Assembly (NCBI GenBank): GCA_018865545.1
Contig: GCA_018865545.1_3633.1
Source: a phage
Length of the DNA: 64,000 nt
Reading direction: 5' to 3' (one strand)
Shown: piece by piece, positions 1 to 64,000 of the stretch
How the letters are laid out: each line of letters begins with the position of its first letter
Numbering within the stretch: the stretch's first letter is position 1
Notes under the pieces: generated by a model
What the model was told of the DNA's origin: nothing
Databases searched by the model: none
The model's input: the letters and a program-made list of their open reading frames with translations, nothing else
Position numbers and translations under genes: made by a program

Positions 1-12
1 AGTGATACGGTT

Positions 13-708
13 TTGTGCATGTTTGACGGATCAGGCATCATGGGTTACGAATGGGCAAAAAACGGGTATAAAGTAATATGCCTTAACTATGATGATGCTG
101 ACCACGGCGGTTATGAAAGTATCCGAGTAAAACATAAAAATATAGAATACATTAATGTTTGGATAGATGACCAGTTTAACCCAACAGAGATAGGGATCTG
201 TAAGCCAAGTATTATATTCGCATTTCCACCATGTACTGACATGGCTGTTAGTGGTGCAGCGCATTTCGCAAGAAAAGCTGCAAAAGACCCTTTATTCCAG
301 ATAAAGGCTGTAAATACAGCAAAGGTGGCAGCAAGGTTGGCAGATGAATACGACTGCCCTTACATGATAGAAAATCCTGTTAGTGTTCTATCTTCTCTGT
401 GGCGTAAACCAGATCATTCATTTCATCCTTATGAGTACGGCGGGTATCTATCAGAGAATGATGTTCATCCGTTTTTTCCAGAATACATAAAACCCAGAGA
501 TGCCTACCCTAAGAGGACTTGTTTGTGGACAGGCAATGGTTTTAAGATGCCGGAGAAATTACCTGTCCCCGTGTTAAGAGGGTATTCTGAGCAGCACCTA
601 AAATTGGGTGGTAAATCAAAAAAGACAAAGGTTATAAGATCGTTAACCCCAAGAGGATTTGCCAAAGCTGTATTCCTATATAATGATTTTAGGAGGGCTG
701 GTGGATAA
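13..708 (+). CDS. Putative DNA (cytosine-5)-methyltransferase-like protein (may be 5'-truncated by window edge)
   Basis: 231 aa ORF; FDGSG near N-terminus (motif I-like), FPPCTDMAVSG with Pro-Cys (motif IV-like catalytic Cys), IENPV (ENV motif VI-like), in the order expected for C5-MTases. Confidence 0.45.
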   Translation: MCMFDGSGIMGYEWAKNGYKVICLNYDDADHGGYESIRVKHKNIEYINVWIDDQFNPTEIGICKPSIIFAFPPCTDMAVSGAAHFARKAAKDPLFQIKAVNTAKVAARLADEYDCPYMIENPVSVLSSLWRKPDHSFHPYEYGGYLSENDVHPFFPEYIKPRDAYPKRTCLWTGNGFKMPEKLPVPVLRGYSEQHLKLGGKSKKTKVIRSLTPRGFAKAVFLYNDFRRAGG

Positions 709-859
709 AAATGTCAAGATTCTCACAGGAACTAGTATTTCAGAATTAGAATTAAAGCTAAACACTTGGTTTAGAAAAGGTTACTGTATTTCAGGTGGTA
801 TATCTGTGTGTAATGGCTGGTATATGGCTGTAGTTACCAAACCCTTCTAAGGAGAAGAG

Positions 860-2860
860 ATGAAGATGACAAAATGGGGGGCTGGTGCATACTTTGAAGG
901 TGAGAACCCAAAAGCATTCCGACCTACAAAAAGTGGTGGTAAAGTGAATTATCAGAAAAAAGAAGAAGAAACTGTAGAGTCTGTCCTAGATAGTACAAGG
1001 ATCTTGGCTGTCCCCCAAATGGATATTAGTTTAGATGCAGCTAAGTACTTCAAGATCAGATCTGCAACAGATTTGAAAGACGGTACTACAGTGGTGGCAA
1101 CATATCTTCCATATTATGACAAATATGGGAAATTGACAGGGTACAAAAAACGAGACTGGACTGTTCCGAAAGAGAAAAAGGGGCATTTCTCTGTTGTTGG
1201 CACAGTAAAGGCTTCCTCTCAATTTTTTGGTCAACATGAGGCCTCTATGGGATCTGGTAAAAAACAGATCTTTATTGTTGAGGGGGAAGGTGATGTAACG
1301 GCTGGCTGGCAAGCTGGGTTTGAGTATATTAAATTCCTTCATAGCAATCCTAACACGTCACGTTCAGTACGTGAGTGGGCAAACAATGCTTTAAAAGGCA
1401 TCAAAGCAATTCAGGATGGGGAAGAGGTTTCTAATTGCCCGACATTACCTTTTATCGGGTTGAACTGTGGTACAGCCAATGCTGTGGATACATTCGCCCA
1501 CAACGAAAAGTTTATCAGGGAATATGAAAAGATTGTCCTTGGCTTAGACAATGATGAAGCCACAGCAAGGGAAAAAGAACACAGAATTAAGAAAGGTAAG
1601 GAAGCCACAGATGATGTCGCAGGTTTTTTACTGTCTGACAACATCTATGTTGCACGATACCCAAATGAGCGCAATGACCCAAATGGTGTTAAAGATATCC
1701 GGGATATTTACAAAAAAGGTAAATGGATGGATATCTGGAATATGTTTGCTAAAGCGCAGGATAAATATGTTCCAGACAAATTGATTGGGTTGGAGAGAAT
1801 ATCTATTGAAAATCTCCGTAAAAAGAAAAAAGATGGCGTTCCGTTGCCGTGCTTTCCTCGTTTGTATGAACTAACAAGAGGCCCACGAACAGGAGAATTG
1901 TGGACACTGACAGGCCCATCTGGAGCTGGGAAATCAACTTTCTCAAGAAAGATTGAGTATGCAATTATCGAGTACCTCCGTAACATGGATATTCCCCGAT
2001 TAGACGGTTGGAAAGAGAACGAGAAAATTGCAATTATTCGTCTAGAGGAGGATGAGGAGGAGTCTGTAAACAGCTTATATGCTGAGGAGCTAAAGATTGA
2101 CCCGAAAGCATTTGTTGCAGACCCAGAACAATTCCTTACCGATGAGCAGCACTTAGCTATACACCAACGATGGATTGCCGAAGATAAGGTTAAAATTTTC
2201 GATCACTTTGGTTCAATACCAACTGACCAATTACTACAAAAATTGAAACAGATGGTTTTCCTTGATGGGTGTAGATGGATTATCTTAGATCACTTATCGA
2301 TGGTGATATCAGGATTAAAATCCGATAACGAGCGAAGAGATTTAGATAACATCATGACGGAATTGGCTGCCTTCTGCAAAAAATATGACGTGTTTATCCT
2401 CAGTATCAGCCATATGAAGCGTAAAGAGATCCAGATTCCAAAAGACAAAGATGGTAATCTCTTACCGTTTTGGTATCCTGTGCGGAAAGAGGATCTCCGT
2501 GGGTCAGCAGCACTCGAACAGTTATCATGGGTTGTATTAGGTGTTGAACCTGAAGAACTCCCTGATCGCTCTCGTGGGCGTATTCGTAGCGTTGTAATGA
2601 AAAACCGTCCACATAAAAAATTAGGTATAGCGGATACTCTGATTATGGATGATAATGGTCAGTTTTCTGATGCGTCAGGATGGGTGTGGGAAGACAATAT
2701 GTTTAAACTCAACGGGGAGGTAATGCTAAGACCTAAATCAATGGTTCAAAGTTTAGAGCTTGAAACACCTGTGGGTAAAATTGCTGTTTCTGTTCCTCAA
2801 CAAGAACCTGCTGTTGTTATTGAGGAACCTGAAGATTTGGACAACGACACACCATTTTGA
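860..2860 (+). CDS. Bifunctional DNA primase/helicase (TOPRIM primase + DnaB-family helicase)
   Basis: 666 aa ORF; IVEGEGDVTAGWQAG (TOPRIM-like acidic motif), Walker A TGPSGAGKST, Walker B-like IILDHLS; RBS aaggagaag upstream of ATG. Confidence 0.8.
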   Translation: MKMTKWGAGAYFEGENPKAFRPTKSGGKVNYQKKEEETVESVLDSTRILAVPQMDISLDAAKYFKIRSATDLKDGTTVVATYLPYYDKYGKLTGYKKRDWTVPKEKKGHFSVVGTVKASSQFFGQHEASMGSGKKQIFIVEGEGDVTAGWQAGFEYIKFLHSNPNTSRSVREWANNALKGIKAIQDGEEVSNCPTLPFIGLNCGTANAVDTFAHNEKFIREYEKIVLGLDNDEATAREKEHRIKKGKEATDDVAGFLLSDNIYVARYPNERNDPNGVKDIRDIYKKGKWMDIWNMFAKAQDKYVPDKLIGLERISIENLRKKKKDGVPLPCFPRLYELTRGPRTGELWTLTGPSGAGKSTFSRKIEYAIIEYLRNMDIPRLDGWKENEKIAIIRLEEDEEESVNSLYAEELKIDPKAFVADPEQFLTDEQHLAIHQRWIAEDKVKIFDHFGSIPTDQLLQKLKQMVFLDGCRWIILDHLSMVISGLKSDNERRDLDNIMTELAAFCKKYDVFILSISHMKRKEIQIPKDKDGNLLPFWYPVRKEDLRGSAALEQLSWVVLGVEPEELPDRSRGRIRSVVMKNRPHKKLGIADTLIMDDNGQFSDASGWVWEDNMFKLNGEVMLRPKSMVQSLELETPVGKIAVSVPQQEPAVVIEEPEDLDNDTPF

Positions 2861-3054
2861 GAGAAAAAGAGGATACGTGTAAAATATGATGAGTTAGCTA
2901 TTCGTGTTGCCAAGGGGCTTGAGGGGTACATTCCCGCCAAGAGAAGCCCTTTGGCAAAGAAACATAAATCAAAAATAGGTAGTTTTCCACATAATCTATA
3001 ACCAACTAAGAGATGGGCGACGATACAGTCAAGCCCATCTTGAATAGGAGGAGT

Positions 3055-5094
3055 ATGAAAGGGCTTTTTGTCGGAGATAACGAAGCTGACGGATTATTAG
3101 AAGAGGCAACTAAATATCACTGCACACTTTTTAAAGAATATGCTGTAAATAACTGGGTGTTGTTTCTCGATCCTGCTCACAAGGAATACCAGAGTGCAGT
3201 TAATTTTGCACGCAGCAAAGAAGGTGTTAATTTACGTATCCTTTCTTATGATGATTTTTACTCTTGGTTGCAGACCGAGCCAAGAGGGATAGCAATACAT
3301 AACCTGTTCGGCTATGATTTACGTCTGTGGAAAAAACTTTCTGGGATTGAATATGACATGTTCAAAGACCCAAAATGTATGGGGACGATAGGTAATAAAC
3401 AGGTAAATCTTTACGACACTCTTTCAATGAGTCGTGTTCTTTACCCAGATCGCCCATTGCCTAATGGCTGCCCAGATTCTGTATTGAACCCTGTAACAGG
3501 AAAACGTGACAGGGTTGGGCCACACGGCTTATTGGCATGGGGTTATCGTGTAGCAAACAAGAAAGTGCAGATTGATGATTGGCGTAATCAGCCATTGTGG
3601 GAATATGTAAACCGTGTGTGGGAAGACGTTATCATTAACGAACTTGTGTGGAAAGCTCTTATTGATGAGTCAAATGGTACGCGATGGCCTGATGACAAGC
3701 AGTTTATGTACACTGATAAACCTCACGGGATGCACCAGATTAATTGGAAAAATGCATTACGTAGGAGAATGCTCACAGACTATTTGATGATAGAGCAAGA
3801 AATACAAGGCGTATACTTTAATCGGGAGGAGGCAGAAAAATTAAGAGATCGCATAGATAAGATGATGCGAGAAATTGAAGAAGAGGTAGAACCACTTCTT
3901 CCAAAAAAAGAGATGACGAAATCTCAACAACCAAAATTCCCAGCTAACCCTTTTGACACAGCGGGTAATATATCTCATCATGGGTGGAATTGGTTGGAAT
4001 ATAAACTTGGCTATCCTGTTAACAGGGAAGCTCTGGAGTTTAAAGCTCCACCAAAAACAGCTTTTAAGAGTAATGGGGATGTAAGTGCAGCAGGGGAGAG
4101 ATATTGCATCCAGAATGGCATTGAAGATCCGGCTTTATACGGTGATTTCATTCGTTCCCAGCGAACCAAAGAGAACACACTCGAACCTTTACCGCCAGAT
4201 CTTCTAGAGAAGGCTAAAGAAGACCTTCGAAACAGAAAAATGCCAGATTTAATGGTTCCAATGAAAATCTCTAATCAAGATGATATTAAAAAATATTTGA
4301 TCAAAGATGCTGGTTGGAAACCTACACTGTGGCGTGTAAAAGATGTTACTAAGGATCAATTTAAAAAGACTCGTGAAGATTCTGAAATTGATGTACTAGT
4401 TAAGAAGTACATAGAAGAGTTGGCAGAGTCTGAGTATAAATCTCTTATTCTTGACTACCTTAATGATTCAGATGAGAAATTCAACATTTCAGAGCGTAAG
4501 TTTGACCATCGCCATGCATCTGAAAGGGGTTATTCAGAGATATTTAAGAAATTTCGGCGTAAAGCACGCCAGTTACCGACATCTCCTCAATTAAAAGATA
4601 ATTTTGGGCATCTGTGTCCAAATTTGGAGAAAATTGATGTGCATATGGCAAAACAGATTGTTAAGTGGCTATCACTTCGTAACAGGCGATCTGTTTTAGA
4701 CCCAATGGATGAGGATAAGACGGATACAGGGTTATTAAATCACCCTCGTTTAGACATTGACGGAAAACTTCCAGCACGTTTTTCTGGAATCACTAACACG
4801 GGCAGGTGCAAGCATACTGTTTGCGCAAACATGCCCAAGCCTGATCCGAAGGTTTTGTTGGGAAAAGAAATGCGGGGTCTTTGGACAGTCCCTGAAGGCT
4901 ACTACCTGATGGGTTGTGATGGATCTAACTTAGAAGGTATGATTGCAGCGGCAGGGGCTTTTGAGTTTGATGGTGGTGAGTATTTACGTATCATGATGGA
5001 AGAGGATGCCCATGAACGAAACGCAAGAGCATACACAATAGCAGCAGGAAAGGAGGTAACACGCTCTGGAGGAAAGGGGGTTACGTATGGTTAA
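3055..5094 (+). CDS. DNA polymerase, family A (T7 gp5-like), exon 1 (exonuclease + N-terminal polymerase part)
   Basis: Start chosen at ATG 3055 after aggagg RBS; N-terminus LFVGDNEADGLLEEATKYHC and HGLLAWGYRV resemble T7 gp5; ends with RSGGKGVTYG (R-x3-K-x3-YG, first half of motif B) directly before in-frame TAA. Confidence 0.8.
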   Translation: MKGLFVGDNEADGLLEEATKYHCTLFKEYAVNNWVLFLDPAHKEYQSAVNFARSKEGVNLRILSYDDFYSWLQTEPRGIAIHNLFGYDLRLWKKLSGIEYDMFKDPKCMGTIGNKQVNLYDTLSMSRVLYPDRPLPNGCPDSVLNPVTGKRDRVGPHGLLAWGYRVANKKVQIDDWRNQPLWEYVNRVWEDVIINELVWKALIDESNGTRWPDDKQFMYTDKPHGMHQINWKNALRRRMLTDYLMIEQEIQGVYFNREEAEKLRDRIDKMMREIEEEVEPLLPKKEMTKSQQPKFPANPFDTAGNISHHGWNWLEYKLGYPVNREALEFKAPPKTAFKSNGDVSAAGERYCIQNGIEDPALYGDFIRSQRTKENTLEPLPPDLLEKAKEDLRNRKMPDLMVPMKISNQDDIKKYLIKDAGWKPTLWRVKDVTKDQFKKTREDSEIDVLVKKYIEELAESEYKSLILDYLNDSDEKFNISERKFDHRHASERGYSEIFKKFRRKARQLPTSPQLKDNFGHLCPNLEKIDVHMAKQIVKWLSLRNRRSVLDPMDEDKTDTGLLNHPRLDIDGKLPARFSGITNTGRCKHTVCANMPKPDPKVLLGKEMRGLWTVPEGYYLMGCDGSNLEGMIAAAGAFEFDGGEYLRIMMEEDAHERNARAYTIAAGKEVTRSGGKGVTYG

Positions 5095-5825
5095 TGATAG
5101 CCCCCTTACAAAGTAATTTGTAAGGTGCACCCATTGAATTGCTGGGAAGTCTGACCGAGTTATGTCGAAGATAATCAGCAGGTAAGCGAATGCTTCCCTC
5201 TTACAAAAGGAGGGAGAATATGAGTACATTTTGTTGTATAATCTGCGGTGAACAATGTGTTAAAACTGGTAAAAATCAAAAAGTATGTCTCTCTGAAGGT
5301 TGTAGAAGAGAATATTCAAAGATAAAAACCAGAGAATATAGACGCAGAAAGGCCGAAAGAGAAAATAGGCTTGACAGAGTTGGCATAGGAAAAGGTGGTG
5401 GGCAGCCTCGTGGGAAATTGTCCAAATTTTATAAAAATGGCATATCGATGTTTCGTAAGTTATCCCCTGTCATAAAGGAACAGAGAAGATACTGTAATAG
5501 ATGTAATAAAGATCTTCTTTATGCAGGTAAGGATGAGTGGTGCGTTCATCATATTGACCATGATAGGACGAATAACGAAATAAGTAATTTTGAATTACTT
5601 TGTAAAAAATGCCATCAAATAGAACATAAATGTTGGGAAGCATTCGAAACTTCAACGACTAGCCGAAAGGCGTAGGGCCAAGCGGTGAGGGAAACCTCCA
5701 GTCTTTCAGACTGCCGAAGCAGTGGGCATCCTGAAAAGGATGAAGATATAGTCTGATCTGCATAGAAATATGTAGCAGTTCCTAAGAGGACGGGCATGGT
5801 GTAGCGAGCCATGTTGAACAATATG
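5095..5825 (+). mobile_element. Group I intron interrupting DNA polymerase motif B, carrying an HNH endonuclease ORF
   Basis: Exon 1 ends in U (ggT), intron ends in G (5825); P-like gaattgctgggaag (5136-5149), Q-like aatcagcagg (5173-5182), R-like tcagactgcc (5706-5715), S-like aagatatagtctg (5743-5755); ORF lies between Q and R as in canonical ORF-containing group I introns; splicing would give ...GKGVTYG-IMYGAQAPKI..., matching pol A motif B. Confidence 0.6.
5190..5675 (+). CDS. HNH homing endonuclease (intron-encoded)
   Basis: 161 aa; CVHHIDHDRTNNEISNFELLCKKCHQIEH (HNH motif with Cys pairs); located inside intron between Q and R elements. Confidence 0.8.
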   Translation: MLPSYKRRENMSTFCCIICGEQCVKTGKNQKVCLSEGCRREYSKIKTREYRRRKAERENRLDRVGIGKGGGQPRGKLSKFYKNGISMFRKLSPVIKEQRRYCNRCNKDLLYAGKDEWCVHHIDHDRTNNEISNFELLCKKCHQIEHKCWEAFETSTTSRKA

Positions 5826-6458
5826 ATCATGTATGGAGCACAAGCTCCTAAGATAGCCGCAATGCTGGGTATCCCCCTTAATAGAGCACAGGCTGTAATA
5901 GACGCATTCTGGGATAGTAACTTCGGGTTGAAAATGCGTAGAGAGTGGTTAGAAAAATTCTGGGAGGCAAATGGGAGACGCTATATTCCAGGCATGGACG
6001 GGCGTAAAATTTGGACTCGTTCTAAACATTCTCTGCTGAATGCTTACCAACAAAACGGTGGTGCTTCATTGTTTGACCTCATGGGAGTCCTGTTCCATTG
6101 GGAATTGGTGAAACGGGGATGGTACGACCAAGGTGTCAGGAGGGTTATCTACTACCACGATGAGATACAGGTACAAGTACCGGAAAGATTTAAATCAATA
6201 ACGGAGCATTCTAACTTAGAGGCTGCACAAAGCTATGTAGACATGATGCTTGAAAAAGGCCATCGTTTCGACGGGCATTATGTGAAAGCAGGTAAAGTTA
6301 TTGTTGAACCTGATGTGTATGGGAAATACAGGATACTGCATTGCCCAGTAGGAGAGCTTGCAACAAAATGTGTAGAAAAAGCATCTAAGATAATGGGACT
6401 TCCCGTTTTAATTACAGGAGAATATCTTTGTGGATACACATGGGCAGATTCCCACTGA
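5826..6458 (+). CDS. DNA polymerase, family A, exon 2 (C-terminal polymerase part)
   Basis: In-frame continuation IMYGAQAPKIAAMLGI (second half of motif B), VIYYHDEIQVQV (motif C HDE); upstream in-frame stop at 5802 shows it is not an independent long ORF. Confidence 0.75.
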   Translation: MMYGAQAPKIAAMLGIPLNRAQAVIDAFWDSNFGLKMRREWLEKFWEANGRRYIPGMDGRKIWTRSKHSLLNAYQQNGGASLFDLMGVLFHWELVKRGWYDQGVRRVIYYHDEIQVQVPERFKSITEHSNLEAAQSYVDMMLEKGHRFDGHYVKAGKVIVEPDVYGKYRILHCPVGELATKCVEKASKIMGLPVLITGEYLCGYTWADSH

Positions 6459-7068
6459 TGAAGTAGAGGAAATTTGGAAGGATATCGTAGGGTATCCTGA
6501 TTATCAAGTAAGTAATTATGGAAATGTAAGATCTTTTAAATCAGGAATGTGGAAATACTTAAAAACTAAAAGTGAAAATTTATCTCCACAATGCTATCCG
6601 AGCGTGTGCTTGTACAAAAGGGGTAAAGATTCAGGGAAAAGTTTTTCAGTCCATAGACTTGTAGCGGAGGCTTTTAAAGAGCCTCCTTCTCCAGAATTGC
6701 AGAAAGAATGTAGAAAAACTGTGCTAGGAGTTCCAATTATAAACCACATAGATGGTGACAGACATAATAATAGGGTTGAAAATCTTGAGTGGTGTACCTA
6801 TAGCCATAACAATACAGTGGCTTATGGTATGGGGAGAATCCAAAAATTTGGTGATGATTATCATTTATCTGTTCTTACAAAGGAGAAAGTTTTAGAGATT
6901 GTACGGCTTATTGATTGTGGGATAACACACAAAGCTATTGCGGAACTATTCGGAGTTTCCAGAAATACAATATCTTCTTTAAATAATGGATACTCATGGT
7001 CACATGTCACAGGAAGACCTAAGAAAGTCCAGAAAAGAAGATCAAAAACAGACCCTATATCAGAGTAA
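6430..7068 (+). CDS. Free-standing HNH homing endonuclease (HNH_3/NUMOD-type)
   Basis: 212 aa; WKDIVGYPDYQVSNYGNVRS N-terminus, HRLVAEAF...INHIDGDRHNNRVENLEW core, C-terminal HTH-like ITHKAIAELFGVSRNTISS; overlaps 3' end of DNA polymerase. Confidence 0.75.
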   Translation: MDTHGQIPTDEVEEIWKDIVGYPDYQVSNYGNVRSFKSGMWKYLKTKSENLSPQCYPSVCLYKRGKDSGKSFSVHRLVAEAFKEPPSPELQKECRKTVLGVPIINHIDGDRHNNRVENLEWCTYSHNNTVAYGMGRIQKFGDDYHLSVLTKEKVLEIVRLIDCGITHKAIAELFGVSRNTISSLNNGYSWSHVTGRPKKVQKRRSKTDPISE

Positions 7069-7078
7069 GGTAAAAATA

Positions 7079-7450
7079 ATGAAAGTAAAAGGAACCAAGA
7101 CAACAACACAACTTATTGATGTTGAAGTAAACGACTCTGAAATCAAAAGAATCATAGATAGCCAAGACAAAATAATCTTGGCAGAAGCAATTCAACAAAA
7201 ACTTTTAAACAAATTCTTCAAAAGATGCCTACCTTCAATAGACGGAGAGATTATCGTAAGAAAGGACGCTAAGGCTGGCAATAGAGGAACACGGGTCTTC
7301 GTCCATGTTGATGCCGATTGGGATTACCATAATAATGTTGGTGTGGATAAAGAAATCAGGCCATTGACACACGGAGAGATTGTGCTGTATGAGAACATCC
7401 GAAAGCTACCTGAGTATATAATGTCGTTGGATGCTGAATTGGCTAATTAA
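7079..7450 (+). CDS. Hypothetical protein
   Basis: ORF; start moved to internal ATG 7079 (MKVKGTK...) just after HNH stop. Confidence 0.45.
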   Translation: MKVKGTKTTTQLIDVEVNDSEIKRIIDSQDKIILAEAIQQKLLNKFFKRCLPSIDGEIIVRKDAKAGNRGTRVFVHVDADWDYHNNVGVDKEIRPLTHGEIVLYENIRKLPEYIMSLDAELAN

Positions 7451-7516
7451 GAACACTTGCTATAGGCAATCTGTTTGTGTATCATTTCGCTACCTGACAC
7501 TTTGTGGAGAATTTCT

Positions 7517-7936
7517 ATGAGAAATGTAAAGATACATGCAATACCAAGTGACTATTTATCACCCCCTGTACAAGGGAGTTCCTTCTGTACAGACATGGTT
7601 TCTTACGATGACTACAAGAAACTGGAGGGTATGTTCATTGACGTAGCATCAGAAAATGCACTCCTAAAGAAGTTCATTCGTGAGAGTTGTTATGTTTTTG
7701 ATGGGGAACAATCTGATATCTCTGATGCATATACCCCAGCAGATCAATCACTTTTAATGCCTGGTTTGGAAGCCACACAGAAGTTTTCTACAGAGATGAT
7801 GGCTCAAGGTGTTCATATGTACGGTATGCTCACAATCCGTATCGGAGAGCAGGAGCAAGAAGAAAGCATCATCTATGCGGGAAAGCAAGCCCTTCTTTAT
7901 GCAGAACAACTTCGTAATGGAGATTTCGAACAATGA
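7517..7936 (+). CDS. Hypothetical protein
   Basis: ORF; start at ATG 7517 preceded by ggaga; C-terminal region resembles C-terminus of ORF 11228-11683 (QGV-M ... LR-G pattern). Confidence 0.45.
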   Translation: MRNVKIHAIPSDYLSPPVQGSSFCTDMVSYDDYKKLEGMFIDVASENALLKKFIRESCYVFDGEQSDISDAYTPADQSLLMPGLEATQKFSTEMMAQGVHMYGMLTIRIGEQEQEESIIYAGKQALLYAEQLRNGDFEQ

Positions 7937-8427
7937 ATTTTGATATTACAAAGCTACATGTCTTACTACAAAGTTTTTACCTTTCTTACGATGCTTGGGT
8001 AAAAAGAGGAGCACCAGACTCTGATATTTTCTCTCGTGACTGCGGTTTGTGTGCTAATTTATATGATTGGTGTAATGTGAATCATTTGTCCGGCTACATG
8101 GATGACCTACTGGACATGCTGCATGATGATTTCGAAAAGGCGGGGCTAGATAAAAGATTGCCTTTCAACCAGACAAGCCCCTATAGTAGAGAAATGTTTA
8201 AAAATACTTGCCATAAGAACAAAGAACGCTTGCAATGGGTACAAGACAATATAGATTTGTTCAAGAAGGAGCAAGGAGCTTTAAGAAATAAGTATGAAAC
8301 TTTGAGCGACGCTGCTAAAATGGTTGTGTATACATGGGCAAGTGCGGACAGTAAACAATTTAAAGCAAGTATGGATAAAAGCGTCCCTGTATTACGAGAT
8401 ATTCTGTTCAATGAGGGGGAATCATGA
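7933..8427 (+). CDS. Hypothetical protein
   Basis: 164 aa ORF, start overlaps previous stop (ATGA), operon-like packing. Confidence 0.5.
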   Translation: MNFDITKLHVLLQSFYLSYDAWVKRGAPDSDIFSRDCGLCANLYDWCNVNHLSGYMDDLLDMLHDDFEKAGLDKRLPFNQTSPYSREMFKNTCHKNKERLQWVQDNIDLFKKEQGALRNKYETLSDAAKMVVYTWASADSKQFKASMDKSVPVLRDILFNEGES

Positions 8428-8738
8428 AAACCTTTACAAAAGAGCAGCTACTTAAGCATGTTCGCTCTAATGTTGACCATCTGAAAGACCTCCAACAGCG
8501 TGTTGGTGAGGCTGGAGATGAGTATAAGAAGATTTTTGACATGGTATCTCTTGATTTGGAGATTGCTAAGATCGCATTAAATGCATTAGAAGCAAAACCG
8601 ATTGGTGCTTTCCATATCGCAGAGCAGCAAGTCGATGGTACAAGCGATTATATCAAAGATGGGGAATGGCCCATTGATAACGGAACAATTGAAGTGTACA
8701 CTTCACCACTTGCTTTTACAAAGAGTAGCCGATATTAG
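8424..8738 (+). CDS. Hypothetical protein
   Basis: 104 aa ORF, ATGA overlap with upstream gene. Confidence 0.5.
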   Translation: MKTFTKEQLLKHVRSNVDHLKDLQQRVGEAGDEYKKIFDMVSLDLEIAKIALNALEAKPIGAFHIAEQQVDGTSDYIKDGEWPIDNGTIEVYTSPLAFTKSSRY

Positions 8739-8792
8739 ATAATTTACCAAAAATGGGTTTCTTTGGCATATTTTTCACAAATGGTTCTTATT

Positions 8793-9662
8793 ATGAAAGA
8801 TAAAGTTTTTGTTCCGCCTATAAAATCGCAAGGGATTAAGACTAAACTGGTTCCGTGGATAAAGAGAATTGTTCCTAAAAACTTTAATGGGGTATGGGTC
8901 GAGCCGTTTATGGGGACTGGAGTTGTTGCCTTTAACGTTGCTCCTAAAGATGCATTATTATGTGATACAAACCCTCATTTGATTTCTTTTTATAATGCAT
9001 TGAAAAATAAAGATATAACAGGGGATCTTGTTAAGGATTTTTTATATCGTGAAGGTGAAAAACTCTTATTAAGTAATGGTGAGTATTATTATGAAGTCAG
9101 GGAAAGGTTTAATAATTACAAGGAACCTTTAGATTTTTTATTCTTAAATAGGTCTTGTTTTAATGGTATGATTAGGTTTAATAGTAAAGGAGGGTTTAAT
9201 GTTCCTTTTTGTAAAAAACCAAACAGATTTGCACAAGCATATATTACCAAGATTTCGAATCAAGTTGATAGGATTTCTGAAATAATATCAAAAGGGAACT
9301 ATACATTCTTGTGTCAGTCATTTGAAAAAACTATTGGCATGGTAAATAGGGATGATGTTGTTTATTGTGATCCTCCATATATTGGTAGGCATGTTGATTA
9401 TTTTAATTCATGGGGAGAGCGTGACGAGCGTTTATTATTTGAAACGTTATCATCTTTGAATGCTACATTTATAACGTCTACGTGGCATCATAATGATTAT
9501 AGGGAAAATAAGTACGTTCGTGATTTATGGTCATCTTTTAGAATATTGACGAAAGAACATTTTTATCATGTTGGAGCGTCCGAAAAAAACAGATCCCCGA
9601 TGGTAGAGGCGCTAATTACAAATATCAATTACTTACCCCAGGCTGAAGCTGCGAAATGTTGA
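8793..9662 (+). CDS. dam: DNA adenine (N6) methyltransferase, Dam-like
   Basis: [11 protein letters not shown] (FxGxG AdoMet motif) and VVYCDPPY (DPPY catalytic motif); start placed at MKDKVF; gene visibly more AT-rich than neighbours. Confidence 0.75.
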
Positions 9663-9680
9663 GATTAAGGTGAAATAGTT

Positions 9681-10052
9681 ATGACCACTATTACCAAAGA
9701 ACGTCTGCTGACAATCAAGCAATGGCGCGAAACATACGGACTAGGTAGCAACGTTGTACTGCCAGCAGAAGAAGCGCAAGAACTGGCTCGAATTGCTCTG
9801 GCATCGCTGGAAACAGAGCCTGTAGCATGGATGTGTGAGGACGCAGATGGTCGTGAGTATAACGCTCGCAATGAATTTTCTGGTGGGAGGAAAGGAACCC
9901 CACTCTACACCTCTCCTAACGTGCAGGTAGTGCCGGAAGAAATGTATTGGCAGGATGCGCCAGTTGAAGGCAGCAGCAAAGCGGCTGCATACGCTACAGG
10001 CTGGAATGCCTGCCGCGCCGCTATGCTCAAAAAGAAGGGGATGAATCAATGA
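9681..10052 (+). CDS. Hypothetical protein
   Basis: 123 aa ORF in co-directional early block. Confidence 0.45.
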   Translation: MTTITKERLLTIKQWRETYGLGSNVVLPAEEAQELARIALASLETEPVAWMCEDADGREYNARNEFSGGRKGTPLYTSPNVQVVPEEMYWQDAPVEGSSKAAAYATGWNACRAAMLKKKGMNQ

Positions 10053-10291
10053 CTTGGCCTGAAGCATTCACAACGGTAGGGGTTGTAATGGCTGTAGCCT
10101 TTGCAGTGTACTCAGTTTGTCGATGGGGGTGATGATGATAAAAGAACAACTAGGGAATGATACTCAAAAATCACGTTTTCAGCAGTGGTTGGAACAACAA
10201 CATGACCAGATTGATGTGGATTGTGGTTGTGTTTCTATTGAAACATTCATGTATTGGTTACAAGTGGCGTATGAGGCAGGAGGAGATTTAA

Positions 10292-10678
10292 ATGAGCAAT
10301 GGTTATCAACCTGTCATCTCGGAAATGACTAATGTTGCGCTTCCACCTTCGTCACCAAGCCTTAAAGCAGCAACCCAACAACCAGTTGCTTGGCGCTATC
10401 GTTATGTAAAACAGGGAAATCTGTGGACTGGTGACTGGAAATATGTCCCAACAAAAGAAGATTGTAACGACAGACCAAACTACGAAATTCAGGCGTTATA
10501 CACCACACCTGTAACTTTAGAAGGTTTGTCTAAAGCAGTGCGCTTCTATGAACAGGTTAAGCGTGAAAATCCACCAGTCGAAACAGGGGCATGGAAAGAT
10601 GCTATTGACTGGATACTCAAAGAGGCATATGATGTGGTAAATAAAACCACACAGGACTTATCGAGTTATGAAAATTGA
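10292..10678 (+). CDS. Hypothetical protein
   Basis: 128 aa ORF. Confidence 0.45.
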   Translation: MSNGYQPVISEMTNVALPPSSPSLKAATQQPVAWRYRYVKQGNLWTGDWKYVPTKEDCNDRPNYEIQALYTTPVTLEGLSKAVRFYEQVKRENPPVETGAWKDAIDWILKEAYDVVNKTTQDLSSYEN

Positions 10679-10997
10679 TTACCAAAAATTACGTAAGCTA
10701 GCGGAGATAGCAAGAGATGGTGGTACTTATCAAGAAATAACTGACTACCGTACTATGGCCACACCTCAGCTTGTGCTGGCATTAATTGAAGAAATTGAAG
10801 ATCAAGGCAAACGTATTGCAGATCTGGAGGCACGGATAGTAGATCTTCCTCAACGGTTGCAACCTGGTGCTGATGGTTATGATGATTGGTATATGCACAG
10901 CGCAGATGATGGTGAATATTTCAAAGCCGATGAGGTTATCGCGGCAATCTACGCCGCTGGCATTCGCCTCAAGGAGGCAACCAGTGAGCGGAATTAA
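10668..10997 (+). CDS. Hypothetical protein, paralog A of a tandem pair
   Basis: 109 aa; IDYQKLRKLAEIARDGG...ATPQLVLALIEEIEDQGK shared with downstream ORF. Confidence 0.5.
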   Translation: MKIDYQKLRKLAEIARDGGTYQEITDYRTMATPQLVLALIEEIEDQGKRIADLEARIVDLPQRLQPGADGYDDWYMHSADDGEYFKADEVIAAIYAAGIRLKEATSERN

Positions 10998-11235
10998 TTA
11001 CCAAGCACTGCGTGAGGCGGCGCAGAACGCGAAAGATTTAGGTGGGATTAAGAATTACAAGCGAGGCGAGCAAGCTGTTGCCGAATTTGAGTCCTTGATA
11101 ACACCACACATTGTGCTGGCGCTACTGGATGAAATTAAGAAGTTAGAAGACACAAATATTGACGCCATGTGTCAAATTGCAGAACTCAAAACTAATGTCA
11201 AGTTATTGAAGGAAGGGGTAACTAGCCATGACTGA
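10984..11235 (+). CDS. Hypothetical protein, paralog B of a tandem pair
   Basis: GTG start 10984 after aaggagg RBS; INYQALREAAQNAKDLGG...ITPHIVLALLDEIKKLED parallels upstream gene. Confidence 0.45.
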   Translation: MSGINYQALREAAQNAKDLGGIKNYKRGEQAVAEFESLITPHIVLALLDEIKKLEDTNIDAMCQIAELKTNVKLLKEGVTSHD

Positions 11236-11683
11236 GAAATCGGTGCATATTGATGAAATCAAACGTCTTGGTGCTAAATGTGCAACTCTTTTAGAAGAGA
11301 AATACCATGATAAAAAGAAAATCTCCGAACTTGCGACTCGTTGTGCAGAGCTAGTCGCTGAAAATATAGTGCTGCACAGGGCAATTAAAGCTGTCCACAA
11401 TGTTGCTGATAACTCCAGTGGGGTTGCCGATTGGCATTTGAATGGCGATATCTCTGCATGGGAAGAGGTTCTTCCTGAAATTTATGATATCAAAACCCCA
11501 GCTACCGATGCTTTCCTGGCTGAAGTACGGGCGCAGGGCGTGGAGATGCTGGCAAAAAATCATCAGAGTATCGTCAATGCACTTAAGGGAGATTCTTTAT
11601 TTTCTGATGGTGAAAACCGACATGCAGCTATTGTTTCCGCAGCCGTATATTTCGCCGCAGAGCTTCGCAAAGGGGGTGAGTAA
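11228..11683 (+). CDS. Hypothetical protein
   Basis: 151 aa ORF. Confidence 0.45.
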   Translation: MTEKSVHIDEIKRLGAKCATLLEEKYHDKKKISELATRCAELVAENIVLHRAIKAVHNVADNSSGVADWHLNGDISAWEEVLPEIYDIKTPATDAFLAEVRAQGVEMLAKNHQSIVNALKGDSLFSDGENRHAAIVSAAVYFAAELRKGGE

Positions 11684-11864
11684 TGCGTGTGGCATGTATC
11701 GGCCTGTTACCGTATCCGATTCGATTTTGGGCATCTGCGCCAATTGCAAATCCGAATATCCTGATGGCTGACAACATCATCTCGGCACAGAAGCGCCATA
11801 CCGGTATTGCAGCGGCACGACGAGCAGCCAAGAAACGCAGAAAGTCAAAACATAAGAGGAAATA

Positions 11865-12030
11865 ATGAAAGAAATATTATTTGCATTCATATTTGCACTT
11901 GTAAGTGTTCCTGTGGCGATGGTTATGGCTGGTTTACCAGTTCATAAAGGGCTGCTTTTTGCGGGGCATATAGGAGCTTTTGTCATAGGTTTGCTCACTT
12001 GTCTACAGGTGGTTGCTAAAGATGTGTAAA
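11865..12030 (+). CDS. Small hydrophobic membrane protein (54 aa)
   Basis: Below ORF-track cutoff; ATG after aagagga RBS; MKEILFAFIFALVSVPVAMVMAGLP...GAFVIGLL has two hydrophobic segments. Confidence 0.4.
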
Positions 12031-12678
12031 AATCGTTTTTACATGATGTGCTTGCGTGAAACTGTAGGTAATAACGCCTCATTCCATTGCCATAACGGTA
12101 ATGGTTACAGTTCTGATATCGATCGCGCTCATGTTTACACGCTGGAAGAAGCCCAAAAAGCCTGGAATTGTGGTCGAGATATCGATCAACCTGTTTGTGC
12201 CGATAGTGTGGATGCAATGGCTGTGTGGCACGTTGATTGCCAGTACATCCCTACAGAAAGCCTGATTGAGTCAGATTGCACTGCGTATGTGGCCTACAAA
12301 AAAGGTAGCTGGAACGGCAACGATGTTTACTGGCTTCAACACGGTGGATTGCCAACAGATGACTTCAGTAAAGCAACCATCTTTAGCGTCACCAACAGAA
12401 ACGAACCAGGAATAGTTTGGTTGCCATTTTCCATTGCTGATTCAGCAAAGCGCAGGACGTTCAATATCAATAACTTTAACCGCAGAACAATGGCTCAGGG
12501 CGCAGGTTTGATCATGCCTGACTGGTTGAAAAAGCAGAACAGAAGAAAGAAGTCACGAACCGGGAAGGTGCGTTGGAATTGTCCGTATTGCGGAAAAATA
12601 GTCTGGCAGTACAGTCCCTATGATTTTGAAGGATGTCGTGATCACAACTGTGAAGGGTGGGTATATGGAAGATTTTAA
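12022..12678 (+). CDS. Hypothetical Cys/His-rich protein
   Basis: ORF; FHCHNGNG and C-terminal CPYCGKIVW...CRDHNCEGW suggest metal-binding. Confidence 0.45.
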   Translation: MCKNRFYMMCLRETVGNNASFHCHNGNGYSSDIDRAHVYTLEEAQKAWNCGRDIDQPVCADSVDAMAVWHVDCQYIPTESLIESDCTAYVAYKKGSWNGNDVYWLQHGGLPTDDFSKATIFSVTNRNEPGIVWLPFSIADSAKRRTFNINNFNRRTMAQGAGLIMPDWLKKQNRRKKSRTGKVRWNCPYCGKIVWQYSPYDFEGCRDHNCEGWVYGRF

Positions 12679-12874
12679 AATTAAACAAGGTTGTTTATAC
12701 AAGTCTAAATTATCTTGGGATCCAGAGCAGAAATACCTTGTTACTGCCGTTGGTTTAAATCATGTCTTGATTACTGACTACCCTTTGATTAAAATTAACG
12801 AGGGTTATTTAGAGCACTGTTTAACATACAAACAGTTCAAAGAAGACTTTATCTATGTTGGGGAGGTAGAATAA
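12665..12874 (+). CDS. Hypothetical protein
   Basis: ORF, start placed at internal ATG to avoid long overlap. Confidence 0.35.
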   Translation: MEDFKIKQGCLYKSKLSWDPEQKYLVTAVGLNHVLITDYPLIKINEGYLEHCLTYKQFKEDFIYVGEVE

Positions 12875-13404
12875 TGGAACTTTCTAAATTCGCAGACTTG
12901 GTTAACCATATAGCCTCTTTACGTGGGAAACAATATCAGGATCCAGACACTAAAGTAACAATTGTTATTCATTCCCCAAGTACTGTTGGAGCAACACCTT
13001 CGGTTGATGTTCAATCTATACATGCAGGATTCGATTGGGATAGTGGACAAATAATGATTTTCCCATCTCAACCACTCACTGTGCTCTCAAAAGAGCAAGT
13101 AGAGGCCATTTGTGAAAGTGTTCATAAAGGACAATCTTGGCACGCTTTTCAAGAATACAAAAGACATAAGGAAGAAATTGAAAAAGCACAGGCTCGTATT
13201 AAAGAGCTTGAAGAAGATCTTGGAAATATAAAACTTGTTGCTTCGGGTCTGCTCTCTGAATATCTCATGAATAAAGGTACTGATCTGGAATTTATCGCCT
13301 GTGTGACTCCATCGAAAAACACAATAGGTAATGGTGGTGTGTGGGATATGTGGCGAAAACTGGATAAGATGATTGGAGATAAAGATGAAAAATCGCAAAG
13401 CTAA
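12874..13404 (+). CDS. Hypothetical protein
   Basis: 176 aa ORF with coiled-coil-like stretch (EEIEKAQARIKELEEDLGN). Confidence 0.45.
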   Translation: MELSKFADLVNHIASLRGKQYQDPDTKVTIVIHSPSTVGATPSVDVQSIHAGFDWDSGQIMIFPSQPLTVLSKEQVEAICESVHKGQSWHAFQEYKRHKEEIEKAQARIKELEEDLGNIKLVASGLLSEYLMNKGTDLEFIACVTPSKNTIGNGGVWDMWRKLDKMIGDKDEKSQS

Positions 13405-13594
13405 AATCCTTCTCCTGCCAAGGAAAAGGGAATCCCAAGTATTAAAAGTAAGCAATAGACGTGTTGTTTTATTTAAGTATTATGGCGCAATGGTTGCCGG
13501 AGAGAGAAAAAAGTTAAGCATAAAACAAAAGATTAAATACAGGAAACTCGAAAAAATATTTAATAATGCAATGGCAAAATTGAGGAATAACTAG
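13385..13594 (+). CDS. Hypothetical small basic protein
   Basis: ORF, Lys/Arg-rich; ATG 13385 after ggaga. Confidence 0.35.
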   Translation: MKNRKAKILLLPRKRESQVLKVSNRRVVLFKYYGAMVAGERKKLSIKQKIKYRKLEKIFNNAMAKLRNN

Positions 13595-13888
13595 ATGACC
13601 AAAGAAATGTGGGAACATCACGAGGATTTGTTTGGTGAAAACCAAGTTATTGTTAAAGGTAGTCTTGAGAAAGAGGGAAACGGAATGGAGAGCTACTCCC
13701 CAATCTGTACCGCTGAAAACGGGAATCTAGCTTTGGCTATTGCAATGTGTCCCTTGATTGTGGATGCTCTCGAACAAGCCCTACCATATGTAAAAGCGGC
13801 AGCAAAAACTGATGGACATGCCAACGGAACTTATCAGCTTGCAGCTAACATTGTTTCTGACTGGAAGAGATATATGAATAAAGGATAG
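13595..13888 (+). CDS. Hypothetical protein
   Basis: 97 aa ORF. Confidence 0.45.
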   Translation: MTKEMWEHHEDLFGENQVIVKGSLEKEGNGMESYSPICTAENGNLALAIAMCPLIVDALEQALPYVKAAAKTDGHANGTYQLAANIVSDWKRYMNKG

Positions 13889-13892
13889 AAAC

Positions 13893-14249
13893 ATGATGTC
13901 TTTTTTAGAGTGGGTCCAGGTGCATAATAACTGGTTCCCTGCTTTATCGTTTTATGTGTTGTGTTCTATTTGGGCTTTCATTTTATCGTATAAAGGGACA
14001 TGGAAACACGTTGTTGTCTCTTTTGTTATGTTCGTTATTCTTGGGGCAACAACTATTAACTACTTTCTCCTTTACGAGGATGGCTACAAAGAGTACACAA
14101 AAAACTGGGAATCGTGCACAACACAAAAAGCATTGGATGAAATGTATGTCTTCGATAATGTAAAAGAGAAATGTATGAAGCCTGTTGTTGGCTTTGTACC
14201 AACAGAGAGCGTAGATATACTGGAAATTAAAAATGGAGATTGGACATGA
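13893..14249 (+). CDS. Hypothetical membrane protein
   Basis: 118 aa; two hydrophobic segments (WFPALSFYVLCSIWAFILS, VVSFVMFVILGATTINYFLL). Confidence 0.45.
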   Translation: MMSFLEWVQVHNNWFPALSFYVLCSIWAFILSYKGTWKHVVVSFVMFVILGATTINYFLLYEDGYKEYTKNWESCTTQKALDEMYVFDNVKEKCMKPVVGFVPTESVDILEIKNGDWT

Positions 14250-14521
14250 CAAACAAAAAGTTAACAGGTGCACAACTTGTTGAGAATCTCAAAGAGAAAC
14301 TTCGCAACAACCCCTCTTTGGAAGAGGAATTGCTACTTAAATATTTCGAAGATAATGTGGATATGCTCCCTGTGGAATATGGTTGTCCAGAGGGTTTCCA
14401 CAAAGCATTTCGACAAGTGGATGTGTGTAAGAAAGGCTATCAAGATATGGTTATTTGGAGTATCCTTTCAGGAGGGGATTCGGAAAGGGTTTGGGAAGTT
14501 ATAGAAGAGTTTTTCTCTTGA
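14240..14521 (+). CDS. Hypothetical protein
   Basis: 93 aa ORF. Confidence 0.45.
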   Translation: MDMTNKKLTGAQLVENLKEKLRNNPSLEEELLLKYFEDNVDMLPVEYGCPEGFHKAFRQVDVCKKGYQDMVIWSILSGGDSERVWEVIEEFFS

Positions 14522-14528
14522 GGTTTTT

Positions 14529-14720
14529 ATGAGATTTTTATCTGCGTTAAGCATTCTCTTCATAGCGTTGAAGTTGTGTGAGATTATAGACTGGTCTTGG
14601 TGGTTAGTTCTTGCCCCTCTATACCTACCATGGGCAATTGTTGTCATGCCCCCTTTGATTATAGCGGTTACAGCATTTGTCCTGTCTTTTCTCCAAGAAA
14701 AAGACAAAAAATCATCTTGA
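14529..14720 (+). CDS. Small membrane protein
   Basis: 63 aa, almost entirely hydrophobic (two predicted TM helices). Confidence 0.4.
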   Translation: MRFLSALSILFIALKLCEIIDWSWWLVLAPLYLPWAIVVMPPLIIAVTAFVLSFLQEKDKKSS

Positions 14721-14745
14721 CATACATGCATGCATAGTGTAAGAT
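14717..14745 (+). promoter_or_regulatory. Sigma70-like promoter candidate (TTGACA-N17-TAAGAT)
   Basis: ttgaca 14717-14722, 17 nt spacer, taagat 14740-14745, about 30 nt upstream of ORF 14777. Confidence 0.4.
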
Positions 14746-14776
14746 GTGATACTCAACAACCTTGTAAGGAATAGAC

Positions 14777-15118
14777 ATGCCTAAAGAAAAACAAACACCT
14801 GAAAATAAAGAGGATATCCGTTTTCTTGATCTTGATGAAGGGCAGTTTGGAACAATCGTATACTTGTCCAGCGCCAGTCACCAGATGGGAACAGTAATCG
14901 GGTCGAAAGAAATTCGAGAAGAGATGCTAAAGCTCATCCAAAGTGGTAACTATAAAACGGTAGAGGATGCAATTTCATGGATCCGAGGACACCGCAACAA
15001 TTTGTTGAAATTAAATACTGCTTCCACTTTTGCATTGAACCTGCTAAATCAAGTTGAAGATTTAGTGGTAGATAAAATGTTGAGCGTTGGAAACGAAACT
15101 GCTGAAGGCGTTAAGTAA
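14777..15118 (+). CDS. Hypothetical protein
   Basis: 113 aa ORF downstream of promoter candidate. Confidence 0.5.
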   Translation: MPKEKQTPENKEDIRFLDLDEGQFGTIVYLSSASHQMGTVIGSKEIREEMLKLIQSGNYKTVEDAISWIRGHRNNLLKLNTASTFALNLLNQVEDLVVDKMLSVGNETAEGVK

Positions 15119-15132
15119 TAAAAGGAGAGAGA

Positions 15133-16350
15133 ATGAGCGTAATCAATGAATTTAAGAATCCAATCAACGGAAAAGTTGATTATTTTGCGAAAGGTTTTAT
15201 CAAGTATGTTAATATTCGTCCAGTGAAAAACGCTGACGCAGATGGTATCCGGCGTACCCATATCCCTGCTCGCAACGGGCAACCAGCTAAAGTTATTGAG
15301 GCTACGCACTCAATCAGTTTCCTGATGCAAGAGGTTGACGATAATAACAACGTTATTGACCCACAGAGCCAAGGTGAGTGGATTTCTATGGGTGAGAAAA
15401 AACTTCACCCAAGCCATGCAGACAAAATTCAGGTGAAATTTGATTCTGGATACAAAGATATTGTGGCGGGGATGGTTGTTTCTTTCCCTCTCAAAATTAC
15501 TAAGAGTGGGGATAAAACGTATACAAACGGCACTTTAAACGGAAAGACCTTCAGCATTCTCGATGAAAGTAAAGTTGGTCAAAGTGCTCCTCGCCAGCAA
15601 TCTTCGACCCAATCACCTGCAAATGCCCAAGTTAAAGGCACTAAAATTTATGGTGAGATTGCTGCAATCGTTGGCAATGTGGTGACAGTTAATGATGAGA
15701 AGAATGGTCAAGGAAACCTTGTCCTCACAGATGAGCAATTGGCGCAAGTTGTAGTAGGTGGTCGTGTCACTGCGATTGTTAACCTAAGTGATGGTACGGT
15801 CTTAAGTGGATTTAAAGCCTATGGTCCTGCTGGGCAGACTAAGAAGTCATCTGGCGGCTATGATGCTTTAGGTGTTGCTTGTGGACACGGCATCAACGGT
15901 GTGAAGGAACTCATTAAAGCTGGTTTTAAGATCGAGGATCGTCTCTCTGCCGCGAAGATGGTTCACAACGCTACAGTAGCTATGAAGGCTTTTGTGGCAG
16001 AGAAAACAGGAAAAGATGTGGAATCTAATGCGGTGGGCGCTAGTGCGGGTAATGCTATCTTAGTGGCTTGTGCTTTGTATCATCAAACCGATAAACTAAC
16101 AGAAGATAGTATTCTGAATGCCGCCAAAGATGTTTACCTAACACTATCAGAGCCGTTTTACGAGTTCTTATCTAAAGGTGATGGGAAGACACAACAAAAG
16201 AACAAACAGCATGCTAAGGAACCTTTGAACAGTTCCAATAGCGATATTCCGAATATGGAATCGCCAGCACCTGAATTTGACTATGATGAAGATATCCCTT
16301 TCAGTCCTGTAGGTCTACAGTACGGTAAACATCGGGTATACATCCTGTAA
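15133..16350 (+). CDS. Putative single-stranded DNA-binding protein-like
   Basis: 405 aa; acidic FDYDEDIPF near C-terminus resembles the SSB C-terminal tip (DDDIPF) but is followed by 15 more residues; RBS aaggagaga. Confidence 0.35.
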   Translation: MSVINEFKNPINGKVDYFAKGFIKYVNIRPVKNADADGIRRTHIPARNGQPAKVIEATHSISFLMQEVDDNNNVIDPQSQGEWISMGEKKLHPSHADKIQVKFDSGYKDIVAGMVVSFPLKITKSGDKTYTNGTLNGKTFSILDESKVGQSAPRQQSSTQSPANAQVKGTKIYGEIAAIVGNVVTVNDEKNGQGNLVLTDEQLAQVVVGGRVTAIVNLSDGTVLSGFKAYGPAGQTKKSSGGYDALGVACGHGINGVKELIKAGFKIEDRLSAAKMVHNATVAMKAFVAEKTGKDVESNAVGASAGNAILVACALYHQTDKLTEDSILNAAKDVYLTLSEPFYEFLSKGDGKTQQKNKQHAKEPLNSSNSDIPNMESPAPEFDYDEDIPFSPVGLQYGKHRVYIL

Positions 16351-16363
16351 ATACCTCATAAAA

Positions 16364-16390
16364 ATGGAGGGGAGATCCCCTCCATTTTTT
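16364..16390 (+). terminator. Rho-independent terminator
   Basis: ggagggg-agat-cccctcc hairpin followed by attttttg, right after stop of 15133-16350. Confidence 0.7.
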
Positions 16391-16535
16391 GATTAAAGTC
16401 TAGGTGTTTATTAGGGATTTATACAACAGTGGCGATCTTATGATAATTACATACTCCTATAAAGTGTGGATTATTTGTAATAAATATTTACTTGTAAAAA
16501 TAAGTGATGTCCTACAAAATTATAAAAGAGCTTTA

Positions 16536-17168
16536 TTAAACCACCGTTACTGTTTCTTTGTGGGTGGCAGAAACATCTTTGTATGTACCTTTTAATCCAC
16601 ATTGTGCCTCACCAGAGGATATGCATGTAAATATCCCGCTAGGAGCCATGCTTATGATGTTAGGTGTTTCTGCAAACCCATAGACAGAGAAGTCATCTTC
16701 TTCCATGATCTCTGGCGGGAATACATCAAAACCAACCATATTAGGGGATGGGTTGCCAGGATCAAAAGAAGGATCGCCTCTATAGACAAACCAGAACCTG
16801 TCCCCGATTGATCTATTTCCTATAGGGTCAACGTCCAATCTCAACTCTTCTACATTTCCAGTTATAACATCGGATAAAGTTATATCTCCAACTGTCTTTG
16901 CTGTCATCAATATACTGAAGTAACCTTCTGAAATAAAGGATATTTCCCCATCTTTATTAACAGAGACCGAATCCGGCGTATTAGCTTCAAAAGTTATATC
17001 ATATATATCAGCCCCTTCGGGGGAAACCGCATACGCCAGCTTTTTAGAACTACCTTTTAATGCAATACCTATAGGTTGTAAAGTTATGGATTGTGCCGCT
17101 ATCTTGTTAATAATTGTATTATAGAAACAAGGAATTGGATACATTAAACCTCCTAAAACAAAGGCCAC
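16536..17168 (-). CDS. Tail-associated protein with Ig-like (Big_2-type) domain
   Basis: 210 aa; pattern LAYAVSPEGADIYDITFEANTPDSVSVNKDGEISFISEGYFSILMTAKTVGDITL typical of bacterial Ig-like domains. Confidence 0.4.
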   Translation of the reverse strand: MAFVLGGLMYPIPCFYNTIINKIAAQSITLQPIGIALKGSSKKLAYAVSPEGADIYDITFEANTPDSVSVNKDGEISFISEGYFSILMTAKTVGDITLSDVITGNVEELRLDVDPIGNRSIGDRFWFVYRGDPSFDPGNPSPNMVGFDVFPPEIMEEDDFSVYGFAETPNIISMAPSGIFTCISSGEAQCGLKGTYKDVSATHKETVTVV

Positions 17169-17185
17169 TGCTGTGGCCTTTTACA

Positions 17186-18940
17186 TTATGGTTGTGGTCT
17201 ACGGACAATAACAGTGTCGATAACCCCACCTTCAACACCATTAAAGGTTAATTGAAGGATGGTGACTGAATTTGCTGTTGTATTAACAGTTTCACTGTTA
17301 AGGACAACATAATTAGGATCCAGAGTCACACTGTGCCCACCTGTGGCATCCTGCGTCAGATAAATCATAGCGGAGAAAGGTTGCTGTGGATCAGGCCATG
17401 CTCCGATTGTCAGATTTTTATTTACTGTGACATTATAAATGTTGGATGTGCCGCTTGGTGTCCATGTTGCTGTCGGATCGTCAACTTCTTCCGATTGTAA
17501 AGTTAGGAAACTTACATTGGTGGAAGAAAGTTGTGTCTGGCCGTTAACAAATAACTGATTTGTCGTTACACTGCTTTGAGCAGAAAGAGATGCTACGTTT
17601 ACGTTTTGTCCTGTCAAATCAAACGTAATACCAGATACAGTCCCCTTAACAATCAGGTTGTTTACTGTTGTTGTGCCAGAAGATCTATTTAAAGTCACAT
17701 CGCCATCAGATATTATCTTACCAAGGGTTGAAGTTCCGTTGACAGTTAGATCACCACCTACAGACCCGTCACCAGTCGCAGTGAATCCCTCCCCTAAAGT
17801 TAATAGCCCTGTGACATTACCAGTTGTAGAGGAGAAATCTTTGAGACTGGCTTGTCCATTAACAACAAGGTTGTTAGTAACTTCTAAGCTCTCACATGTT
17901 GTACTGTTGAGATTGGTGTTACCATTGACTTGTAAATCACCACCTACAGTAATCCCTTGTGCCGTTGTTACAGAATTAGGCGAGATATCTTCCCCATTGA
18001 CAGAAAAAGAAAGTCCTGTTACAGTACCTGTAATCTTTAAGTTTTCAAGTTCTGTTATCCCAGAAACTTTAAGACGAGCTTCAGAAGGGTCTTTTTTAGA
18101 GTTACCTGTAATGTAAACATAGTCGAAGGTATTATTACCAAGACCTGTGAAAGACATTGTTGTATTGTCTGCTACTGGCACACCGTTTATGATGATGTCT
18201 GTATGTAACTGATGTGTCTGCGCTGAGTATGCTTCAAGCCTTGTTTTTATAAACGTCGGGTTAGAATCATCACTGTAGGCAAAAGATAGACTTGAATTAT
18301 CTTTTGTTAAGATAAGATTCTGGAATTTTCCTGTTTGATTTTCAGCATTAACAGGCCCATTAAATGTTGACACACCGCCAACAGAAAGCGTATTAAGACT
18401 CGCTAAACCTGTTACAGTAAGATCCGCGAATGTACCGTTGCCACCCGCAATTCCAGCCAAAGCAGTAGCAATAGCTCTAGTAACGAATTGTGTTGTTGCC
18501 AGAGTTGTACTGTTACTATCCGCTGATGGTGTTGGTGCTTGAGGGTTCCCTGTAAAAATAGGGCTGTCAATAGGCGCAAATAGCTGAGACATAGATTCTG
18601 AATCGTTGTATAATCTCCAGTTAACATTATTGACTGGATTAGGAGGTAGTGTTACAGGCGAACTCTCTGTCGCACCGGGTGCATACCACCATTGGACACC
18701 TCTTTCCCCTGTATAGGCATACAACTGATTAAATACCGTCGTCTGTTGTCCAGCAACCCACGGCAGTGGAGGTGTTTTAAAGAATAAATTGTCAAGAAAT
18801 GCTTTTCTGACTGTAGGTATCAGACTGCCATCCTCTGTAACTACAGTTTCAGTAGCTGCCCCATTGACAACTTTATGAAGGCGTTCAGAATCTTCTACAA
18901 CCTGATCTACCGCCTGTTCAAATTTAGTCATGTCCGCCAC
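17186..18940 (-). CDS. Tail fiber protein
   Basis: 584 aa; SPIFTGNPQAPTPSADSNSTTLATTQFV motif shared with two other fiber ORFs; Gly/Thr/Asn/Val-rich repetitive body. Confidence 0.65.
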   Translation of the reverse strand: MADMTKFEQAVDQVVEDSERLHKVVNGAATETVVTEDGSLIPTVRKAFLDNLFFKTPPLPWVAGQQTTVFNQLYAYTGERGVQWWYAPGATESSPVTLPPNPVNNVNWRLYNDSESMSQLFAPIDSPIFTGNPQAPTPSADSNSTTLATTQFVTRAIATALAGIAGGNGTFADLTVTGLASLNTLSVGGVSTFNGPVNAENQTGKFQNLILTKDNSSLSFAYSDDSNPTFIKTRLEAYSAQTHQLHTDIIINGVPVADNTTMSFTGLGNNTFDYVYITGNSKKDPSEARLKVSGITELENLKITGTVTGLSFSVNGEDISPNSVTTAQGITVGGDLQVNGNTNLNSTTCESLEVTNNLVVNGQASLKDFSSTTGNVTGLLTLGEGFTATGDGSVGGDLTVNGTSTLGKIISDGDVTLNRSSGTTTVNNLIVKGTVSGITFDLTGQNVNVASLSAQSSVTTNQLFVNGQTQLSSTNVSFLTLQSEEVDDPTATWTPSGTSNIYNVTVNKNLTIGAWPDPQQPFSAMIYLTQDATGGHSVTLDPNYVVLNSETVNTTANSVTILQLTFNGVEGGVIDTVIVRRPQP

Positions 18941-18950
18941 AAGAATCTCC

Positions 18951-19214
18951 TTATTGGTCTGACTCTTCCCTACGTTGTGCTTCTACACCCCAGCGTAGAG
19001 ATATTAACTTACTTATTAACTGCGGGGCAGCTACTGTGGGGGCATACACCCACATATACCACTCCGTTAATGTGCCTTTGAAACCCCAATCCAAAAAAAC
19101 TGCTGTCATTGCAGCTAATCCGATATTGCTCCAAAATTTTGTGTGGGAGGCTTTCTCTGGATTTACTGGGGATCTGACAAGATCTTTTAAAAATTTCAAT
19201 ATTGATTTTATCAT
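18951..19214 (-). CDS. Hypothetical small membrane protein
   Basis: 87 aa, one hydrophobic segment (GLAAMTAVFLDWGF). Confidence 0.3.
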   Translation of the reverse strand: MIKSILKFLKDLVRSPVNPEKASHTKFWSNIGLAAMTAVFLDWGFKGTLTEWYMWVYAPTVAAPQLISKLISLRWGVEAQRREESDQ

Positions 19215-19229
19215 AATACATTAGAATCC

Positions 19230-19703
19230 TCAATAATTTACTCCAGGAACAATTCTGGCTATAATTATGAAACCAACAACAACAGAAGTTTTAAACAATT
19301 CTTTTATTGTACCTGTTTTGTATGCAGCGCATAATAAAAGAACTTCCATAAATGTTGGATATGATGAATTTATCGTGAAGCCTAATGCGTTCGGTAAAAT
19401 AAATGGGAACTGCATAATTAAAATTTGGCAAAACAAAACAGGTAGAGATAGTGCAAGCATTAGCTTTTTTCTCCATCCTGTCAAAACACATGCAGTAAAG
19501 AAAATCAGAGATATATCCAAAAACCAACAAAAAGTTAGGTAGAGTGATAAATCAAATGCGTAGATATGGGAACTGAACCACCAGTACAATATATTCTCTA
19601 TCAGGATATGAACCATGCCAAGTACTGACATGGTTCGGATACCTTTATCATTATCAAGAAGTAGCACTGCAAAGCATATAAAGTACAGTGCAGAACTTAT
19701 CAT
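19230..19703 (-). CDS. Hypothetical integral membrane protein
   Basis: 157 aa with about four hydrophobic helices. Confidence 0.4.
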   Translation of the reverse strand: MISSALYFICFAVLLLDNDKGIRTMSVLGMVHILIENILYWWFSSHIYAFDLSLYLTFCWFLDISLIFFTACVLTGWRKKLMLALSLPVLFCQILIMQFPFILPNALGFTINSSYPTFMEVLLLCAAYKTGTIKELFKTSVVVGFIIIARIVPGVNY

Positions 19704-20014
19704 TTCATTTGGCTCTCTATAAGAATTTTAAGCTGGTCTATAAGATCAACTCTCAAACTGCTTACATCCTCTTTTAAGTCTTTTCTAAAATCTGAAACAT
19801 CATCGCGGACAGCTTTCAGTTTTTTATCAAGAATCTCATCAAGTTTTTCTTTAGTGACCATTTCTGCCTTAATTCTTATGATGTCCCTATCAAGTTCATC
19901 AAGACGTTGTTGTGTCTTTTTATAGTCTGAGTATGTTAACTTCAGAACACCAACTAAGAAAAACGTCAATACGCCCCATACGGCTTTTAAGATAGCAAAT
20001 AGGTCAATAGACAT
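19700..20014 (-). CDS. Membrane-anchored coiled-coil protein
   Basis: 104 aa; N-terminal TM (FAILKAVWGVLTFFLVGVL) then charged coiled-coil region. Confidence 0.4.
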   Translation of the reverse strand: MSIDLFAILKAVWGVLTFFLVGVLKLTYSDYKKTQQRLDELDRDIIRIKAEMVTKEKLDEILDKKLKAVRDDVSDFRKDLKEDVSSLRVDLIDQLKILIESQMK

Positions 20015-20026
20015 TCCTTAGCTCCT

Positions 20027-20611
20027 TTACTCAACTGACGGTCTTATAGCCCATGTTATGTTAGGAGCATCCTCAGTTTTAATGCTTAATACCTCACAAC
20101 GATAAATCTTTAATTTCTTAAGAATATCTGCCATGTGCTCTGGTAGTTTTTTACCTGTTACCTGCTCATAGTCTTCATATGTCTGAATATATTGACTTGC
20201 CCATGCAATTTCCTTATCCTTGTGAAGTTTTGCCTCTTGTATAGATCGGAAATAGGTATAAACAAATTTGCCATCTTTTAATGCCACGTCACCGAGGTCA
20301 TACTCAATGCCTTTAGGCAAATTTTCTACCGGAACAACCGCTATTTTCCAGCCGCTGAAAGGAGTGCACCCATCAAAACCTTCATAGCAAACGCAGCAAA
20401 CCCTATCGTCGAGATCCAGCGAAAGAAAAGCATATTTCCCCGGCTCTGTTTGGGATTTCAATTCTTCGGCTATTTCATAATAGTCTTTCCCCGTAGATTC
20501 TTCATAGAAAAAAGGGGCGAAAGGGTTAGCTTCCAACAATCTTTTCGTAGCTCCTGTTGCATTATCAGGAAGTGGAGAATAAGGGAAAAATGGTCCAAAT
20601 ATTTTGTTCAT
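20027..20611 (-). CDS. Hypothetical protein
   Basis: 194 aa ORF. Confidence 0.45.
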   Translation of the reverse strand: MNKIFGPFFPYSPLPDNATGATKRLLEANPFAPFFYEESTGKDYYEIAEELKSQTEPGKYAFLSLDLDDRVCCVCYEGFDGCTPFSGWKIAVVPVENLPKGIEYDLGDVALKDGKFVYTYFRSIQEAKLHKDKEIAWASQYIQTYEDYEQVTGKKLPEHMADILKKLKIYRCEVLSIKTEDAPNITWAIRPSVE

Positions 20612-20628
20612 GCAACTCTCCTGAATGA

Positions 20629-21723
20629 TTAAACTCTACTTACGTTGTGCCAGACACCATTTACTTGTTTCTGGATATACGCATAGTAAACCCCACCAAT
20701 GTTGTCTGCTGAGTTTTTACCAACATCTTGAGGATAGATACCTGTCATAACTGCACCCGCTGGCGCTTGCCAGTTCCAAGATACTAGGTTACTACCAGGC
20801 CAGTACCATGTGTTACCTGTTAATCTAACATCTTGAACACCGCCAGTTTGGATATTAACATTGCCGTTACCATCCGCACCTACACCATTAACAGATCTTA
20901 CGATATTTCTCCCAGCAACCGTAGCAGAGTTATTATTTACAATTAACGCATTTACGTTTGCTGTTCCATTAACTCTTGCAGATGGTGTTGTTAATGAGCT
21001 TGTTGCTACAACAGTCTGACCTTGAATTTGCCCTGTAGCCGTCAAAGAGGATGTTCTTGTTGTGGTGAATGTTGCATTTGTGCCATTAACATTTGTTCCT
21101 TGTACAGTTCCTGTGGCAACAACATTTCCTGTTACTTTACACAAAGCCGCTGAGGAGCTAATAGCATTAAGCTCCATCATAGTGAACATCCCAGAGTTAC
21201 CTGAAGGAGAGAATCGGAAACGTATAGAATCTACACCGTTTGTCCCTGCTGTTCCCGGATTATCTCCAAGAACAAAATCCCAGTACGTCCAGTCAGAAGC
21301 CGGATTTGTAGTTGTAATATACGCAGTATCTGTTTCAGAAGGTTGAAAATTCAATCTCGGCAATGACAAAGCTCCTGTCATTGTATCTCCCGTTACATTC
21401 ACGTAACGGTTGTCGGCCTCTGATCTGCTCCACACATCAAGGTTGACTCTGGATGTTTCCTTGTCAGCTAAATCAGACAGATTTTCACTTCTTCTTAAAA
21501 ATCTTGTATCTAATTCAGGAATTTGATCCCCTGTAACATATTTTATCCAACTTGTCATCATATGAAGAACATAGTTAAATTCTTCACAAGCTGGTTTTTC
21601 TCCCATATCCCAACCTTTTAACCAAAGGTCGTCAATAGGTCTTATTTTATTCTCCCCGTGAGTATTAGGGAGAATTACATCCCCCGCTGCCCAAATCTCG
21701 ATTGGTATACTTGGTGTAGCCAT
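20629..21723 (-). CDS. Tail fiber / receptor-binding protein candidate
   Basis: 364 aa; Thr/Asn/Gly/Val-rich repetitive C-terminal half typical of fiber shafts. Confidence 0.45.
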   Translation of the reverse strand: MATPSIPIEIWAAGDVILPNTHGENKIRPIDDLWLKGWDMGEKPACEEFNYVLHMMTSWIKYVTGDQIPELDTRFLRRSENLSDLADKETSRVNLDVWSRSEADNRYVNVTGDTMTGALSLPRLNFQPSETDTAYITTTNPASDWTYWDFVLGDNPGTAGTNGVDSIRFRFSPSGNSGMFTMMELNAISSSAALCKVTGNVVATGTVQGTNVNGTNATFTTTRTSSLTATGQIQGQTVVATSSLTTPSARVNGTANVNALIVNNNSATVAGRNIVRSVNGVGADGNGNVNIQTGGVQDVRLTGNTWYWPGSNLVSWNWQAPAGAVMTGIYPQDVGKNSADNIGGVYYAYIQKQVNGVWHNVSRV

Positions 21724-21738
21724 AAAAGTATCTCCTTC

Positions 21739-23802
21739 TTAAACTTCTGGTGGGGTATCTTTTAAATACCCTTTCAATGCTGTATGCCCCATATGAAAGA
21801 CTGCGGATTGAGAGTTGTGCACTGTTATAGAATCATGCATTACTTGTGGATACGCCCATATGTATTGATAAATACCTGGAAACTTAAACTCATTAAGAAC
21901 GATGTTCCCTATAATCATTTTCCAAAGATATTCTCTATAATTAGAATTAGGGTCAAATCCGTATAATGGTGCTAGCCCTTCGTCTGGAACAAATCCTGCC
22001 AGATAATGTATCTTATCTTCTTTAAATTTTAAGACATCTCGCGGAATGGTGATGGCCTGGAATGATTTTTCCATTTTTCCTTGAAGTAACCAGTCATAGC
22101 ACTCGGAGCAATAAAAATCAAAATTCTCAGGTGTATAACTACCACTAGGGAAATTTATCTTTTCCATAATACCATTACCAATAATGGATGGTAAAAACGG
22201 TAAAAGTGTTATTTTTGCATTAGGATAAGATTTTTTAAGATCAGCACCGAATTTTACCACTCGCTCCCCTAAGCACTGTCTTAGAAAATCTACATACTCA
22301 TCATAGGGTGTTCCGGTCTTAAAGTCATAAATTGTTCCCATGTCTTGAGCATACAATCCAGTCTCTTCATTAAAACGAACTTTTGTAGTATAATCATAGA
22401 CACAAGGTAAGTTAGTAGCTGTATTATACCACCACCAAGGTTCTCCTATCTGAATGATAACAACTTGGTTAACTTGTTCGCACGTAGCTGCTATTTTATT
22501 TATCACACTTTGGATATATTGCATACCCTCATTAATATTAGGTGATAATACCCAACTAGGAGGTGTATAGCCTGTTTCAGCCAATGCATCATTCCAATCA
22601 TGCTGCACCCATTCTGCCGGACATACAGTGCTCATCAACTCAAAACTAATAGAATTGATAACCTTATAACCATTTGCTCGTGTCAGTGCGAAATAGTTAT
22701 TCATCCATTGTAGGGTTGCATTATTGACAGGGACATCTTTGTTCAGTTTCCATGCGGAGCTTTCCCAAGAGAACTCGTAATAATGCGACATACCATTATA
22801 GTGGTTTATCATATCCCTGTACCCAAGTTTCAAGCAGTTGTCCACCACTCGTTCAGGTGTCAGGTTATACATGTCATCATAGGATGTACACATACGCACA
22901 TCATGTGCAGGAATTGTCAAATTATTAACTCTCATCATTGTATAGCCTGTATCAGGCTCTTTAAGAGTTATTTTCAACATAAGGTTCTGATTTTCTTTAG
23001 GGACAACATCTTCTCCTTCTGCATACTTCTCAGATATCATAGAAAAGAAAAACTGATCCACTTGAGAGGTATCCACTGGCACGTTCACATCAGGGCCAGA
23101 TTTTAAATTTGAAAAATCAAGTTTGATTGTGGCTCTTTTATAATCCTCGCTGATATTTTCAGCATAAGCGTACAGAGGGATATAATGGGTCGCCCCATCT
23201 AAAAGTTTAAGGGTTAATGTCGGGGTCAATTTCTCATTATTGAAATCAGGCATTCCGTCGCCCAACTCTATATCGAACCACAGTTTAGCGTTTCGAAGAT
23301 CTGCGTGATCTTGAAAAGAGATCCCTTTATGATCATACTTATCTTTTGTGCTCCAAATAACCCCTGCTAAACCGCTTACAGTTCTATTAGTCATATAAGC
23401 TGTAAGTATATTACCATTAGATATTATAGAGCAACTTTCTGTGGGTTGAGAATCAATTGTCCAATATTTAGGTAGAAACATTTTCTCTTCTTTTGTTCCC
23501 CACCCCAACTCAGACATATCCTCCTTGGTGCTAATAACACATCTGGAAGCCAGCCTGTCTAGCCTTGCACCAAAAGACGGATTACTCATTTTTAAGGTAA
23601 ATTCTCTTGGTAATGAGTTTTTAGGATGTTGTTTTATCTCCACAGGTATCTGTACAGACTTTTCCCCTTTAGGAATTGTTGCCGTACCTACTTTGGGTGT
23701 ATAATCTCTTCCAGCAATAGCTGTGTTTGATATTGTTTCATAGTCAAAGCTGACAGCTACAGAGTCATCTTCTCTTCTGGCTGTGAAAATAGCCTCTGCC
23801 AT
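21739..23802 (-). CDS. Baseplate/tail protein with possible C-terminal hydrolase-like domain
   Basis: 687 aa; C-terminal region rich in Trp/Tyr with IIQIGEPWWWY (inferred glycoside-hydrolase-like signature, unverified). Confidence 0.4.
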   Translation of the reverse strand: MAEAIFTARREDDSVAVSFDYETISNTAIAGRDYTPKVGTATIPKGEKSVQIPVEIKQHPKNSLPREFTLKMSNPSFGARLDRLASRCVISTKEDMSELGWGTKEEKMFLPKYWTIDSQPTESCSIISNGNILTAYMTNRTVSGLAGVIWSTKDKYDHKGISFQDHADLRNAKLWFDIELGDGMPDFNNEKLTPTLTLKLLDGATHYIPLYAYAENISEDYKRATIKLDFSNLKSGPDVNVPVDTSQVDQFFFSMISEKYAEGEDVVPKENQNLMLKITLKEPDTGYTMMRVNNLTIPAHDVRMCTSYDDMYNLTPERVVDNCLKLGYRDMINHYNGMSHYYEFSWESSAWKLNKDVPVNNATLQWMNNYFALTRANGYKVINSISFELMSTVCPAEWVQHDWNDALAETGYTPPSWVLSPNINEGMQYIQSVINKIAATCEQVNQVVIIQIGEPWWWYNTATNLPCVYDYTTKVRFNEETGLYAQDMGTIYDFKTGTPYDEYVDFLRQCLGERVVKFGADLKKSYPNAKITLLPFLPSIIGNGIMEKINFPSGSYTPENFDFYCSECYDWLLQGKMEKSFQAITIPRDVLKFKEDKIHYLAGFVPDEGLAPLYGFDPNSNYREYLWKMIIGNIVLNEFKFPGIYQYIWAYPQVMHDSITVHNSQSAVFHMGHTALKGYLKDTPPEV

Positions 23803-23814
23803 ATGTGGTCTCCT

Positions 23815-24492
23815 CTACTCTGTTGCATCTACAGAAATATTGTCAACATAAATAAGGATGTCATCCGATGTTCTTGGTGGATCCGGTACGTAAACTAGAT
23901 GGGCTAAACCGCCATCCCCAGTTCTTGATTTCTCTGCCACAGATCCGAATCCAAGTGCATGTTTGTCATTCTTAAAGCCAAACGCCAAACCCACAGACTC
24001 TGTTAGTCTAAGGTGAGTTGGTAACGGTAATAGGTCAAGTATCTCATCTATCGCTGCTGCTAAGTCGAAACAGCTTTTCGATACGTTTACGTCAAAACGG
24101 TAATTATCCCCTTTGTAAGTTGTAAAATTTCCAACACCAAACAGTTGATCTAATGTTTCAATAAACTCTGGTCTTGTACCGTGTCTTGCAGATCCAGCAG
24201 CCAAGATCATTATTATTGCCCTATAGGTGGCATCATCAAGCCCGTTTCTCTCAATACCAACCTGATTACCTATCTCATCAAGATTCAGCCCTGCGGCATT
24301 CCTTAATAATCTACCTTCTGATAGCTTTACAAGCATCTCATCAATAGCTTTCAATCTTTCAAGGTATATTGTCAGAAATTTTACAAGATTCTTTTTCTCT
24401 TTCAGAAAATCACCAGGGAGATAATCAATACCTCCCTCAACGAAATCTGGCAGTGTGTGTATATGATTTACATCTTTTAAATAGTCTGCCAT
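23815..24492 (-). CDS. Baseplate protein (putative)
   Basis: 225 aa ORF immediately downstream of baseplate J-like gene. Confidence 0.4.
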   Translation of the reverse strand: MADYLKDVNHIHTLPDFVEGGIDYLPGDFLKEKKNLVKFLTIYLERLKAIDEMLVKLSEGRLLRNAAGLNLDEIGNQVGIERNGLDDATYRAIIMILAAGSARHGTRPEFIETLDQLFGVGNFTTYKGDNYRFDVNVSKSCFDLAAAIDEILDLLPLPTHLRLTESVGLAFGFKNDKHALGFGSVAEKSRTGDGGLAHLVYVPDPPRTSDDILIYVDNISVDATE

Positions 24493-24502
24493 AATAACAT
24501 CC

Positions 24503-25996
24503 TTAAAGAACTTGCTGGAAAGTTATGTCATTTAACTCTACAGCGAAAACTTCTGTCATAGTAGCAACAATATCATCATTAGTGTACGTACTGTCTGGCT
24601 CACCTTTGTTTTTGACATCTACTAAAAGTTGAGTAAATCTGCCTGATGAGATGGATGACCCCACAGCAGAAACAAGTTGGATATTGTACAACGTATCTGC
24701 AATGTTAAGAGGATCAACAACAGCTTTAAGGGAATCCCTGATCGTGTTCTGTTCTGTAAGGGATAGTAATTTACCTTTATATCTGACACGAATTTCAAGT
24801 TGCCTTACTTTTGCCTTGCTATGATAAATTCTTTCTACTTGGTCATCTTCTGTAGTCACATCATAGAATACATCACCATAAGTAGCATTAGAGAGTGCTA
24901 TAGTATTATAAAGTGCCTTACTGATATCTTCTGTGGCCCCACCATAGACTACTGTCTCAAACTTATACGCTGGAACACCGTACTCGTTTGTCACACCAGT
25001 ATTGTTGGAGAAAATTTTAACCTTACTTACACCAGGCACATTTAAAACAGCAGAAACAATAGCAGGTCGTGTTGCGGCAGCGCCCGCTGATGTGGTGTTC
25101 GAAGCCCTCAGCTTATATTCTGTATCCGTCTCAACATCTGTACCATCACTAAATGCTTCCCTGTTCGTCAAGCTAACAAAACCACTTGGTGTCGGGCTTA
25201 TGTTAGTAACTGTCTCTGCTTCTCTAGATATTTCTCCTGCTTCAACAGCAATAACATCCATGGTTATTGTTCTTTGACCAAGTAGGGGTGATGTTCTAAA
25301 GTCCACAGGAGCATTAAGACCAATCATTTTCTTATTTTGATCATAACCTATAAACATACTTCCTGAAGAAGATTCGATAAAGATCTTATCTTCGTTCAGA
25401 TAAGTTGTATTATCGACTATAAACTCTTTCATAGCCATCATAAAAGAGTTTAATTCGGTACTGTTTGGAGTTTTGTTTTTCAGAGATAGGTTCAGTGTCT
25501 TTGTTGTCCCATCATTCTGGTTAACTATCTGGATGGTGTAGTTACCAAGAACCCAATCTTGATTGGTTATTTGCTGCGCTATGATATTGCCAGCAACGGC
25601 GGTATCTTCTGTTAACACAAAATTTCCACCGTCAATACTGTATGTTGCGGCATCATAAATCATGTTATACGGCACTGTGTTATTAATTACCATTTGAACA
25701 GTACCGGACCCTTTGGTTTTTCCTCTACGGAATATGCCACGACGACCAAGAATCTCGTCAAGATATATACCTTCTGCCCCTGCTAGCGTTTGTGCTGCAT
25801 AAATAGATGCAGCCAAAAGAATTAATTGATATTCCCTTTCGTTGAAAATAGTAGTGATCTTATCAACAACAGAGTTAGTTTGGGTGTTAAAGTTTTCACC
25901 AAAAGCTCTAATAAGGGATTGCTTAGTGTCTGTTATCAAGTCATCAAGGGACGGAATTGAAAAACCGTAGTCATTTAATCCAAATTGAGCAGCCAC
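24503..25996 (-). CDS. Baseplate wedge protein (gpJ-like)
   Basis: 497 aa; N-terminus FSIPSLDDLITDTKQSLIRAFGENF resembles the baseplate J family start; position in baseplate cluster. Confidence 0.55.
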   Translation of the reverse strand: MAAQFGLNDYGFSIPSLDDLITDTKQSLIRAFGENFNTQTNSVVDKITTIFNEREYQLILLAASIYAAQTLAGAEGIYLDEILGRRGIFRRGKTKGSGTVQMVINNTVPYNMIYDAATYSIDGGNFVLTEDTAVAGNIIAQQITNQDWVLGNYTIQIVNQNDGTTKTLNLSLKNKTPNSTELNSFMMAMKEFIVDNTTYLNEDKIFIESSSGSMFIGYDQNKKMIGLNAPVDFRTSPLLGQRTITMDVIAVEAGEISREAETVTNISPTPSGFVSLTNREAFSDGTDVETDTEYKLRASNTTSAGAAATRPAIVSAVLNVPGVSKVKIFSNNTGVTNEYGVPAYKFETVVYGGATEDISKALYNTIALSNATYGDVFYDVTTEDDQVERIYHSKAKVRQLEIRVRYKGKLLSLTEQNTIRDSLKAVVDPLNIADTLYNIQLVSAVGSSISSGRFTQLLVDVKNKGEPDSTYTNDDIVATMTEVFAVELNDITFQQVL

Positions 25997-26065
25997 GATT
26001 ATGCCTCCTCTTGTAAATTATTATAAGATGTGGTTATTTTACCACAATATGTCTTAATTATAAAT

Positions 26066-26095
26066 AGTAAACACAAATAAAGGGGCATAAGCCCC
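26066..26095 (-). terminator. Rho-independent terminator candidate (minus strand)
   Basis: aaaggggc-ataa-gccccttt hairpin, T-rich on minus strand just downstream of 26102 stop. Confidence 0.45.
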
Positions 26096-26101
26096 TTTCC
26101 A

Positions 26102-26629
26102 TTATTCATTAGTTGCCCACTTATTCCACCAAGTTGCGTCACCTGTACGAGGTAAACGGAAATTGATGAGGTAATAGAGTTTGTTAGCCCAAAGTATCCA
26201 GCCATCATCATCGCAAAGGATTGTTGTCCCTGCATCAGCTTCTGGATAATAATACTCATCCTGCCCTATAAAGGCAATCCTAACAACCTCTTGTTCTTTG
26301 GTTGTCACTTCAAAATATGCTTGATAGCTTCTTGTCCCTGAATCCATTGTGGAATGAAAATAAGTTATTTCCAAAACGTCCGGTTCCTGCCTTGTTACCT
26401 CTTTTATCTTATTATCAAGTACAGTCTTCATAACCTTCTTGCTAATATATGTTCGATATGGAAATCCGAATGTCTCATCGAAATACCAGTCTCCTTGCCA
26501 GACATTAAACCTTAGCCACAAACGTTGACGAAGACTAACTTGGTTTGATTCTATCAGTTTAAGACCTTCTGAGACATCGAGATCCCCAGTAACAGGATCC
26601 ATTAATAAATCAGAATAGAGAGTTGCCAT
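26102..26629 (-). CDS. Baseplate wedge protein (gpW/gp25-like, putative)
   Basis: 175 aa ORF between spike-like and J-like genes. Confidence 0.4.
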   Translation of the reverse strand: MATLYSDLLMDPVTGDLDVSEGLKLIESNQVSLRQRLWLRFNVWQGDWYFDETFGFPYRTYISKKVMKTVLDNKIKEVTRQEPDVLEITYFHSTMDSGTRSYQAYFEVTTKEQEVVRIAFIGQDEYYYPEADAGTTILCDDDGWILWANKLYYLINFRLPRTGDATWWNKWATNE

Positions 26630-26638
26630 TTACACTCC

Positions 26639-27340
26639 TTATTTGTTAGGGACATTTGTGTCACTTTCACCAGATGGGTCTGTCCAAATATAGTGATGTG
26701 TGTGTCTTGTAAACCAGTCGTAGAAATCATTTAGATTCACACCTCTAGCTGTCACGATATTCCCATCTGGTGTAACCTTCGCCCCATTCATCTCTATATT
26801 CCCATCAGGCTTCGCTGTCAATGTCGCAGACCCGTTGGTAAAAGACATTTTACCATCTTTATCAACAGTAAATGTTCCCACTGGGCCTTTTAATACAAAA
26901 TCTCCTTCAGGGGCAAGAGAGAAATGAACTTGGTCGTTCCATAATTCCACATTGTTTGGGTCGATAACCATTGCATTCCCATCACTGTGAACACCAATGA
27001 TTGACCACCCAGGAAATAAACCGTGTGTCGTTAAGTCATTAGCATCTGACTCATTTCTCTCTGAAAAAGATAACCCGACAATATCACCTGGTTTAACAGG
27101 CAATGTAAGTCTTGCCTTACCGCCGTTTGCGCTTGGCATCGAAAGCGGCACATCGAAAACAGCAGGATATGCATCTACTGTTCCGTCATCGAAATTAGTG
27201 GATGCTAAAGGTTGTACAGTTGCTGAGGGTATGCTATAATCAACCTCAACAACCTTCGCCCTTAATCCTGTGTGGATGTCTCTAGCTTGTCTCGCAAACC
27301 ACTGATTCAATGCTGCGTCCATTCTTTGAATTGCTGCCAT
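26639..27340 (-). CDS. Baseplate spike/hub protein (gpV-like, putative)
   Basis: 233 aa; PVKPGDIVGLSFSERNESD resembles the OB-fold region of gpV-type spikes. Confidence 0.45.
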   Translation of the reverse strand: MAAIQRMDAALNQWFARQARDIHTGLRAKVVEVDYSIPSATVQPLASTNFDDGTVDAYPAVFDVPLSMPSANGGKARLTLPVKPGDIVGLSFSERNESDANDLTTHGLFPGWSIIGVHSDGNAMVIDPNNVELWNDQVHFSLAPEGDFVLKGPVGTFTVDKDGKMSFTNGSATLTAKPDGNIEMNGAKVTPDGNIVTARGVNLNDFYDWFTRHTHHYIWTDPSGESDTNVPNK

Positions 27341-28338
27341 TATTCCTCCACAACACCACCACGGGCTTCAGCAAGGCCAATTTCGGAAATCCAATCTCCA
27401 CCTTCAAGTTGCCCTTTGTGTGTCAAATATACTACTTTATAAAAACCTGTATATTTATGACTCTTCAAATAAATTGTGCTCTCAGGAATAATTGCCCCAT
27501 TAAGCTCTGTGGTTACAACCAACCCAGCGTCTTCTTTTATTCTTGCTCTACTTGGTCTTGTATCCGTGCCAGGTTTAGGTTTCCTTTTTTTCTTTTTGCT
27601 TTCTTTCTCAAGTCTTCTTTTAGCAGGTTCTGGATTCTGTGGGGTTGGAGAATCATGCATCCCAGATTCTGCGCTTATTTCAAAAACAGCGTTCTTAAAT
27701 CTTTTACCTTGGGTTGTCCAGTACACAGCACCGTCTTGGACACTAAATGTGGAACCTGTATTTCTAGCTAATCTCTCAAGATTATTAGCAGCATTCCCTG
27801 TGAATGCCATTGATTGTTGAAGAGTCTTATTCCCGAATTTAACAACTTTTCCGATAGGTAATTTTAAATCAGAAATTAAATCATTAAGAACAGTATCTAA
27901 AGGTGTTCCTTTTTTATATGATCTTGCTGTTTTAGCAGTCATAATATTTGTGGTTGCATCACCAAGGATCATTTTTGTTTGGCGAGTATTTCCATCCCAT
28001 TTATCCTGAACAAACTCTACTGTCCCAGAGAATAACATTTGGTTTTCACCATCAAACCCAGCCTCCAACACTATGGCTAGAGATTCTCTCTGATTAGCAT
28101 CTAGATAGCTAACGGTCTCATCACTTAAATTGTAAATTGTTACGTAACCTTTGTTGGGGTCTTTTGAGTTGTCTTTTTTAACTTCAAATTCTATATTTGC
28201 AGAACCGTACTCATTACTTACAACATAAGCATCCTTATTATTCTGATTTGTATAATCTGAAATATTCGTTGGCTTCTCTCCAATGTATACTGGTTTACCT
28301 ATTGTTAGTTTATATGTTCTTGTTCTGTAAGATGGCAT
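27340..28338 (-). CDS. Baseplate hub / tail protein (putative)
   Basis: 332 aa; internal Lys-rich stretch KRRLEKESKKKKRKPKPG. Confidence 0.4.
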   Translation of the reverse strand: MPSYRTRTYKLTIGKPVYIGEKPTNISDYTNQNNKDAYVVSNEYGSANIEFEVKKDNSKDPNKGYVTIYNLSDETVSYLDANQRESLAIVLEAGFDGENQMLFSGTVEFVQDKWDGNTRQTKMILGDATTNIMTAKTARSYKKGTPLDTVLNDLISDLKLPIGKVVKFGNKTLQQSMAFTGNAANNLERLARNTGSTFSVQDGAVYWTTQGKRFKNAVFEISAESGMHDSPTPQNPEPAKRRLEKESKKKKRKPKPGTDTRPSRARIKEDAGLVVTTELNGAIIPESTIYLKSHKYTGFYKVVYLTHKGQLEGGDWISEIGLAEARGGVVEE

Positions 28339-28343
28339 AATTA

Positions 28344-28694
28344 TTACTCCTCACCTGTTAACTCCTCATCAGGAGATGAATAAAGAAGTTGGAGATCTGC
28401 AAGAAATCCGATATTGTATCTTCCGACACGTTTTGTAGATTGTTTAAAAGAAAAAACAGACAATTGACCAGATGGTATATTCTCAAGGTATTTGAATGGC
28501 TCAAAGATATCAAATATTGTTGTTAATTTAAAAGATATCGTAGGTGTTGAACCAACATCCCCAAAATACACCAACCAAGATTCATCCCTCTCATTCCATT
28601 GAAATCTCATCTCGTATGTTTTACTGTCCAAGACAACTCTCATTGTTTGATCAGCAAACCCATCTATATCCCAGACAAAAGTTATTTTAGACAT
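28344..28694 (-). CDS. Hypothetical tail protein
   Basis: 116 aa ORF in tail cluster. Confidence 0.4.
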   Translation of the reverse strand: MSKITFVWDIDGFADQTMRVVLDSKTYEMRFQWNERDESWLVYFGDVGSTPTISFKLTTIFDIFEPFKYLENIPSGQLSVFSFKQSTKRVGRYNIGFLADLQLLYSSPDEELTGEE

Positions 28695-28704
28695 CTATAG
28701 TTCC

Positions 28705-29571
28705 TTACTTACCAAACTTCATAGGGTTCCCATCCAGATCTTTAAATTCCCCAGACGGAGTAAGTGTATATGACCCAACTTTCTGTAGAGAAGTAACATC
28801 ATCTAAATTATGGTGTCTGCTCTCTGACCAGTTTTTCCAGAAATCAGCTTGGTCTCCAGAGTATAATGTTTTTCTAGCCATAATATCAACTTCTTGTTGG
28901 GTAGCGGATGATTGAACAGAACCTTTCTGTTTTGTTTTCCCTGACTTCTTAGGATCTGTGTAGATGGTGGCTAAAACAGTCTTTCCTAATGTGAATGTAC
29001 GGAACTCTGTAAACTCTAATTGAAAAACTAATGCCGCGCCATCTGAATTGCTACGAGATGCCTCCATTGAAGTAAGGATATAATTATCTAAGATTCTATC
29101 CTCTGTCACAAGAGTTACAATTTGTCTTTGGTCTATGAGGCGCTCAAGCACTTCCAGAGCTTTTTCTGGTCTTTTTGAAGCAGCGGGGTTCTGATTATCG
29201 GTATCTTTATCTATGTAATTAAACTGAATAATTGAAAGTGGTGATGAGCTAACCCTTGCACTAAAAGAGAATTTCCCATCTTCTATTACACCGTGATCAC
29301 TAAACTTAACCCTATCTTCAACTGCATAAGAAGTCTTATCCACAGTTCTCGTATAGGAGTGTTCTTCAACAACATCAAAAATTATAGCTAAATCGTCTGT
29401 ATAATTTTTATCTTTCAGTTCAATATTACGACCACCATAATTCAAACCGCTGGCAAAAAGTGTATACTTAACACCAGAGCTTGTTTCTTGTGCATTACTT
29501 ACCTTTCTTTCGACATTTGCTGTAGCTTTACCTTGCTGCGGTTTTGACTGGTTATTGGAAACTGAAGCCAT
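28705..29571 (-). CDS. Hypothetical tail protein
   Basis: 288 aa ORF in tail cluster. Confidence 0.4.
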   Translation of the reverse strand: MASVSNNQSKPQQGKATANVERKVSNAQETSSGVKYTLFASGLNYGGRNIELKDKNYTDDLAIIFDVVEEHSYTRTVDKTSYAVEDRVKFSDHGVIEDGKFSFSARVSSSPLSIIQFNYIDKDTDNQNPAASKRPEKALEVLERLIDQRQIVTLVTEDRILDNYILTSMEASRSNSDGAALVFQLEFTEFRTFTLGKTVLATIYTDPKKSGKTKQKGSVQSSATQQEVDIMARKTLYSGDQADFWKNWSESRHHNLDDVTSLQKVGSYTLTPSGEFKDLDGNPMKFGK

Positions 29572-29617
29572 AAGAACCTCACTTGTTATTGTATGATTTT
29601 ATCATAAATCTTTTATT

Positions 29618-29647
29618 AAAACAACAAAAAGGGGCAAAAGCCCCTTC
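29618..29647 (-). terminator. Rho-independent terminator candidate (minus strand)
   Basis: aaggggc-aaaa-gcccctt hairpin; on minus strand followed by tttttgtt, directly after the tape-measure stop. Confidence 0.5.
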
Positions 29648-29650
29648 AAA

Positions 29651-30771
29651 TTATTGAGGGACAGCAAGAATAAGATTAATGTTATCCATATTAGCTGTCT
29701 CTATTTGCTGATCAATCATATTCCGTAATTCTCCAGCATCTATTTTAATTGTTATTTCACCACTGACAGGCTCGGTAGGAATAACCATAGGAGCTACAAT
29801 TTGACCCGCAGTAGATCCGCCCGGCATCAAATTATGGGATTGAAGATAGTTGGCTTTATCCTGCATATGCCCAGCCCAAAGCGATGTCCACCAACTACTT
29901 AACATCCCTCCGGTAACAGCCATTAAGTCACCACCACCAAATGAATAAGCATTTCCAAGATCTTGTTTTTTAGCGTTCTTTTCACTATCGTTGGAATTTA
30001 CGTAGTCGTATCCCATAAGGGCAGCAGCAACGTAGGGATTTCGTATAGACCACCCTAGCAGCTTACCAAAAACCCCACTTCGTTTCCCACCACCTTTCCT
30101 ATCCCACGGTCCATTACCACCGCTATTACCTCCCCCAGATTTTGGTACGTCCGGCCCACCAAAAATTTCTTTAAGAATTTTTAATGTTCCCGTTATTCCA
30201 GCAATTTTAGCCAAGATTCTGAATACTCTAACCAAGGAAGCTGCGAAGAATAGAGCACCGAGACCCCAACCTACCCAGTTAGTCGCTTTTTGGAATGTCT
30301 CACTTTTCTTTATCCATTGTGGGATATACATGTTTAATTCTGCATTTATAAAAATGCAGACATTAGATATCGTATGTGCGATATCCATAAAGCCCTTTAT
30401 GAATCCAGAAGTAAATTGTCCAACTTTCTCAGCTAACGGTCCTTTAGCATCCAACATGTGGGACAAATCATTAAACGTCTTAGTTAATTCATCCCCAAAT
30501 CCACTTTCAAATATCTTATTTTGAAAGTTCATCCATGTTTGTTGTAAACGCTGCATAGCAACACGGTTGCTTTGTTGTGCCTTGGTAAGTGCACCACCTT
30601 TTCTTGCGGCCTCGGCATAATACTTAGCGACCAAAGGAAGAATTTTTGAAGCCTTTAGCTCCCCATTCTTCATCATATCCATTAATTTTGCAATGTCTAT
30701 AGATGAATCATTGAATGCTTCTTGTGTGGCTTTAAGGAATACATCAAGGGAACCAGGGATGCCCTCGGCTA
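29651..30771 (-). CDS. Tail tape measure protein, exon 2
   Basis: Frame stays open upstream of the ORF-track Met to 30771: AEGIPGSLDVFLKATQEAF...MDMMKNGELKASKILPLV; hydrophobic and Gly-rich segments typical of tape measure C-terminal regions. Confidence 0.55.
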
Positions 30772-31601
30772 CTTATTGTCCCCTCAGTTCGCTACACTGA
30801 GGCGGTGTGCTAAAACACCCGCCACATGTTTCCATGTGGAACAGACTATATCTTCCTCTGATTTTACAGAGGCCAACCATTTCGGAGCGGCTTCGCCCCT
30901 ACTCTCCTACACTCATCGGAGATAGTCGTTGAGCACATAACTTAAAGATTTTTTAATAAACGTCGCCAAGCATTTTTATGTTTTATCCTGTGGATAGTTG
31001 ATCTTGTTACACCAAACTCATTCATTAAAGATGTTGTATCCTCAAAACGCCTGTGGTAAATCCTAATAACTTGATCTTCTGTTAATTTGCAATTAGGATT
31101 TCTTTTTCCATCTACGGAGTTTAGACCTTTTGAGAAAGCATGTTTTTGGTTCTGCGACCTAGTAACATACTCCAGATTATCTTTGTGGTTGTTGGCCTTA
31201 TTACCATCTTTATGGTTAACTTCCATTTTTGGATGTGGCGGTTCACCAATGAATGTTAATGCGACTATCCTGTGTACAAGATACAATACACACTTTCCGT
31301 CTACCCTAAAGTAAACTCTTTTATATCCATTGTGTATTGTTTGCTCAGTTAGTTTCTTCCATGTACCTCTTTTTGTTGAAAAGATTGCACCATCTTCTCG
31401 ACAAAAGTACCCGTTATGTCCAGGCACGGGTCTAATCTCTAAGTTACTTCGCTGCGGATTGTCCATTGTTACATCTCCAAACTTTTTACTATACCTGAGA
31501 TAGTTATTCTCAGCCATTATTATGTTACCATAATAATTTAGTATTTGGTAGCTTTAGGAGTTCCCCGCAATTAGATTGGTTTTACAACAGCTAGTATGTC
31601 A
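30772..31601 (-). mobile_element. Group I intron in tape measure gene, carrying an HNH endonuclease ORF
   Basis: On minus strand: exon 1 ends ...CAGU (31602), intron ends in G (30772); P AAUUGCGGGGA (revcomp of 31562-31575), Q AAUCCGCAGCGAAG (revcomp of 31447-31460), R GCUCAACGACUAUCUCC (30915-30930), S AAGAUAUAGUCUG (30838-30852); splice gives ...IMAEELKQQL-AEGIPGSLDVF... Confidence 0.6.
30942..31517 (-). CDS. HNH homing endonuclease (HNH_3/NUMOD-type), intron-encoded
   Basis: 191 aa; LVHRIVALTFIGEPPHPKMEVNHKDGNKANNHKDNLEYV core and C-terminal HTH-like GVTRSTIHRI; annotated N-terminus overlaps intron Q element so the true start may be internal. Confidence 0.75.
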   Translation of the reverse strand: MAENNYLRYSKKFGDVTMDNPQRSNLEIRPVPGHNGYFCREDGAIFSTKRGTWKKLTEQTIHNGYKRVYFRVDGKCVLYLVHRIVALTFIGEPPHPKMEVNHKDGNKANNHKDNLEYVTRSQNQKHAFSKGLNSVDGKRNPNCKLTEDQVIRIYHRRFEDTTSLMNEFGVTRSTIHRIKHKNAWRRLLKNL

Positions 31602-32901
31602 ACTGTTGTTTTAATTCTTCAGCCATGATCTGACCTTTACCCATCATTTGTTGGATAGCGGTAATACCACGCTGGAATTTTACAGGATCAACCTGAAGTG
31701 CAGTAGCATATTCTGAGAAACCTTTGAACAGTTCGTCATTTTGCGCCTTGCTCAAAACACCTTTGGCAGATATGGACATTTGGGTATAACCTTGGGCGGC
31801 GGTTTTTAAATCCAAACCCAATCTGTAAGATTGCTCCCGAACAAACTGTATTCTTTTCGCTGCTTCTTCTGAGTCATCAGAAACCATTAACATGGTAGCT
31901 TCCATGCCTTGAAAGAATTGTCCTGTTTTCACAACACTTGCGGCAGCATTAAAAGCTCCGTATGCAGCAGAAACACTAATTAATGTGCTACGAAGGTTTT
32001 TCAATCCTTGATCAAGAGATAGTGTATTTGCCTTAGCTTTGCGGAGTCCTGTTTCCATTGCTGCCAATTCAGCACGGAAATTAGAAGCTCTCATAGTCTG
32101 GCTTTGCATAAATCTCTTTTCCAGATCATCATAACCTTTAATTTTAGACCTGAAATCATCACCATACTTAGCACGAAGTCTTACAGCAGCATTAGCAATT
32201 GTTGATTGTTTTGCAGCCTTTATCCTTTCTGCTCTTAACGCTTCTCTTTCTTTCTTCTTATTAGCATCTTTTTCTGCCTTAATCTCATCCGCTGTTTTTT
32301 CTTTCGGAATAGATTTATGATAGCGTTCCATAGCAGAGTTCTGGGCAGCCACAAGACTTGGATCGTGACGACTATTAGGATCCCCAACAATACCAGAGGC
32401 AGACCCTGAAGACTTTCTTGCTGCAAGTTCTTGCTGCAATCTTGCTTGACGGGCAGCAGATATTTCTGGATTTGTTCCATATCCAGAACCTGTTTTTTCC
32501 ATCTGCTTCAACTTTGATTTTAATGCATTATATTCTTTTTGTTCTTCAGGTGTTCTTCTGTTTGTTAGTCTGGCTACTGCTTGCTTTCTTCTCGCGCTCT
32601 CAACTTTGGCTATTTGTTCACGAGCACGAGCTTCCTTTTTTGCCATTGCAATAGCATGTGCCGTAGATTTTGCTTGCTCTGCACGTTCAGTTTGGTGTAA
32701 TCTTTTAGCTACAAGACGAGCCTCTTGCGCAGAACGTTTATAAATTGCTGCCGGATTACTTTTATTAGAAGTGAAAGCTCTGTTAGTCTTTTCCCATTCC
32801 TTCTTCAGGGATTTTATAGCTTTCATTGCACGACCGTAACTGGTGCGATCTACAGACCACTCGACAGCATTTACGGTTTTAGTTACTATGATATTCGCCA
32901 T
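31602..32901 (-). CDS. Tail tape measure protein, exon 1
   Basis: Long coiled-coil, Ala/Lys/Glu-rich N-terminal part then ...GITAIQQMMGKGQIMAEELKQQL, typical of tape measure proteins; in-frame stop follows the proposed 5' splice site. Confidence 0.6.
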
Positions 32902-32952
32902 AGATTTTCCTCAATAAAAAAGCCAGGTTCCGAGAAGGAACCTGGCTTGAGA

Positions 32953-33195
32953 TTAACCTCTTCTACCTCGGCGCGACCTATTTGCAGCGGCGGCAGCATT
33001 GGCTGCACTTTGTTCCTCTCTCTCCTGTACGTCTTGGATAAACTCTTCAATATCAAGATATTCGTTCAGTTTAAGCAGGTAGGCCATGTCAGCAGACTCA
33101 AGTGAGGAATAAGACTCACCTTTAAAACTCTTCAGAGCACGACACCACAAATAATCGAACCAAGTCAATGAGCTATTTTTTCTTGCATAATTCAT
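32953..33195 (-). CDS. Hypothetical protein (possible tail assembly chaperone component)
   Basis: 80 aa ORF immediately upstream of tape measure. Confidence 0.35.
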   Translation of the reverse strand: MNYARKNSSLTWFDYLWCRALKSFKGESYSSLESADMAYLLKLNEYLDIEEFIQDVQEREEQSAANAAAAANRSRRGRRG

Positions 33196-33230
33196 AGCTC
33201 TCAGGACAACTTTCGAAATATTAGACGGTG

Positions 33231-33764
33231 TTACTCCGCTTCCTCTGCCTGATCCATCGTGTTCAGTTGATGGGTCTGACCCAGGCGTCCCAGAAGATCC
33301 TGAAGGTTTGCGAAACCGTCTTTCGTGAAAAAACAGCCGTAGTTAACCTCCAGCACTTTTGCCACGAGTTTGATAAGGTCCATCATCTTCCCTTGGAAAA
33401 TATCATCAATGTCTACCTTACCTGCCATACCATCAACAGATACATCGTCCAGAATTAAGGCAAAAAGTTCTTCAATATTATCTTGCTCCATCTGGTCAAA
33501 TAGGTATAATACTGCTGTTGGAATAGCATCAGAAAGATTCTGCCCACCAGACATAAGTGCTCCAGAAATGGATGCCATTGGAACAGCAATATAACGTCCT
33601 ATCTTAGGAATATTTTTAAATGCTTTTGTTGGGGACCAATGTGTAATAACAAAGTTGTGACCCGCTAGGTCAATTTCAGTTGTTTGTCTGATTTTCATGC
33701 ACGCTCCTGCGTCTTTAGAAGTTGAACTATCCTTACGTGTATAAAGGCCACATCCATGTGGCAC
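33231..33764 (-). CDS. Tail assembly chaperone-like protein (putative)
   Basis: 177 aa ORF between tail tube and tape measure, the usual chaperone position. Confidence 0.4.
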   Translation of the reverse strand: MPHGCGLYTRKDSSTSKDAGACMKIRQTTEIDLAGHNFVITHWSPTKAFKNIPKIGRYIAVPMASISGALMSGGQNLSDAIPTAVLYLFDQMEQDNIEELFALILDDVSVDGMAGKVDIDDIFQGKMMDLIKLVAKVLEVNYGCFFTKDGFANLQDLLGRLGQTHQLNTMDQAEEAE

Positions 33765-33773
33765 ACGAAATTA

Positions 33774-34247
33774 TTAAATAATACCGGAAAGTCCAGCGAG
33801 GCCGAAGCCAACAGAGGACAGAGTATCAGGACTCAACCAAGCATCCAGAATACCAATTTCCCAGTCCATCTGACCAACTTCCGTTCCGTAAGTAAGGTCA
33901 GGCTGTTTCTGAATCCATCCAATTGTACTCAAGCCCATACCTTGAGAACCTTCCAGAAGAACAGGGAAGAAAATAAGGCCAGTTACGGATGCTTGTTTTT
34001 GCCAGTTTGCTAAATTACCATTCCATGATGCTGTATTCTGAAGAGAAACCGTCATAACACCAGATTGGTTACGGGACAGTGCAGCAGATAGCTCACCATC
34101 AACCCCCATGTGGGGGATGATATTGTCTTCATTACGGGACACAACAATTTTCGTGTCCGCTGCGAATCCTGTTACTCTTTGAGTCATCAGATACAATTTT
34201 ACTTTTTTAGGGTCATATGCATACGGCGTTAGAATAGCTGTATTCAT
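33774..34247 (-). CDS. Tail tube protein (putative)
   Basis: 157 aa ORF directly downstream of sheath-like gene. Confidence 0.5.
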   Translation of the reverse strand: MNTAILTPYAYDPKKVKLYLMTQRVTGFAADTKIVVSRNEDNIIPHMGVDGELSAALSRNQSGVMTVSLQNTASWNGNLANWQKQASVTGLIFFPVLLEGSQGMGLSTIGWIQKQPDLTYGTEVGQMDWEIGILDAWLSPDTLSSVGFGLAGLSGII

Positions 34248-34250
34248 TTA

Positions 34251-35663
34251 TTACACTCCTGCTGTTACTGTCTGTGCGTTACCAGAATTTGAACCTGTTT
34301 TGTCCAGCATGACAGTCATACGGATCTTGACAAAATGTAGTGGTGTGTTGTATACCAGTTCCACTTTCACGTTGTTAAGTGTACGTGCTGCCAGATCGTT
34401 AGTAGGTATGCTTCCACGCAGAGGGATTGTGATTACAGGGTCGAAGAAGACCTTGTTAACCTCATCATAACCTGTTAAAATAGCTCCGTTAGAAATACCT
34501 ACGTTGATAGGGTTATTCATGATGACAGACTTCAGGTTAGGGAGGTCATCATCACTCATTTTAACAGACAGCCCCATGTTGGATCTGCGGGACATATATC
34601 CGAAAACACTTTCTTCGGTGCGGAACTTAAGCCAGTGACCAAATCTCACAACATCTACATAATTGCCGGAAGCGCATTTGCCTTCATAGAAGGATCCTAC
34701 ACCATTAATCATGCGGTAGAAGTTCAGATTCTTACCCCAGATAGTCATACGTTCCGTTGCACTCAAGGTTGGAGCAACAACCCCGTCCATAGTCTTCAGG
34801 TGGATAGAATCCCCATAGGAAGGATCATTTGAGGCCATCGCCCCGATAATTCCTCCTTCTGGATAGGCACTGTCTGCCAGCGGATCGTACATACCAATAG
34901 AGGTGTCGTATTGCAGAGCTTTCAGTTCATCTGCGATGGAATCACTATCAGCAGTTTTAGATTTTTCATCCGCAGTTGAGTAGACATGCATCTTGTAATT
35001 TGCAGCGGCGAATGCGGCGGCACTTAAGATAGATGTTTTTGTGTGTGACTCAGTGCTGACAAAATACCAGTTCTCATTTGCGGTCATAACCTGCGGAAGA
35101 ACAGAAGAAACTGTCTCATCGGAGGTATTGGTGATGACCATATTTCCGCTGTCTTTACCAACACTAAACTTGCCACTATCTTTTGGGGCAATTGTTACTT
35201 TAGCCTCGCTTGCTGTTGCCGTAAGTACAGTCTTCAGCGTTGTATCCGCATTAATAGCGTCAGCCAGAGATGTAGCAATTGTAGAAGGCTCTGAAGATGC
35301 ATTTACATTGACAAGTATGCTCTTTTGATAAGCCCCTGTCACAAAGTTTAGAGCTACAGGTGTTTCTGGGTCTGTGTTTGTCTGGTCTGTAAAATCCACA
35401 ATCGTATTGGTGAAGCCTTGGCGACCAATCATCAGATATTGTGGACGGAATGTTCCAGAAAATGCCTTAGATGCATAATTATATGCAGGTGTTCCAACAG
35501 CAAATCCATCATCAACTAATTGACTAAGTTCGGTATAAGCACGAACTCTTTCTGGGAAGATATTATGGATCGCAAGGAACAGTGGGGTTTCAAACCCTTT
35601 TGTGTCGATTGGTTGAGTACCAAGTGTGACTGTTACATCAACCACCTTGTCATTATAAGCCAT
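34251..35663 (-). CDS. Tail sheath protein (putative)
   Basis: 470 aa ORF, size and sheath-tube-chaperone-tape measure order typical of contractile tails. Confidence 0.55.
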   Translation of the reverse strand: MAYNDKVVDVTVTLGTQPIDTKGFETPLFLAIHNIFPERVRAYTELSQLVDDGFAVGTPAYNYASKAFSGTFRPQYLMIGRQGFTNTIVDFTDQTNTDPETPVALNFVTGAYQKSILVNVNASSEPSTIATSLADAINADTTLKTVLTATASEAKVTIAPKDSGKFSVGKDSGNMVITNTSDETVSSVLPQVMTANENWYFVSTESHTKTSILSAAAFAAANYKMHVYSTADEKSKTADSDSIADELKALQYDTSIGMYDPLADSAYPEGGIIGAMASNDPSYGDSIHLKTMDGVVAPTLSATERMTIWGKNLNFYRMINGVGSFYEGKCASGNYVDVVRFGHWLKFRTEESVFGYMSRRSNMGLSVKMSDDDLPNLKSVIMNNPINVGISNGAILTGYDEVNKVFFDPVITIPLRGSIPTNDLAARTLNNVKVELVYNTPLHFVKIRMTVMLDKTGSNSGNAQTVTAGV

Positions 35664-35789
35664 CGATTTCCTCTTTTATTTCTGTACGTACAGTTATTGA
35701 CCAGCACTTATTTGTGCTGTGTTGTGGGTTATTTCTCCACATCGTGATCACCAATAAGCCAGTGCTTATCAATAACCAAAATATTTCTT

Positions 35790-36320
35790 TTAATCCTCTT
35801 TCGGAAAATGATATGAAAGTTGCGCATTGAGGGTTTCCAAATCTTCGAAAACTCCAGTGTCTGTTTCTGCAAAGCAAACATTAAAAGTTATCAGCACTAC
35901 AGCCCGAGTTTCATATTTTTGGACATTCAAAGGAACTCTCAACCGAGATATTGTTGAAGAGGAGGAATATGCAAAAGGTGAATTAGTTGGGAAATACTTA
36001 TCGTATATAAAAGGTAAGTTCATAGCTTGTAAAATACGACTTAGGGCATTTGGTGCTTTACCACGATAAGCAGTCAATGTATATACAATTTCATAGTTAT
36101 GAACTGTCATCGCTCGACCATCATCAGTAAATCCATCGTCTGATTGCCAGTCAAGCTGATCTACAGCAGTAAGATCCACTAGAATAAACTCACCATCAAC
36201 TTTAGGTATTTCATCTTCCCCTGCCAGCACGACTTTCCTACCAGTAACTTCTTTACAAAAAGAACCTATTGTTTTCGTCAAAGCATCGAAGATTTCATCT
36301 GTACTGATAAAATCAGTCAT
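35790..36320 (-). CDS. Neck / tail completion protein (putative)
   Basis: 176 aa ORF between head and sheath genes. Confidence 0.4.
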   Translation of the reverse strand: MTDFISTDEIFDALTKTIGSFCKEVTGRKVVLAGEDEIPKVDGEFILVDLTAVDQLDWQSDDGFTDDGRAMTVHNYEIVYTLTAYRGKAPNALSRILQAMNLPFIYDKYFPTNSPFAYSSSSTISRLRVPLNVQKYETRAVVLITFNVCFAETDTGVFEDLETLNAQLSYHFPKED

Positions 36321-36754
36321 TAAATACCTCCGTTTGTCCCTTCTGGTATTGCCACCACATAAGCTCTGAACCTAGAGACACCTGTGGTCTGATACAAATC
36401 AGATTTAATAACTGTGAACCACTCCATCTCACCACGAGAGTTCATTAATAGGATCTGATCAGCCATGTTATCAGACCCTTCAACTGGGCCTTTCAACATC
36501 ACAGATGAATACACAGTAAAGGAATCATACTGCCTACCACCTTCAGGAACTAATTGGGACGTATAATCCCTAGCTGCTTTACCACTAATAGGTTGAACGA
36601 CACATTCAGGTACATCAAATTCAACATACTCAATATCCAACCCACCATTTTCAAATGGATTATCTAAGTCTGTCTTTTTGAACTGTCTGTGTCTACCTTT
36701 CATGGTGACTCTGGGTATCAATTTGTTCTTGCCTATGAGTTTGTATCCCGCCAT
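36320..36754 (-). CDS. Neck / head-tail connector protein (putative)
   Basis: 144 aa ORF, start-stop overlap with neighbour. Confidence 0.4.
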   Translation of the reverse strand: MAGYKLIGKNKLIPRVTMKGRHRQFKKTDLDNPFENGGLDIEYVEFDVPECVVQPISGKAARDYTSQLVPEGGRQYDSFTVYSSVMLKGPVEGSDNMADQILLMNSRGEMEWFTVIKSDLYQTTGVSRFRAYVVAIPEGTNGGI

Positions 36755-36757
36755 AAT

Positions 36758-37234
36758 TTACGCCCCTGAACCTCTTCTGTTCGAAATTTTATAAGTTGTG
36801 GAATCTCTTAAATCCCCATAATGATACATAGCTGCGCTAAAACCTTTGACATCTGCCCATGCATCTGATACAGTATTATGAGGGAAAAGACCAGAGTCTA
36901 TTACAAACTTAATTTTTTCAGCACCTGCTTTACCAATTTTTTTCAGCATTGGGGTTGGATTATTACTTCCAGATGCTAACGTGCCGAATAACTCCTTCTG
37001 TAATTTCTCCAAATCCTTTTGAAAGGACACAGCCGCGCTAGTTATGAATGTACGGGCTGGAAGATTATTCCAGCCTTGTTCATGGATAGCTGCCAGAGTT
37101 GCAGTATTTAGTCCTGAATAGTGTGGGTCATCATAATAACCATAGGAGACTTGTTTTTTATCAAGTTGCTGTACAGAGTTATAAAAATTCTCCAAAGCAC
37201 TTAAATCTTGATGAGATTTAAATTTTGTTCTCAT
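36758..37234 (-). CDS. Head-tail connector protein (putative)
   Basis: 158 aa ORF in neck cluster. Confidence 0.4.
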   Translation of the reverse strand: MRTKFKSHQDLSALENFYNSVQQLDKKQVSYGYYDDPHYSGLNTATLAAIHEQGWNNLPARTFITSAAVSFQKDLEKLQKELFGTLASGSNNPTPMLKKIGKAGAEKIKFVIDSGLFPHNTVSDAWADVKGFSAAMYHYGDLRDSTTYKISNRRGSGA

Positions 37235-37299
37235 AAGAACTCCCGTTAAGGTATTTTACCACATTATCCAAGCAAAATCAATAATTAGGAATACGATTG

Positions 37300-37818
37300 T
37301 CAATAATACCTGTGTTTTGGGTATCTCCGAGGAATACCGGGAACTCCTGTTTGAGGAACTATACCGGAAACATCAAACGGGCTTCTTGAGTTAGGATTAC
37401 TCTTAACACGCCAAAACTCATCCTGTCGCACACCGCCCACAATAACCAAACCAGAGACACCATTCAGGCAGCTATTGACGTAATCAGGGTTTTGCAGTAG
37501 CCAGTCCAGAAAATCTTTCCAGTTCTGATAGGAAGATCCACCTTTTACCTGTATCGTCTCATCACCTATCTTTTCCAATCTTTCTGTGATGGATGCCTCG
37601 CCAGAATTTATCTCTTGAAGAATTAACCATCTTAATACAGCCACCATTGTGTTATAGACCACTTTCCACATGTCGCAAGGCGTGGATGATGGGTTAGGCC
37701 AGTTTGCTCTTTTTTTCTCTATCTCAAGGAATGCCATGATAACTTCATCAGGTAGTGCCTCTGGGGATATTGACCCAAGCAGGAGCCTGATGTAATCAAC
37801 AATTTCTTGGTCTGTCAT
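37300..37818 (-). CDS. Head-tail connector / head completion protein (putative)
   Basis: 172 aa ORF in neck cluster. Confidence 0.4.
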   Translation of the reverse strand: MTDQEIVDYIRLLLGSISPEALPDEVIMAFLEIEKKRANWPNPSSTPCDMWKVVYNTMVAVLRWLILQEINSGEASITERLEKIGDETIQVKGGSSYQNWKDFLDWLLQNPDYVNSCLNGVSGLVIVGGVRQDEFWRVKSNPNSRSPFDVSGIVPQTGVPGIPRRYPKHRYY

Positions 37819-37890
37819 CTAACTCTCCATTTTATGTTACTTGTCAGTAACTATATTATCACAAAATACAATTTTTGTCATTAAAAACGC

Positions 37891-37918
37891 TTGACACGAA
37901 AAATTCCGTAGGTAAGAT
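37891..37918 (+). promoter_or_regulatory. Sigma70-like promoter candidate (TTGACA-N16-TAAGAT)
   Basis: ttgaca 37891-37896, 16 nt spacer, taagat 37913-37918, upstream of plus-strand ORF 37946. Confidence 0.45.
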
Positions 37919-37945
37919 AAACACAACAATTGCTATGGAGGATTT

Positions 37946-38350
37946 ATGAAAAATATTTTAAAAATTACAATTGGTCTGTGCGTCTGTGCTGTTATTGCAG
38001 CGGGAACTCTCCAATATGTGAAAAAGAACCCAGATATTAATGATTATAAATCTGTCGAGGCAAGTTGGTTGTCGCCAGAAGAAAAAGATGAGGCAATTAG
38101 CCGTATTGTACAATTATCTTGCGATAAGAGATTCAGAGAAGCATTTAAACCAGGCGTTATTGTTGTGTCATCAGGTTTCGAGGGTAGGATAGCAGAACAG
38201 GCGGAAGCATATCAATATTTTGATGATGTCGCAATTATCTCAGGAAAACAATCTTACACTGGAAAATACATCTGCACTTTTTACAAAGATGGGCGGGAAG
38301 TGTATATTAATGCAAACTTGGATAAAGGAGTGCAAGGAATCCTAAAATAA
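37946..38350 (+). CDS. Secreted or membrane-anchored small protein on opposite strand inside the late module
   Basis: 134 aa; N-terminal hydrophobic segment ILKITIGLCVCAVIAAGTL; own promoter candidate and terminator; AT-rich; convergent with flanking tail genes. Confidence 0.5.
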   Translation: MKNILKITIGLCVCAVIAAGTLQYVKKNPDINDYKSVEASWLSPEEKDEAISRIVQLSCDKRFREAFKPGVIVVSSGFEGRIAEQAEAYQYFDDVAIISGKQSYTGKYICTFYKDGREVYINANLDKGVQGILK

Positions 38351-38372
38351 AAGACCCCGAAGGGTCTTTTTA
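38351..38372. terminator. Bidirectional rho-independent terminator
   Basis: agacccc-gaag-gggtct hairpin flanked by A-run and T-run, between convergent genes. Confidence 0.6.
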
Positions 38373-38630
38373 TCACGACATAATACCAGCGGCTTTCAAT
38401 TTGGCAAGCAAAGCATTAAAATCGTTGACCAACGTAGAGACATCTGAAGCCACAGAATCTGCTTGTGTTTGTGCTTTCTTAACACCTCCTAATACTGATT
38501 CCGTAGCCGCTGGAAGAACATAGCTATCTGAGCCTCCAGCAACAATATCTTCGATTTTCACAGATTTTCCAGTTTTTATATCAATAAGGCTTGATGCATA
38601 TACTTTACCTGCTACGCCATTTGTTGCCAT
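38373..38630 (-). CDS. Small protein paralogous to tail fiber N-terminal domain
   Basis: 85 aa; GVAGKVYASSLIDIKTGKSVKIEDIVAGG parallels the N-terminus of ORF 40815-42065 (GVGGLIYGRALVDQKTGKKINFDELGGG). Confidence 0.45.
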   Translation of the reverse strand: MATNGVAGKVYASSLIDIKTGKSVKIEDIVAGGSDSYVLPAATESVLGGVKKAQTQADSVASDVSTLVNDFNALLAKLKAAGIMS

Positions 38631-38641
38631 ATTTTCTCCTT

Positions 38642-40252
38642 TTAACTTGTGTAACTATATTGAACAACATAGTTAAATTCATGTGAGGCTTCATCAGCAC
38701 CTGCTTCGGGTATTACTCCAGCTAACCCAGAATTACCAGCCCCACGAAGAAGTTTCTTGATTTCCTTTGTCTCAGGGTCGATGGTATGCGTGGGAACTGT
38801 TGGTAGAATAAGCCATACAGCCACTGTAGGTTTCTCTGATCCGACAACCTTGGGGTATTCTGCATAGATATCGTAATCAAGATATGTACCATCTTCCATA
38901 CAAGGTAGTTCTCTCAAGCGAACATCTGTAATAACATTTGTGCTGCCAGCAGGCGCGCTATACAGGGTGACTGTTGTTTTCAAATATATAGAAGACCCAG
39001 ACCTCCCTACCGCTTTATCAGCCGAAGGTGTATCTCTATAATTGAAAGAAAAATTCCCAGATGTTGCTGACAACCTCATAGACGGCTGAGGGGAAAATGG
39101 GATATTAAAGCTCGCTTGTTGACTTGAATCATCTGTCATTGTAAAAGTTAGTGTAACCTGTTGTGCGTTATCAACTTCTTTCACAACAGCATTAACAGAT
39201 TTTATTGTTTGACCATCAGGTGCTTTTGGTATTCCCAAATTTAAGACCTGTGATGGTGATTGACCAGTTATTTCAATAGTAGGTTGTGATCCACTATCTA
39301 AAACAGTAACTGTGCCAGCAGACAGTGTGTAAGCATTATCAGAGATCTGCTTTTTAACAAATTCTACGTTGGCAATCTGGGTTCCTATTGCTGAGTCACT
39401 TGGTGTCGGGCTTTGTGGTGTACCAGTGAACACAGGGCCATCAAGATCTGCCTTAAGGGAGATAAGACGTTTTAGTCCTTCAACATCAACCTTCAGGTTT
39501 TCCCATCCGATGAGATAACCACTACCAGTTGTATGATAACGGTTGTACCAAAAATCCCCGTTAACACCGAAAAAGAATATCCCTTTCTCTTCGTATTGTG
39601 GACCAGAACTGTTCCGTGATGTACTAATATATTTTATTTCGATAAGTCCGTTGAATACCACTCCTGGAATTATTTTATCTTCCCCTGCCAATTGTGATAC
39701 TTGGTAAACCCCTGGTGTTGCTGCTCTAACCCATGTTAAGAACTCTGATGTTCCAGAGTTGCCACTAAAATTTTTTGTACTAGTGAGTATTGCTCCAAAA
39801 CCAAACGCACCAGGTATAGCGGCAACACCTTCTGTACGATCATAAAGCCATTCTTGTACTTTAGTAGGTGCAACATACAACCCCTCTTCACCTTCAGAAG
39901 TTAGATTTGTTAAAGTATTTCCTTCTTTAGGAGATATAGGGATATTTATTTCGGGCGCTGTTACATATAATGCCCCTTGTTTCAACTCCAACAGGTTATT
40001 TGCAGCAGGGCTAACCTTAACAGCTAACCCATTATCTCCAGCTTGGAGAGCATTATTTTCATCTTCTGCCACCACAACAACACCTTTAAGTGGTGTTGCT
40101 TTTTCACCATTACCTGAAAGTTTTATGGTCGCGGTGTCTTCTGTGTATAATTTAAAAGATTGGCTTGGGAGTCCTGATCCTCCAATACTATGCCCATCTG
40201 GAAGTATGACTTCAGCATTGACAACTTTATCCTTATAATCCATAACTACCAC
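38642..40252 (-). CDS. Tail fiber protein
   Basis: 536 aa; GPVFTGTPQSPTPSDSAIGTQIANVEFV motif shared with ORFs 17186-18940 and 40815-42065. Confidence 0.6.
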   Translation of the reverse strand: MVVMDYKDKVVNAEVILPDGHSIGGSGLPSQSFKLYTEDTATIKLSGNGEKATPLKGVVVVAEDENNALQAGDNGLAVKVSPAANNLLELKQGALYVTAPEINIPISPKEGNTLTNLTSEGEEGLYVAPTKVQEWLYDRTEGVAAIPGAFGFGAILTSTKNFSGNSGTSEFLTWVRAATPGVYQVSQLAGEDKIIPGVVFNGLIEIKYISTSRNSSGPQYEEKGIFFFGVNGDFWYNRYHTTGSGYLIGWENLKVDVEGLKRLISLKADLDGPVFTGTPQSPTPSDSAIGTQIANVEFVKKQISDNAYTLSAGTVTVLDSGSQPTIEITGQSPSQVLNLGIPKAPDGQTIKSVNAVVKEVDNAQQVTLTFTMTDDSSQQASFNIPFSPQPSMRLSATSGNFSFNYRDTPSADKAVGRSGSSIYLKTTVTLYSAPAGSTNVITDVRLRELPCMEDGTYLDYDIYAEYPKVVGSEKPTVAVWLILPTVPTHTIDPETKEIKKLLRGAGNSGLAGVIPEAGADEASHEFNYVVQYSYTS

Positions 40253-40818
40253 CCAATTTTTATCCTTTGTAATTCCTCAACCGTAGAGGCTGAAAGCACT
40301 TGATCTTTCATTTCTCGTTGCTTGATGTATATTGAATCATTCTTAGTTGCCAACTCGGAAGACATAGCCACAACAAGATTTTCAAATTCAGAGTTACTCA
40401 TCTCTACAGGTTTGTTATCAACATCTCTCCAAACCACAGCTTGTCTAGCCGAGGATGCTTTTTGTGCTAATAATACTGGATAAATACGACCAAGGGTTGC
40501 ATTATTGACATCATACCTTGCACCATTATAAGAAACAATAGCTGTAGAGCTTTCTTCCAGTTTTCTCCACTCTTTTATTTCTGATAACATCTGTTGCTTT
40601 AATGCCTCGATAAATTGAGGGTTTACTACATACGGGGCAATCTCCCCAAAATTACCAGATTGTAAGGAATCCCAAACTGCCTTTCCTGTTTCGCTACAGT
40701 CGTTGCTGGAAGCGGTGTATGGGAGATAATCAGAGAAACCCTCAAAAAGGACGAGGCAATCAACGTCACCATTAAGAAGATACTGTGGAGACTTGATAGC
40801 TTTAATATCTAGCATCAT
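40246..40818 (-). CDS. Hypothetical protein between tail fiber genes (possible fiber assembly factor)
   Basis: 190 aa ORF overlapping both neighbours by a few nt. Confidence 0.4.
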   Translation of the reverse strand: MMLDIKAIKSPQYLLNGDVDCLVLFEGFSDYLPYTASSNDCSETGKAVWDSLQSGNFGEIAPYVVNPQFIEALKQQMLSEIKEWRKLEESSTAIVSYNGARYDVNNATLGRIYPVLLAQKASSARQAVVWRDVDNKPVEMSNSEFENLVVAMSSELATKNDSIYIKQREMKDQVLSASTVEELQRIKIGW

Positions 40819-42065
40819 GCAATCCTCATAAAAAGGCCAATATAACCTGTATCAGTACCATTTCTATTGCTTGGTGAACCGGATAAGGCTATAAACGTAC
40901 CTCTCTGTGTTTCAGTACTGTGTGTAACAGAAACTGGTGTACTTTGATATGCACCTGTTGCGGAAACATTGCTATAAAGCGTTATACACCCTATGCGGGA
41001 ACCTGGGATAGTCTGACCACGAACAAGTTTTCTGTTTGAATCACTATCCGACTCGCCAAGATACACTCCTAACATTATTCCTCCAACATCAGGACTCCCC
41101 CAAGAATTGCCTACCGTAGACTGCAAAGAAGAGAATTGCCCTTTTATATTCACCCAGTCACCATTGGCAAAAATAGTCAGTAAGCGATAAAGGTACAACT
41201 CCCCATTTATGCCATAAAAATAGGCATGTTTACTATTTTTTGCTGCCTGCTCTGCATTCTCTGCTGGATATGGTGACAATACCTCAACCATACCTCTAAA
41301 AGTGATCCCTTCAATAATACGTGTACCACCTGAAGGTAAATCTTGGCGAACAAGGTAACGACCAGGTTGTGCACTTCTCAACCAAGAAACCCATTCCTCT
41401 GGCCCATTCTTCTCTTGAAAAACAACTTCTTTCTCGGCAGGGATAAACGCCCCAAAACCAAATGCCCCTGGTAAAGATACTACCCCATCGGTGGCATCAT
41501 AGATATCGTTTTGTACATCTTTTGTAGCGGCGGTTTTTATCCCCAGATAATCAAGAACCCCAGTTTTTGAGTCTTGCCCTATAATAACTCGACCAACAGC
41601 GGAGAGATTTGCCAAAGCCATTACGTTTTTGTCACTGAAATAAGCTAGTTTATTTCCAGCAGTAATCAATCCTGACAAAGATGTCAGTATTTCACTCAAT
41701 GGTTGTTTACCCGCAAGCGCGTTAGTCATGGTGGTCGCAAAGTTAGGGTCATCACCTAATGCCTTCGCCAATTCATTGAGAGTATCTAATGTTTCAGGCG
41801 CTGAGTCAGCCAATTTTGCAATTAAACCCCTCACATATTCTACATTAGCTATTTCCTTTCCAATAGCATCATCCAACGGTGTTGGTGCTTGAGGGTTCCC
41901 TGTAAATGAAGGGCTTTCTATTGGGGCTTTAGATGCAATAAGATCTGTTATATCTTCTGGAATATTCCCGCCACCCAGTTCATCAAAATTTATTTTCTTT
42001 CCTGTCTTCTGGTCAACCAATGCACGACCATAAATTAAACCACCAACACCTGTTGTTGCTGTCAT
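40815..42065 (-). CDS. Tail fiber protein
   Basis: 416 aa; SPSFTGNPQAPTPLDDAIGKEIANVEYV motif; shares ...PGAFGFGA... segment with 38642-40252. Confidence 0.6.
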   Translation of the reverse strand: MTATTGVGGLIYGRALVDQKTGKKINFDELGGGNIPEDITDLIASKAPIESPSFTGNPQAPTPLDDAIGKEIANVEYVRGLIAKLADSAPETLDTLNELAKALGDDPNFATTMTNALAGKQPLSEILTSLSGLITAGNKLAYFSDKNVMALANLSAVGRVIIGQDSKTGVLDYLGIKTAATKDVQNDIYDATDGVVSLPGAFGFGAFIPAEKEVVFQEKNGPEEWVSWLRSAQPGRYLVRQDLPSGGTRIIEGITFRGMVEVLSPYPAENAEQAAKNSKHAYFYGINGELYLYRLLTIFANGDWVNIKGQFSSLQSTVGNSWGSPDVGGIMLGVYLGESDSDSNRKLVRGQTIPGSRIGCITLYSNVSATGAYQSTPVSVTHSTETQRGTFIALSGSPSNRNGTDTGYIGLFMRIA

Positions 42066-42092
42066 TGCTTAACTCCTTGAAAAAAAAACATT

Positions 42093-42602
42093 TTAAAATG
42101 CTTCTAATTCAGATTTAAGATCAGCAATCATCTTTTCAAAGGATTTGTTCTTAGTCAGTGTAACACCTTTAGAAAGTGCAAACTCAACTAATCTATCTTT
42201 ACTACCTTTTTTATCAGCTTCATCATTCAGAGACATTGCTTCCTCTAAAATCAGGTCAATAGATAGATTTTCTTTATCATCCTTTTTATCTTGCACTTCT
42301 ACAATCTTGGCATCAACTACCTTACCCATACTATTTGGGCTAGGGATATCTTTGTTGAAGAACACGATATAAGATCCCATACGAATAGTAGAGTGCTGTG
42401 CATCAACATCAAGACCAGACATCTCAGCAAGAGCAGTGAAAAACTCAACAGTGTTTCTGAATGCTTTGTGTTGTGTTCCCACACATAAACCATTCAAAGG
42501 CAGTCTTGCAGATACCGCTGCATTCAATTGTGGTGCATATGCTCCGAAAAACTTAAACAGTTCCACTTTATTAGGGAAAATACGATAATTTTGATTTGCC
42601 AT
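42093..42602 (-). CDS. Hypothetical protein
   Basis: 169 aa ORF downstream of major capsid terminator. Confidence 0.45.
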   Translation of the reverse strand: MANQNYRIFPNKVELFKFFGAYAPQLNAAVSARLPLNGLCVGTQHKAFRNTVEFFTALAEMSGLDVDAQHSTIRMGSYIVFFNKDIPSPNSMGKVVDAKIVEVQDKKDDKENLSIDLILEEAMSLNDEADKKGSKDRLVEFALSKGVTLTKNKSFEKMIADLKSELEAF

Positions 42603-42675
42603 AAAATCTCCTTTTATTCCTTAGTAAAAACCACTTGACAACACAGGATAAGTGGCTATTATTAAGGTCAGAATG

Positions 42676-42709
42676 TGAAAAAAGGGGAGGTGATAATTCA
42701 CCTCCCCTC
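42676..42709 (-). terminator. Rho-independent terminator (minus strand) downstream of major capsid gene
   Basis: ggggaggtga-taat-tcacctcccc hairpin followed on minus strand by tttttt. Confidence 0.65.
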
Positions 42710-42733
42710 ATTAGAGGTAGCATTTAAGCTATC

Positions 42734-43747
42734 TTATGCGAAAGTACCAGTAGAACGCACAACCAGTTCAGGACGGGTGTTAACCGTCAAGAAGGAAGTT
42801 TCAGATTCAACTTTCTCTTCACGCAGATATGCAGAAGATTTGTACCACAGATACAGTTCTTCAGCTACAGTGTTTGCTTCACGAACATCATCTGCCGGAG
42901 CATAGTGGATCTGGAACATATCATCAATACCTTGCGGCAGGATGTATGCTTCACCATCTGGGATATATCCAGAGATGTCTTCAATGTAGGTTACGTTCTT
43001 ATGAACAAACATACGGTTGTTGGCATTCTCAGAACCCATACCCAGACGACGACGCAGCGGCTCTTGGGTAGAAGAATAATACTGGTATGCATTCATGATC
43101 AGCGGATGGGCGATCAGAGCAGAGAACCATTTACGAGAAGCCAGAACAATGATATTGTAGTTATTGCCGTTATCACCTGCATTGTCGATGATGTATGCAC
43201 GAGCGTCTTTCTCAATCAGATCAGACGGGTCAACAGCGACATCTGTGAAGTCGATATTGGCAGTATGCTGGGTAACTCCCCACTCAGTAAAGTAGTTGTA
43301 CTGTGCGGTCGGATCTTGTGGAGACCATGATTTACCCATGATTGCCTGAACCATTGCTTTTTCTTTCAGTTGTTCATGAGAAACGCGAATACGCTTAACT
43401 ACGCGAGCAACTACGTCTTCAACAGTTCTCGGAGCGTCCGTAGTGAAATATTTACGGAAGTTCTGAACATCTGCCGCAGTGATCTGACGATCCAGAGGGA
43501 AGAACGGAATGTTGAAGTTCTTGATTTGAGCTTTTTCACTACCCACATAGTTACGTTCTCCACCACGACGACGTGCAGGAATATCCGCAACAATTTCGTC
43601 AACACGCTCAACACGAGCAATTGTGGTTTCACCATGGTAAGCGGTGAACAGATCCATGTTGGTAATCAGGCGATACTGACGTGGAACAAGTTCCAGTGCT
43701 GCGCCAAGGTTTACGATTTGAAAGTCGTTAGTCTGTACTGCTGCCAT
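42734..43747 (-). CDS. Major capsid protein (putative, HK97-fold type)
   Basis: 337 aa; position after scaffold/protease; visibly higher GC and biased codon use; strong terminator downstream. Confidence 0.6.
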   Translation of the reverse strand: MAAVQTNDFQIVNLGAALELVPRQYRLITNMDLFTAYHGETTIARVERVDEIVADIPARRRGGERNYVGSEKAQIKNFNIPFFPLDRQITAADVQNFRKYFTTDAPRTVEDVVARVVKRIRVSHEQLKEKAMVQAIMGKSWSPQDPTAQYNYFTEWGVTQHTANIDFTDVAVDPSDLIEKDARAYIIDNAGDNGNNYNIIVLASRKWFSALIAHPLIMNAYQYYSSTQEPLRRRLGMGSENANNRMFVHKNVTYIEDISGYIPDGEAYILPQGIDDMFQIHYAPADDVREANTVAEELYLWYKSSAYLREEKVESETSFLTVNTRPELVVRSTGTFA

Positions 43748-43770
43748 TTATAAATTCTCCTTGATGCAAA

Positions 43771-44193
43771 TTAGCTGATAGCCGTTACTTTAATATCTTC
43801 AGAACCATCGTAATATTTATCGGTGATTTTCAGACCTCTTGCCTCAAGAGCTTTAATAGCAGTCTCGTCAATTCCAGTGGAACCGTCGGAGAACACAATC
43901 TTGGACTTATTCAGAGTAACGCCACGAACAGCAACAACAAAATTATATTTGGTTCCTACTTTGTACGGGGTAACTGGCTCGTAAGCAGGTACAAGATCAT
44001 GGTCAACAAGAACACCATAAGCATCCGCACCACTTCCAGAAGCGACCAGAGTACCGTCTTCTTTAACAATCATACCTGCTTTCATACCTGCTGCGTACTG
44101 AATCTCCATTTCCTTGAAGCTATAGCCTTGGTCAGAAGAATCAACTTTACCCAGTACAATGTCAGAGTAGAAACCTTGAATTGGATTAGCCAT
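43771..44193 (-). CDS. Head decoration / auxiliary capsid protein (putative)
   Basis: 140 aa ORF between scaffold and major capsid genes. Confidence 0.35.
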   Translation of the reverse strand: MANPIQGFYSDIVLGKVDSSDQGYSFKEMEIQYAAGMKAGMIVKEDGTLVASGSGADAYGVLVDHDLVPAYEPVTPYKVGTKYNFVVAVRGVTLNKSKIVFSDGSTGIDETAIKALEARGLKITDKYYDGSEDIKVTAIS

Positions 44194-44211
44194 TTATTTA
44201 ATCTCCTCGAA

Positions 44212-45213
44212 TTACGCGTTCATTGCAGCCGCTTCGCGTGCACGGGCGCGAGCTTTTTCTACGTTGGCTTTCAGAATATCTTCAGCAGACTTATTAATGT
44301 CGTCTGTAGCAGCTTCAGCACCGGAACCATGTTCAGCGGTAGCAAATTCTTTTTTCACAGTCTTAACTTCTTCTTCAAGCTCCTGAATACGAGCCTGTGC
44401 TTTTTCCAGAATAGCCACCACAGGAGCATTAGCTTTCTCGATAATAAAGTTAGCCAGTGCTTCATGATCAGAGTCAGCAGCGAAAGTGAAAGTTTTTGCT
44501 TTATTCAGAGCTTCTTTCTTTTCCACTTCAACGGCAGCTTTGATGATTTCATCAGCTTTAGCAGCTTTGGCTTCAGCTTCTTCTAATTTTTTAACCAGAT
44601 CTAGATATTCCTGAGATTTGGTCACATCAACATTATTAGACACTGAGGTCTCCTCTTTTTTCTTGGATTTATCAACTACAGGTTTTGAACCTGCTTCTTT
44701 GACGACCCCAGTCACCTGGAGATCTTTATCATCACCCTCTACGAAAGTGACTCCTAATTCTGCAACACCTTTTTCAAACAATTGTTGTAATTTTAGCAAC
44801 TCATATTGTTTAGCGAGATCTAATTCTTTACCTTCGTGAGCAGCTTTAGCAATTGTTATTGCTTGCACGCGTTCTTCAAGAAATTCTTGATGTTGTGCAT
44901 TCCACGCCACAATAAATTCATCATCAGGGTTTTGCGCCGCATCGTATTCAAGTTCAGTTTCAAAACCAAGAAGTTTTGCCAGCAGTTCTGCATCATCATG
45001 CCACATGTAGAAGAATCTACGCAGAAATTCTTCAAAGCTCATTGTAACAGTTACTTGCTGGAGGGCTTTGATAACGTCTTTAGTAAGCTGCTCAGGTTTA
45101 AGATCAGACTTCATAAGAAGTGATACTGGTCTTAAATTAGCAGAATACCCTTGAAGCTCATGACACAGTGCAATACCCTTCTCCTTAATGGCTTTGGCCT
45201 TTACAATTGTCAT
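44212..45213 (-). CDS. Scaffolding protein (putative)
   Basis: 333 aa, strongly Ala/Glu/Lys-rich coiled-coil (EEAEAKAAKADEIIKAAVEVEKKEALNKAK), upstream of capsid gene. Confidence 0.55.
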   Translation of the reverse strand: MTIVKAKAIKEKGIALCHELQGYSANLRPVSLLMKSDLKPEQLTKDVIKALQQVTVTMSFEEFLRRFFYMWHDDAELLAKLLGFETELEYDAAQNPDDEFIVAWNAQHQEFLEERVQAITIAKAAHEGKELDLAKQYELLKLQQLFEKGVAELGVTFVEGDDKDLQVTGVVKEAGSKPVVDKSKKKEETSVSNNVDVTKSQEYLDLVKKLEEAEAKAAKADEIIKAAVEVEKKEALNKAKTFTFAADSDHEALANFIIEKANAPVVAILEKAQARIQELEEEVKTVKKEFATAEHGSGAEAATDDINKSAEDILKANVEKARARAREAAAMNA

Positions 45214-45899
45214 TCGTCCTCTTCCTCTGTTTCATCTAGATAACCCAGACATTCGATACCGAAATCAACATCTGTTATTTCTCCTGTTGCTGTGTCCACA
45301 CGCCCAGAGCACTGGATGCTTAAACCACCAACAACATTTGCTTTTTTCAAATTCCACAAATCAGGATCATTATACTTAACCTTGGCTACCCATGTTCCTG
45401 CTTTAATTATCTGTTCCGTCCCAATGACCACAACATCCAGTTCTTCTTGAATCCAAGTTTTTTCAATAGTGAATGCATCAGTCTCGCTAAGATGGAATAA
45501 ATTTTCTTTCACCAAACCAGCAGCGAGTGCCTTATCGTAAGATTCTTTTGCCTTTACTATCGTTTCAGGAGACATCCACTCTCCATGGGCATCCTTGGTG
45601 TTTGGCTCATAAATAACCTCATAAGAGATCATTTGTTCCGCATCTTTTTGGATATTAACTACAGATGTTTCTTTATTAAGACTCTTTTTAAGATTTAGAG
45701 ATAAAACTCTCTCAGAAGCCTTTTCTACAGAAATTTCTGGAGAATGGCCTGAAGCAATCAGGCCATTAGCGATATTCAGTATCTTGCTCTTTTGAACAAG
45801 AGACAGATCAGATACTGATGAAGGAAGGTCTTTAATGCTTTTAAATTTCATTATTTCCCCATTAACAGTTATTTTAACATCGTTCTTTTTCTTTTGCAA
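45210..45899 (-). CDS. Prohead protease (putative)
   Basis: 229 aa ORF between portal and scaffold; acidic C-terminal tail ETEEEDE. Confidence 0.4.
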   Translation of the reverse strand: MQKKKNDVKITVNGEIMKFKSIKDLPSSVSDLSLVQKSKILNIANGLIASGHSPEISVEKASERVLSLNLKKSLNKETSVVNIQKDAEQMISYEVIYEPNTKDAHGEWMSPETIVKAKESYDKALAAGLVKENLFHLSETDAFTIEKTWIQEELDVVVIGTEQIIKAGTWVAKVKYNDPDLWNLKKANVVGGLSIQCSGRVDTATGEITDVDFGIECLGYLDETEEEDE

Positions 45900-45920
45900 G
45901 TTATTTCAGAAAGTTGAGTG

Positions 45921-47462
45921 TTAATTCTCTAAATTAGAAACAGAATTATCCCTCACTGTTGATATTTTTGATGTTCCGTTACCTGTTGACCCTGGAGTCA
46001 TCCCATCACCAGAACGACTTACATCCTGACCAAGAATTTGCAACAACTCTTCAAGGTCCATATCTTCTGGGATTTCTTCGTCAAAACCACCAACCTCAAG
46101 AATTTTATTAATAACTGTAGGTGTCTTAGGCAAGTACCCAACAGCACCGATACGCTGAACAAATTTAGAGAAGCCTTCCATATCAACTTCTTGAATAAGC
46201 CCAGGTTTTAATCTTGGCATATCTTCGTCAGACAATCTTATATCGTTCAAAGCAAGAAGTTGAGGTATTAAGTTCTTATTGAACGCCTCAACAATAATAT
46301 CAATATCTCTCTGGACAAAATGACCATGAATAGTTTGTTTTGATTCTGAAAGATTATAAGATCCTTGCCCATCGTTACCTAAGTTAATAAACCCCGCACC
46401 AAAACGATCAAGAATAGCCTTCTTACGAGAGTTAACAAGCTCTTGTGTGCTGTATTGTTTACCTGCGCCATCGATCCCTTTAAGGGACATTTCATATTGT
46501 TTACCACCTTGATTATTGAGGTCAGATGGTAAGATAAAATAGGCTTGTTCCCCAGCGTGTGCGTTTGCAGCATCTGCCATTAGTCCTTGCACCATAGCAG
46601 CTTCTGGTGATGTTGGGTCTATTGCTGCTTTATTAAGGATCTGGGAGGGTATCTTAAGTTCTATGATACCACCAAGATCTTTAGATGCTCCGATAGTCTC
46701 CAAATTTTCTATAAGGATCTTCTCTCGGAATGCCCTATAACAACCAACCAAAGGTGATACCCCAGCAGGGTTGGATTCCGTACCCCCCAAACTCATTATC
46801 ATCAACTTATTAACTGGAATAAAAACATCATCACCATTAGTCAATTTACGGATAATGTTTAAAGTATCCCCCAGCATTCCGTTTTGTAAATTGGAGAAAG
46901 CCAAACTGCTTTGGTTAATGCCCTTCAGCGTCTTACCATCGGCATCAAATACCCAAGGCTTTGATCTAGAAAGACTGCACTGTGGCCTGAATGCAATTTT
47001 ATCAATCGTAATATACCCAGCATACCTTGAAGTCTCTGGCTCAGTACGATAAACTTTTTCAAATATCGAAAACCCATACTCATTGAACGTTGCTGCGCTT
47101 CGGGCTATGTCACGTAGAGTTTGTTGGTTAGCAAGATTCTTCAGTGCATACTCCACAAACTCAGCAGCTTTCTTAGATTTTCTGCTATCTCTGTTATACA
47201 AGATTTTAAAATCATTGAAGGCTTTGGTCACAAAGACATACTTTGTATCAAGGGCTGTGGAAACTGTATGGTCTTGCTTCATAGCTTCAACAGTGGCGAT
47301 GAAATTAGGCCATCTCAACTCCTTAACTTTCATAATCTCTGATTCAGCCCTGAGTTGAGAAAGAGCACCGGAGCCTAATTCTCCGGTACGAAGACGACTA
47401 ACAGCAAGTCTCTCATTACCTGCTTTAGAAATCTCTTCTTGTTGTGCAAATCTTGTTGACAC
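45921..47462 (-). CDS. Portal protein (putative)
   Basis: 513 aa ORF immediately downstream of terminase large subunit, size typical of portals. Confidence 0.6.
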   Translation of the reverse strand: MSTRFAQQEEISKAGNERLAVSRLRTGELGSGALSQLRAESEIMKVKELRWPNFIATVEAMKQDHTVSTALDTKYVFVTKAFNDFKILYNRDSRKSKKAAEFVEYALKNLANQQTLRDIARSAATFNEYGFSIFEKVYRTEPETSRYAGYITIDKIAFRPQCSLSRSKPWVFDADGKTLKGINQSSLAFSNLQNGMLGDTLNIIRKLTNGDDVFIPVNKLMIMSLGGTESNPAGVSPLVGCYRAFREKILIENLETIGASKDLGGIIELKIPSQILNKAAIDPTSPEAAMVQGLMADAANAHAGEQAYFILPSDLNNQGGKQYEMSLKGIDGAGKQYSTQELVNSRKKAILDRFGAGFINLGNDGQGSYNLSESKQTIHGHFVQRDIDIIVEAFNKNLIPQLLALNDIRLSDEDMPRLKPGLIQEVDMEGFSKFVQRIGAVGYLPKTPTVINKILEVGGFDEEIPEDMDLEELLQILGQDVSRSGDGMTPGSTGNGTSKISTVRDNSVSNLEN

Positions 47463-47477
47463 GAATTATCCCCTCTG

Positions 47478-48263
47478 TTATATTCTTTTATACAAGGTAG
47501 GAGCTACAATTTTTGGAATAACAACAGGTTTGACTATTTCTTCTTTTTCAAGATAATTTATCCCAGAAGAAATGGCGTCGACCCAATCGTCTTTTCTTGT
47601 CGTAGTACTCCTTTCCCCATTGAACTTTTCAAGCTCTGTCATAAGGGCTTCATAAGTTTTAGGATCAAAACTATCACGAACTATTCTCACCATACCTGCT
47701 TGAGCAAGTTTTGCAAACGGTGTGAATCGTGTTAATTTTGATTTATTGCTTGGTGTAGGATCTTTTTCTACTGTAAACCCTTCCGCTATTAATTCACGGG
47801 AGCTTGTTAAAAATTCACTTATTCCTGCTTGTCCTGGGTCAACACTGAAAATTATAGTGACATCATCACCATCAAAATAAGCCTGTTTCTTAATGATAAC
47901 ATCACGTTCCCCAGCTTTTTTACAGAATCTTCCCTGCGTTTGAGTCGAATATCTACCATCATCAAAAAATTCAGGACAATAATCACCAGACAAGTAGTAA
48001 AAGCCATCATTGTCTTTACTTACCTTAACAGATGCTGTAAAGTCAGGATATCTGTTTCCAGATGTTCTTTCTGTACCTGCTTTATCATACGGGCGAACAG
48101 ATACAACACCGAGAGGTAAGCAGGGAACCTCTTTTAAATAAGATCTCTGGAAATAGTTTGCCCCTTCAGGTCTTGCGTTCCAGTTCCCATGCAACAACTG
48201 GGCTTTTTCTACCTCTGGAAGACCTTCAAGGAATGCTAGATAATCTGGGTTATTCTCCAGCAT
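47478..48263 (-). CDS. terL: Terminase large subunit, last exon (nuclease domain); true 5' edge a few codons upstream
   Basis: VTIIFSVDPGQAG and RKDDWVDAISSGINYL resemble RNase H-like nuclease motifs of large terminases; in-frame stop about 27 nt upstream of first Met marks the limit of the open frame. Confidence 0.65.
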   Translation of the reverse strand: MLENNPDYLAFLEGLPEVEKAQLLHGNWNARPEGANYFQRSYLKEVPCLPLGVVSVRPYDKAGTERTSGNRYPDFTASVKVSKDNDGFYYLSGDYCPEFFDDGRYSTQTQGRFCKKAGERDVIIKKQAYFDGDDVTIIFSVDPGQAGISEFLTSSRELIAEGFTVEKDPTPSNKSKLTRFTPFAKLAQAGMVRIVRDSFDPKTYEALMTELEKFNGERSTTTRKDDWVDAISSGINYLEKEEIVKPVVIPKIVAPTLYKRI

Positions 48264-49250
48264 GGGAGGATTATCGAATCCTTGTATTCAAGGTTGGACG
48301 CAACGCCAACCCCCGCACCACTACGTGCTGCTGCATGTCACCATGCAGAGTAGACTATATCACCACCCACACATAATGGGTGCTTCGCTTTTCGAACGCC
48401 ATTAGCTTGCGATCTACTCCCTTGCGGGATAGTCGTTGAACTACATTACCATTCATAGTTGTTTGAGATATAGATGTAAGTTTTTCTATCTTTTATTCTT
48501 CTAACAAGATTAAAACTAACACCCCATTTTTTAGATATCTTATTAATGCTTAGGATACCGTCTCTCAGATCTTCACATATCCCTATAACTTTGGATTCAC
48601 TAATTCTGTTGGAAGAAGGAACCATCCTGAAATTAAACTCTTTAGAAATGTCTGGGTAGACTCTCCCAGCTTTGATACTACTAACCACAGTCTGCCCAAT
48701 ACCAAACATCTCACTGATATCCTTTACTCTAGCACCCTGCTCAAGTAATCTGCATATCTCAAGGGCAGTGTTATCATCAAGAGGCCTGTAACTGTTTACA
48801 TAAGACTTCTTAAGCCCTATTTCATGTGCGTGATGTGTGTTTTCCTTTGCAGTTGTCCACTCAAGATTCCACGCTGCGTTATTAAGTTTGTTTCCATCTA
48901 AATGGTTCACTTGAGTTTTTGTATCAGGGCTATCATTCTCGACAAAAGCAAAAGCAATAACCCTATGGACAAGAACTTGAAACTTTTTACCATCCTCACA
49001 CAACGTTAACATTGCATAGCCAGTTTTCTTATGGACATTAGGATGTAAAAATTTGTGGGAATACAAACTATAAATTCTTCCATCATACGTCGCACAATAA
49101 TGGGAATACCCTAAAAATCCTAAATTTTTCATCTCAAACATTCTCCCTACTACAGTTTCGGAAAAGTAATTATAGCTGCTGATTGCCCTTATACAAAGGG
49201 TTTCCCAGCAATTAACGAAGTTATTCGACATGCATTACTGCATGAAGCCA
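48264..49250 (-). mobile_element. Group I intron-like insertion in terminase gene with HNH ORF (5' boundary unresolved)
   Basis: R GUUCAACGACUAUCCC (revcomp of 48426-48441) and S GAUAUAGUCUACUC (48335-48350) on minus strand; HNH ORF upstream of R; 3' segment repeated at 49606-49650. Confidence 0.5.
48446..49231 (-). CDS. HNH homing endonuclease (HNH_3/NUMOD-type), intron-encoded
   Basis: 261 aa; NLGFLGYSHYCATYDGRIYS N-terminus, LVHRVIAFAFVENDSPDTKTQVNHLDGNKLNNAAWNLEW core, HTH-like GIGQTVVSSIK. Confidence 0.75.
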   Translation of the reverse strand: MSNNFVNCWETLCIRAISSYNYFSETVVGRMFEMKNLGFLGYSHYCATYDGRIYSLYSHKFLHPNVHKKTGYAMLTLCEDGKKFQVLVHRVIAFAFVENDSPDTKTQVNHLDGNKLNNAAWNLEWTTAKENTHHAHEIGLKKSYVNSYRPLDDNTALEICRLLEQGARVKDISEMFGIGQTVVSSIKAGRVYPDISKEFNFRMVPSSNRISESKVIGICEDLRDGILSINKISKKWGVSFNLVRRIKDRKTYIYISNNYEW

Positions 49251-49572
49251 CTATTCTTTTAATGGTTGCGGAAATGAAGGAAAATGAAAGTGGTTTAGGC
49301 TTTCTTTTCTCATCCTTGCCATCCCAATACTTTTCAATTAATTCTTGCTCTGATTCACCCCAGATAAACTCCCCGTCACGTCTTATAAACCATCTAATCA
49401 CCCCGTCACGTTCAGGTATAGGATACCCCTCATCGTCTAAATACCAAGAAATCAACTCCTTAATCTTATGATCTGGATCAGGGTTACAAGAGATAACCAT
49501 CCTACTCGGGTATTTAGAGTTTGAACGTAGACGAGATATCAGATAATCTATCTGTGACCATGTGAATTGTGT
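49189..49572 (-). CDS. terL: Terminase large subunit, middle exon (ATPase domain C-terminal part); 3' limit is the ORF stop, real 5' splice site lies somewhere upstream of it
   Basis: Reading frame opens at 49572 after intron terminal G (49573): TQFTWSQIDYLISRLRSNSKYPSRMVISCNPDP, the post-Walker B R-x-R and (S/T)xNP region of large terminases. Confidence 0.5.
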   Translation of the reverse strand, partial: TQFTWSQIDYLISRLRSNSKYPSRMVISCNPDPDHKIKELISWYLDDEGYPIPERDGVIRWFIRRDGEFIWGESEQELIEKYWDGKDEKRKPKPLSFSFISATIKRIVASCSNACRITSLIAGKPFV

Positions 49573-49922
49573 CGTTTTTGTTCAGATAAGATCGCTACTC
49601 TTATCCCGCACCACTACGTGCTGCTGCATGTCACCATGCAGATCAGACTATATCTTGTGTGTTATTACACACCCCCCCTGTTTCGGCGGTTGATAATCAA
49701 CCGGAGGTTTCCCTCACCGCTTGGCCCTAACGCCCGTAAGCGATAGTCGTTGAACGTTCATCCCGTAGGGATGCTTCGCTGCGGATTGTCTAAACATTCA
49801 CACTGTTACTATACTCAACGTCATTACCGTTGACCATAAATATGTTACCATACCTACTTAGTGGTGATATGTATAAAGAGTTACCCGTCAATTAAAGGGG
49901 TTTATAGAGAGCACACTGTTCT
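49573..49922 (-). mobile_element. ORF-less group I intron in terminase gene
   Basis: Minus-strand P AAUUGACGGGUAAC (revcomp of 49880-49893), Q AAUCCGCAGCGAAG (49774-49787), R GUUCAACGACUAUCG (49741-49756), S AAGAUAUAGUCUGAUCUG (49636-49650); preceding exon ends in U, intron ends in G. Confidence 0.5.
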
Positions 49923-49955
49923 ACCCTCATCGAAACCTATAAAGGTATATTGCAA
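49923..49955 (-). CDS. terL: Terminase large subunit mini-exon (Walker B region), inferred
   Basis: Minus-strand frame LQYTFIGFDEG, hydrophobic run plus DE = Walker B-like, in frame with exon starting 49572 to give ...FIGFDEG-TQFTWSQIDYL...; bounded by intron-like sequence on both sides. Confidence 0.4.
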
Positions 49956-50194
49956 CTTATTGTCCCCTCAGTTCGCTACACTGAGGCGGTGTGCTAAAAC
50001 ACCCGCCACATGTTTCCATGTGGAACAGACTATATCTTCCATCCTTGGCGTGCCGTTTGGATCACCAATCGCTTGTGATTCTACTCTCCTACACTCATCG
50101 GAGATAGTCGTTACACCCAGAGTTTATATTTCCATATTCTGTGGCACGGTATTTTCCCATAGGGAGTTCCACCGTTATAGGCACGAAGGGCAAG
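49956..50194 (-). mobile_element. Group I intron-like element (3' core only recognisable) between terminase exon 1 and mini-exon; 5' boundary unresolved
   Basis: R (50095-50110) and S (50025-50040) elements; 85 bp at 49956-50040 nearly identical to the 3' end of the tape-measure intron (30772-30856); no P/Q recognised. Confidence 0.4.
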
Positions 50195-51277
50195 CTATTC
50201 ACCCTGATGATCTAATTTGTTATTCTCATACTCCATGTGTCTCCACAACACCTTTGCCCCAGATGGGAAAATTGCTTCCAGAGCTTTCTCCCTGAACTTC
50301 GGCTTCCATTCCTTATCGAGTTGCAAATAAATACTTTTCGCTGTATCAAAAAGTCCACCTGCACCTGTCAATTGAGGTGTTGTCCTACGAAACATTATAC
50401 ATGCTGTCTGCGGGTCATCGACATAAGCAAGCGGCATCAATTGTAGGAGATATGATTTTCCACTATTCCCAGTGACAACCACACAATCTTCCAGTCTGGT
50501 AACAAAGAAACCTGTTTGTGTTACAAAGCAGTATTTAAACCCATCCGTAGGTATAAACTCTTTAAGCTCAACTTTCTCTTTATCGTTTAATGCTCTTAAT
50601 GACCCGCCATTAACGTTTACATTAACAATGTACTCTGAGCCAATCTTCTTCAAAGAAGATTCACAATCGAAGCAGGAAACAACAAACTGGATAAAATCAG
50701 CAGTGGATTTGTTACTGGAAGAATACATACCACCTTGTGCTATAATGGCATCCATGATTACATCAAGTTGATGCCTTGAGCAGTTATAATAGTCCTCTGT
50801 TATCTCACCACACAACACTCGCTCTCTGATTGTTTCATCATCCAAATCCAAACCTGCACCAGAATAATTGAATGTTGTGATAAATTTTCCTTCCCAACCA
50901 CCGCTAGAATTTTTATGTGTCTCCGCAATTTCCGAAAATAATTGCGTTTTTGGTGGGGTATGGTAATCTTCTTTAAACAGGACAGTGTGTTCGTCAGATA
51001 GCTCTTGACAAATGCCATTACCTTCTATTCTTGTAAGTTTTTCGCAAGGGAGTTTAACAAACTCTAAAGGAGGGATAAATTTAGCCTCCCCAGTGGCTTT
51101 ATCATATTGCAGAATGTCCTGCCCTGACCATTCTGATATCTTAATCCAGCCAGATGGTGTCAACACCTCGTGGTCTTTAGACAAACACCCGGCGGCCCCG
51201 CCAATTATTAGAATTTGGGCTTTACTCTCCAAAATCATTTTTTGTTTAGGACTGGCAGGTCCAAATACTTTACTCAA
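50195..51277 (-). CDS. terL: Terminase large subunit, exon 1 (ATPase N-terminus) containing an intein in the Walker A motif
   Basis: 360 aa ORF; N-extein ...ILIIGGAAG, C-extein SGKSYLLQ... join to GGAAGSGKS Walker A; 3' end of ORF probably runs into intron. Confidence 0.7.
   Translation of the reverse strand: MSKVFGPASPKQKMILESKAQILIIGGAAGCLSKDHEVLTPSGWIKISEWSGQDILQYDKATGEAKFIPPLEFVKLPCEKLTRIEGNGICQELSDEHTVLFKEDYHTPPKTQLFSEIAETHKNSSGGWEGKFITTFNYSGAGLDLDDETIRERVLCGEITEDYYNCSRHQLDVIMDAIIAQGGMYSSSNKSTADFIQFVVSCFDCESSLKKIGSEYIVNVNVNGGSLRALNDKEKVELKEFIPTDGFKYCFVTQTGFFVTRLEDCVVVTGNSGKSYLLQLMPLAYVDDPQTACIMFRRTTPQLTGAGGLFDTAKSIYLQLDKEWKPKFREKALEAIFPSGAKVLWRHMEYENNKLDHQGE
50465..51187 (-). other. Intein (about 241 aa) inserted in terminase Walker A P-loop
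   Basis: Starts with Cys (CLSKDHEVLTPSGWIKI, block A-like), ends ...VVVTGN followed by Ser; host Walker A is complete only after excision. Confidence 0.6.
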
Positions 51278-51372
51278 AAGACCTCCATATTTTCTATTCC
51301 TACCATAGAAGGTAGTTTACCACGAATAACGATAAAAATAAAGCCCTTATCATTAAATAAGGGCATTGTCAA

Positions 51373-51666
51373 CTACTTATCTGAAGAAAATATTGTCTTC
51401 ACATACTGCTGTAACGTTCTTAATTTCATACGATCTTCAGCAGCCTTAATGTTGTTTTTCTTAATCACCTCGATAGCATCTGCATTACTAAGACCACCTG
51501 GCAATTTTTCAGGTTCTTTCGGTGGTATCATAGCCTCAGCGGGTGGTCTTGCTAAGATATCGCTTATTATGATCTCTTTTGCAACAGGAACAACTCTCTC
51601 AGGTGGTGAAGTGCACCCTGTTAACATAAACAATAGAAGAGGAACCATGATAACATACTTTTTCAT
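51373..51666 (-). CDS. o-spanin (outer-membrane lipoprotein, Rz1-like)
   Basis: 97 aa; signal peptide with lipobox LTGC, Pro-rich mature region; 4 nt overlap with upstream i-spanin-like gene. Confidence 0.55.
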   Translation of the reverse strand: MKKYVIMVPLLLFMLTGCTSPPERVVPVAKEIIISDILARPPAEAMIPPKEPEKLPGGLSNADAIEVIKKNNIKAAEDRMKLRTLQQYVKTIFSSDK

Positions 51667-52064
51667 TTAGACCCCAAACTGTCGTTATAGATATCAACAA
51701 ACTGGTTATCGAGGCAAACCTGTTTTCCTGCTTGTGTTTTGCTATAACTTTTAACCTTTTTATCAAGGTCTTCTTTCAGTTGGTTATTAATTTCTCTCTC
51801 TTTCACCAACATGGTTGACAACTCATCGATCTTATCCTGCTGTTGTTTTTTAAAAGCGTTATTACGATCCAGAACTTGCTGGTTAACCCTCTCCCATTTA
51901 AGATCCGTGTCGCTGACACCTGCGTTGTAGGACGATGTTAACTGGTCATTATACCAATGTTTTATCCCCAAGATACCACAGACGAGAACCACACAACACA
52001 AAACAACACCTATCTGTTTTATGTTCTTAGAAAAGAAAGTTAACAGCGTTTTAAACCATATCAT
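51663..52064 (-). CDS. i-spanin (Rz-like, N-terminal TM + periplasmic coiled coil)
   Basis: 133 aa; hydrophobic IGVVLCCVVLVCGILGI then charged coiled-coil region; paired with downstream lipoprotein. Confidence 0.5.
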   Translation of the reverse strand: MIWFKTLLTFFSKNIKQIGVVLCCVVLVCGILGIKHWYNDQLTSSYNAGVSDTDLKWERVNQQVLDRNNAFKKQQQDKIDELSTMLVKEREINNQLKEDLDKKVKSYSKTQAGKQVCLDNQFVDIYNDSLGSK

Positions 52065-53479
52065 GATATATCCCCATCACACTCAATAATGTTTTCAATT
52101 TTCAGTGTTGTTTTTCTGTTTTCAGAAATACACAAATCATTAAAATAACCTATATCGTATTGGATCTTTGACGTATCGCTTACAGAAACCTCTAACAGAA
52201 CTGCACCGGGCTTATACATTGTAAACCCATAATCATCTGTCTCCCCGTTCTCACACAGAATTTTGTACTCTCCTCTTGCCTCCGTTTCATCAACATAAAG
52301 TCTGAGAGTTGGAAAATTATTTGCTATATCTTCTTTGTGAAGCCCAATATGATGTGTATCTTTTGTTGGCATCATGAGATAGAAAACTTCAGCAGGACAA
52401 ACTCCATATAGTTTTGTAAAGTATTTCCTGCCTGTTGCTTTTCTTAATCTTTGGAAAATACTGAACATATTAACTTTAGATACATCATTAAACGGCAACG
52501 GTTGCACAGGGGTAACATTTTTGTCTATCTGCTGGCAACCAGATTCTAATCTGTCCAAGCACTCAACCAAAGAATCAAGGGAAAACTGTTTCGTATCATC
52601 AAAGATATCAGACAGTTTCATTCCGTACATTCCACTAAGATGTGACTTTGCCGATTCCCAACTTTCTATCTGAAGACTAGCAATGGTCATAGCTAGTTTC
52701 ATTGTCTCTTTTTTCGAAATTGTATATCCACGAGATTTGTATTTTTCAGATCTCAAAAGTGACATAATCGGGTATTCAGTCTTATGATTTACAACTAAGA
52801 CCCTTTGAGCAATATGTTTTAAGAAGTTGCTATCAAATTCCCACACACCATCCTTGAAGTTAAAAGCACCCATGTTGATTGTAAAATCAATTTTACTAAA
52901 GATGTCTTCTGTTGTTTTGAATACATCCACAGCAACACACTGTAATACAGGGTCTTTCCCAAAGTACAGCATCACACTCTTATCGGTTACACCAACTCTG
53001 GTAAGGTTTGGAAGATCTTCATCTTCAAAATGAAGATTTTTACATCTTGACAAAGGATCTGTGAAACCTAAATGAGAACCCTGCCCATTATCAAGGTTAT
53101 AAAAATACCTAAAAGTTCTTTTTTGATTTCCCCATCCGTTTGTCTGTGCGGCTAAATCATACTTTCCACCTAAGAGATTTTTATCCATCATGTACGCAAT
53201 GAATATCTCAAGGCTTTCCCAAGATGGGAAATACAAATCAAGATCGTTGACTTTACTATTAGAGAACAAAGAGGTTATTGCCCCGCCAGCTATCTTAACA
53301 TCCAGCTTCGACAATAAATCATAAACACCTTTTGGTATAAAAGAGCACAAAATGTCGTACTCTCTTTGAAAATCTTCTTTTTTGAAAACATGCAACATCT
53401 TAGCTATCCTTGAGTACAAAACAAGATGCGTAAAGACTAGCACATAAAGAAAAACCCCGCAAGAGGCGGGGTTAGGCAT
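52061..53479 (-). CDS. Predicted nucleotidyltransferase-fold protein (pol-beta superfamily-like), function unknown
   Basis: 472 aa; GGAITSLFSNSKVNDLDLYF fits the G[GS]-x(9-13)-DxD signature; likely real start at internal Met (MLHVF...); lies between spanins and tRNA cluster. Confidence 0.4.
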   Translation of the reverse strand: MPNPASCGVFLYVLVFTHLVLYSRIAKMLHVFKKEDFQREYDILCSFIPKGVYDLLSKLDVKIAGGAITSLFSNSKVNDLDLYFPSWESLEIFIAYMMDKNLLGGKYDLAAQTNGWGNQKRTFRYFYNLDNGQGSHLGFTDPLSRCKNLHFEDEDLPNLTRVGVTDKSVMLYFGKDPVLQCVAVDVFKTTEDIFSKIDFTINMGAFNFKDGVWEFDSNFLKHIAQRVLVVNHKTEYPIMSLLRSEKYKSRGYTISKKETMKLAMTIASLQIESWESAKSHLSGMYGMKLSDIFDDTKQFSLDSLVECLDRLESGCQQIDKNVTPVQPLPFNDVSKVNMFSIFQRLRKATGRKYFTKLYGVCPAEVFYLMMPTKDTHHIGLHKEDIANNFPTLRLYVDETEARGEYKILCENGETDDYGFTMYKPGAVLLEVSVSDTSKIQYDIGYFNDLCISENRKTTLKIENIIECDGDIS

Positions 53480-53609
53480 AGGAGAGGAGATTGATTGGAT
53501 TATTATTATTATAGTTATTAGAGAAAAGTGGCGAAGGAACCTTTACATGTCGAGAGTGTCTTACCGTTTACTCAGCCACGACCTTCCTTAGTGTCCACTT
53601 TAATTCTAG

Positions 53610-53682
53610 TTGCGAGTATTGGAATCGAACCAATCTGGACTGGCTTATGAGACCAGCGAAGTCACCAGACTTCAAACTCGCA
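53610..53682 (-). tRNA. tRNA-Met (anticodon CAU; could also be Ile-lysidine type)
   Basis: Manual fold: acceptor TGCGAGT/ACTCGCA, D stem GAAG/CTTC, anticodon stem CTGGT/GCCAG, loop CTCATAA, T arm ATTGG-TTCGATT-CCAAT. Confidence 0.75.
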
Positions 53683-53686
53683 ATGT

Positions 53687-53917
53687 TCATTTATTACCAA
53701 GAGAAATCCTTCTAGGTGGATGACCAAAATGGATCTCATAAGTGCCATCAAGTCTTCCTTTCTTTGTCCGACAATATTTATCTACTTTCTTGTAGTTCTT
53801 CACTTCTTGAGTAGTATACCTAGAATCGGCAATAAGTAGAATAAGAGGCCACCCAGCACAAAATTTTCTAACTGTCTCTATTTTTTGGATATATGCACTC
53901 TTCAATTTTCTTCGCAT
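53687..53917 (-). CDS. Hypothetical small protein within tRNA cluster
   Basis: 76 aa ORF between tRNA genes. Confidence 0.3.
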   Translation of the reverse strand: MRRKLKSAYIQKIETVRKFCAGWPLILLIADSRYTTQEVKNYKKVDKYCRTKKGRLDGTYEIHFGHPPRRISLGNK

Positions 53918-53935
53918 GATCTATTTCCTGTTTGG

Positions 53936-54008
53936 TGTGACGGACAGGGTTCGAACCTGTGACCACCTAGTCTTCAGCAAGGCACTCTACCAACTGAGTT
54001 ACCGTCAC
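53936..54008 (-). tRNA. tRNA-Phe (GAA)
   Basis: Acceptor GTGACGG/CCGTCAC, D arm ACTC-AGTTGGTA-GAGT, anticodon loop CTGAAGA, T arm ACAGG-TTCGAAC-CCTGT; CCA encoded. Confidence 0.8.
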
Positions 54009-54016
54009 ATGATTGG

Positions 54017-54090
54017 TAGGCGATGAGGGACTCGAACCCCCAAAATTCAGGTTCTAAGCCTGACATGTATACCAATTCCATCAATCGCCC
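54017..54090 (-). tRNA. tRNA with anticodon UAG (Leu by anticodon) but short variable arm, atypical
   Basis: Acceptor GGGCGAT/ATCGCCT (G1-U72), anticodon stem TCAGG/CCTGA, loop CTTAGAA, 5 nt variable region, T arm GGGGG-TTCGAGT-CCCTC; CCA encoded. Confidence 0.5.
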
Positions 54091-54104
54091 ATTTATATCA
54101 ACAG

Positions 54105-54296
54105 TTATGGTTTTCCACGATACACAGAAATAGTTTTCCCATTGGCATTGATAACATAAGCTGTCTGATCCTCAGACAAAAACACTTTTTGGTCAATACC
54201 TGAAATAGCTATAGACTTTTGATGAGCACAATACCCAACAATTTTCCCACAAAAAATTTGTTCATCATTTGGAGATACGACTTTAACTGTTAACAT
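54105..54296 (-). CDS. Hypothetical small protein within tRNA cluster
   Basis: Start moved to internal ATG 54296 because the annotated N-terminus overlaps tRNA-Pro. Confidence 0.3.
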   Translation of the reverse strand: MLTVKVVSPNDEQIFCGKIVGYCAHQKSIAISGIDQKVFLSEDQTAYVINANGKTISVYRGKP

Positions 54297-54341
54297 GGTA
54301 TCCTCTGTACATTTCTGCTTTGATATGTATATGTTTGTTGG

Positions 54342-54416
54342 TCTGTCCGGTTGGATTTGAACCAACGACCTGATCATCCCAAGTGACCCGCGCTACCCAA
54401 GCTGCGCTACGGACAG
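54342..54416 (-). tRNA. tRNA-Pro (UGG)
   Basis: Acceptor CTGTCCG/CGGACAG, D arm GCGC-AGCTTGGGTA-GCGC, anticodon stem GGTCA/TGATC, loop CTTGGGA, T arm GTTGG-TTCAAAT-CCAAC; CCA encoded. Confidence 0.8.
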
Positions 54417-54503
54417 AGAAATGTAGATTTTAATTGTCCCAGAATCTACTAACTGGTATCGCTGGCTAGGTGATATCTGTGACTTGATTAAGTCAAGAAT
54501 TGG

Positions 54504-54591
54504 CGGTTCCTGAAGGATTCGAACCTTCGGTGGGGAGATTCCTCCCAACGGCTTAACAGGCCGTCACCATCGACCACTCGGTCAAAGAACC
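54504..54591 (-). tRNA. Type II (long variable arm) tRNA with anticodon GUU (Asn by anticodon), atypical
   Basis: Acceptor GGTTCTT/AGGAACC, 3 bp D stem with GAGTGGTCGA loop, anticodon stem ACGGC/GCCGT, loop CTGTTAA, variable hairpin GGGAG-GAAT-CTCCC, T arm GAAGG-TTCGAAT-CCTTC, discriminator G, CCA encoded. Confidence 0.5.
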
Positions 54592-54603
54592 AGAATATTT
54601 TGG

Positions 54604-54677
54604 TGGATCTGGTTAGATTCGAACTAACAATCCCTCGATTAAAAGTCGAGTGCCTTAAACCATTTGGCTACAGATCC
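54604..54677 (-). tRNA. tRNA-Lys (UUU)
   Basis: Acceptor GGATCTG/CAGATCC, anticodon stem CTCGA/TCGAG, loop CTTTTAA, T arm GTTAG-TTCGAAT-CTAAC; CCA encoded. Confidence 0.75.
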
Positions 54678-54907
54678 TTTAAATTATCTTTAAAATAGCT
54701 AATTACTCGCACATAATTAGCTATACGCAACAGCCCTCTAGGGAGGGCACACTAATGATAGATTACGATTACATGACCATCATGAGTGTTTGACTTACGC
54801 CAGTAAAGAGCGGACTGCTCTGGGGTATCGGTAAAGTGGTTACCGCCACTTGCCGAAGATTTACTCTGCTAAAGTAAGAATAACAAGCTACATTAAAGAT
54901 AACTTGG

Positions 54908-54993
54908 AGGAGGCTGACAGAATCGAACTGTCACCATATCTCTACAGCGGGACTGGGTTCAAACCAGCTTGTGCACCATGCACCCCAGCCTCC
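54908..54993 (-). tRNA. tRNA-Ser (UGA), type II, atypical D arm
   Basis: Acceptor GGAGGCT/AGCCTCC, anticodon stem GCTGG/CCAGT, loop TTTGAAC, long variable region, T arm GACAG-TTCGATT-CTGTC; D region forms a tight GTGCA/TGCAC hairpin; CCA encoded. Confidence 0.55.
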
Positions 54994-55074
54994 AAAAATT
55001 GCCTCTGCCGAGAATATACACCCAACAAAGACGGCGCTCAGGTCCGAAGAAATCTGAGCCTTGACATACAGTGG

Positions 55075-55165
55075 AGGAAGATGCCAGACTTGAACTGGCA
55101 CACCCATTTCTGGGTTACTATCTCCTTAGCAGGGAGACCCCTTACCAAATTAGGGTTAATCTTCC
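55075..55165 (-). tRNA. tRNA-Ser (GCU), type II
   Basis: Acceptor GGAAGAT/ATCTTCC, anticodon stem TCTCC/GGAGA, loop CTGCTAA, long variable arm, T arm GCCAG-TTCAAGT-CTGGC; CCA encoded. Confidence 0.65.
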
Positions 55166-55189
55166 AATACCTTAGTAATTAAAAACTGG

Positions 55190-55276
55190 CGGAGAAGGAG
55201 AGAATCGAACTCTCAAGCCGTTTTACCAGTCAGCACATTTCCAATGTGTTTTCGTCGCCAATCGATTTGCTTCTCC
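55190..55276 (-). tRNA. tRNA-Ser (GGA)-like, type II, tentative
   Basis: Acceptor GGAGAAG/CTTCTCC, T arm GAGAG-TTCGATT-CTCTC, candidate anticodon loop TTGGAAA with imperfect stem; CCA encoded; D arm not well resolved. Confidence 0.45.
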
Positions 55277-55288
55277 GTTTTAACTTGG

Positions 55289-55361
55289 CAGGGGATGGTT
55301 GATTCGAACAACCGATCACGGGGTCAAAGCCCGTTGCATTAGGCCACTATGCTAATCCCCT
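55289..55361 (-). tRNA. tRNA-Gln (UUG)
   Basis: Acceptor AGGGGAT/ATCCCCT, D arm GCAT-AGTGGCCTA-ATGC, anticodon stem ACGGG/CCCGT, loop CTTTGAC, T arm GGTTG-TTCGAAT-CAACC; CCA encoded. Confidence 0.8.
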
Positions 55362-55365
55362 TTTG

Positions 55366-55444
55366 CACGAGAGTGAGGAATCGAACCTCTTAGTCACTGG
55401 TTTTGGAGGCCAGCCTTCACCCAGTGAAGTTACGCTACTCTCAT
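55366..55444 (-). ncRNA. tRNA-like sequence, unassigned
   Basis: Acceptor-like pairing ATGAGAG/CTCTCGT and T arm GAGG-TTCGATT-CCTC, but central region forms a long CACTGG/CCAGTG helix instead of canonical D and anticodon arms. Confidence 0.3.
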
Positions 55445-55450
55445 TAAAAA

Positions 55451-56008
55451 CTATTTTCGGAAAGGACTTATGAAAAATGCCAACATCACTCTCTCTCTTG
55501 AAAAAGCTCTGTCTTCAGGAACCACACTCTTCAGTTTCCAACCGACATAAATTCGCCAGTAAAATTGTTTTCCAAACAATCTAAAAGACGGGACAAACGC
55601 GAATACACCCCACGCATTGTCATTCCACATCAACAAATAGCCTTGTTGATTATCCTCCACATCAGAGCTTACATGGATGTTTCCTTTCCACTTTGTCACA
55701 GATGTGATTTCACGTCCAAGTGCGTGATAGGAGAAATTGTAGGCTTTATTTCTCCACAACCAAGCAACTCGTTGCAGATAAACACCAAAACTCCCTATCT
55801 TACGAACTTCTGCCCATCTCTCTATGTGTCCTTTATCACCATCTATAGGATTATCATATGTTTCCATCCACCTGAAAATATAAGGTAGATGCCCTGTCTT
55901 CTCATTATAGAACGGAACAACAAAAGGAGCCAGAATAACACAGAGAACCGACATAACTGGGTCAAGAGGTGCTAACAGAATCCACGATAAATATTTCAAG
56001 TATCTCAT
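55451..56008 (-). CDS. Hypothetical membrane protein
   Basis: 185 aa; N-terminal hydrophobic helices (LSWILLAPLDPVMSVLCVILAPFVVPF); Trp-rich. Confidence 0.45.
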   Translation of the reverse strand: MRYLKYLSWILLAPLDPVMSVLCVILAPFVVPFYNEKTGHLPYIFRWMETYDNPIDGDKGHIERWAEVRKIGSFGVYLQRVAWLWRNKAYNFSYHALGREITSVTKWKGNIHVSSDVEDNQQGYLLMWNDNAWGVFAFVPSFRLFGKQFYWRIYVGWKLKSVVPEDRAFSRERVMLAFFISPFRK

Positions 56009-56235
56009 GCAGGATCAAGCCTAGATATAATGTACTGGTTTAAATCTGAATATGGGAAGATACTTTCAAAGATAACCTGTTTAAATCTGAAACCGCACAA
56101 ACCGAAAAGTACCTTCTGACACTCCCCAAAAGAACAATCTTTACCAACTTTTATCACAACCGTATCGGCAACCTGCACACTTTCTATCTCTTTAGGTTCA
56201 TGATGCCGTACTATGATTACTTTAGAAACCATCAT
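56005..56235 (-). CDS. Hypothetical protein
   Basis: 76 aa ORF overlapping downstream gene start by 4 nt. Confidence 0.4.
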   Translation of the reverse strand: MMVSKVIIVRHHEPKEIESVQVADTVVIKVGKDCSFGECQKVLFGLCGFRFKQVIFESIFPYSDLNQYIISRLDPA

Positions 56236-56363
56236 ACTCGTCCGTATTAAAGCCTTCTACTATAGATAGTAGATGTCTAGGGTTGGACCGCAAACTCAAC
56301 CCCATGGAATTTGTTACGGTCTTCAGTTGACCCAAGCGGATTTCATTGACATCTTTTAACTGG

Positions 56364-56435
56364 AGCATCCAGAGGGTATCGAACCCTCGACTACAGCTTG
56401 GAAGGCTGTAGTTTTCCCAATTAAACTATGGATGC
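56364..56435 (-). tRNA. tRNA-Gly (UCC)
   Basis: Acceptor GCATCCA/TGGATGC, D stem GTTT/AAAC, anticodon stem ACAGC/GCTGT, loop CTTCCAA, T arm GAGGG-TTCGATA-CCCTC, discriminator U as expected for Gly; CCA encoded. Confidence 0.8.
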
Positions 56436-56443
56436 ATATTTGG

Positions 56444-56516
56444 TGGGAGTGGTAGGCTCTGCCCCTACGTCCTCTCGATTATCGGTCGAGCGATCTACTA
56501 ACTGATCTACACTCCC
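56444..56516 (-). tRNA. tRNA-Ile (GAU) with unusual T loop
   Basis: Acceptor GGGAGTG/CACTCCC, D arm GATC-AGTTAGTA-GATC, anticodon stem CTCGA/TCGAG, loop CCGATAA, T stem GTAGG/CCTAC but loop GGCAGAG lacks TTC; CCA encoded. Confidence 0.6.
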
Positions 56517-56587
56517 AAACTGTACTGACCCAACAACCACGATTGGAGGGTATCGTCACACATCAAAGCCAGTACAGATTCAGTTGG

Positions 56588-56674
56588 TGTGCCGTGATAG
56601 AGTCGAACTACCCGAGTCCCTTTCGAGACAGGAGATTTACAGTCTCCCCCGCTACCCCTACGGTCTAACGACAC
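56588..56674 (-). tRNA. tRNA-Tyr (GUA), type II
   Basis: Acceptor GTGTCGT/ACGGCAC, anticodon stem GGAGA/TCTCC, loop CTGTAAA, long variable arm, T arm GGTAG-TTCGACT-CTATC; CCA encoded. Confidence 0.65.
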
Positions 56675-56675
56675 A

Positions 56676-57023
56676 TTAACCTTGTTTGAATTGAACAATA
56701 TCCGTCGAGAATGGTTTAGCTGCCTTAATAGGAGCTTTTTCTGAGTTATCTTTTTCGAGTAACTCTTCGTTTTCCTCATCAAAGTAATCAGAAAGCATCT
56801 GCTCACCTTTCTCAATAACATAACGAGCGATATTTTCTCTGATATTGTCTTTTGTATTCACATTCTTCATCAAATCCCTAAGAACCTGATGAGCTTCAGG
56901 AATCATTGCAATCAGATTCGTTTTCAAATCTAGGATATTTTTCTCTAACTGAATTGCATTAGATTCCTCTTTCAGAGGACGACCTTTCCCTCTTCTACGT
57001 TTTGTAAGCTGCTTAGTAGCCAT
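56676..57023 (-). CDS. Hypothetical protein
   Basis: Start moved to internal ATG 57023 (MATKQLTKRRRGKGRP...) because the annotated 5' part overlaps tRNA-Cys. Confidence 0.45.
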   Translation of the reverse strand: MATKQLTKRRRGKGRPLKEESNAIQLEKNILDLKTNLIAMIPEAHQVLRDLMKNVNTKDNIRENIARYVIEKGEQMLSDYFDEENEELLEKDNSEKAPIKAAKPFSTDIVQFKQG

Positions 57024-57111
57024 TTTAAAACCCCACTTAATGATATTATCAAATAAAAACATATCTGTCAAGTGGTATTTTAACATATTTACCAAGAAAT
57101 TGAAAGTTTGG

Positions 57112-57185
57112 AGCACGGTGTCGGACTTGAACCGACATATATCTGTTTTGCAGACAGATCCGTAACCAAATTCCGGCAACCGTGC
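57112..57185 (-). tRNA. tRNA-Cys (GCA)
   Basis: Acceptor GCACGGT/ACCGTGC, anticodon stem TCTGT/ACAGA, loop CTGCAAA, T arm GTCGG-TTCAAGT-CCGAC, discriminator U as expected for Cys; CCA encoded. Confidence 0.8.
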
Positions 57186-57264
57186 AATAAGTACCCCGAG
57201 TAGAGAACCTATAGAGTGGGTCTTACGAGCCGCGCTGACGATTCTCAAGTTGGGGTTAATCTGG

Positions 57265-57338
57265 TCGAGGAGACAGGATTCGAACCTGTGACCTACGGCT
57301 TAGAAGGCCGCTGCTCTATCCAACTGAGCTACACCCCG
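57265..57338 (-). tRNA. tRNA-Arg (UCU)
   Basis: D arm GCTC-AGTTGGATA-GAGC, anticodon stem GCGGC/GCCGT, loop CTTCTAA, T arm ACAGG-TTCGAAT-CCTGT; acceptor has one U-U mismatch; CCA encoded. Confidence 0.7.
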
Positions 57339-57538
57339 AGAATAAGAATGCTTTATAGTGTATGGTTACTCAACCTCACCCCAACTTCCACAGTTGGTGC
57401 TCTACGAGCATGACTACGTTTGAAATCAACGTTGCGCACCGATAGCTTTCTCACGCATTGTATGCCTCATTCCCAACAAATGCTGATCAGGCATTTATAT
57501 CGAATAATATAAGCTAATACACTATAAAACAAACTTGT

Positions 57539-57635
57539 GGCTGGGTGATGGAATCGAACCACCTATGTATTCAACGGCTAGCCCGTCTATTTTCAGGATT
57601 ATAAATCCTCGCCCTTGCCAAAGGGCTTACCCAGC
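57539..57635 (-). ncRNA. tRNA-like sequence with oversized variable region, anticodon uncertain (possibly UAU)
   Basis: Acceptor GCTGGGT/ACCCAGC, perfect D arm GCCC-TTTGGCAA-GGGC, T arm GGTGG-TTCGATT-CCATC, but about 30 nt between anticodon arm and T arm. Confidence 0.35.
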
Positions 57636-57640
57636 ATTGG

Positions 57641-57712
57641 TGCTCGCAGCAGGTTTCGAACCTGCAACCCCCTGCTTACAAGGCAGGTGCTCTACCGTTG
57701 AGCTATACGAGC
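57641..57712 (-). tRNA. tRNA-Thr (UGU)
   Basis: Acceptor GCTCGTA/TGCGAGC, D arm GCTC-AACGGTA-GAGC, anticodon stem CCTGC/GCAGG, loop CTTGTAA, T arm GCAGG-TTCGAAA-CCTGC; CCA encoded. Confidence 0.8.
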
Positions 57713-58077
57713 AATAAGACATTGCTTCCGATTAACAGCCTTGAGGCTTTACAGACCATATCTTGTGAGCCATAACCTGTGCCAAGGATTTCAGATGATA
57801 AACGAAATTTTATCTTTCAAGAATTAACTTTCAAGTTTCATCTTTTACATTTGACCATTGACCTTTATTGTATGAACTTTTACTTAGTGGAAACAACAAG
57901 GCATCTTCGTGTGCCTCGCTGCATCTATGTCCTGTATTATCCTCATACATATACGATACATGGTGGGGAATATTTAACCTCCAATCCCCAGGAGGCAAGA
58001 TGATGTAAACTTCGTTAATCAAAAGCAATGTTTTAAATTTCAAAACAAAGGAACGATAATGATATTATCAGAGCCTT

Positions 58078-58725
58078 TTAGAGAGAGTGCTCAATCTCAA
58101 TTTCTGTCTTAGCGTTTGACTCAGACAACGCAAAATCAACGTTAGACAAGAAATCTTCAATCTCTTCTTCAAGAGAACGAATCTTAGAAGCCAGTTCAAG
58201 AGGATCCACAACCGATGGTGTGTTCATCATTCGAATGGGAGCTTCCACAGTCTTAATCTGCTCTGCATCTGGCGCTTTATCACGTTGGATATATGGCGCT
58301 CTGGCATTTTCAAGTTTATCTTCCAGAGATTTTTCTTCTTTTGCCAGAAGAAGCTGTGCAGAAGCACGCTGTGCACAAAGTTTGTTTAACAACTCTTGTT
58401 TAAAGCAAATCGTCCGTTTGCGTTCGATTGCCTCAGCAACTGTCATAGACACCTTACCAATTTTGACAATTGTCTCAGCATTAGACTTGACAATTTTTGC
58501 CTTCAGTTCATCGCGAACTGCCAAGAGGTCTTGCAGACTTTGATAGTCGTTGATCGCAGATTTCTTAAAATCATCAACAGAGCCGATATAACCAGGAATC
58601 TTACAATTATTCTCAGTTCCTTTTGCAATCTTAATACATTCAAGGTTATAAATACGCTTATTGATCTTATCTTCAATCTTAGAGATAGAAGCAAGTGCAC
58701 GAGTTACGGAAATCTTAGTAGACAT
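58078..58725 (-). CDS. Hypothetical protein
   Basis: 215 aa ORF, predicted coiled-coil segments. Confidence 0.45.
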   Translation of the reverse strand: MSTKISVTRALASISKIEDKINKRIYNLECIKIAKGTENNCKIPGYIGSVDDFKKSAINDYQSLQDLLAVRDELKAKIVKSNAETIVKIGKVSMTVAEAIERKRTICFKQELLNKLCAQRASAQLLLAKEEKSLEDKLENARAPYIQRDKAPDAEQIKTVEAPIRMMNTPSVVDPLELASKIRSLEEEIEDFLSNVDFALSESNAKTEIEIEHSL

Positions 58726-59066
58726 TCAATCTCTCCTATGTAAATTAGCTTTGATAAAGTAACTATACAGAAAAACAAAAACTATGTCAAGAAAAATTTT
58801 AATCTTTTACAGCATCTTTTATAGAATCACAAAGATCTTGGACAAGATCAGATGTCGGTGACAAAATCATCTCGTCTGCTGCTGCTATAGCATCTGATGC
58901 TAAATCAACAAACGGAGTTGTTACCGCAGCAGTCACTTCAACAGCCGTTGTTGTTACATCGCTTGCAATCTTAAGCAAAGATCCTATCATAATCTCAACC
59001 CTCCTGAATGTCCGTGATTCCCTTTGTTTAATGACGCTGGCTCACGGTGGCACTCTCGTCAGTAAA

Positions 59067-59390
59067 TTATTTTTTAGTTTTCTTAACGTTTTCTACAGGA
59101 GTGCTTGTTTTCTGTTTCACTTCTCGTTCACGCTTTGTTTTCCCAGTACGGATACGATAGGAAGCAGAAATCACTTCACCACCAATGACACGAGACACAG
59201 ATTCATAATACATTTCAGTATTACCGTCTTCATCTTTGCGTTTTTTCAGAACTGCTACAGTTTGCGTTTTGCCACCAAGACGCACATCGTGCGGTGCAGA
59301 ATGTGTCTGCGTGGATTTTGATTCAAACTGAAAAGGTTGCTTGATCGCCTCGATAGCTGATACCTTTTTAGCAGACTGTTTCTTAGCCAT
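59067..59390 (-). CDS. Hypothetical basic protein (possible nucleic-acid binding)
   Basis: 107 aa, Lys/Arg-rich N- and C-termini. Confidence 0.4.
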   Translation of the reverse strand: MAKKQSAKKVSAIEAIKQPFQFESKSTQTHSAPHDVRLGGKTQTVAVLKKRKDEDGNTEMYYESVSRVIGGEVISASYRIRTGKTKREREVKQKTSTPVENVKKTKK

Positions 59391-59445
59391 TAAGTTTTCT
59401 CCTCCGAAAACAATAAACCTAGTTTATTTCGTGTGCCACATTTGG

Positions 59446-59518
59446 TGGCCCCTGCTGGACTTGAACCAGCGACCAAGCGATTATGAGTCACCTGCTCTAA
59501 CCACTGAGCTAAGGGGCC
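59446..59518 (-). tRNA. tRNA-Met (CAU), second copy (initiator, elongator or Ile-lysidine type not resolved)
   Basis: Acceptor GGCCCCT/AGGGGCC, D arm GCTC-AGTGGTTA-GAGC, anticodon loop CTCATAA, T arm GCTGG-TTCAAGT-CCAGC; CCA encoded. Confidence 0.75.
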
Positions 59519-59851
59519 GTATCTCTTTGGTATGAGATGATGTTATCCTGTATGATCTACATTGTCAAGAGATATTTTAAAATTTTATACATCCCAGTTT
59601 TCTTCTTGATGACACCCTTCCCCGAAACCAACTTCTTTTTCAAAATCAATACCTTTTTTCATACATTCCTCACATTAAGAGATATTATTTTCAAACTCAA
59701 AACGTAAAATACGAACTCTGTCAATGCATTGTTGTAATCTACAAAGCAACAACTCAACTTGTCTATGCGTCTCTTCAGTATACGTTTTGGTCATCTTGCT
59801 TTTCTCCGCGATCTTTTCATTGCAGCTTCTGCACGTCTTTGTTTACGATTT

Positions 59852-60100
59852 TTATACGGTTGTTCTAAGGATCCTGATAACGTACTTTGTTGTACTAATC
59901 CCTTCGATGGGGTAGAAATAATATAACCCGCCTTCTTCACCGAACGATGCAATATATTTCCAGGATTCAATTCCAAAACCAGTTGTAGAAAAAGCGACAT
60001 CATCCGCTTCTTCAAGCGCATCATCATGTGTTTTATGAAAAGACTCATGTTCTACGTACTCCCCGTTATCAGACTTAAGAACCATTTTTAATTTAAACAT
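59852..60100 (-). CDS. Hypothetical small acidic protein
   Basis: 82 aa ORF; alternative overlapping frame 59791-60048 not favoured. Confidence 0.35.
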   Translation of the reverse strand: MFKLKMVLKSDNGEYVEHESFHKTHDDALEEADDVAFSTTGFGIESWKYIASFGEEGGLYYFYPIEGISTTKYVIRILRTTV

Positions 60101-60168
60101 AACAAATCACCACTAACTTTATTTTTATCTTGTTATTAGATCTTATCAGTGGTGTTTATTTTTGTCAA

Positions 60169-60375
60169 TTAAACTATTCCAGAAGCCTTGACACCACGTT
60201 CGTATTCTGATACTGCAATCTCATGAAGGGAAAGGTCACATGAGGCATCCTTGCAAAGACCTACTTCGATGTAGTGTTCTTCTAGTCCGTCAAGGATATC
60301 TGGCTCCCACGCTTTTTTCATGTCTGTGTGGACTGATGCACGGTTTCTGTCGTGCTTGACTACGAAATTTCTCAA
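60169..60375 (-). CDS. Hypothetical small protein
   Basis: 68 aa ORF immediately downstream of NAMPT terminator. Confidence 0.35.
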   Translation of the reverse strand: MRNFVVKHDRNRASVHTDMKKAWEPDILDGLEEHYIEVGLCKDASCDLSLHEIAVSEYERGVKASGIV

Positions 60376-60391
60376 AACGCTCTCCTAGAGA

Positions 60392-60417
60392 TGAAAAACC
60401 CCTCCGTGCGGAGGGGA
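60392..60417 (-). terminator. Rho-independent terminator candidate (minus strand) after NAMPT gene
   Basis: cccctccg-tgcg-gagggg hairpin; minus strand has T-run after the hairpin. Confidence 0.5.
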
Positions 60418-60429
60418 ATGATTATGCTG

Positions 60430-62145
60430 TTAAAGCTGTGACAAAGCTCTTTGGCGAATTTCTTCAAGATCCTCATCCACAAGCAGCTTACCATTAACAA
60501 AAACTGTTCTAAGCTCGTTATCAGGGTCAGATACCTGATTAATACCAAGATTATCTACCAGCTTCAACTCACCATCATCACCACGAATAACTTTAACAAA
60601 ACCTTTCGCAGATTTCTTCCCAAGATCAGTCTTAGGCTCTTTTACAACCATTACTTGTCTGCCATCAATCACAGCACCAGTAGCTTTTACAGCCATCCCA
60701 AGAGAATCACGAGTTGTATATTGCGTTGTATAAGATCCTACACCAAACACAATGTTGCTGGAAGCAAAGCCTCGTTCTTCAAGGCGCTCAAAGATCTCTT
60801 TAGCACGAGAGATTGTGATAGAGTCTCCGTAGATTAAACCAACATGGCTATCAAGAACTTTGTAACCCAAAGAGTTTACACTACCACCAAAGATTTCCCA
60901 CAAGCATTGTACAGCACCCTTAACCTCCTCTTTGGTCAGATAATTTGTAAACTCATCACCTGTCAAAGATTTCCAATCTACGAGGTTGCCTTCCGAATCT
61001 CGCATCCATGAAGTGTCTCTGGACATCTCGTACAGAGTAACATATTTGCCATTCTTAAACAGCACAGCATCCATGTCACAGCACTGACCAGTTGCCCATT
61101 CTTCCTGGGAGCACACACGATAGCCAGCAATAATGTGCTCTGGGATCCCACTGTCCGGTCGAAAGACCAGCTTGCCATCACGAGACATAATCTCATCTTT
61201 CAGGATTTTGGCTGCCTGTGTAATGATTGCCCAAAAATCATAGCTGTCTGCGACGTATGAAGCATAGCCTGACGGAAAAATCTCTGTTGCATAACGCTTT
61301 AAGAACTCAACTTCAGCACGAAAACGTGCTTCAGCAAGCGACATATCAGGATTTTCCTGCTGGATACGCTCAACAATAAAACCAATGTTCGTTGTCGCTA
61401 CGCTATGCTCAGATGCGGGAATAGACCCAGCAACAAAGCGACCTTTCATGTTGTAATAGCGATTTGCGTAAACAATCGCTGGAATTGTATCTGTGCCCAT
61501 TGAGCTAATCAGTTGCCCAAATTCGCTCTGTGCTGCGTCATGTGTTCCAGCTTCACCACGGTATGCAAAACAATGGTTCTGGAAAGGAACGTGATCGTTG
61601 TTATCACATGTTTTCTTTGCCCACAGTTCTGATAGTTTACGGTATTGCCAGAAAGTCGTTGCCGTGGTAATCGTCTTCCAAGTCTCCGAAGAGATCACGC
61701 TCTCAAGGAAGTTTGGCAGCCAGTAAAAATCAGGGTGCGTATTCTGAATCGTGAACATAGGAACCTGAACAGGAACAAGAGTTCCTTCAGGCAAGGCTCT
61801 AATTTCAATTGGGAGATAGCCAAGATCATGCAATCTCTCAAAACCCCAAGTTTCAACAGCACCCTTCCCAATGCTCAAATCACAAATCTCTTTGTAATCC
61901 TGAATCGCCTTTTCTTTCGGTAAAGCAAAGAAATTATTATTAAACATGTCAATCAGGAACCACTTGATAAATCCCTGAAGACCAGCAAACATCACACGAT
62001 GGTCATCATCTGCAAAGTGTACAAAGTGTTTCGCATTGCGTGGTGTCATGTTGTCTTGAACAAACTGTGAACGTTTGTCGTACATCGAGATGTGACTTGG
62101 TTTATAAAAATCTGCAAACAGCAATGGACTTTCTTTGTGAAGCAT
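60430..62145 (-). CDS. nadV: Nicotinamide phosphoribosyltransferase (NAMPT/NadV-like)
   Basis: 571 aa, size and many conserved stretches typical of NAMPT family (e.g. GSIPASEHSV, YGDSITISRA, GVGSYTTQY); adjacent to PRPP synthetase. Confidence 0.8.
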   Translation of the reverse strand: MLHKESPLLFADFYKPSHISMYDKRSQFVQDNMTPRNAKHFVHFADDDHRVMFAGLQGFIKWFLIDMFNNNFFALPKEKAIQDYKEICDLSIGKGAVETWGFERLHDLGYLPIEIRALPEGTLVPVQVPMFTIQNTHPDFYWLPNFLESVISSETWKTITTATTFWQYRKLSELWAKKTCDNNDHVPFQNHCFAYRGEAGTHDAAQSEFGQLISSMGTDTIPAIVYANRYYNMKGRFVAGSIPASEHSVATTNIGFIVERIQQENPDMSLAEARFRAEVEFLKRYATEIFPSGYASYVADSYDFWAIITQAAKILKDEIMSRDGKLVFRPDSGIPEHIIAGYRVCSQEEWATGQCCDMDAVLFKNGKYVTLYEMSRDTSWMRDSEGNLVDWKSLTGDEFTNYLTKEEVKGAVQCLWEIFGGSVNSLGYKVLDSHVGLIYGDSITISRAKEIFERLEERGFASSNIVFGVGSYTTQYTTRDSLGMAVKATGAVIDGRQVMVVKEPKTDLGKKSAKGFVKVIRGDDGELKLVDNLGINQVSDPDNELRTVFVNGKLLVDEDLEEIRQRALSQL

Positions 62146-62210
62146 GGTCTCAACCCTCCAATCCTAAAAAGCGTATTTTTTCACTAAAACGTATCTTTGT
62201 CAATACCTAC

Positions 62211-63014
62211 TTAAAAATTTTCTGTCCAGTCGTAATACGCATAAATTTCGTCAACACCACCGTCGAGAATAAATTCTTTCCCACGAGAGAAAATTCCATG
62301 CGTAACATACAAAATAACACGTTTTGCACCAGCAGCTTTCAAGGCTTGAGCTAAGTTTGTAAACGTAAACCCACCATCGCAGATATCATCGACAATCAGG
62401 CATGTCTTCCCATCGACATCACCAAACACTGTTGTACCTGTGATTGCCCCTGTCGAAACATCACGGACTTTACCAGCCTCCACCACACACAAATCCAAAG
62501 CATCAGCAACTTTCTGGGCCTTCTTGCGTGCTCCTGCATCTGGAGCAATCAGAACAAGTGATTTAAGCAGGTTAAAATCAAAATTCATTCCAAGAAACAA
62601 CTCCGCTTGAGAACGAATTTTCACGTTATCAATCAGTGCTGCGGATACGTCACTGTGCGGGTCATCGACAATGACTTTGTGGAAACCAAGTGAATTAATC
62701 ATTGTGGCAAAGACTTTCACCGATAGAGATTCTCCAGGGTTCATAACTCGGTCTTGTCGAGCATACGGAATGTACGGCAGGTGTAAAACCTTTTCCACAC
62801 CAACATCCAAATTGCCAAGACGATTAACTGCATCAACAAGCAGTGCCAAACACATCACATCCTGTGAGTTCTTGAGTCTAGCGAAGATATCAACAAAACC
62901 AATCGAACCATGCGGAACATGACGCATATCGATCTTAATCTGCTCCTCACCACCACTAAATGTGAAATGGTCAACTGGCACATGTAGCTTGTTCAAACTC
63001 AAACGAATATTCAT
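62211..63014 (-). CDS. prs: Ribose-phosphate pyrophosphokinase (PRPP synthetase)
   Basis: 267 aa; CLIVDDICDGGFTF (PRPP-binding DDI-DGG-T motif) and overall Prs-like layout. Confidence 0.8.
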   Translation of the reverse strand: MNIRLSLNKLHVPVDHFTFSGGEEQIKIDMRHVPHGSIGFVDIFARLKNSQDVMCLALLVDAVNRLGNLDVGVEKVLHLPYIPYARQDRVMNPGESLSVKVFATMINSLGFHKVIVDDPHSDVSAALIDNVKIRSQAELFLGMNFDFNLLKSLVLIAPDAGARKKAQKVADALDLCVVEAGKVRDVSTGAITGTTVFGDVDGKTCLIVDDICDGGFTFTNLAQALKAAGAKRVILYVTHGIFSRGKEFILDGGVDEIYAYYDWTENF

Positions 63015-63436
63015 GATTTATCTCCTCTGATACGATTGACGATAATATAATTTCTTGGTTTCACGTTACCATCAGAATCCTGAAATCCTGATCTAACACG
63101 CCTGATATAACCAAAGCTCTCCATCCGGGACAGAAATTCAGACACTTTGGTTCGTGAGTTTTCATTCCACCCCAACAGGCCACACAAGGATTGTTGTGAC
63201 GGAAAGAATACCAGTTCCCCACCCAGAGGGTTCAGATTCTTGAAATACTCGTACCTCCACAACAAGCGTATCAGTCTTTGCAGATCGCTTGGTGATAAGC
63301 GTTCATCAAAAACCCACTCTGTCGGGACAGCGATGTACGACCCAGGTTTCGGATTTACATGGAAACCCCCAACAATAGATTTCAAGGCAAACTCCGGTGT
63401 GTAATCCAACACCGAGAATGCTACCCATAACCCCAC
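63011..63436 (-). CDS. Hypothetical protein
   Basis: 141 aa ORF, 4 nt overlap with prs-like gene (operon). Confidence 0.45.
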   Translation of the reverse strand: MGLWVAFSVLDYTPEFALKSIVGGFHVNPKPGSYIAVPTEWVFDERLSPSDLQRLIRLLWRYEYFKNLNPLGGELVFFPSQQSLCGLLGWNENSRTKVSEFLSRMESFGYIRRVRSGFQDSDGNVKPRNYIIVNRIRGDKS

Positions 63437-63439
63437 ACA

Positions 63440-63800
63440 ATGTCAACCCTCCCATATGTCCCCATTTCAGGGACATGGGTATGTCCCCGTTTTGGGGACA
63501 CAATACTAACTTATCAAATTAAACTAACTTATAAGATCTATTAAATATAATACTACGTATTATAATACTATGATCTATTTAATATATTATATATTATACT
63601 ACGTATAATATAATTTAATATGATCTAATATAATATAAATTATATAATATAATACTACGTATTATATATTATAATATATTATATAAAATTTATTTAAAAT
63701 ACATTAAGTCTTGAGGAATGTCAAGACTTGATTTTAAATATTTTTGTTGTTATGATTCGATTGAGTCGAATCGTATGGTTCGATGATTTCGAATCATAGA
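63440..63800. repeat. AT-rich noncoding region with tandem hairpins, direct repeats and iteron-like inverted repeats
   Basis: Two similar hairpins (atgtcccc...ggggacat at 63456-63476 and 63481-63501); three copies of aatactacgtat(t)ataata; hairpin aagtcttga...tcaagactt; four gattcga/tcgaatc motifs at 63754-63797; no ORF. Confidence 0.5.
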
Positions 63801-64000
63801 GTTCATAGTGTTTTGCCTGAAAGTGTGAGTCGATGAGACTCTTCAGGCAATACGTGAGTGTGTAAGATGCTCACTGCGCTGATAGCTTGTGACCATCTAA
63901 CCCTCATGAGCCATTCTGAGATAAACCCACATCAACAAACCCTACAGGTTTGTCTCTGTGTGTTGATCTCAATCATGGATTCGGGTTGTCACAAGTCACT

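What the first reader, a model, noticed from the sequence alone, without database searches (positions are those of the whole stretch)
53610..59518. Large tRNA cluster with encoded CCA and several non-canonical tRNAs
I folded 17 tRNA genes by hand plus two tRNA-like sequences, all on the minus strand, most with a genomically encoded 3' CCA. Several are unusual: a long-variable-arm tRNA whose anticodon loop CTGTTAA reads GUU (Asn) rather than a Ser, Leu or Tyr anticodon; a UAG-anticodon tRNA with a short variable arm; tRNA-Ile with a T loop lacking TTC; Ser tRNAs with atypical D arms; and two sequences with good acceptor and T arms but non-canonical cores. These could be functional oddities, decoys or pseudogenes.
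Basis: partly seen in the sequence, partly recalled or inferred. Interest (0 to 1): 0.6.

Follow-up and report, generated by a model that had tools for sequence, protein, structure and literature searches.

The report
Phage tRNA cluster, conserved odd tRNAs

Summary
There are 19 tRNA or tRNA-like genes on the minus strand between 53607 and 59518, and 16 carry an encoded CCA. The window is a Vequintavirinae phage, 96.6% identical to Escherichia phage Av-05. The array is syntenic with those of PVP-SE1, GAP31, 4MG, rV5 and Hena1.

Every one recurs in other genera with compensatory base changes, so they are selected structures rather than decay:
- a long-variable-arm tRNA(GUU)
- a short-variable-arm tRNA-Leu(UAG)
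- tRNA-Ile(GAU) with a non-TΨC T loop and a matching D loop
- 8/4-type tRNA-Ser(UGA) and tRNA-Trp(CCA)-like genes
- a tRNA(CAU) with a 6-bp D stem, homologous to T5 'tRNAfMet'
- a 97-nt tRNA-like RNA with no conserved anticodon loop

The long-arm tRNA(GUU) belongs to a large family. A pattern scan gave 110 genuine cases in 120 viral loci, against 4 non-archaeal cases in 120 cellular loci. It makes up about 16% of phage tRNA-Asn in an unbiased sample.

The anticodons match codons over-used by the phage (AGA 23x, ACA 5.8x, AUA 4.5x). They also cover host tRNAs that known defence nucleases cut (Lys, Thr, Asn, Tyr). A gene with the fold of a CCA-adding enzyme follows the cluster.

Which amino acid the long-arm tRNA(GUU) carries, Asn or Ser, and why the odd shapes are kept, remain inferred.

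The parts
59540..59568 (-). sigma-70-like promoter (TTGACA-17-TAACAT) 22 nt upstream of the first tRNA
   Evidence: consensus match only
59443..59518 (-). tRNA-Ile2 type (anticodon CAU, ileX-like), canonical, CCA encoded. ARAGORN labels it Met
   Evidence: 98.7% identical (75 of 76) to the tRNA-Ile annotated downstream of mug in E. coli
59067..59390 (-). small ORF (107 aa), phrog_6662, unknown function
58799..58990 (-). small ORF (63 aa), phrog_9123, unknown function
58078..58725 (-). ORF (215 aa), phrog_1491, annotated 'tail fiber protein' (T5.085-like), preceded by promoter-like site 58762-58790
57638..57712 (-). tRNA-Thr(UGU), canonical. Positions 36-41 read UAAGCA (G39)
57539..57635 (-). 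97-nt tRNA-like RNA: 7-bp acceptor stem, 6-bp D stem with 4-nt loop, 6-bp stem with a UAU triloop (or 4 bp with a 7-nt loop) in place of an anticodon arm, long variable hairpin, canonical T arm, no CCA
   Evidence: Rfam 33.1 bits; MFE cloverleaf; 13 homologues across Vequintavirinae, 99.3% paired, 9 pairs with changes on both sides
57262..57338 (-). tRNA-Arg(UCU), canonical. Av-05 carries a different, long tRNA(UCU) at this place
57109..57185 (-). tRNA-Cys(GCA)
56676..57023 (-). ORF (115 aa), phrog_3330, preceded by promoter-like site 57043-57071
56585..56674 (-). tRNA-Tyr(GUA), class II, with an unusual D arm. It scores only with the tRNA-Sec model (28.5 bits)
56441..56516 (-). tRNA-Ile(GAU) with T loop GGCAGAG and D loop AGTTAGTA; all four stems perfect, A73, CCA
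   Evidence: Rfam 53.4 bits; same design in PVP-SE1, SalP219 and L265 (T loop AGCAAAG, same D loop, compensatory T-stem change)
56361..56435 (-). tRNA-Gly(UCC)
55451..56235 (-). two ORFs: 76 aa (phrog_14202) and 185 aa (DUF7338 / phrog_2143)
55363..55444 (-). tRNA-Trp(CCA)-like gene: 8-bp acceptor stem, 7-nt connector, 6-bp hairpin with UGG loop, anticodon loop CUCCAAA, 4-bp T stem, G73, then CAA (CCA in Av-05)
   Evidence: tRNA-Sec model 34.4 bits; homologues in PVP-SE1 (annotated tRNA-Trp) and L075 with compensatory hairpin and acceptor changes
55286..55361 (-). tRNA-Gln(UUG)
55187..55276 (-). tRNA-Ser(GGA), divergent: 3-bp D stem with odd flanks, A.C mismatch in the anticodon stem, weak variable stem, G73 (A73 in Av-05 and TH18)
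   Evidence: ARAGORN only; no Rfam hit; same design in PVP-SE1 and L255 with a compensatory anticodon-stem change
55072..55165 (-). tRNA-Ser(GCU), 3-nt connector before the D stem, U73
   Evidence: (40.8 bits)
54905..54993 (-). tRNA-Ser(UGA) of 8/4 type: 8-bp acceptor stem, 5-bp D stem with UGG triloop, 7-bp variable stem, 4-bp T stem, U73
   Evidence: ARAGORN; MFE fold 8/4; pair 8:65 is G-C, A-U or G-C in different lineages, while the 7/5 alternative would give G.U or A.C
54680..54900 (-). structured non-tRNA RNA inside the cluster; its ends pair and its core is conserved in rV5-like phages
   Evidence: z = -7.3; 94-96% identity to rV5-like phages; no Rfam family
54601..54677 (-). tRNA-Lys(UUU), canonical. 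Positions 36-41 read UAAUCG
54501..54591 (-). class II (long-variable-arm) tRNA(GUU): G1-C72, G2-C71, Ser-type D arm, CUGUUAA loop, 19-nt variable region with 5-bp stem, G73, CCA
   Evidence: (57 bits); homologues in Seunavirus, jumbo Salmonella phages and phiKZ-like phages; covariation; virus-wide family
54339..54416 (-). tRNA-Pro(UGG)
54105..54296 (-). small ORF (63 aa), phrog_3909
54014..54090 (-). class I (short-variable-loop) tRNA-Leu(UAG) with a Leu-type D arm (GGAAUUGGUAUAC), A73, CCA
   Evidence: (60.7 bits); conserved in GAP31, 4MG and PVP-SE1 with anticodon-stem covariation
53933..54008 (-). tRNA-Phe(GAA)
53687..53917 (-). small ORF (76 aa), phrog_7065
53607..53682 (-). tRNA(CAU) with a 6-bp D stem and UGGU loop, 6-bp anticodon stem, U1-A72, A73, then CUA (CCA in Av-05). 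Homologue of T5 'tRNAfMet'
   Evidence: tRNA-Sec model 40.7 bits; perfect MFE cloverleaf; about 320 phage records, mostly T5-like; covariation 0.514 against at most 0.114; T5 annotation
53453..53473 (-). intrinsic terminator (8-bp GC-rich stem plus U tract) closing the cluster
52061..53398 (-). 445-aa protein with the fold of a class II CCA-adding enzyme / tRNA nucleotidyltransferase (invariant GG...DxD...D), syntenic at the end of the tRNA cluster in relatives
   Evidence: synteny

Best explanation
The region is the tRNA gene array of a Vequintavirinae (Avunavirus, Av-05-like) E. coli phage. It holds about 16 decoding tRNAs and three tRNA-like RNAs, interspersed with small phage ORFs. I infer that it is transcribed leftward from sigma-70-like promoters, ends at a strong intrinsic terminator, and is processed by host tRNA-maturation enzymes.

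Shown:
- The genes and their folds exist.
- The non-canonical members are conserved designs held by compensatory substitutions.
- The anticodon set matches codons that the phage over-uses relative to E. coli.

Inferred:
- The tRNAs are charged by host synthetases. The class I tRNA-Leu(UAG) keeps every E. coli LeuRS determinant. The Trp-like gene keeps G73, A1-U72 and CCA. The class II tRNA(GUU) keeps the AsnRS determinants (GUU plus G73) and most likely decodes AAY as Asn.
- Besides topping up rare codons, the set replaces host tRNAs that defence nucleases destroy: Lys(UUU), Thr(UGU) and Asn(GUU) by PARIS AriB, Thr(UGU) by P2 OLD, Tyr(GUA) by retron-Eco7.
- The unusual bodies (long variable arm, 8/4 acceptor/T arrangement, 6-bp D stems, altered elbow) are kept because they change recognition by such enzymes while staying usable in translation.
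- The adjacent protein with a CCA-adding-enzyme fold would maintain or add 3' ends.
For: - Identity and synteny: 96.6% identity to Av-05 over the whole region, and the same gene order in GAP31, 4MG, PVP-SE1, SalP219, Hena1 and rV5.
- tRNA calls.
- Covariation: plus direct comparisons.
- Long-arm tRNA(GUU) family: 110 of 120 viral pattern matches are long tRNA(GUU). Among 120 cellular matches there are 9, of which 5 are archaeal intron-bearing genes. In viral loci anchored on tRNA-Asp, 7 of 44 tRNA-Asn are long.
- Class I Leu is also common in viral loci: 7 of 24 Leu(UAG) are short.
- Family members carry G73 in at least 90 of 110 cases and U at position 1 in 57 of 110. U1-A72 with G73 is the bacterial tRNA-Asn signature (asnT; PMC9976931).
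- Leu determinants A73, A14, A15-U48, G18G19 and A20a are all present, and the long arm is dispensable for E. coli LeuRS.
- Codon usage: AGA 22.8x, ACA 5.8x, AUA 4.5x, UCU 3.6x, CUA 2.9x, CAA 2.2x; Asn codons are 5.7% of phage codons.
- Defence-nuclease targets, and rescue by phage tRNAs: PMC12409363 and PMC12445682. The window's Thr and Asn tRNAs carry G39 where AriB needs U39.
- Promoters and terminator.
- Nucleotidyltransferase fold.
Against: - There are no expression, processing, modification or aminoacylation data.
- The class II tRNA(GUU) of this window also carries the full E. coli SerRS set (G1-C72, G2-C71, G73, a Ser-sized 5-bp variable stem), so its amino acid is not settled.
- The nuclease-evasion rationale for the odd bodies has no direct support. 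Long and short phage tRNA-Asn keep the AriB motif U39-C40 equally often, 47% against 44-46%.
- Three elements lack CCA in this window, and Ser(GGA) has an A.C mismatch.
- The 97-nt element cannot decode in most relatives, which have a 6-nt or 3-nt loop.
- The fold match of the 445-aa protein has low TM scores (about 0.3), and no sequence family of CCA-adding enzymes is hit.
Confidence: 0.8

Rival explanations
1. The class II tRNA(GUU) is charged with serine, alone or together with asparagine, because SerRS ignores the anticodon. It would then insert Ser at AAY codons: a deliberately mistranslating or dual-identity tRNA.
For: - It has G1-C72, G2-C71, G9, C11-G24, a Ser-type D arm, G73 and a 19-nt variable region with a 5-bp stem. 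That is the size range of phage tRNA-Ser (median 18 nt, 5 bp), not of phage Tyr or Leu (14 nt).
- Pseudomonas phage PPSC2 tRNA-Ser(GCU) has an almost identical D arm and differs in the anticodon by one base.
- Two of the cluster's three 'real' Ser tRNAs have U73, while this one has G73.
Against: - Asn codons are 5.7% of phage codons, so Ser insertion would damage phage proteins.
- GUU plus G73 is the full E. coli AsnRS identity set.
- Family-wide, half the members have the tRNA-Asn-specific U1-A72, and most have short 3-4-bp variable stems.
- The phiKZ-like member has U1-A72. That fits the transamidation route I recall for Pseudomonas (PMC9976931 section 48; the host pathway is from my own knowledge).
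- Identity to co-resident tRNA classes does not point to Ser as the parent.
Confidence: 0.15
2. Some members are not decoders. They would be tRNA-shaped RNAs with another role, such as decoys or competitive inhibitors of tRNA-cleaving defence nucleases, processing signals, or regulators. This applies above all to the 97-nt element.
For: - In the 97-nt RNA the acceptor, D, T and variable helices covary, but the 'anticodon' loop is a triloop or UAU in the window, UUU in rV5, a 6-nt CAUCCA loop in Seunavirus and CAUCAAA in Hena1. Two single-stranded motifs, GAAAAUA and GAAUACAUAGG, are invariant.
- It always sits next to tRNA-Thr(UGU), a target of AriB and P2 OLD.
- T5 has annotated tRNA-like stable RNAs of unknown function in its tRNA region.
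- The PARIS paper raises the possibility that over-expressed viral tRNAs inhibit AriB by competition.
Against: - No binding or cleavage data exist.
- The Seunavirus and Henunavirus copies end in U73-CCA like an aminoacylatable tRNA.
- The other odd genes have intact 7-nt anticodon loops with sense anticodons that match over-used codons.
Confidence: 0.3
3. The atypical genes are decaying pseudogenes or artefacts of tRNA prediction.
For: - In this window the Trp-like and CAU-like genes have CCA mutated to CAA and CUA. Ser(GGA) has an A.C (Av-05: C.C) mismatch and a variable discriminator.
- ARAGORN and Rfam disagree on five genes.
- TH18 carries a deletion that fuses the CAU-like gene.
- A tRNA-like remnant lies at about 57380-57470.
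Against: - All stems are intact in nearly all copies, with compensatory changes across genera.
- Slid-partner controls collapse to 33-50% pairing.
- The same odd loops recur in separate genera (Ile T and D loops).
- Loss of an encoded CCA is repairable in E. coli by the cca enzyme (own knowledge), and a candidate phage enzyme lies next door.
Confidence: 0.08

Closest known systems
tRNA arrays of Vequintavirinae phages (PVP-SE1, GAP31, 4MG, rV5, Hena1) and Av-05
   Same: They share the position (between the NadV/Prs genes and the spanin/terminase genes), the gene order, the same small ORFs, and homologues of every odd tRNA.
   Different: Published descriptions only count tRNAs and discuss codon usage: 9 in Av-05 (PMC4463512) and 6 in rV5 (PMC3606486). 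The Av-05 record annotates none. The structural peculiarities are not discussed. This window has fewer tRNAs than Seunavirus, with no Asp, His, Ala, Val or Glu.
Phage T5 tRNA region, including tRNAfMet(CAU) and the tRNA-like stable RNAs (RNA2, RNA3, RNAI and others)
   Same: The tRNA(CAU) with a 6-bp D stem is homologous to T5 tRNAfM. The T5.085-like ORF is shared. T5 also carries tRNA-shaped RNAs of unknown function among its tRNAs.
   Different: T5-like and KVP40-like copies have a U1.U72 mismatch, whereas the Vequintavirinae copies have U1-A72. T5 tRNA-Asn is 78 nt, not long-armed. T5 stable RNAs show no sequence similarity to the 97-nt element.
(8/4) tRNAs and allo-tRNAs (Mukai et al. 2017, PMC5389517)
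   Same: They have an 8-bp acceptor stem, a 4-bp T stem, and long D stems with small loops. (8/4) tRNA-Ser and tRNA-His were reported in phages.
   Different: Here an 8/4 arrangement also occurs with a Trp anticodon, a short variable loop and a 7-nt connector. The reported cases were in alpha-proteobacterial phages. Trp does not occur in that paper.
Nematode nev-tRNAs (PMC3333845) and tRNA-Ser variants with non-Ser anticodons
   Same: These are class II bodies carrying an anticodon of a class I amino acid.
   Different: Those are charged according to the body (Leu or Ser) and cause or risk mistranslation. Here the anticodon and discriminator are themselves the identity set of the 'anticodon' amino acid (Asn), so faithful decoding is plausible.
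Phage tRNAs that escape tRNA-targeting defences (T5 Lys/Thr/Asn against PARIS AriB; phage Tyr against retron-Eco7; phage Thr against P2 OLD)
   Same: The cluster has the same isoacceptors. The Thr and Asn tRNAs carry substitutions at the AriB recognition position 39.
   Different: Known escapes are point changes in the anticodon stem or loop, or a shortened stem. Whole-body changes such as an added variable arm have not been tested, and my comparison found no link between the arm and the AriB motif.
Class I tRNA-Leu of animal mitochondria and engineered E. coli tRNA-Leu without the variable arm
   Same: In both, a tRNA-Leu without the long arm is still recognised through A73 and the D/T-loop core.
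   Different: This is a natural case in a bacterial virus. It keeps a bacterial Leu-type D arm. I found no description of it.

Membership tests
tRNA (Rfam RF00005 / ARAGORN cloverleaf) | Score at or above the curated gathering threshold, or an ARAGORN call with a cloverleaf | tested here: met
   17 of 19 elements: 14 by Rfam at 29 bits or more, 15 by ARAGORN, union 17. The CAU-like and Trp-like genes are below threshold and match only the tRNA-Sec model.
Class II (long-variable-arm) tRNA | A variable region of more than 10 nt that forms a helix | tested here: met
   In tRNA(GUU) 54501-54591 the region is 19 nt with a 5-bp stem. In a 14-sequence alignment all four aligned variable-stem pairs change on both sides, with 89% of cells paired.
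Class II (long-variable-arm) tRNA | An anticodon for Leu, Ser, Sec or (in bacteria) Tyr | tested here: not met
   The anticodon is GUU (Asn). The textbook class II set is given in PMC2377443.
E. coli tRNA-Asn identity (AsnRS) | G34-U35-U36 anticodon and discriminator G73 | tested here: met
   The sequence has the CUGUUAA loop and G73. The rule is from PMC9976931. E. coli asnT is shown for comparison.
E. coli tRNA-Asn identity (AsnRS) | Actual aminoacylation with Asn, and tolerance of a long variable arm by AsnRS | not testable with these tools
   This needs in vitro charging or analysis of charged tRNA from infected cells.
E. coli tRNA-Ser identity (SerRS) | Long variable arm, G1-C72, G2-C71, G73; independent of the anticodon | tested here: met
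   All four are present in 54501-54591, and its variable-arm size lies in the Ser range. The rule is from PMC9976931. Ser charging therefore cannot be excluded from sequence.
E. coli tRNA-Leu identity (LeuRS) | A73, U8-A14, A15-U48, G18G19 placement, A20a | tested here: met
   54014-54090 reads U8 G9 ... A14 A15 U16 U17 G18 G19 U20 A20a, has a variable loop AUUUU ending in U48, and has A73. The rule is from PMC9976931 and PMC2377443.
E. coli tRNA-Leu (class II body) | Long variable arm | tested here: not met
   The variable loop is 5 nt. The arm is dispensable for E. coli LeuRS.
(8/4) tRNA (Mukai 2017) | An 8-bp acceptor stem and a 4-bp T stem, in place of 7/5 | tested here: met
   Ser(UGA): the MFE fold is 8/4. 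Pair 8:65 is G-C (window, PVP-SE1) or A-U (GAP31, SalP219, rV5 group), while the 7/5 alternative 49:65 would be G.U or A.C. Trp-like gene: 8 bp followed by G73-CCA in Av-05, PVP-SE1 and L075, with a 4-bp T stem.
tRNA-Sec (RF01852) | Score at or above 47 bits, UCA anticodon, 13-bp acceptor/T domain, long variable arm | tested here: not met
   Scores are 40.7, 34.4 and 28.5 bits, all below 47. The anticodons are CAU, CCA and GUA. The acceptor/T domains are 12 bp. Only the long D stem with a small loop is shared. The Hena1 copy of the 97-nt element has a UCA-like loop, CAUCAAA.
Bacterial initiator tRNA-fMet | A mismatch at 1:72 and three consecutive G-C pairs at the bottom of the anticodon stem | tested here: not met
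   The window copy has U1-A72 and a stem CUGGU/GCCAG ending in a U.G pair. T5-like copies do have U1.U72 and are annotated as initiator. The defining features are from my own knowledge.
tRNA-Ile2 (lysidine, AUA-reading) | Near-identity to the host ileX/ileY gene | tested here: met
   75 of 76 identical to the E. coli tRNA-Ile downstream of mug. Modification by TilS was not tested.
Class II CCA-adding enzyme / tRNA nucleotidyltransferase (ORF 52061-53398) | Pol-beta nucleotidyltransferase head with GG...DxD and a CCA-enzyme-like fold | tested here: met
   G38, G39, D52, D54 and D171 are invariant in 34 homologues. The top 45 Foldseek PDB hits are all CCA-adding, CC-adding or A-adding enzymes, best E = 1.1e-6.
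Class II CCA-adding enzyme / tRNA nucleotidyltransferase (ORF 52061-53398) | A match to the sequence family, and demonstrated CCA addition | tested here: not met
   There is no Pfam, NCBIfam or PDB-sequence hit, and TM scores are only about 0.3. Activity cannot be tested here.

The most novel reading that the evidence does not exclude
Long-variable-arm tRNA(GUU) is a distinct tRNA class, essentially specific to viruses, which breaks the rule that only Leu, Ser, Sec and bacterial Tyr tRNAs are class II. The arm would be an adaptation. One version is that it shields the neighbouring 3' strand of the anticodon stem from host tRNases, or otherwise marks the phage tRNA as different from the host's, while AsnRS still charges it. 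The other version is that it gives the tRNA dual Asn/Ser identity. Together with the class I tRNA-Leu, the 8/4 Ser and Trp, the altered-elbow Ile, a non-decoding tRNA-like RNA and a neighbouring CCA-adding-like enzyme, the locus would be a tRNA replacement-and-maintenance island aimed at tRNA-targeting immunity.
Probability: 0.3. Interest if true: 0.75.

Novelty: new variant of a known kind. Interest (0 to 1): 0.55.

Why it matters
Phage tRNA clusters are well known, and this one is an ordinary member of the rV5/PVP-SE1 lineage. The value lies in what its odd genes reveal.

First, a class II tRNA with an Asn anticodon is held by selection and is widespread in viruses, at about one in six phage tRNA-Asn in an unbiased sample. 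It is nearly absent from cellular genomes. I found no published description of it. That contradicts the textbook assignment of the long variable arm. It also gives a clean test case for how AsnRS and SerRS treat a tRNA that carries both identity sets.

Second, class I tRNA-Leu, 8/4 Ser and Trp, a tRNA-Ile with a re-designed D/T-loop elbow and a conserved non-decoding tRNA-like RNA show that phages explore tRNA architectures that cells do not. This bears on the current question of how phage tRNAs escape tRNA-cleaving immune systems.

Third, standard annotation misses or mislabels several of these genes. Av-05 is published with 9 tRNAs, and its record annotates none.

Tried and rejected
1. I looked for a host counterpart of the long-arm tRNA(GUU) and the class I tRNA-Leu in 5,426 complete E. 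coli genomes. There was no blastn match even at E = 10, so they are not recent host captures.
2. I tried to name the parent class of the long-arm tRNA(GUU) by best identity to co-resident tRNAs. The result was inconclusive: Tyr 36, class I Asn 36, Ser(GCU) 18, Ser(UGA) 7. Identity to E. coli serU and asnT is equal, 56 of 91 each. The idea that it derives from Ser(GCU) by C35U therefore rests only on the PPSC2 D-arm resemblance.
3. I tested whether long-arm tRNA-Asn differ from short ones in keeping the PARIS AriB motif U39-C40. They do not (47% against 44-46%).
4. I compared the 97-nt element and the 221-nt structured RNA with the T5 stable RNAs. There is no similarity.
5. A shuffle test of hairpin length in the variable regions of 97 family members gave only a modest excess (3.58 against 2.92 bp). 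The aligned sub-family gave the clear covariation signal instead.
6. T5 tRNA-Asn, which has functional data against PARIS, turned out to be 78 nt and not long-armed. No experiment yet speaks to the long-arm form.
7. Sequence-family searches on the 445-aa ORF (Pfam, NCBIfam, PDB sequences) found nothing. Only the fold search was informative.
8. Seven full-text literature searches and targeted reading found no description of a long-arm tRNA-Asn in phages. The library is incomplete, so this is absence of evidence.
9. I rejected the tRNA-Sec reading suggested by the Rfam sub-threshold hits: the anticodons are wrong, the acceptor/T domain is 12 bp, and the scores are below threshold.

Full report
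**What is there.** ARAGORN finds 15 tRNA genes in the window. All lie on the minus strand between 53933 and 59518. Rfam's tRNA model passes its gathering score at 14 places in the same stretch. Two of these ARAGORN misses: tRNA-Ile(GAU) at 56444-56516 (53.4 bits) and a 97-nt tRNA-like element at 57539-57635 (33.1 bits). A permissive Rfam scan adds two tRNA-shaped sequences that match only the tRNA-Sec model, below threshold: 53612-53681 (40.7 bits) and 55369-55440 (34.4 bits). Sixteen have an encoded CCA.

**Whose genome.** The region is 96.6% identical over its whole length to Escherichia phage Av-05 (Vequintavirinae, Avunavirus). It is about 97% identical to four marmot-derived relatives. 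Av-05 is published as having 9 tRNAs (PMC4463512), and its record annotates none. The array is syntenic with those of Seunavirus (PVP-SE1, GAP31, 4MG, SalP219), Henunavirus (Hena1) and Vequintavirus (rV5, JEP1).

Upstream on the same strand lie a NAPRTase-family gene (60430-62145) and a ribose-phosphate pyrophosphokinase gene (62211-63014). Promoter-like sites on the minus strand sit at 59568-59540, 58790-58762, 57834-57807 and 57071-57043. A strong intrinsic terminator closes the cluster at 53473-53453. Eight small ORFs inside the cluster all belong to phage families of unknown function.

**The long-arm tRNA(GUU), 54501-54591.**
- *Structure.* ARAGORN and Rfam (57 bits) agree on a cloverleaf with anticodon loop CUGUUAA, a 19-nt variable region with a 5-bp stem, G73 and CCA.
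- *Relatives.* Homologues annotated tRNA-Asn, 84-91 nt long, occur in GAP31, 4MG, EC152, VIK251 and PVP-SE1. They also occur in the 348-kb Salmonella phages 7t3 and SE_PL and in phiKZ-like Pseudomonas phages.
- *Covariation.* In a 14-sequence alignment 96% of cells pair, 21 of 25 pairs show changes on both sides, and all four aligned variable-stem pairs covary. The covariation score is 0.70, against at most 0.15 when the partners are slid.
- *Viral against cellular.* I scanned for CTGTTAA, then 20-32 nt, then GGTTCRAATCC. The first 120 viral loci contained 110 long tRNA(GUU) genes, 98 of them unique. The first 120 cellular loci contained 9. Five of those are archaeal intron-bearing genes, two sit in tRNA arrays in metagenome-assembled genomes, and two are Ser-like bodies.
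- *Share of phage tRNA-Asn.* In an unbiased sample of viral loci anchored on tRNA-Asp, 7 of 44 tRNA-Asn (16%) are long.
- *Family features.* Members have G73 in at least 90 of 110 cases and U at position 1 in 57 of 110. U1-A72 with G73 is the signature of bacterial tRNA-Asn (asnT). Their variable regions have a median of 16 nt with stems of 3-4 bp, between phage Tyr or Leu (14 nt) and Ser (18 nt, 5 bp).
- *Literature.* I found no paper that describes this class.

**Which amino acid?** E. coli AsnRS identity is the anticodon plus G73 (PMC9976931). Both are present. E. coli SerRS identity rests on the long arm with G1-C72, G2-C71 and G73, and ignores the anticodon. All of these are present too, and this copy's arm is Ser-sized. 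Sequence alone therefore allows Asn, Ser or both.

I favour Asn for three reasons. Asn codons make up 5.7% of phage codons. Half the family carries U1-A72. The phiKZ-like member has U1-A72, the element that the amidotransferase route uses (PMC9976931 section 48); that Pseudomonas relies on this route is my own recollection. This step is inference.

**The class I tRNA-Leu(UAG), 54014-54090.** It has a 5-nt variable loop but a Leu-type D arm. It keeps U8, A14, A15, G18G19, A20a, U48 and A73, which is the E. coli LeuRS identity set. The long arm is dispensable for that enzyme (PMC9976931, PMC2377443). The gene is conserved in GAP31, 4MG, PVP-SE1 and SalP219 with compensatory anticodon-stem changes. 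Short tRNA-Leu are common in viral loci: 7 of 24 Leu(UAG), 4 of 24 Leu(UAA) and 6 of 13 Leu(CAA).

**tRNA-Ile(GAU), 56441-56516.** All four stems are perfect, but the T loop is GGCAGAG and the D loop is AGUUAGUA. PVP-SE1, SalP219 and L265 carry the same design: T loop AGCAAAG, an identical D loop and a compensatory T-stem change. GAP31, 4MG and Hena1 have normal loops. Positions 54 and 58 are G/G in the window and A/A in the others. This looks like a re-designed elbow, not decay.

**The Ser tRNAs.** Ser(UGA) at 54905-54993 folds with an 8-bp acceptor stem, a 5-bp D stem with a triloop, a 7-bp variable stem and a 4-bp T stem. Across lineages, pair 8:65 is G-C or A-U, whereas the 7/5 alternative would give G.U or A.C. 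That matches the (8/4) tRNA-Ser reported in phages (PMC5389517). Ser(GCU) has a 3-nt connector and U73. Ser(GGA) is the weakest gene, with an A.C mismatch, a weak variable stem and no Rfam hit. Its odd D region and a compensatory anticodon-stem change nevertheless recur in PVP-SE1 and L255.

**The two non-canonical cores.**
- *53607-53682* folds into a perfect cloverleaf with a 6-bp D stem, a UGGU loop, a 6-bp anticodon stem and anticodon CAU. It is homologous to the gene that T5 annotates as initiator tRNAfMet, and to about 320 mostly T5-like records. In nine sequences 96.6% of cells pair and 12 pairs change on both sides. Vequintavirinae copies have U1-A72; T5-like and KVP40-like copies have U1.U72.
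- *55363-55444* has an 8-bp acceptor stem, a 7-nt connector, a 6-bp hairpin with a UGG loop, the loop CUCCAAA, a 4-bp T stem and G73. PVP-SE1 annotates its homologue as tRNA-Trp. PVP-SE1 and L075 show compensatory changes in the hairpin and the acceptor stem.
- In this window both genes have a point change in the CCA (CUA and CAA), whereas Av-05 has CCA.

**The 97-nt element, 57539-57635.** It lies 2 nt after tRNA-Thr(UGU) and keeps that neighbourhood in all genera. Thirteen homologues give 99.3% pairing and 9 pairs with changes on both sides. The anticodon position is not conserved: a UAU triloop or 7-nt loop here, UUU in rV5, the 6-nt loop CAUCCA in Seunavirus and CAUCAAA in Hena1, where it is annotated tRNA-sup(tca). 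The single-stranded motifs GAAAAUA and GAAUACAUAGG are invariant. Seunavirus and Henunavirus copies end in U73-CCA. It is a selected tRNA-shaped RNA that probably does not decode. Its role is unexplained. T5's tRNA-like stable RNAs are the nearest precedent, though they show no homology to it.

**What the cluster does.** 59443-59518, which ARAGORN labels Met, is 75 of 76 identical to E. coli ileX-type tRNA-Ile. It therefore probably reads AUA. I compared 52 long ORFs of the window with 22 from an E. coli locus. The codons read by the cluster are enriched in the phage: AGA 22.8x, ACA 5.8x, AUA 4.5x, UCU 3.6x, CUA 2.9x, CAA 2.2x, UCA and GGA 2.0x, CCA 1.9x. This supports codon supply.

The set also contains Lys(UUU), Thr(UGU) and Asn(GUU), the targets of PARIS AriB. 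It contains Thr(UGU), the target of P2 OLD, and Tyr(GUA), the target of retron-Eco7. For all of these, phage tRNAs are known to rescue infection (PMC12409363, PMC12445682). The window's Thr and Asn have G39 where AriB requires U39. The idea that the unusual bodies serve escape is my inference. The one test I could run, retention of the AriB motif in long against short tRNA-Asn, showed no difference.

**Neighbour.** The 445-aa ORF just after the terminator (52061-53398) has no family annotation. It has invariant GG...DxD...D residues. Its confident model (pLDDT 83.9) gives 45 top PDB matches that are all CCA-adding or related tRNA nucleotidyltransferases. It holds the same position in relatives. 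A role in making or repairing tRNA 3' ends is plausible but untested.

**Verdict.** This is a real and ordinary phage tRNA array by lineage. Its oddities are conserved, and at least one of them, the class II tRNA(GUU), belongs to a widespread viral class that I could not find described. Of its three interpretations, 'functional oddities' is the one supported.

Noticed in passing
window 52061-53398 (-): An unannotated 445-aa protein lies directly after the tRNA cluster. It has invariant GG...DxD...D residues, and its predicted fold matches only CCA-adding or tRNA nucleotidyltransferase structures (best Foldseek E = 1.1e-6). No Pfam, NCBIfam or PDB-sequence hit was found. It is syntenic in Av-05, GAP31, 4MG, PVP-SE1 and SalP219.
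   Followed up: yes
window 54680-54900 (-): A 221-nt spacer between Ser(UGA) and Lys(UUU) is highly structured (MFE -75.3 kcal/mol, z = -7.3). Its ends pair (AUCUUUAAUGUAGCU with AGCUAUUUUAAAGAU), and the same closing stem, with compensatory differences, encloses a shorter version in rV5-like phage JEP1. The core is 94-96% conserved. No Rfam family matches.
   Followed up: partly
window 49624-49950 (-): A group I intron is called by Rfam (RF00028, 66.3 bits). By position it probably lies in the terminase large-subunit gene, which is split in rV5. The host gene was not checked here.
   Followed up: no
window 60430-62145 and 62211-63014 (-): A NAPRTase-family (NadV-like) gene and a ribose-phosphate pyrophosphokinase gene lie immediately upstream of the tRNA cluster on the same strand. 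This is an NAD-salvage pair beside the tRNA genes.
   Followed up: partly
L001 (Av-05), the place homologous to window 57262-57338: Av-05 carries a different tRNA(UCU), about 86 nt with a long variable region and CCA, where the window and TH18 have a canonical tRNA-Arg(UCU). This is a cassette replacement between genomes that are 97% identical.
   Followed up: no
L002 (TH18) 1205-1283; window 53606-53930: TH18 has a deletion that fuses the 5' part of another tRNA(CAU) to the 3' part of the CAU-like gene and removes the small ORF 53687-53917.
   Followed up: no
window about 57380-57470 (-): The sequence GCTCGTAGAGCACCAACTGTGGAAGTTGG resembles the 5' half of the neighbouring tRNA-Thr. It may be a tRNA remnant.
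   Followed up: no
L011 (Hena1) 10830-10916; L006 (PVP-SE1) 5848-5933; L003 (GAP31) 5746-5832: Relatives carry other unusual tRNAs. Hena1 has a long-variable-arm tRNA-Trp(CCA) of 87 nt. PVP-SE1 and GAP31 have tRNA-Lys(UUU) genes of 86-87 nt with a hairpin inserted in the D loop, and 82-nt tRNA(CAU) genes with enlarged D loops.
   Followed up: partly
viral loci L274-L392 (anchored on tRNA-Asp): Apart from Asn (7 of 44), long forms of 80 nt or more are frequent for Ile(UAU) (6 of 17) and Cys(GCA) (4 of 21) in viral contigs. They are rare for other class I isoacceptors. I did not check whether these are variable arms, introns or D-loop insertions.
   Followed up: no
L196 (Prevotellaceae MAG) and L202 (Alphaproteobacteria MAG): Two cellular contigs carry tRNA-Ser-like bodies (GGAGG... 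acceptor stem, G73, long arm) with a GUU anticodon, outside obvious tRNA arrays.
   Followed up: no

What the first reader, a model, noticed from the sequence alone, without database searches (positions are those of the whole stretch)
60430..63014. NAD+ salvage pair (NAMPT plus PRPP synthetase), a candidate counter-defence module
A nicotinamide phosphoribosyltransferase gene and a PRPP synthetase gene sit together with their own terminator. PRPP synthetase supplies the co-substrate for NAMPT. Phage-encoded NAD+ reconstitution has been linked to escape from NAD+-depleting defences (established knowledge about the pathway; its role in this phage is inference). No NMN adenylyltransferase is recognisable in the window and one may lie outside it.
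Basis: partly seen in the sequence, partly recalled or inferred. Interest (0 to 1): 0.55.

Follow-up and report, generated by a model that had tools for sequence, protein, structure and literature searches.

The report
Phage NAD+ rebuilding operon (NARP1)
The two genes are real, but they are a copy of the already described phage pathway NARP1, which rebuilds NAD+ directly from the fragments that bacterial defence enzymes leave behind; they are not an ordinary PRPP/NMN salvage pair missing a third enzyme.

Summary
Both ORFs exist exactly as reported, on the minus strand: 62211..63014 (267 aa, Prs-like) and 60430..62145 (571 aa, NAMPT-like). A strong hairpin terminator follows the second gene. 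The window is an Avunavirus-type E. coli myophage, 95.9% identical in DNA to phage Av-05.

The pair is NARP1 (Osterman et al. 2024). The Prs-like enzyme is Adps, which converts ADP-ribose and ATP into ADPR-pyrophosphate. The NAMPT-like enzyme is Namat, which joins ADPR-PP and nicotinamide into NAD+. No NMN adenylyltransferase is needed.

- **Namat:** it carries the Namat-specific adenine-clamp motif (GSYTTQYTTRD) and every catalytic residue.
- **Adps:** it has the Adps-type PP loop (DDICDGGFTF), the catalytic lysine and a shortened C-terminus.
- **Placement:** both proteins fall inside the clades of experimentally validated enzymes. All 80 of the nearest viral Namat loci also carry an Adps gene.
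- **Prior record:** the Av-05 orthologues (96-98% identical in protein) are already listed in the NARP1 paper's tables.
- **Absent:** the window holds no NMNAT, Nudix, Macro, NadR or PnuC gene.

The finding is already known, so interest is low. Two side observations are a hypervariable insertion in Namat and a small winged-helix gene coupled upstream.

The parts
62211..63014 (-). adps: ADP-ribose pyrophosphokinase (Prs-like), 267 aa, first enzyme of NARP1
   Evidence: The ORF is and the Pfam, PHROG and NCBIfam hits. It is 96% identical to Av-05 KM190144_00031, which is listed in the NARP1 paper's tables. It is 42% identical to ICP1 Adps and 38% to Bas63_0079. It lies in the Adps clade, separated from Prs in 100 of 100 bootstraps.
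62361..62390 (-). Adps PP loop DDICDGGFTF (residues 209-218), with Adps-type C212, G214 and F218
   Evidence: Among the 84 phage Adps homologues (reference Adps sequences and the window protein included), Cys is found at this position in 72, Gly in 65 and Phe in 83. Canonical Prs from E. coli, B. subtilis and Burkholderia have I/V, T and L/I at the same positions.
62469..62471 (-). Adps catalytic lysine K182, equivalent to ICP1 K185 and SPbetaL1 K162
   Evidence: Alignment. Mutating this residue abolishes activity in the homologues.
62146..62210 (-). 65-nt spacer between adps and namat, with GGAGGG (62159..62154) 8 nt before the namat ATG and a promoter-like TTGACA-17-AAAAAT (62203..62175)
   Evidence: Promoter-like sites in the region are not more frequent than in shuffled sequence (15 against 11.5 +/- 2.8), so the promoter is only a suggestion.
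60430..62145 (-). namat: nicotinamide ADP-ribose transferase (NAMPT-like), 571 aa, second enzyme of NARP1
   Evidence: The best solved-structure matches are 9w5x and 9w5w at 416 bits; their printed residues 9-319 are 100% identical to phage SPbetaL1's Namat gene. Human NAMPT scores about 165 bits and another entry (7yqo, taken to be Xanthomonas Nampt) 181 bits. It is 98% identical to Av-05 KM190144_00030, tagged 'Adps-associated'. The Namat|Nampt split has 100 of 100 bootstrap support.
60706..60738 (-). Namat selectivity-clamp helix motif GSYTTQYTTRD (residues 470-480); Y472 and Y476 correspond to SPbetaL1 F392 and Y396, which stack on the adenine of ADPR-PP/NAD+
   Evidence: The motif definition comes from PMC12774641.
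60922..61122 (-). Hypervariable insertion in Namat (residues 342-408), absent from SPbetaL1 Namat and from Nampt; function unknown
60394..60416 (-). Intrinsic terminator after namat (stem CCCCTCC/GGAGGGG, loop GCAC, then TTTTT)
   Evidence: -14.3 kcal/mol, z=-3.5.
63011..63436 (-). Upstream ORF (141 aa as listed; more likely 124 aa from the TTG at 63385). A small winged-helix protein whose stop codon overlaps the adps ATG (ATGA). It is the first gene of the leftward unit and is not a known NARP1 component.

Best explanation
This is a core NARP1 operon (NAD+ reconstitution pathway 1) of an Avunavirus-type E. coli myophage.

Many bacterial defences, such as SIR2-HerA, type I Thoeris, DSR1/2, SEFIR and Kongming, split NAD+ into ADP-ribose and nicotinamide. 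Adps (62211..63014) transfers the beta,gamma-pyrophosphate of ATP onto the free ribose of ADP-ribose, giving ADPR-pyrophosphate. Namat (60430..62145) then replaces that pyrophosphate with nicotinamide, using NAMPT-type chemistry, and so regenerates NAD+ in one step. No PRPP, NMN or NMN adenylyltransferase is involved. Phage replication can therefore continue despite the defence.

Basis of each step:
- **Shown here:** gene integrity, operon layout, clade membership and the conserved catalytic and specificity residues.
- **Shown by others on homologues:** the two enzyme activities and the counter-defence phenotype.
- **Inferred:** that the proteins of this phage do the same.
For: **1. Context.** The two genes are adjacent and co-oriented, 65 nt apart, and share a terminator. 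All 80 of the closest Namat-type loci in IMG/VR also carry an Adps homologue, mostly directly upstream.

**2. Namat.**
- The best solved structures are 9w5x/9w5w (416 bits), whose printed residues 9-319 are 100% identical to phage SPbetaL1's Namat gene; human NAMPT scores about 165 bits and 7yqo, taken to be Xanthomonas Nampt, 181 bits.
- All NAM, ribose and phosphate contact residues and the catalytic His are kept. R329 corresponds to R306, whose mutation kills NARP1.
- Among the 84 Adps-associated homologues (references and the window protein included), position 3 is aromatic in 83. Six NARP2-type Nampts, including KVP40 NadV, have GGG or GKL there.
- An NJ tree separates Namat from Nampt in 100 of 100 bootstraps, with the window protein among the Namats.

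**3. Adps.**
- The catalytic K182 and R86, H120, D159, D209 and D210 are conserved.
- The PP loop DDICDGGFTF has the Adps-type C, G and F.
- Only 30 residues follow the TH motif, against 67 in E. coli Prs, so the C-terminal region that Prs uses for filament formation appears to be missing (inferred from length).
- TIGR01251 scores 149 bits, like validated Adps (98-138) and unlike E. coli Prs (423). All Prs equivalog cut-offs are missed by a wide margin.
- The Adps|Prs split has 100 of 100 support. In that tree, rooted on Prs, the window protein sits among the branches leading to ICP1, Bas63, SPbetaL1 and FADO Adps.

**4. Prior listing.** The Av-05 orthologues (98% and 96% identical in protein) are listed as 'Adps-associated' Namat and as Adps in the supplementary tables of the NARP1 paper.

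**5. No NMNAT.** None is found in the window. None is annotated in the complete Av-05 genome, and its one 'nucleotidyltransferase' is an RlaP-family protein.

**6. Experiments on homologues**:
- ADPR-PP synthesis by SPbetaL1 and ICP1 Adps.
- NAD+ synthesis from ADPR-PP by SPbetaL1 Namat.
- Loss of escape from SIR2-HerA in Bas63 with genes 79-80 deleted.
- Loss of escape from DSR2 in FADO with NARP1 deleted.
Against: - Nothing has been measured for this phage. Identity to the biochemically tested enzymes is moderate: 40-46% to SPbetaL1/FADO/Bas63 Namat, and 33-42% to ICP1/Bas63/SPbetaL1 Adps.
- By pairwise BLAST the Adps is barely closer to the Bacillus-phage Adps (70-92 bits) than to E. coli Prs (86 bits). 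The link to the family runs through ICP1 and Bas63 (153-154 bits).
- Some ligand-contact residues of ICP1 Adps are not kept: F92 is M91 and F223 is N220. These positions also vary across the family, Bas63 included.
- Position 5 of the Namat motif is Thr rather than aromatic, and the stacking residue of the variable clamp loop would be His or Phe after K39. Neither has been tested.
- Namat homologues retain PRPP-to-NMN activity in vitro, so a minor NMN route using host PRPP cannot be excluded.
- My trees are simple NJ trees with only 3 canonical Prs and 6 Nampt outgroups.
Confidence: 0.9

Rival explanations
1. Classical salvage. The Prs-like enzyme makes PRPP, the NAMPT-like enzyme makes NMN, and an NMN adenylyltransferase from the phage (outside the window) or the host (NadR, or PncC plus NadD) completes NAD+.
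For: The generic domain annotation fits. Public records name the exact proteins 'ribose-phosphate pyrophosphokinase' and 'nicotinate phosphoribosyltransferase'. Namat homologues can make NMN from PRPP in vitro.
Against: - SPbetaL1 Adps gave no product in the Prs assay, and Bas63 still escapes defence in a host lacking pncC and nadR.
- The window protein has Adps-type rather than Prs-type features and misses every Prs equivalog cut-off.
- The window Namat has the adenine clamp that Nampts lack.
- Phages with true Nampt (NARP2) almost always carry an NMNAT and never an Adps.
- No NMNAT is found in the window, and none is annotated in Av-05.
Confidence: 0.05
2. The pair does run the NARP1 chemistry, but its main role is general upkeep of the NAD+ pool during infection, for example recycling ADP-ribose released by other NAD+-consuming reactions, rather than escape from defence systems.
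For: The operon sits in an early-looking leftward unit next to a divergent A+T-rich control region, among small accessory genes and tRNAs. NARP2 raises NAD+ even without a defence system.
Against: In Bas63 the intermediate ADPR-PP was seen only when the defence system was present. The deletion had a phenotype on defence-carrying hosts. The Adps clade is almost confined to phages.
Confidence: 0.05
3. Extended pathway NARP1-AP. The operon works together with a Macro-domain ADPR-1''-phosphate phosphatase (Adpp), so it also beats RES-type (aRES) NAD+ phosphorylases.
For: About 15% of NARP1 operons include such a gene. The relative Av-05 encodes two Macro-domain proteins, one annotated 'phosphatase', elsewhere in its genome.
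Against: - No Macro domain lies within two genes of the operon or anywhere else in the window.
- The only upstream neighbour folds as a winged helix, not a Macro domain.
- The downstream neighbours are 68 and 82 aa, too small for a Macro domain.
- The Av-05 Macro genes are tens of kb from its NARP1 operon, and it is not known whether they act on ADPR-1P.
Confidence: 0.1

Closest known systems
NARP1 (Adps + Namat) of phages Bas63/JohannRWettstein, SPbetaL1, FADO and ICP1 (Osterman et al. 2024; structures in PMC12774641 and PMC13586617)
   Same: Same two-gene unit in the same order (adps then namat). Same catalytic residues, the same Namat adenine-clamp motif and the same Adps-type PP loop and short C-terminus. 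No NMNAT. The near-identical Av-05 pair is already in the published NARP1 tables.
   Different: Only 33-46% identical to the tested enzymes. The Namat carries a 67-aa hypervariable insertion and a 29-aa insertion that the crystallised SPbetaL1 enzyme lacks; Bas63 has insertions at the same sites. The Adps has one of the shortest C-termini in the family. A lineage-specific winged-helix gene is translationally coupled upstream.
NARP1-AP (Adps, Macro phosphatase Adpp and Namat; Vibrio phage Gary)
   Same: The same Adps and Namat core.
   Different: There is no Macro-domain gene in or next to the operon. From the published result, this core version should not overcome aRES.
NARP2 (Nampt NadV + NMNAT NatV; Vibrio phage KVP40)
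   Same: A homologous NAMPT-fold enzyme (about 32% identity), and the same end result of NAD+ restored during defence.
   Different: KVP40-type Nampt has GGGLLQ... where Namat has GS-Y/F-T-x-Q-Y. It prefers PRPP, needs an NMNAT and is never paired with Adps.
NARP3 (PnuC-like transporter + NadR-like enzyme; Bas30)
   Same: A phage route to rebuild NAD+ against SIR2-HerA.
   Different: The proteins and the substrate (imported nicotinamide riboside) are unrelated. No PnuC or NadR is found in the window.
Cellular class I PRPP synthetase (E. coli Prs) and cellular NAMPT/NadV
   Same: The same folds, and the same catalytic Lys, Asp and His residues.
   Different: The window Prs-like protein scores 149 bits on TIGR01251 against 423 for E. 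coli Prs. From its length, it appears to lack the C-terminal region that Prs uses for filaments and regulation, and it has a remodelled PP loop. The window NAMPT-like protein adds the adenine clamp.

Membership tests
NARP1 | A Prs-family protein that belongs to the phage Adps clade, not to canonical Prs | tested here: met
   NJ tree of 84 phage proteins (reference Adps and the window protein included) plus 3 canonical Prs: the split has 100 of 100 support, and the window protein lies among validated ICP1, Bas63, SPbetaL1 and FADO Adps. Profile scores resemble validated Adps and not E. coli Prs.
NARP1 | Adps active site: catalytic Lys (SPbetaL1 K162 / ICP1 K185), acceptor-site R/H/D/DD, a remodelled PP loop, and loss of the Prs C-terminal helices | tested here: met
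   K182, R86, H120, D159, D209 and D210 are present. The PP loop is DDICDGGFTF. Only 30 aa follow the TH motif, against 67 in E. coli Prs. Two adenine-contact positions of ICP1 (F92, F223) are not conserved here or across the family.
NARP1 | A NAMPT-family protein with the Namat selectivity-clamp motif GSX-phi-X-phi-X-phi-TRD, aromatic at positions 3 and 7 | tested here: met
   The motif is GSYTTQYTTRD, with Y472 and Y476. Six Nampts lack it. The clamp-loop residue is K39 followed by H40 and F41, which fits the published Lys-type variant, but the stacking is not verified structurally.
NARP1 | Intact NAMPT-type catalytic core (SPbetaL1 F189, R192, D215, R306, D308 and the catalytic His) | tested here: met
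   F193, R196, D219, R329, D331 and H247 are all conserved.
NARP1 | adps and namat encoded next to each other (within 10 genes) | tested here: met
   65 nt apart on the same strand with one terminator. All 80 of the nearest relatives show the pairing.
NARP1 | Enzyme activities: ADPR + ATP gives ADPR-PP; ADPR-PP + nicotinamide gives NAD+ | not testable with these tools
   Shown only for homologues (SPbetaL1 and ICP1 Adps; SPbetaL1 Namat).
NARP1 | Rescue of the phage from NAD+-depleting defence systems, independent of host NMN salvage | not testable with these tools
   Shown for Bas63, FADO and transplanted SPbetaL1 NARP1.
NARP1-AP | A Macro-domain ADPR-1P phosphatase (Adpp) within two genes of the operon | tested here: not met
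   No Macro Pfam hit in any window ORF. The upstream neighbour is modelled as a winged helix with no Macro-like matches. The downstream neighbours are 68 and 82 aa.
NARP2 | A Nampt of the PRPP-preferring clade plus an NMN adenylyltransferase, with no Adps | tested here: not met
   The protein is on the Namat side of a split with 100 of 100 support. Adps is present. No NMNAT is found in the window, and none is annotated in Av-05.
NARP3 | A PnuC-like transporter plus a NadR-like kinase/adenylyltransferase | tested here: not met
   Neither family is among the Pfam hits of the 87 other window ORFs. The rest of the genome was not seen.
Canonical PRPP synthetase (class I Prs) | Reaches the curated equivalog score, has a full-length C-terminal region, and has the DT(G/A)GT ribose-5-phosphate loop | tested here: not met
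   Scores are 81-124 bits against cut-offs of 296-536. The protein is 267 aa against 315. The loop is CDGGFTF instead of IDTGGTL.

The most novel reading that the evidence does not exclude
The 67-residue insertion in Namat (window 60922..61122) is not a passive loop. It would be a fast-evolving surface module under arms-race selection, for example one that evades a host factor that binds or inhibits Namat, or one that tunes activity. This would add a layer to NARP1 that the SPbetaL1 crystal structure could not show. The insertion is only 10-18% identical between close relatives whose enzyme core is 77-88% identical.

A related possibility is that the coupled winged-helix gene (63011..63385) and the two dyad repeats just upstream form a lineage-specific switch for the operon.
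Probability: 0.1. Interest if true: 0.45.

Novelty: already known. Interest (0 to 1): 0.2.

Why it matters
For this window, it replaces a misleading generic annotation with a mechanism that has been tested in homologues. Public records call the exact proteins 'ribose-phosphate pyrophosphokinase' and 'nicotinate phosphoribosyltransferase', and assign them to E. coli.

- It removes the supposed gap of a missing NMNAT.
- It predicts which defences this phage should escape: those that cut NAD+ into ADP-ribose and nicotinamide, such as SIR2-HerA, type I Thoeris, DSR1/2, SEFIR and Kongming.
- It predicts which defence it should not escape: RES-type aRES, which makes ADPR-1''-phosphate, unless a Macro-domain phosphatase elsewhere in the genome helps.

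This is useful for choosing or engineering E. coli phages. It is not a discovery.

Tried and rejected
- **PHROG and NCBIfam profiles for Namat against Nampt.** They cannot separate the two: KVP40-type Nampt and validated Namat hit the same models with similar scores. I used the clamp motif and a tree instead.
- **Solved structures for Adps.** The library copy holds no Adps sequence close enough to outrank canonical Prs; only canonical Prs matched, at about 83 bits. Adps comparisons therefore used sequences fetched from phage records.
- **Finding Bas63.** A megablast sample of Felixounavirus records did not list Bas63. I found it by walking the alphabetically ordered BASEL accessions.
- **ICP1 Namat.** In the isolate I fetched, the reading frame is interrupted near the start, so the ORF is 439 aa. 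It was left out of the Namat alignment and of the Namat tree and motif analysis.
- **A conserved third NARP1 gene.** The upstream ORF has homologues only in Vequintavirinae-type phages (10 clusters). In PVP-SE1 another gene separates it from adps, and it is absent next to Bas63, Justusliebigvirus, SPbetaL1, FADO and ICP1 NARP1. I rejected it as a general partner.
- **The upstream ORF as a hidden Macro/Adpp.** Rejected on its winged-helix model.
- **The Av-05 'nucleotidyltransferase' as an NMNAT.** It is RlaP-family.
- **Promoter scan.** Hits are no more frequent than in shuffled sequence, so the promoters are only suggestions.
- **Not done.** I did not model the Namat insertion, because Bas63, which has an insertion at the same site, is functional. 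The answer would not change the verdict.
Full report
**Observation.** The window holds two intact minus-strand ORFs at exactly the reported limits: 62211..63014 (267 aa) and 60430..62145 (571 aa).
- The first has the three Pfam domains of PRPP synthetases (PF13793, PF00156, PF14572), PHROG 619 (E=3e-92) and TIGR01251 (149 bits).
- The second has PF04095, PHROG 448 (E=4e-194) and NF006629 (475 bits).
- They are 65 nt apart, and a GGAGGG site precedes the second ATG.
- A 7-bp G+C-rich hairpin with a T-run lies 13 nt after the second stop codon (60416..60399; -14.3 kcal/mol, z=-3.5).

**Where the window comes from.** The region is 95.9% identical in DNA to Escherichia phage Av-05 (Vequintavirinae, Avunavirus) and 94% identical to a few other E. 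coli myophages. The rest of the window carries a myophage structural block, a replication block and 15 tRNA genes. The exact two proteins are in NCBI as EHP9877607.1 'ribose-phosphate pyrophosphokinase' and EHP9877606.1 'nicotinate phosphoribosyltransferase', both assigned to E. coli, on an 81-kb contig.

**What the pair is.** Osterman et al. (bioRxiv 10.1101/2024.02.11.579819) started from this same annotation pair in phage Bas63 and showed that the predicted reactions are not the real ones.
- The Prs-like enzyme, Adps, gave no product in the PRPP-synthetase assay. It pyrophosphorylates ADP-ribose to ADPR-PP.
- The NAMPT-like enzyme, Namat, prefers ADPR-PP over PRPP and makes NAD+ directly.
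- The pathway, NARP1, lets phages escape SIR2-HerA, type I Thoeris, DSR1, DSR2 and SEFIR, and it works in a host lacking pncC and nadR.
- True Nampt enzymes in phages form a separate clade. They are paired with an NMNAT (NARP2, phage KVP40) and are never found with Adps.

Later papers gave the Namat structure and its specificity motif (PMC12774641) and the Adps structures (PMC13586617).

**Test of the Namat assignment.** I fetched the validated proteins from Bas63 (MZ501086, genes 79-80), SPbetaL1, FADO and ICP1. I also fetched six NARP2-type Nampts, including KVP40 NadV, and 80 IMG/VR loci.
- The window protein is 98% identical to Av-05, 74% to PVP-SE1, 40-46% to Bas63, SPbetaL1 and FADO Namat, and 32% to a KVP40-type Nampt.
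- Its best solved-structure matches are 9w5x and 9w5w at 416 bits. Their printed residues 9-319 are 100% identical to the Namat gene of phage SPbetaL1. Human NAMPT scores about 165 bits, and 7yqo, which I take to be the Xanthomonas Nampt, scores 181 bits.
- Every residue that contacts nicotinamide, ribose or phosphate in SPbetaL1 Namat is conserved, except that S190 is Ala and A362 is Ser, as in Bas63. The catalytic His is also kept.
- The Namat signature G-S-X-phi-X-phi-X-phi-T-R-D appears as GSYTTQYTTRD, where Y472 and Y476 match the adenine-stacking F392 and Y396.
- Among the 84 Adps-associated homologues (references and the window protein included), position 3 is Tyr or Phe in 83. The six Nampts have GGG or GKL.
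- An NJ tree separates Namat from Nampt in 100 of 100 bootstraps.

**Test of the Adps assignment.**
- The window protein is 96% identical to Av-05, 70% to PVP-SE1, 42% to ICP1 Adps, 38% to Bas63, 33-35% to SPbetaL1 and 27-31% to E. coli Prs.
- The catalytic lysine (K182, equivalent to ICP1 K185 and SPbetaL1 K162) and R86, H120, D159, D209 and D210 are kept.
- The PP loop DDICDGGFTF has Cys, Gly and Phe where canonical Prs have Ile/Val, Thr and Leu/Ile. These three are the family-wide Adps states, seen in 72, 65 and 83 of 84 homologues.
- Only 30 residues follow the TH motif, against 67 in E. coli Prs, so the C-terminal region that Prs uses for filaments and regulation appears to be absent.
- Curated profiles agree. 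TIGR01251 gives 149 bits, against 98-138 for validated Adps and 423 for E. coli Prs. Every Prs equivalog cut-off is missed.
- In an NJ tree, three canonical Prs are split from all 84 phage proteins with 100 of 100 support. The window protein sits among the validated Adps.
- All 80 of the nearest Namat loci in IMG/VR carry an Adps homologue.
- The Av-05 orthologues appear in the supplementary tables of the NARP1 paper, the Namat tagged 'Adps-associated'.

**The 'missing' NMNAT.** None is needed.
- Pfam scans of 87 further ORFs of the window found no NMNAT, Nudix, Macro, NadR or PnuC domain.
- The complete Av-05 genome has no annotated NMNAT. Its 353-aa 'nucleotidyltransferase' is RlaP-family.
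- Av-05 does encode a Nudix hydrolase and two Macro-domain proteins far from the operon. Their equivalents, if present, lie outside this window.

**Variant within the family.** About 15% of NARP1 operons add a Macro-domain phosphatase (Adpp), which lets them beat RES-type aRES defence. That feature is absent here.
- The only upstream neighbour has weak winged-helix profile hits, just 10 homologue clusters, and an AlphaFold2 model (pLDDT 72) with a helix-helix-helix plus beta-hairpin winged-helix layout.
- The model's best fold matches are TFIIE, plasmid RepA N-terminal domain, DnaD-N and MarR, all weak (E at or above 1e-3), and none is a Macro domain.
- The downstream neighbours are 68 and 82 aa.

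This is therefore core NARP1.

**Mechanism and confidence.** I assign the operon to NARP1 with about 0.9 confidence. The anatomy, signatures and clade placement are shown here. The chemistry and phenotype are shown for homologues at 33-46% identity. Transfer to this phage is inference.

Weak points:
- The pairwise link to the Bacillus-phage Adps is no stronger than the link to E. coli Prs.
- Two ICP1 adenine-contact residues are not conserved.
- Position 5 of the clamp motif is Thr.
- Namat homologues keep some PRPP activity.
- The trees are simple, with few outgroups.

**Novelty.** Already known. What remains unexplained is minor:
- a hypervariable insertion in Namat;
- the coupled winged-helix gene, with dyad repeats upstream.

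Noticed in passing
window 60922..61122 (-), Namat residues 342-408: A hypervariable insertion. It is 10-18% identical to Seunavirus orthologues whose flanking enzyme core is 77-88% identical. The distance between the RPDSG and IYGD motifs that bracket this site is 35 aa in Nampt, 47 in SPbetaL1 Namat, 104 here, 124 in Bas63 and up to 131 elsewhere. The Namat structure paper does not discuss it.
   Followed up: partly
window 63011..63436 (-): A small ORF whose stop codon overlaps the adps start (ATGA). Homologues begin at its residue 18, so the real start is probably the TTG at 63385, with GGAG 8 nt upstream. The model is a winged-helix DNA-binding fold. The family is tiny (10 clusters) and restricted to Vequintavirinae-type phages. 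It is homologous to PVP-SE1 gp99.
   Followed up: yes
window 63455..63500: Two 21-nt direct repeats, each an internal dyad (TATGTCCCCATTTCAGGGACA and TATGTCCCCGTTTTGGGGACA). They lie just upstream of the promoter-like TTGACA-17-TAGCAT (63446..63418) of the leftward unit. They are possible operator sites for the winged-helix protein.
   Followed up: no
window 63531..63700: About 170 nt of almost pure A+T, with several copies of ATACTACGTAT and many overlapping inverted repeats, in the divergent intergenic region. This could be a promoter cluster or an origin-like element.
   Followed up: partly
window 53933..59518 (-): A cluster of 15 tRNA genes (Phe, Leu, Pro, Asn, Lys, 3 Ser, Gln, Gly, Tyr, Cys, Arg, Thr, Met), interspersed with small ORFs, just downstream of the NARP1 unit.
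   Followed up: no
L005 2462..2953 (phage ULIM9); also L019, L023, L024, L028, L038 and L040: In phage ULIM9 an HNH homing-endonuclease gene sits between adps and namat, and several other relatives have gaps of 505-656 nt there. The spacer therefore looks like an insertion hot spot. In the window it is only 65 nt.
   Followed up: partly
Av-05 NC_025830 94634..95155, 111388..111855 and 104898..105356 (outside the window): The closest complete relative encodes two Macro-domain proteins, one annotated 'phosphatase', and a Nudix hydrolase, all far from its NARP1 operon. They are candidates for ADP-ribose-derivative processing in trans.
   Followed up: partly
window 60430..63014; NCBI EHP9877606.1 and EHP9877607.1: The exact proteins are deposited as E. 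coli proteins on an 81-kb contig, with generic enzyme names. This is phage DNA inside a bacterial assembly, and the annotation predates the NARP1 naming.
   Followed up: yes
L002 3001..4446 (ICP1 isolate 2017_Mat_K): In this ICP1 isolate the Namat reading frame has a stop near the 5' end, so the annotated ORF starts later (439 aa). This could be a truncation or a start-site difference.
   Followed up: no

What the first reader, a model, noticed from the sequence alone, without database searches (positions are those of the whole stretch)
63440..63800. AT-rich repeat-dense noncoding region after the NAD salvage operon
Within about 360 nt there are two tandem, nearly identical hairpins (atgtcccc-loop-ggggacat), three direct repeats of aatactacgtat(t)ataata embedded in almost pure A/T, a perfect 9 bp inverted repeat (aagtcttga/tcaagactt) and four gattcga/tcgaatc motifs at 63754-63797. 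This looks like a replication origin, packaging site or genome-end region rather than a simple intergenic spacer.
Basis: seen in the sequence. Interest (0 to 1): 0.5.

Follow-up and report, generated by a model that had tools for sequence, protein, structure and literature searches.

The report
Origin-like control region of a phage
The repeat-dense AT-rich stretch is the control hub between two oppositely transcribed early gene blocks of an rV5-like coliphage, and it probably holds a replication origin built from palindromic binding sites for the small initiator-like protein encoded next to it, though origin activity has never been tested.

Summary
One point was wrong. The NAD-salvage genes lie on the minus strand, so the region is upstream of that operon, at the strand switch of an Avunavirus-like Vequintavirinae phage (95% identical to Av-05).

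Across 13 lineages, one recognition-helix residue covaries with the palindrome: Arg with TGTnCC, Gln with TATnCC. Six of these were checked blind. I conclude this protein binds the palindromes.

Next to them lies the least stable duplex in the 64 kb (89% AT, z +7). It is flanked by predicted promoters and by operator-like GATTCGA palindromes.

rV5 has four similar palindromes plus an AT-rich tract beside a gene annotated as a replication initiation protein.

Best reading: an iteron-type origin embedded in an autoregulated divergent promoter region (about 0.5). The main rival is transcriptional control only (about 0.4). A packaging site or genome end is unsupported. No experimental data exist.

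The parts
63011..63385 (-). Gene for a 124-aa winged-helix protein (PHROG 8453), the first gene of the leftward operon that continues with PRPP synthetase and NadV. The ORF is open up to GTG 63436. TTG 63385 is the likelier start.
63394..63415 (-). Palindrome CGGTGT-N8-ACACCG in the predicted 5' UTR, partly covering the GGAG ribosome-binding site. It occupies the same position as the third, promoter-downstream palindrome of PVP-SE1, KB57, Hena1 and L015, but has a different sequence.
63418..63446 (-). Predicted sigma-70 promoter of the winged-helix/NAD operon: TTGACA-17-TAGCAT.
   Evidence: A TTGACA or TTGACT -35 sits at the same place in most relatives examined; L023 has TTGACC and L021 has none. 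Not mapped experimentally.
63456..63476 (.). Proximal iteron-like palindrome ATGTCCC-CATTTCA-GGGACAT, centred about -55 from the predicted transcription start.
   Evidence: Covaries with the recognition helix of the adjacent protein.
63481..63500 (.). Distal iteron-like palindrome (A)TGTCCCC-GTTTT-GGGGACA, 25 bp from the first.
63501..63540 (.). Conserved spacer module CAATACTAACTTATCAAATTAAACTAACTTATAAGATC, containing ACTAACTTAT x2 and ending in the first GATC.
   Evidence: D5. Almost the same sequence occurs in PVP-SE1, KB57, Hena1, L017 and L023, although the neighbouring proteins are only about 40-65% identical.
63530..63700 (.). AT-rich block (about 89% AT) made of three degenerate tandem units. 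Each unit has a GATC (63535, 63572, 63622) and a TACGTA-centred palindrome (cores at 63550, 63596, 63652). Candidate DNA-unwinding element.
   Evidence: It is the lowest nearest-neighbour duplex stability in the window: z +7.1 for 200 bp, next best +3.3. Unit number differs between assemblies, 2 or 3.
63696..63724 (-). Predicted leftward promoter TTGACA-17-TATTTT. Its -35 lies in the right arm of the 9-bp inverted repeat, and it would transcribe across the AT-rich block and the palindromes.
   Evidence: Analogous TTGACA promoters point into the AT-rich tract in PVP-SE1 and KB57. Prediction only.
63706..63729 (.). Perfect 9-bp inverted repeat AAGTCTTGA-N6-TCAAGACTT, formed by two opposed -35-like AAGTCTTGA(CA) elements.
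   Evidence: The same AAGTCTTGACA is the -35 region of the divergent promoter in LTH01 and A73.
63728..63756 (+). Predicted rightward promoter TTGATT-17-TGtTATGAT (extended -10) for the block of small early genes.
   Evidence: The gene layout to the right comes from Av-05 and TH18. Prediction only.
63751..63797 (+). Two tandem palindromes: TATGATTCGA-TTGAG-TCGAATCGTA and TGGTTCGA-TGATT-TCGAATCA. They cover the -10 and about +1 to +33 of the rightward promoter. They could be operators, or could form a 5'-terminal RNA hairpin.
   Evidence: D3; unique in the window and in 63 kb of Av-05. Invariant in four assemblies.
63763..64000 (+). Start of a roughly 375-nt strongly structured untranslated leader that runs past the window end to the first rightward gene.
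   Evidence: Nearly invariant among the window, Av-05, TH18, L025 and L026. RNA fold of the Av-05 copy gives z -5.4. No Rfam match.

Best explanation
The region is the control hub at the strand switch between two divergently transcribed early gene blocks of an Avunavirus-like (rV5/PVP-SE1-related) phage. It most likely doubles as an iteron-type replication origin.

Proposed mechanism:
- Dimers of the 124-aa winged-helix protein encoded immediately to the left bind the two tandem palindromes TGTCCC(C)-A/T tract-(G)GGGACA. These lie 10 bp upstream of the protein's own TTGACA promoter.
- This binding autoregulates that promoter.
- By analogy with RepA_N and lambda-type origins, it also positions a nucleoprotein complex next to the roughly 170-bp, 89% AT repeat block. 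That block is the easiest place in the 64 kb to melt.
- Predicted promoters on the far side would supply transcriptional activation or an R-loop. One reads leftward through the AT block and one reads rightward.
- The rightward promoter is overlapped by a second, unrelated pair of GATTCGA palindromes that look like a repressor operator.

Shown: the motifs, their uniqueness, their conservation across genera, the fold of the protein, and the protein-site covariation. Inferred: DNA binding itself, promoter activity, autoregulation and, above all, origin firing.
For: (1) The anatomy is non-random, and each motif occurs only at this locus in the sequence searched.

(2) The module is recognisable in Seunavirus, Mydovirus, Henunavirus, Certrevirus, Septuagintavirus, Serratia phages and metagenomic contigs. 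Its order is: GATC-bearing AT/T-rich tract, ATAAGTTAGT repeats, GTATTGT, then 1-3 palindromes. In most of these, the palindromes are followed by a TTGAC(A/T) -35 and the winged-helix gene as first gene; L023 has TTGACC, L021 has no TTGAC(A/T), and CR3/phiTE show only a degenerate palindrome.

(3) The palindromes are alike within a genome and change in concert between genomes. Recognition-helix residue 78 is Arg where the half-site is TGTnCC (9 lineages) and Gln where it is TATnCC (4 lineages), symmetric in both arms. At least two independent switches are implied, and six loci were checked blind.

(5) That paper describes RepA_N iterons as semi-palindromic repeats whose inverted repeats converge on a poly-A tract. 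This is the format seen here: AAAAC in the window, and TTTTT or AAAAAA in relatives.

(6) PHROG scans of family members give weak but consistent hits to replication initiation and DnaD-like loader families. Named BFVD fold hits are mostly phage replication initiators.

(7) In rV5, four palindromes TGTCCGT-N3-ACGGACA at 21-22 bp spacing, followed by an AT-rich GATC tract, lie just downstream of gp075, which is annotated as a replication initiation protein. They are therefore not in that gene's promoter. This 378-bp spacer is 95% or more identical in 91 of 119 Vequintavirus genomes. L015 also carries the module among co-directional genes.

(8) The AT block is the global duplex-stability minimum and coincides with the GC-skew sign change.
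Against: - No experiment of any kind bears on this locus. The rV5 authors looked for an origin by skew analysis and could not separate it from transcription direction (PMC3606486).
- The window has only 2 palindromes, and some relatives have 1. Classical iteron origins have 4 or more.
- The proximal palindrome always abuts the -35, and a third site lies over the 5' UTR in several genera. That is what simple autoregulation predicts.
- The protein is only the DNA-binding domain. It has no C-terminal domain to recruit a replisome.
- By sequence it is a generic winged helix. Pfam hits are sub-threshold TrmB, Crp, MarR and Cdc6_C, with no RepA_N match. Nothing is significant against PDB sequences.
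- Homology to rV5 gp075 is not established.
- A different, roughly 2-kb non-coding region tolerates no transposon insertions in the Vequintavirus Bas54. It has a positional counterpart in Av-05 and could be the real origin.
- There is no DnaA box or IHF consensus.
- GATC enrichment is modest, P = 0.16 in the window against the flanks.
Confidence: 0.5

Rival explanations
1. Transcription control only. The winged-helix protein is an autoregulator (activator or repressor) of its own early operon, and the palindromes are its operators. The AT-rich block is upstream curved or UP-element DNA, or a cluster of early promoters between two divergent units. The GATTCGA palindromes are a second operator. 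No replication starts here.
For: The proximal palindrome is always 4-21 bp upstream of the -35, or overlaps it. A third copy lies between -10 and the ribosome-binding site in PVP-SE1, KB57, Hena1 and L015. Sequence profiles see only generic regulator-type winged helices. The protein lacks any domain beyond the DNA-binding fold. Predicted sigma-70 promoters fill the region. The rV5 paper expected bidirectional promoters at this junction.
Against: The fold ranks RepA_N, ORC and DnaD-type initiator domains above all transcription factors in two independent models. In rV5 the four palindromes and the AT tract sit downstream of the gene, not at its promoter. A 170-bp stretch at 89% AT with internal palindromes is far more than an UP element needs, and it is the stability minimum of the 64 kb. 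Autoregulation and origin function coexist in many Rep systems, so this rival does not exclude the origin reading.
Confidence: 0.4
2. Packaging (pac/cos) site or physical genome end.
For: Several draft assemblies of close relatives break inside or next to this region. These are 18-1-2, 19-1-2 and 24-2-1 and metagenome contigs L026 and L027.
Against: The breaks fall in 11% G+C tandem-repeat DNA. Low coverage and repeat collapse would be expected to cause such breaks, so they are not evidence for a terminus. L026 breaks in the leader rather than the AT block. In complete records the locus lies mid-genome: Av-05 at 13.5 kb of a circular record, PVP-SE1 at 75 kb, KB57 at 71 kb, rV5 at 65 kb. It is at an early-gene divergence point, not beside terminase genes. 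Scaffold L025 (137,934 bp) runs straight through it.
Confidence: 0.03
3. The palindromes act as nucleic-acid hairpins rather than protein sites: intrinsic terminators, RNA processing sites, or single-strand initiation signals for a primase.
For: Each folds as ssDNA better than shuffles, z -3.8 to -4.4. The 9-bp inverted repeat is flagged as terminator-like on the minus strand.
Against: No U-tract follows the GTCCCC hairpins on either strand. The two copies in one genome share the same arm sequence, and both arms change in step with one amino acid of the neighbouring protein across 13 lineages. That is the signature of sequence-specific protein recognition, not of a generic stem. The two copies can equally well cross-pair, so the fold is not specific.
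Confidence: 0.04
4. A host-type origin that is oriC-like and DnaA-dependent, with Dam/SeqA control through the GATC sites.
For: GATC clusters in an AT/T-rich tract recur in relatives: LTH01 has 6 in 60 bp, and A73, CR3 and PVP-SE1 also show them. Motifs 1-2 mismatches from the oriC 13-mer GATCTnTTnTTTT occur in PVP-SE1, KB57, LTH01 and L020.
Against: No DnaA box with 1 mismatch or fewer lies in the AT block or palindromes. The single hit in 63386-64000 matches the background rate. The window's three GATC-led 13-mers each have 3 mismatches, which is background level. GATC enrichment is not significant in the window.
Confidence: 0.03

Closest known systems
RepA_N-type theta origins (staphylococcal pSK41/pTZ2162 RepA; Vibrio cholerae PLE RepA and its ori)
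   Different: There is no sequence match to Pfam RepA_N. The protein has no C-terminal domain. Only two sites are present. The sites lie upstream of the gene beside its promoter, not inside the rep gene. A very long AT-rich repeat block is attached. The host is an enterobacterial lytic myovirus.
Phage lambda ori and O protein
   Same: Both have tandem dyad-symmetric sites with C-rich and G-rich arms around an A-rich centre. Lambda has ATCCCTCAAAACGAGGGA x4 at 20-24 bp spacing; the window has TGTCCCCAAAACGGGGACA. In both, the sites lie directly next to an AT-rich tract, a winged-helix-type dimeric binder is proposed, and nearby transcription could activate the origin.
   Different: Lambda has four iterons located inside the O gene. 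The protein here shows no detectable similarity to O (hhalign probability 0.2%). No P-like helicase loader gene lies next to it.
rV5 gp075 ('replication initiation protein') with its downstream four-palindrome and AT-rich spacer
   Same: Same subfamily and same genome neighbourhood. It has a small winged-helix protein (116 aa; HTH_36/DUF6945), palindromes with the same TGTCC...GGACA arms, and an adjacent AT-rich tract with GATC and ACT(T/A)AACTTAT.
   Different: The proteins are not demonstrably homologous: 27% identity over 56 aa, and hhalign probability 4%. rV5 has four sites at 21-22 bp spacing, placed downstream of the gene among co-directional genes.
Autoregulated iteron plasmids (F RepE, R6K pi, pPS10 RepA): the initiator binds an inverted repeat at its own promoter as well as the origin
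   Same: A winged-helix initiator gene lies directly beside its binding sites, its own promoter and an AT-rich region. Binding of inverted repeats by dimers next to or over the promoter fits autorepression. This comparison rests on established knowledge and was not tested here.
   Different: Those systems use direct-repeat iterons bound by monomers for initiation, plus DnaA boxes. Here only palindromes are seen and no DnaA box is present.
T7 primary origin and T4 oriF/oriG (promoter plus downstream AT-rich unwinding element)
   Same: Predicted promoters point into or flank an easily melted AT-rich tract. The comparison rests on established knowledge.
   Different: Those origins need no sequence-specific initiator protein. 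Here a cognate DNA-binding protein and its sites are part of the conserved module.

Membership tests
RepA_N-type initiator and iteron origin | N-terminal DNA-binding domain with the RepA_N/DnaD-NTD winged-helix fold | tested here: met
RepA_N-type initiator and iteron origin | Sequence membership in Pfam RepA_N (PF06970) | tested here: not met
   No RepA_N hit for the window protein or for 17 homologues, even at E <= 1. Only sub-threshold generic winged-helix families appear.
RepA_N-type initiator and iteron origin | Iterons are semi-palindromic repeats whose inverted arms converge on a poly-A tract | tested here: met
   Window: TGTCCCC-AAAAC-GGGGACA and ATGTCCC-TGAAATG-GGGACAT. Relatives have TTTTTG, TTTTT or AAAAAA centres.
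RepA_N-type initiator and iteron origin | Several (typically 4 or more) tandem iterons | tested here: not met
   The window and Av-05 have two. Relatives have 1-3. Only rV5, with a different protein, has four.
RepA_N-type initiator and iteron origin | C-terminal domain that recruits host or helper replication proteins | tested here: not met
   The 124-aa protein is the winged-helix domain alone. Some distant homologues (233-253 aa) carry an unannotated C-terminal extension.
RepA_N-type initiator and iteron origin | Initiator binds the repeats and the fragment supports replication | not testable with these tools
   Binding is inferred from Arg/Gln to G/A covariation in 13 lineages. Origin activity is untested.
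Lambda-type origin | O-family initiator (Phage_rep_O) | tested here: not met
   hhalign against the lambda O N-terminus gives probability 0.2%. No Pfam hit.
Lambda-type origin | Tandem dyad-symmetric iterons adjoining an AT-rich tract | tested here: met
   Two palindromes 25 bp apart, then a 40-bp conserved spacer, then the 170-bp AT block. Lambda was read for comparison.
Lambda-type origin | Origin located inside the initiator gene | tested here: not met
   The sites are 70-115 bp upstream of the gene start.
oriC-like / DnaA-dependent origin | DnaA boxes (TTWTNCACA) | tested here: not met
   None lies in the palindrome/AT block. The one 1-mismatch hit, at 63859, matches the background rate of 3.4 per kb.
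oriC-like / DnaA-dependent origin | GATC-led 13-mer unwinding repeats and a GATC cluster | tested here: inconclusive
   The window 13-mers have 3 mismatches each, which is background. Relatives have 1-2-mismatch copies concentrated in the spacer. GATC enrichment is significant only in LTH01, A73 and CR3.
Packaging site / genome terminus | Coincides with physical ends or lies beside terminase genes | tested here: not met
   The locus is mid-record in complete genomes and in a 137.9-kb scaffold, and it is flanked by early genes. Read-level termini are not testable here.
Intrinsic terminator | G+C-rich stem followed by a U tract | tested here: not met
   The GTCCCC palindromes have no T run on either strand. 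Only the 9-bp inverted repeat is weakly terminator-like, and no gene reads into it.

The most novel reading that the evidence does not exclude
PHROG 8453 proteins are stand-alone, NTD-only relatives of RepA_N initiators that mark the primary replication origin of most Vequintavirinae. That would make this the first origin defined for this therapeutically used phage group, and a RepA_N-like system in lytic phages of Enterobacteria. Specificity would be set largely by one recognition-helix residue: Arg reads TGT and Gln reads TAT. A protein with no recruitment domain would then have to open an origin together with flanking transcription or a phage SF1B/PIF1-type helicase, as proposed for the PLE satellite.
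Probability: 0.4. Interest if true: 0.6.

Novelty: new variant of a known kind. Interest (0 to 1): 0.45.

Why it matters
rV5-like phages (Vequintavirinae) are widely isolated and are being developed for therapy and biocontrol, yet no origin of replication is known for them. The rV5 genome paper looked for one by skew analysis and could not find it.

This work gives a concrete, testable candidate: a 300-bp fragment plus one small protein. It also gives a simple predicted recognition rule, Arg/Gln at one position matching G/A in the site, which a single-residue swap could verify.

If confirmed, it would extend RepA_N-like initiation to lytic phages of Gram-negative bacteria. RepA_N systems are rare in Gram-negatives. 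It would also provide a handle for engineering or tracking replication in these phages.

If instead the locus is only an autoregulated promoter region, it still defines the early divergent promoters and two operator sets that the rV5 paper expected but did not find.

Tried and rejected
- **Rfam** on the whole intergenic region of Av-05: only a chance miRNA hit.
- **Lambda O homology:** none.
- **PDB sequence search** with the family profile: only generic regulators at E > 0.03.
- **Pfam RepA_N:** no hit.
- **DnaA boxes, IHF consensus and oriC 13-mers:** absent or at background level in the window.
- **GATC over-representation:** weaker than it looks by eye. It is not significant against the flanks in the window, so I do not lean on Dam/SeqA.
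- **Apparent deletion of the second palindrome and the repeats in phage TH18:** this is an artefact. The TH18 record length (133,882) equals the sum of the two 18-1-2 contigs (79,447 + 54,435), and the gap falls exactly at the join.
- **Av-05's two repeat units versus three here:** this may reflect its assembly from 36-nt reads. Two metagenome assemblies also differ in unit number, so copy number is best called variable or uncertain.
- **The rV5 2.6-kb non-coding box:** no counterpart at the window's own convergent junction, where the gap at 16350-16536 is only 186 bp. It is conserved only within Vequintavirus.
- **Literature searches** for iterons or origins in rV5, PVP-SE1 or Vequintavirinae: nothing found. 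The PVP-SE1 paper is not held.

Full report
**1. Observation check**

Reading 62400-64000 with the repeat finder confirms every motif.
- Two tandem palindromes lie at 63456-63476 (ATGTCCC-CATTTCA-GGGACAT) and 63481-63500 ((A)TGTCCCC-GTTTT-GGGGACA), 25 bp apart. The pattern occurs nowhere else in the window and never in 100 shuffles.
- ATACTACGTAT occurs exactly three times, at 63550, 63596 and 63652. Each copy is the core of an 8-10-bp-arm palindrome.
- The surrounding 200 bp are 11% G+C and are by far the most AT-rich part of the window.
- The perfect 9-bp inverted repeat is at 63706-63729.
- The four GATTCGA/TCGAATC words are two tandem palindromes at 63751-63797.

**2. Context**

The window is a Vequintavirinae phage, 95% identical here to Escherichia phage Av-05 (Avunavirus).

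The genes on the left are all on the minus strand. They are the 141/124-aa ORF, PRPP synthetase, NadV and a 15-tRNA cluster. In Av-05 and TH18 the genes on the right are on the plus strand, and the first starts about 140 bp beyond the window end.

The region is therefore a roughly 750-bp divergent intergenic region upstream of the NAD-salvage operon, not after it. GC skew changes sign there. It corresponds to the neighbourhood of the rV5 gene 81/82 divergent junction. The rV5 authors expected bidirectional promoters there but did not find them, and their skew-based search for an origin only tracked transcription direction (PMC3606486).

**3. Anatomy, left to right (plus-strand coordinates)**

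- **Winged-helix gene.** Its likely start is TTG 63385. A GGAG-N6-start arrangement aligns with PVP-SE1 and KB57.
- **5'-UTR palindrome** at 63394-63415.
- **Leftward operon promoter** TTGACA-17-TAGCAT at 63446-63418.
- **The two GTCCCC palindromes,** centred about -55 and -80 from the predicted start.
- **A 40-bp conserved spacer** with ACTAACTTAT x2.
- **The roughly 170-bp AT block,** made of three degenerate units. Each has a GATC and a TACGTA palindrome.
- **The 9-bp inverted repeat.** Its right arm carries the -35 of a predicted leftward promoter (TTGACA-17-TATTTT, 63724-63696) that would transcribe through the AT block.
- **A back-to-back rightward promoter** TTGATT-17-TGtTATGAT at 63728-63756.
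- **The two GATTCGA palindromes,** covering its -10 and about +1 to +33.
- **A roughly 375-nt leader** that is almost invariant among five assemblies and folds far better than shuffles (z -5.4).

Nearest-neighbour duplex stability reaches its minimum for the whole 64 kb at 63507-63706 (z +7.1; the next best is +3.3). All promoter assignments are consensus predictions.

**4. Comparative evidence**

The homologue of the left-hand gene is again the first gene after a 270-560-bp spacer in many relatives. These are PVP-SE1, KB57, CR3, Hena1, phiTE, LTH01, A73, Kashira/ABPH49 and several metagenomic contigs.

Read towards the gene, these spacers share an order: a GATC-bearing AT/T-rich tract, ATAAGTTAGT repeats, GTATTGT, then one to three palindromes. 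In most, a TTGAC(A/T) -35 follows within 4-21 bp. The exceptions are L023 (TTGACC, overlapping the second palindrome), L021 (no TTGAC(A/T) found) and CR3/phiTE (only a degenerate palindrome).

The ATAAGTTAGT module is better conserved than the flanking proteins, which are about 40-65% identical.

The expanded TACGTA repeat block, the GATTCGA palindromes and the long leader are specific to the Avunavirus group.

In rV5 the arrangement differs. gp075 is a 116-aa winged-helix protein annotated as a replication initiation protein. It is followed immediately downstream by four palindromes GTGTCCGTATCACGGACA at 21-22-bp spacing, and then by an AT-rich tract with GATC. That 378-bp spacer is 95% or more identical in 91 of 119 Vequintavirus genomes.

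In rV5 and in contig L015 the module sits among co-directional genes. It is therefore not merely a by-product of divergent promoters.

**5. The adjacent protein**

Sequence profiles see only a generic winged helix. Pfam gives sub-threshold Crp, TrmB, MarR, Cdc6_C and HTH_36 hits, and no RepA_N match. Nothing is significant against PDB sequences.

PHROG scans place the protein in family 8453 (unknown function). They also give weak, recurring hits to 'replication initiation protein' and 'DnaD-like helicase loader' families for several members.

The family is small: 19 representatives among 1.8 billion proteins.

- then ORC2, B. subtilis DnaB and DnaD-NTD;

4ro3 is the N-terminal domain of the Vibrio cholerae PLE RepA. 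That protein is an experimentally proven RepA_N initiator that binds iterons at the PLE origin (PMC7145576). [quoted passage not shown] That is the format of the palindromes here (AAAAC centre) and in relatives (TTTTT, AAAAAA, TTTTTG centres).

Named hits among viral predicted structures are mostly replication initiators.

**6. Protein-site covariation**

Within a genome the palindromes share their arms. Between genomes they differ in concert.

Aligning the recognition helix (S-R/Q-x-K-V-S) against the sites gives a clean rule.
- **Arg goes with TGTnCC...GGnACA.** This holds in the window, CR3/phiTE, Kashira, L015, L019, L020, L021, L022 and L024.
- **Gln goes with TATnCC...GGnATA.** This holds in PVP-SE1/KB57/Hena1, L017, LTH01/A73 and L023.

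That is 13 of 13 lineages, and the change is symmetric in both arms.

The identity matrix shows that the Gln groups are each closest to Arg-bearing relatives (PVP-SE1 to the window, 65%; LTH01 to CR3, 51%). At least two independent switches therefore occurred.

Six loci (L019-L024) were fetched only after I had stated the rule, and all of them fit it.

I take this as good indirect evidence that this protein binds the palindromes as a dimer. It says nothing about what the binding does.

**7. Mechanism and confidence**

The best-supported reading has two parts.
- The protein binds the palindromes next to its own promoter. Autoregulation is therefore likely, given the constant promoter-proximal position and a third site over the 5' UTR in several genera.
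- The palindromes, the AT block and the flanking promoters together form an iteron-type origin of the RepA_N/lambda kind.

I put the origin component at about 0.5. It rests on fold similarity, site format, the extreme unwinding potential, the rV5 four-iteron arrangement and single-locus occurrence. No functional data support it.

The purely transcriptional rival gets about 0.4. It is favoured by the small number of sites, the lack of any recruitment domain, and the generic sequence signature. A different, roughly 2-kb non-coding region in the Vequintavirus Bas54 also tolerates no transposon insertions. It has a positional counterpart in Av-05.

A packaging site or genome end, hairpin-only functions, and a DnaA/oriC-type origin are each unlikely, for the reasons given under rivals.

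**8. Comparison with known systems, and novelty**

The locus works like a RepA_N or lambda-type origin but is not a member of either family.
- **RepA_N:** it fails the sequence membership, iteron number, C-terminal domain and origin-inside-gene criteria.
- **Lambda:** it fails the O-protein criterion.

I found no publication describing these palindromes or an origin in this subfamily.

I rate it a new variant of a known kind, of moderate interest. It is a concrete and cheaply testable origin candidate, with a recognition rule, for a phage group that has none. It is not a surprising kind of element.

**9. Caveats**

- Promoters, transcription starts and the gene start are predictions.
- The repeat-unit number in the AT block is assembly-dependent.
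- TH18's apparent deletion is a contig-join artefact.
- GATC enrichment is modest.

Noticed in passing
window 63763-64000 (continues to about 64139; Av-05 copy L001 6839-7214): A roughly 375-nt untranslated leader or possible non-coding RNA lies downstream of the predicted rightward promoter. It is almost invariant in five assemblies, while the flanking coding DNA is about 93-95% identical. Its RNA fold gives z -5.4. It has no Rfam match, and no relatives were found outside the Avunavirus group.
   Followed up: partly
Av-05 NC_025830 26284-28202 (L018 6284-8202), outside the window: A 1.9-kb ORF-free gap lies between convergent genes. It has perfect long-range inverted repeats (16-18 nt), is not AT-rich and has no Rfam hit. 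It is the positional analogue of the rV5 'non-coding' box (104013-106618) and of the roughly 2-kb Bas54 region in which HIDEN-SEQ found no transposon insertions. It is a rival candidate for an essential cis element.
   Followed up: partly
rV5 NC_011041 about 65150-65240 (L006 1652-1737): Four tandem palindromes GTGTCCGTATCACGGACA at 21-22 bp spacing, followed by an AT-rich GATC tract, lie directly downstream of gp075 ('replication initiation protein'). The spacer is 95% or more identical in 91 of 119 Vequintavirus records. I found no publication describing it.
   Followed up: partly
ON075799.1 (phage TH18) position 79447/79448; L002 about 6578: The 'complete genome' of TH18 has exactly the summed length of the two contigs of phage 18-1-2 (79,447 + 54,435 = 133,882). 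It lacks the second palindrome and most of the AT-rich block at the join. The record appears to be a concatenation with missing sequence.
   Followed up: yes
window 63550-63662; L005, L009, L019, L021, L022, L023, L006: The pentamer CGTAG recurs in the spacer upstream of the winged-helix gene in about half the lineages. It is almost always on the gene's strand (15 versus 2 occurrences), for example GAGCGTAGCGAG in CR3, phiTE, L021 and L022, and ATACGTAGTAT x3 here. This may be a second conserved site. It is unexplained.
   Followed up: partly
window 53933-59518: A cluster of 15 tRNA genes lies on the minus strand, downstream of the NAD-salvage genes in the same leftward block. Their T-arms account for most TTCGAATC matches elsewhere in the window.
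   Followed up: no
window 16350-16536: This is the convergent junction of the plus-strand block (1-16350) and the minus-strand block. It is a short AT-rich gap and ranks third among 100-bp duplex-stability minima of the window (second locus after the finding region). It is presumably a bidirectional terminator region.
   Followed up: no
phage database hits: About 18-19 records named 'Campylobacter phage' are 87-98% identical to rV5-like coliphages in non-coding regions. 'Acinetobacter phage ABPH49' is near-identical to Serratia phage Kashira at this locus. The host labels look doubtful.
   Followed up: no
L025 (ENA scaffold, 137,934 bp) 1-944 compared with Av-05: In this close relative, the genes beyond the conserved leader are a 149-aa protein and a metallophosphatase, as in PVP-SE1, rather than the Av-05 early genes. 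Eight contigs (L026 plus seven similar places not shown) end at that boundary. This suggests a recombination or strain-variation breakpoint at the end of the leader.
   Followed up: no
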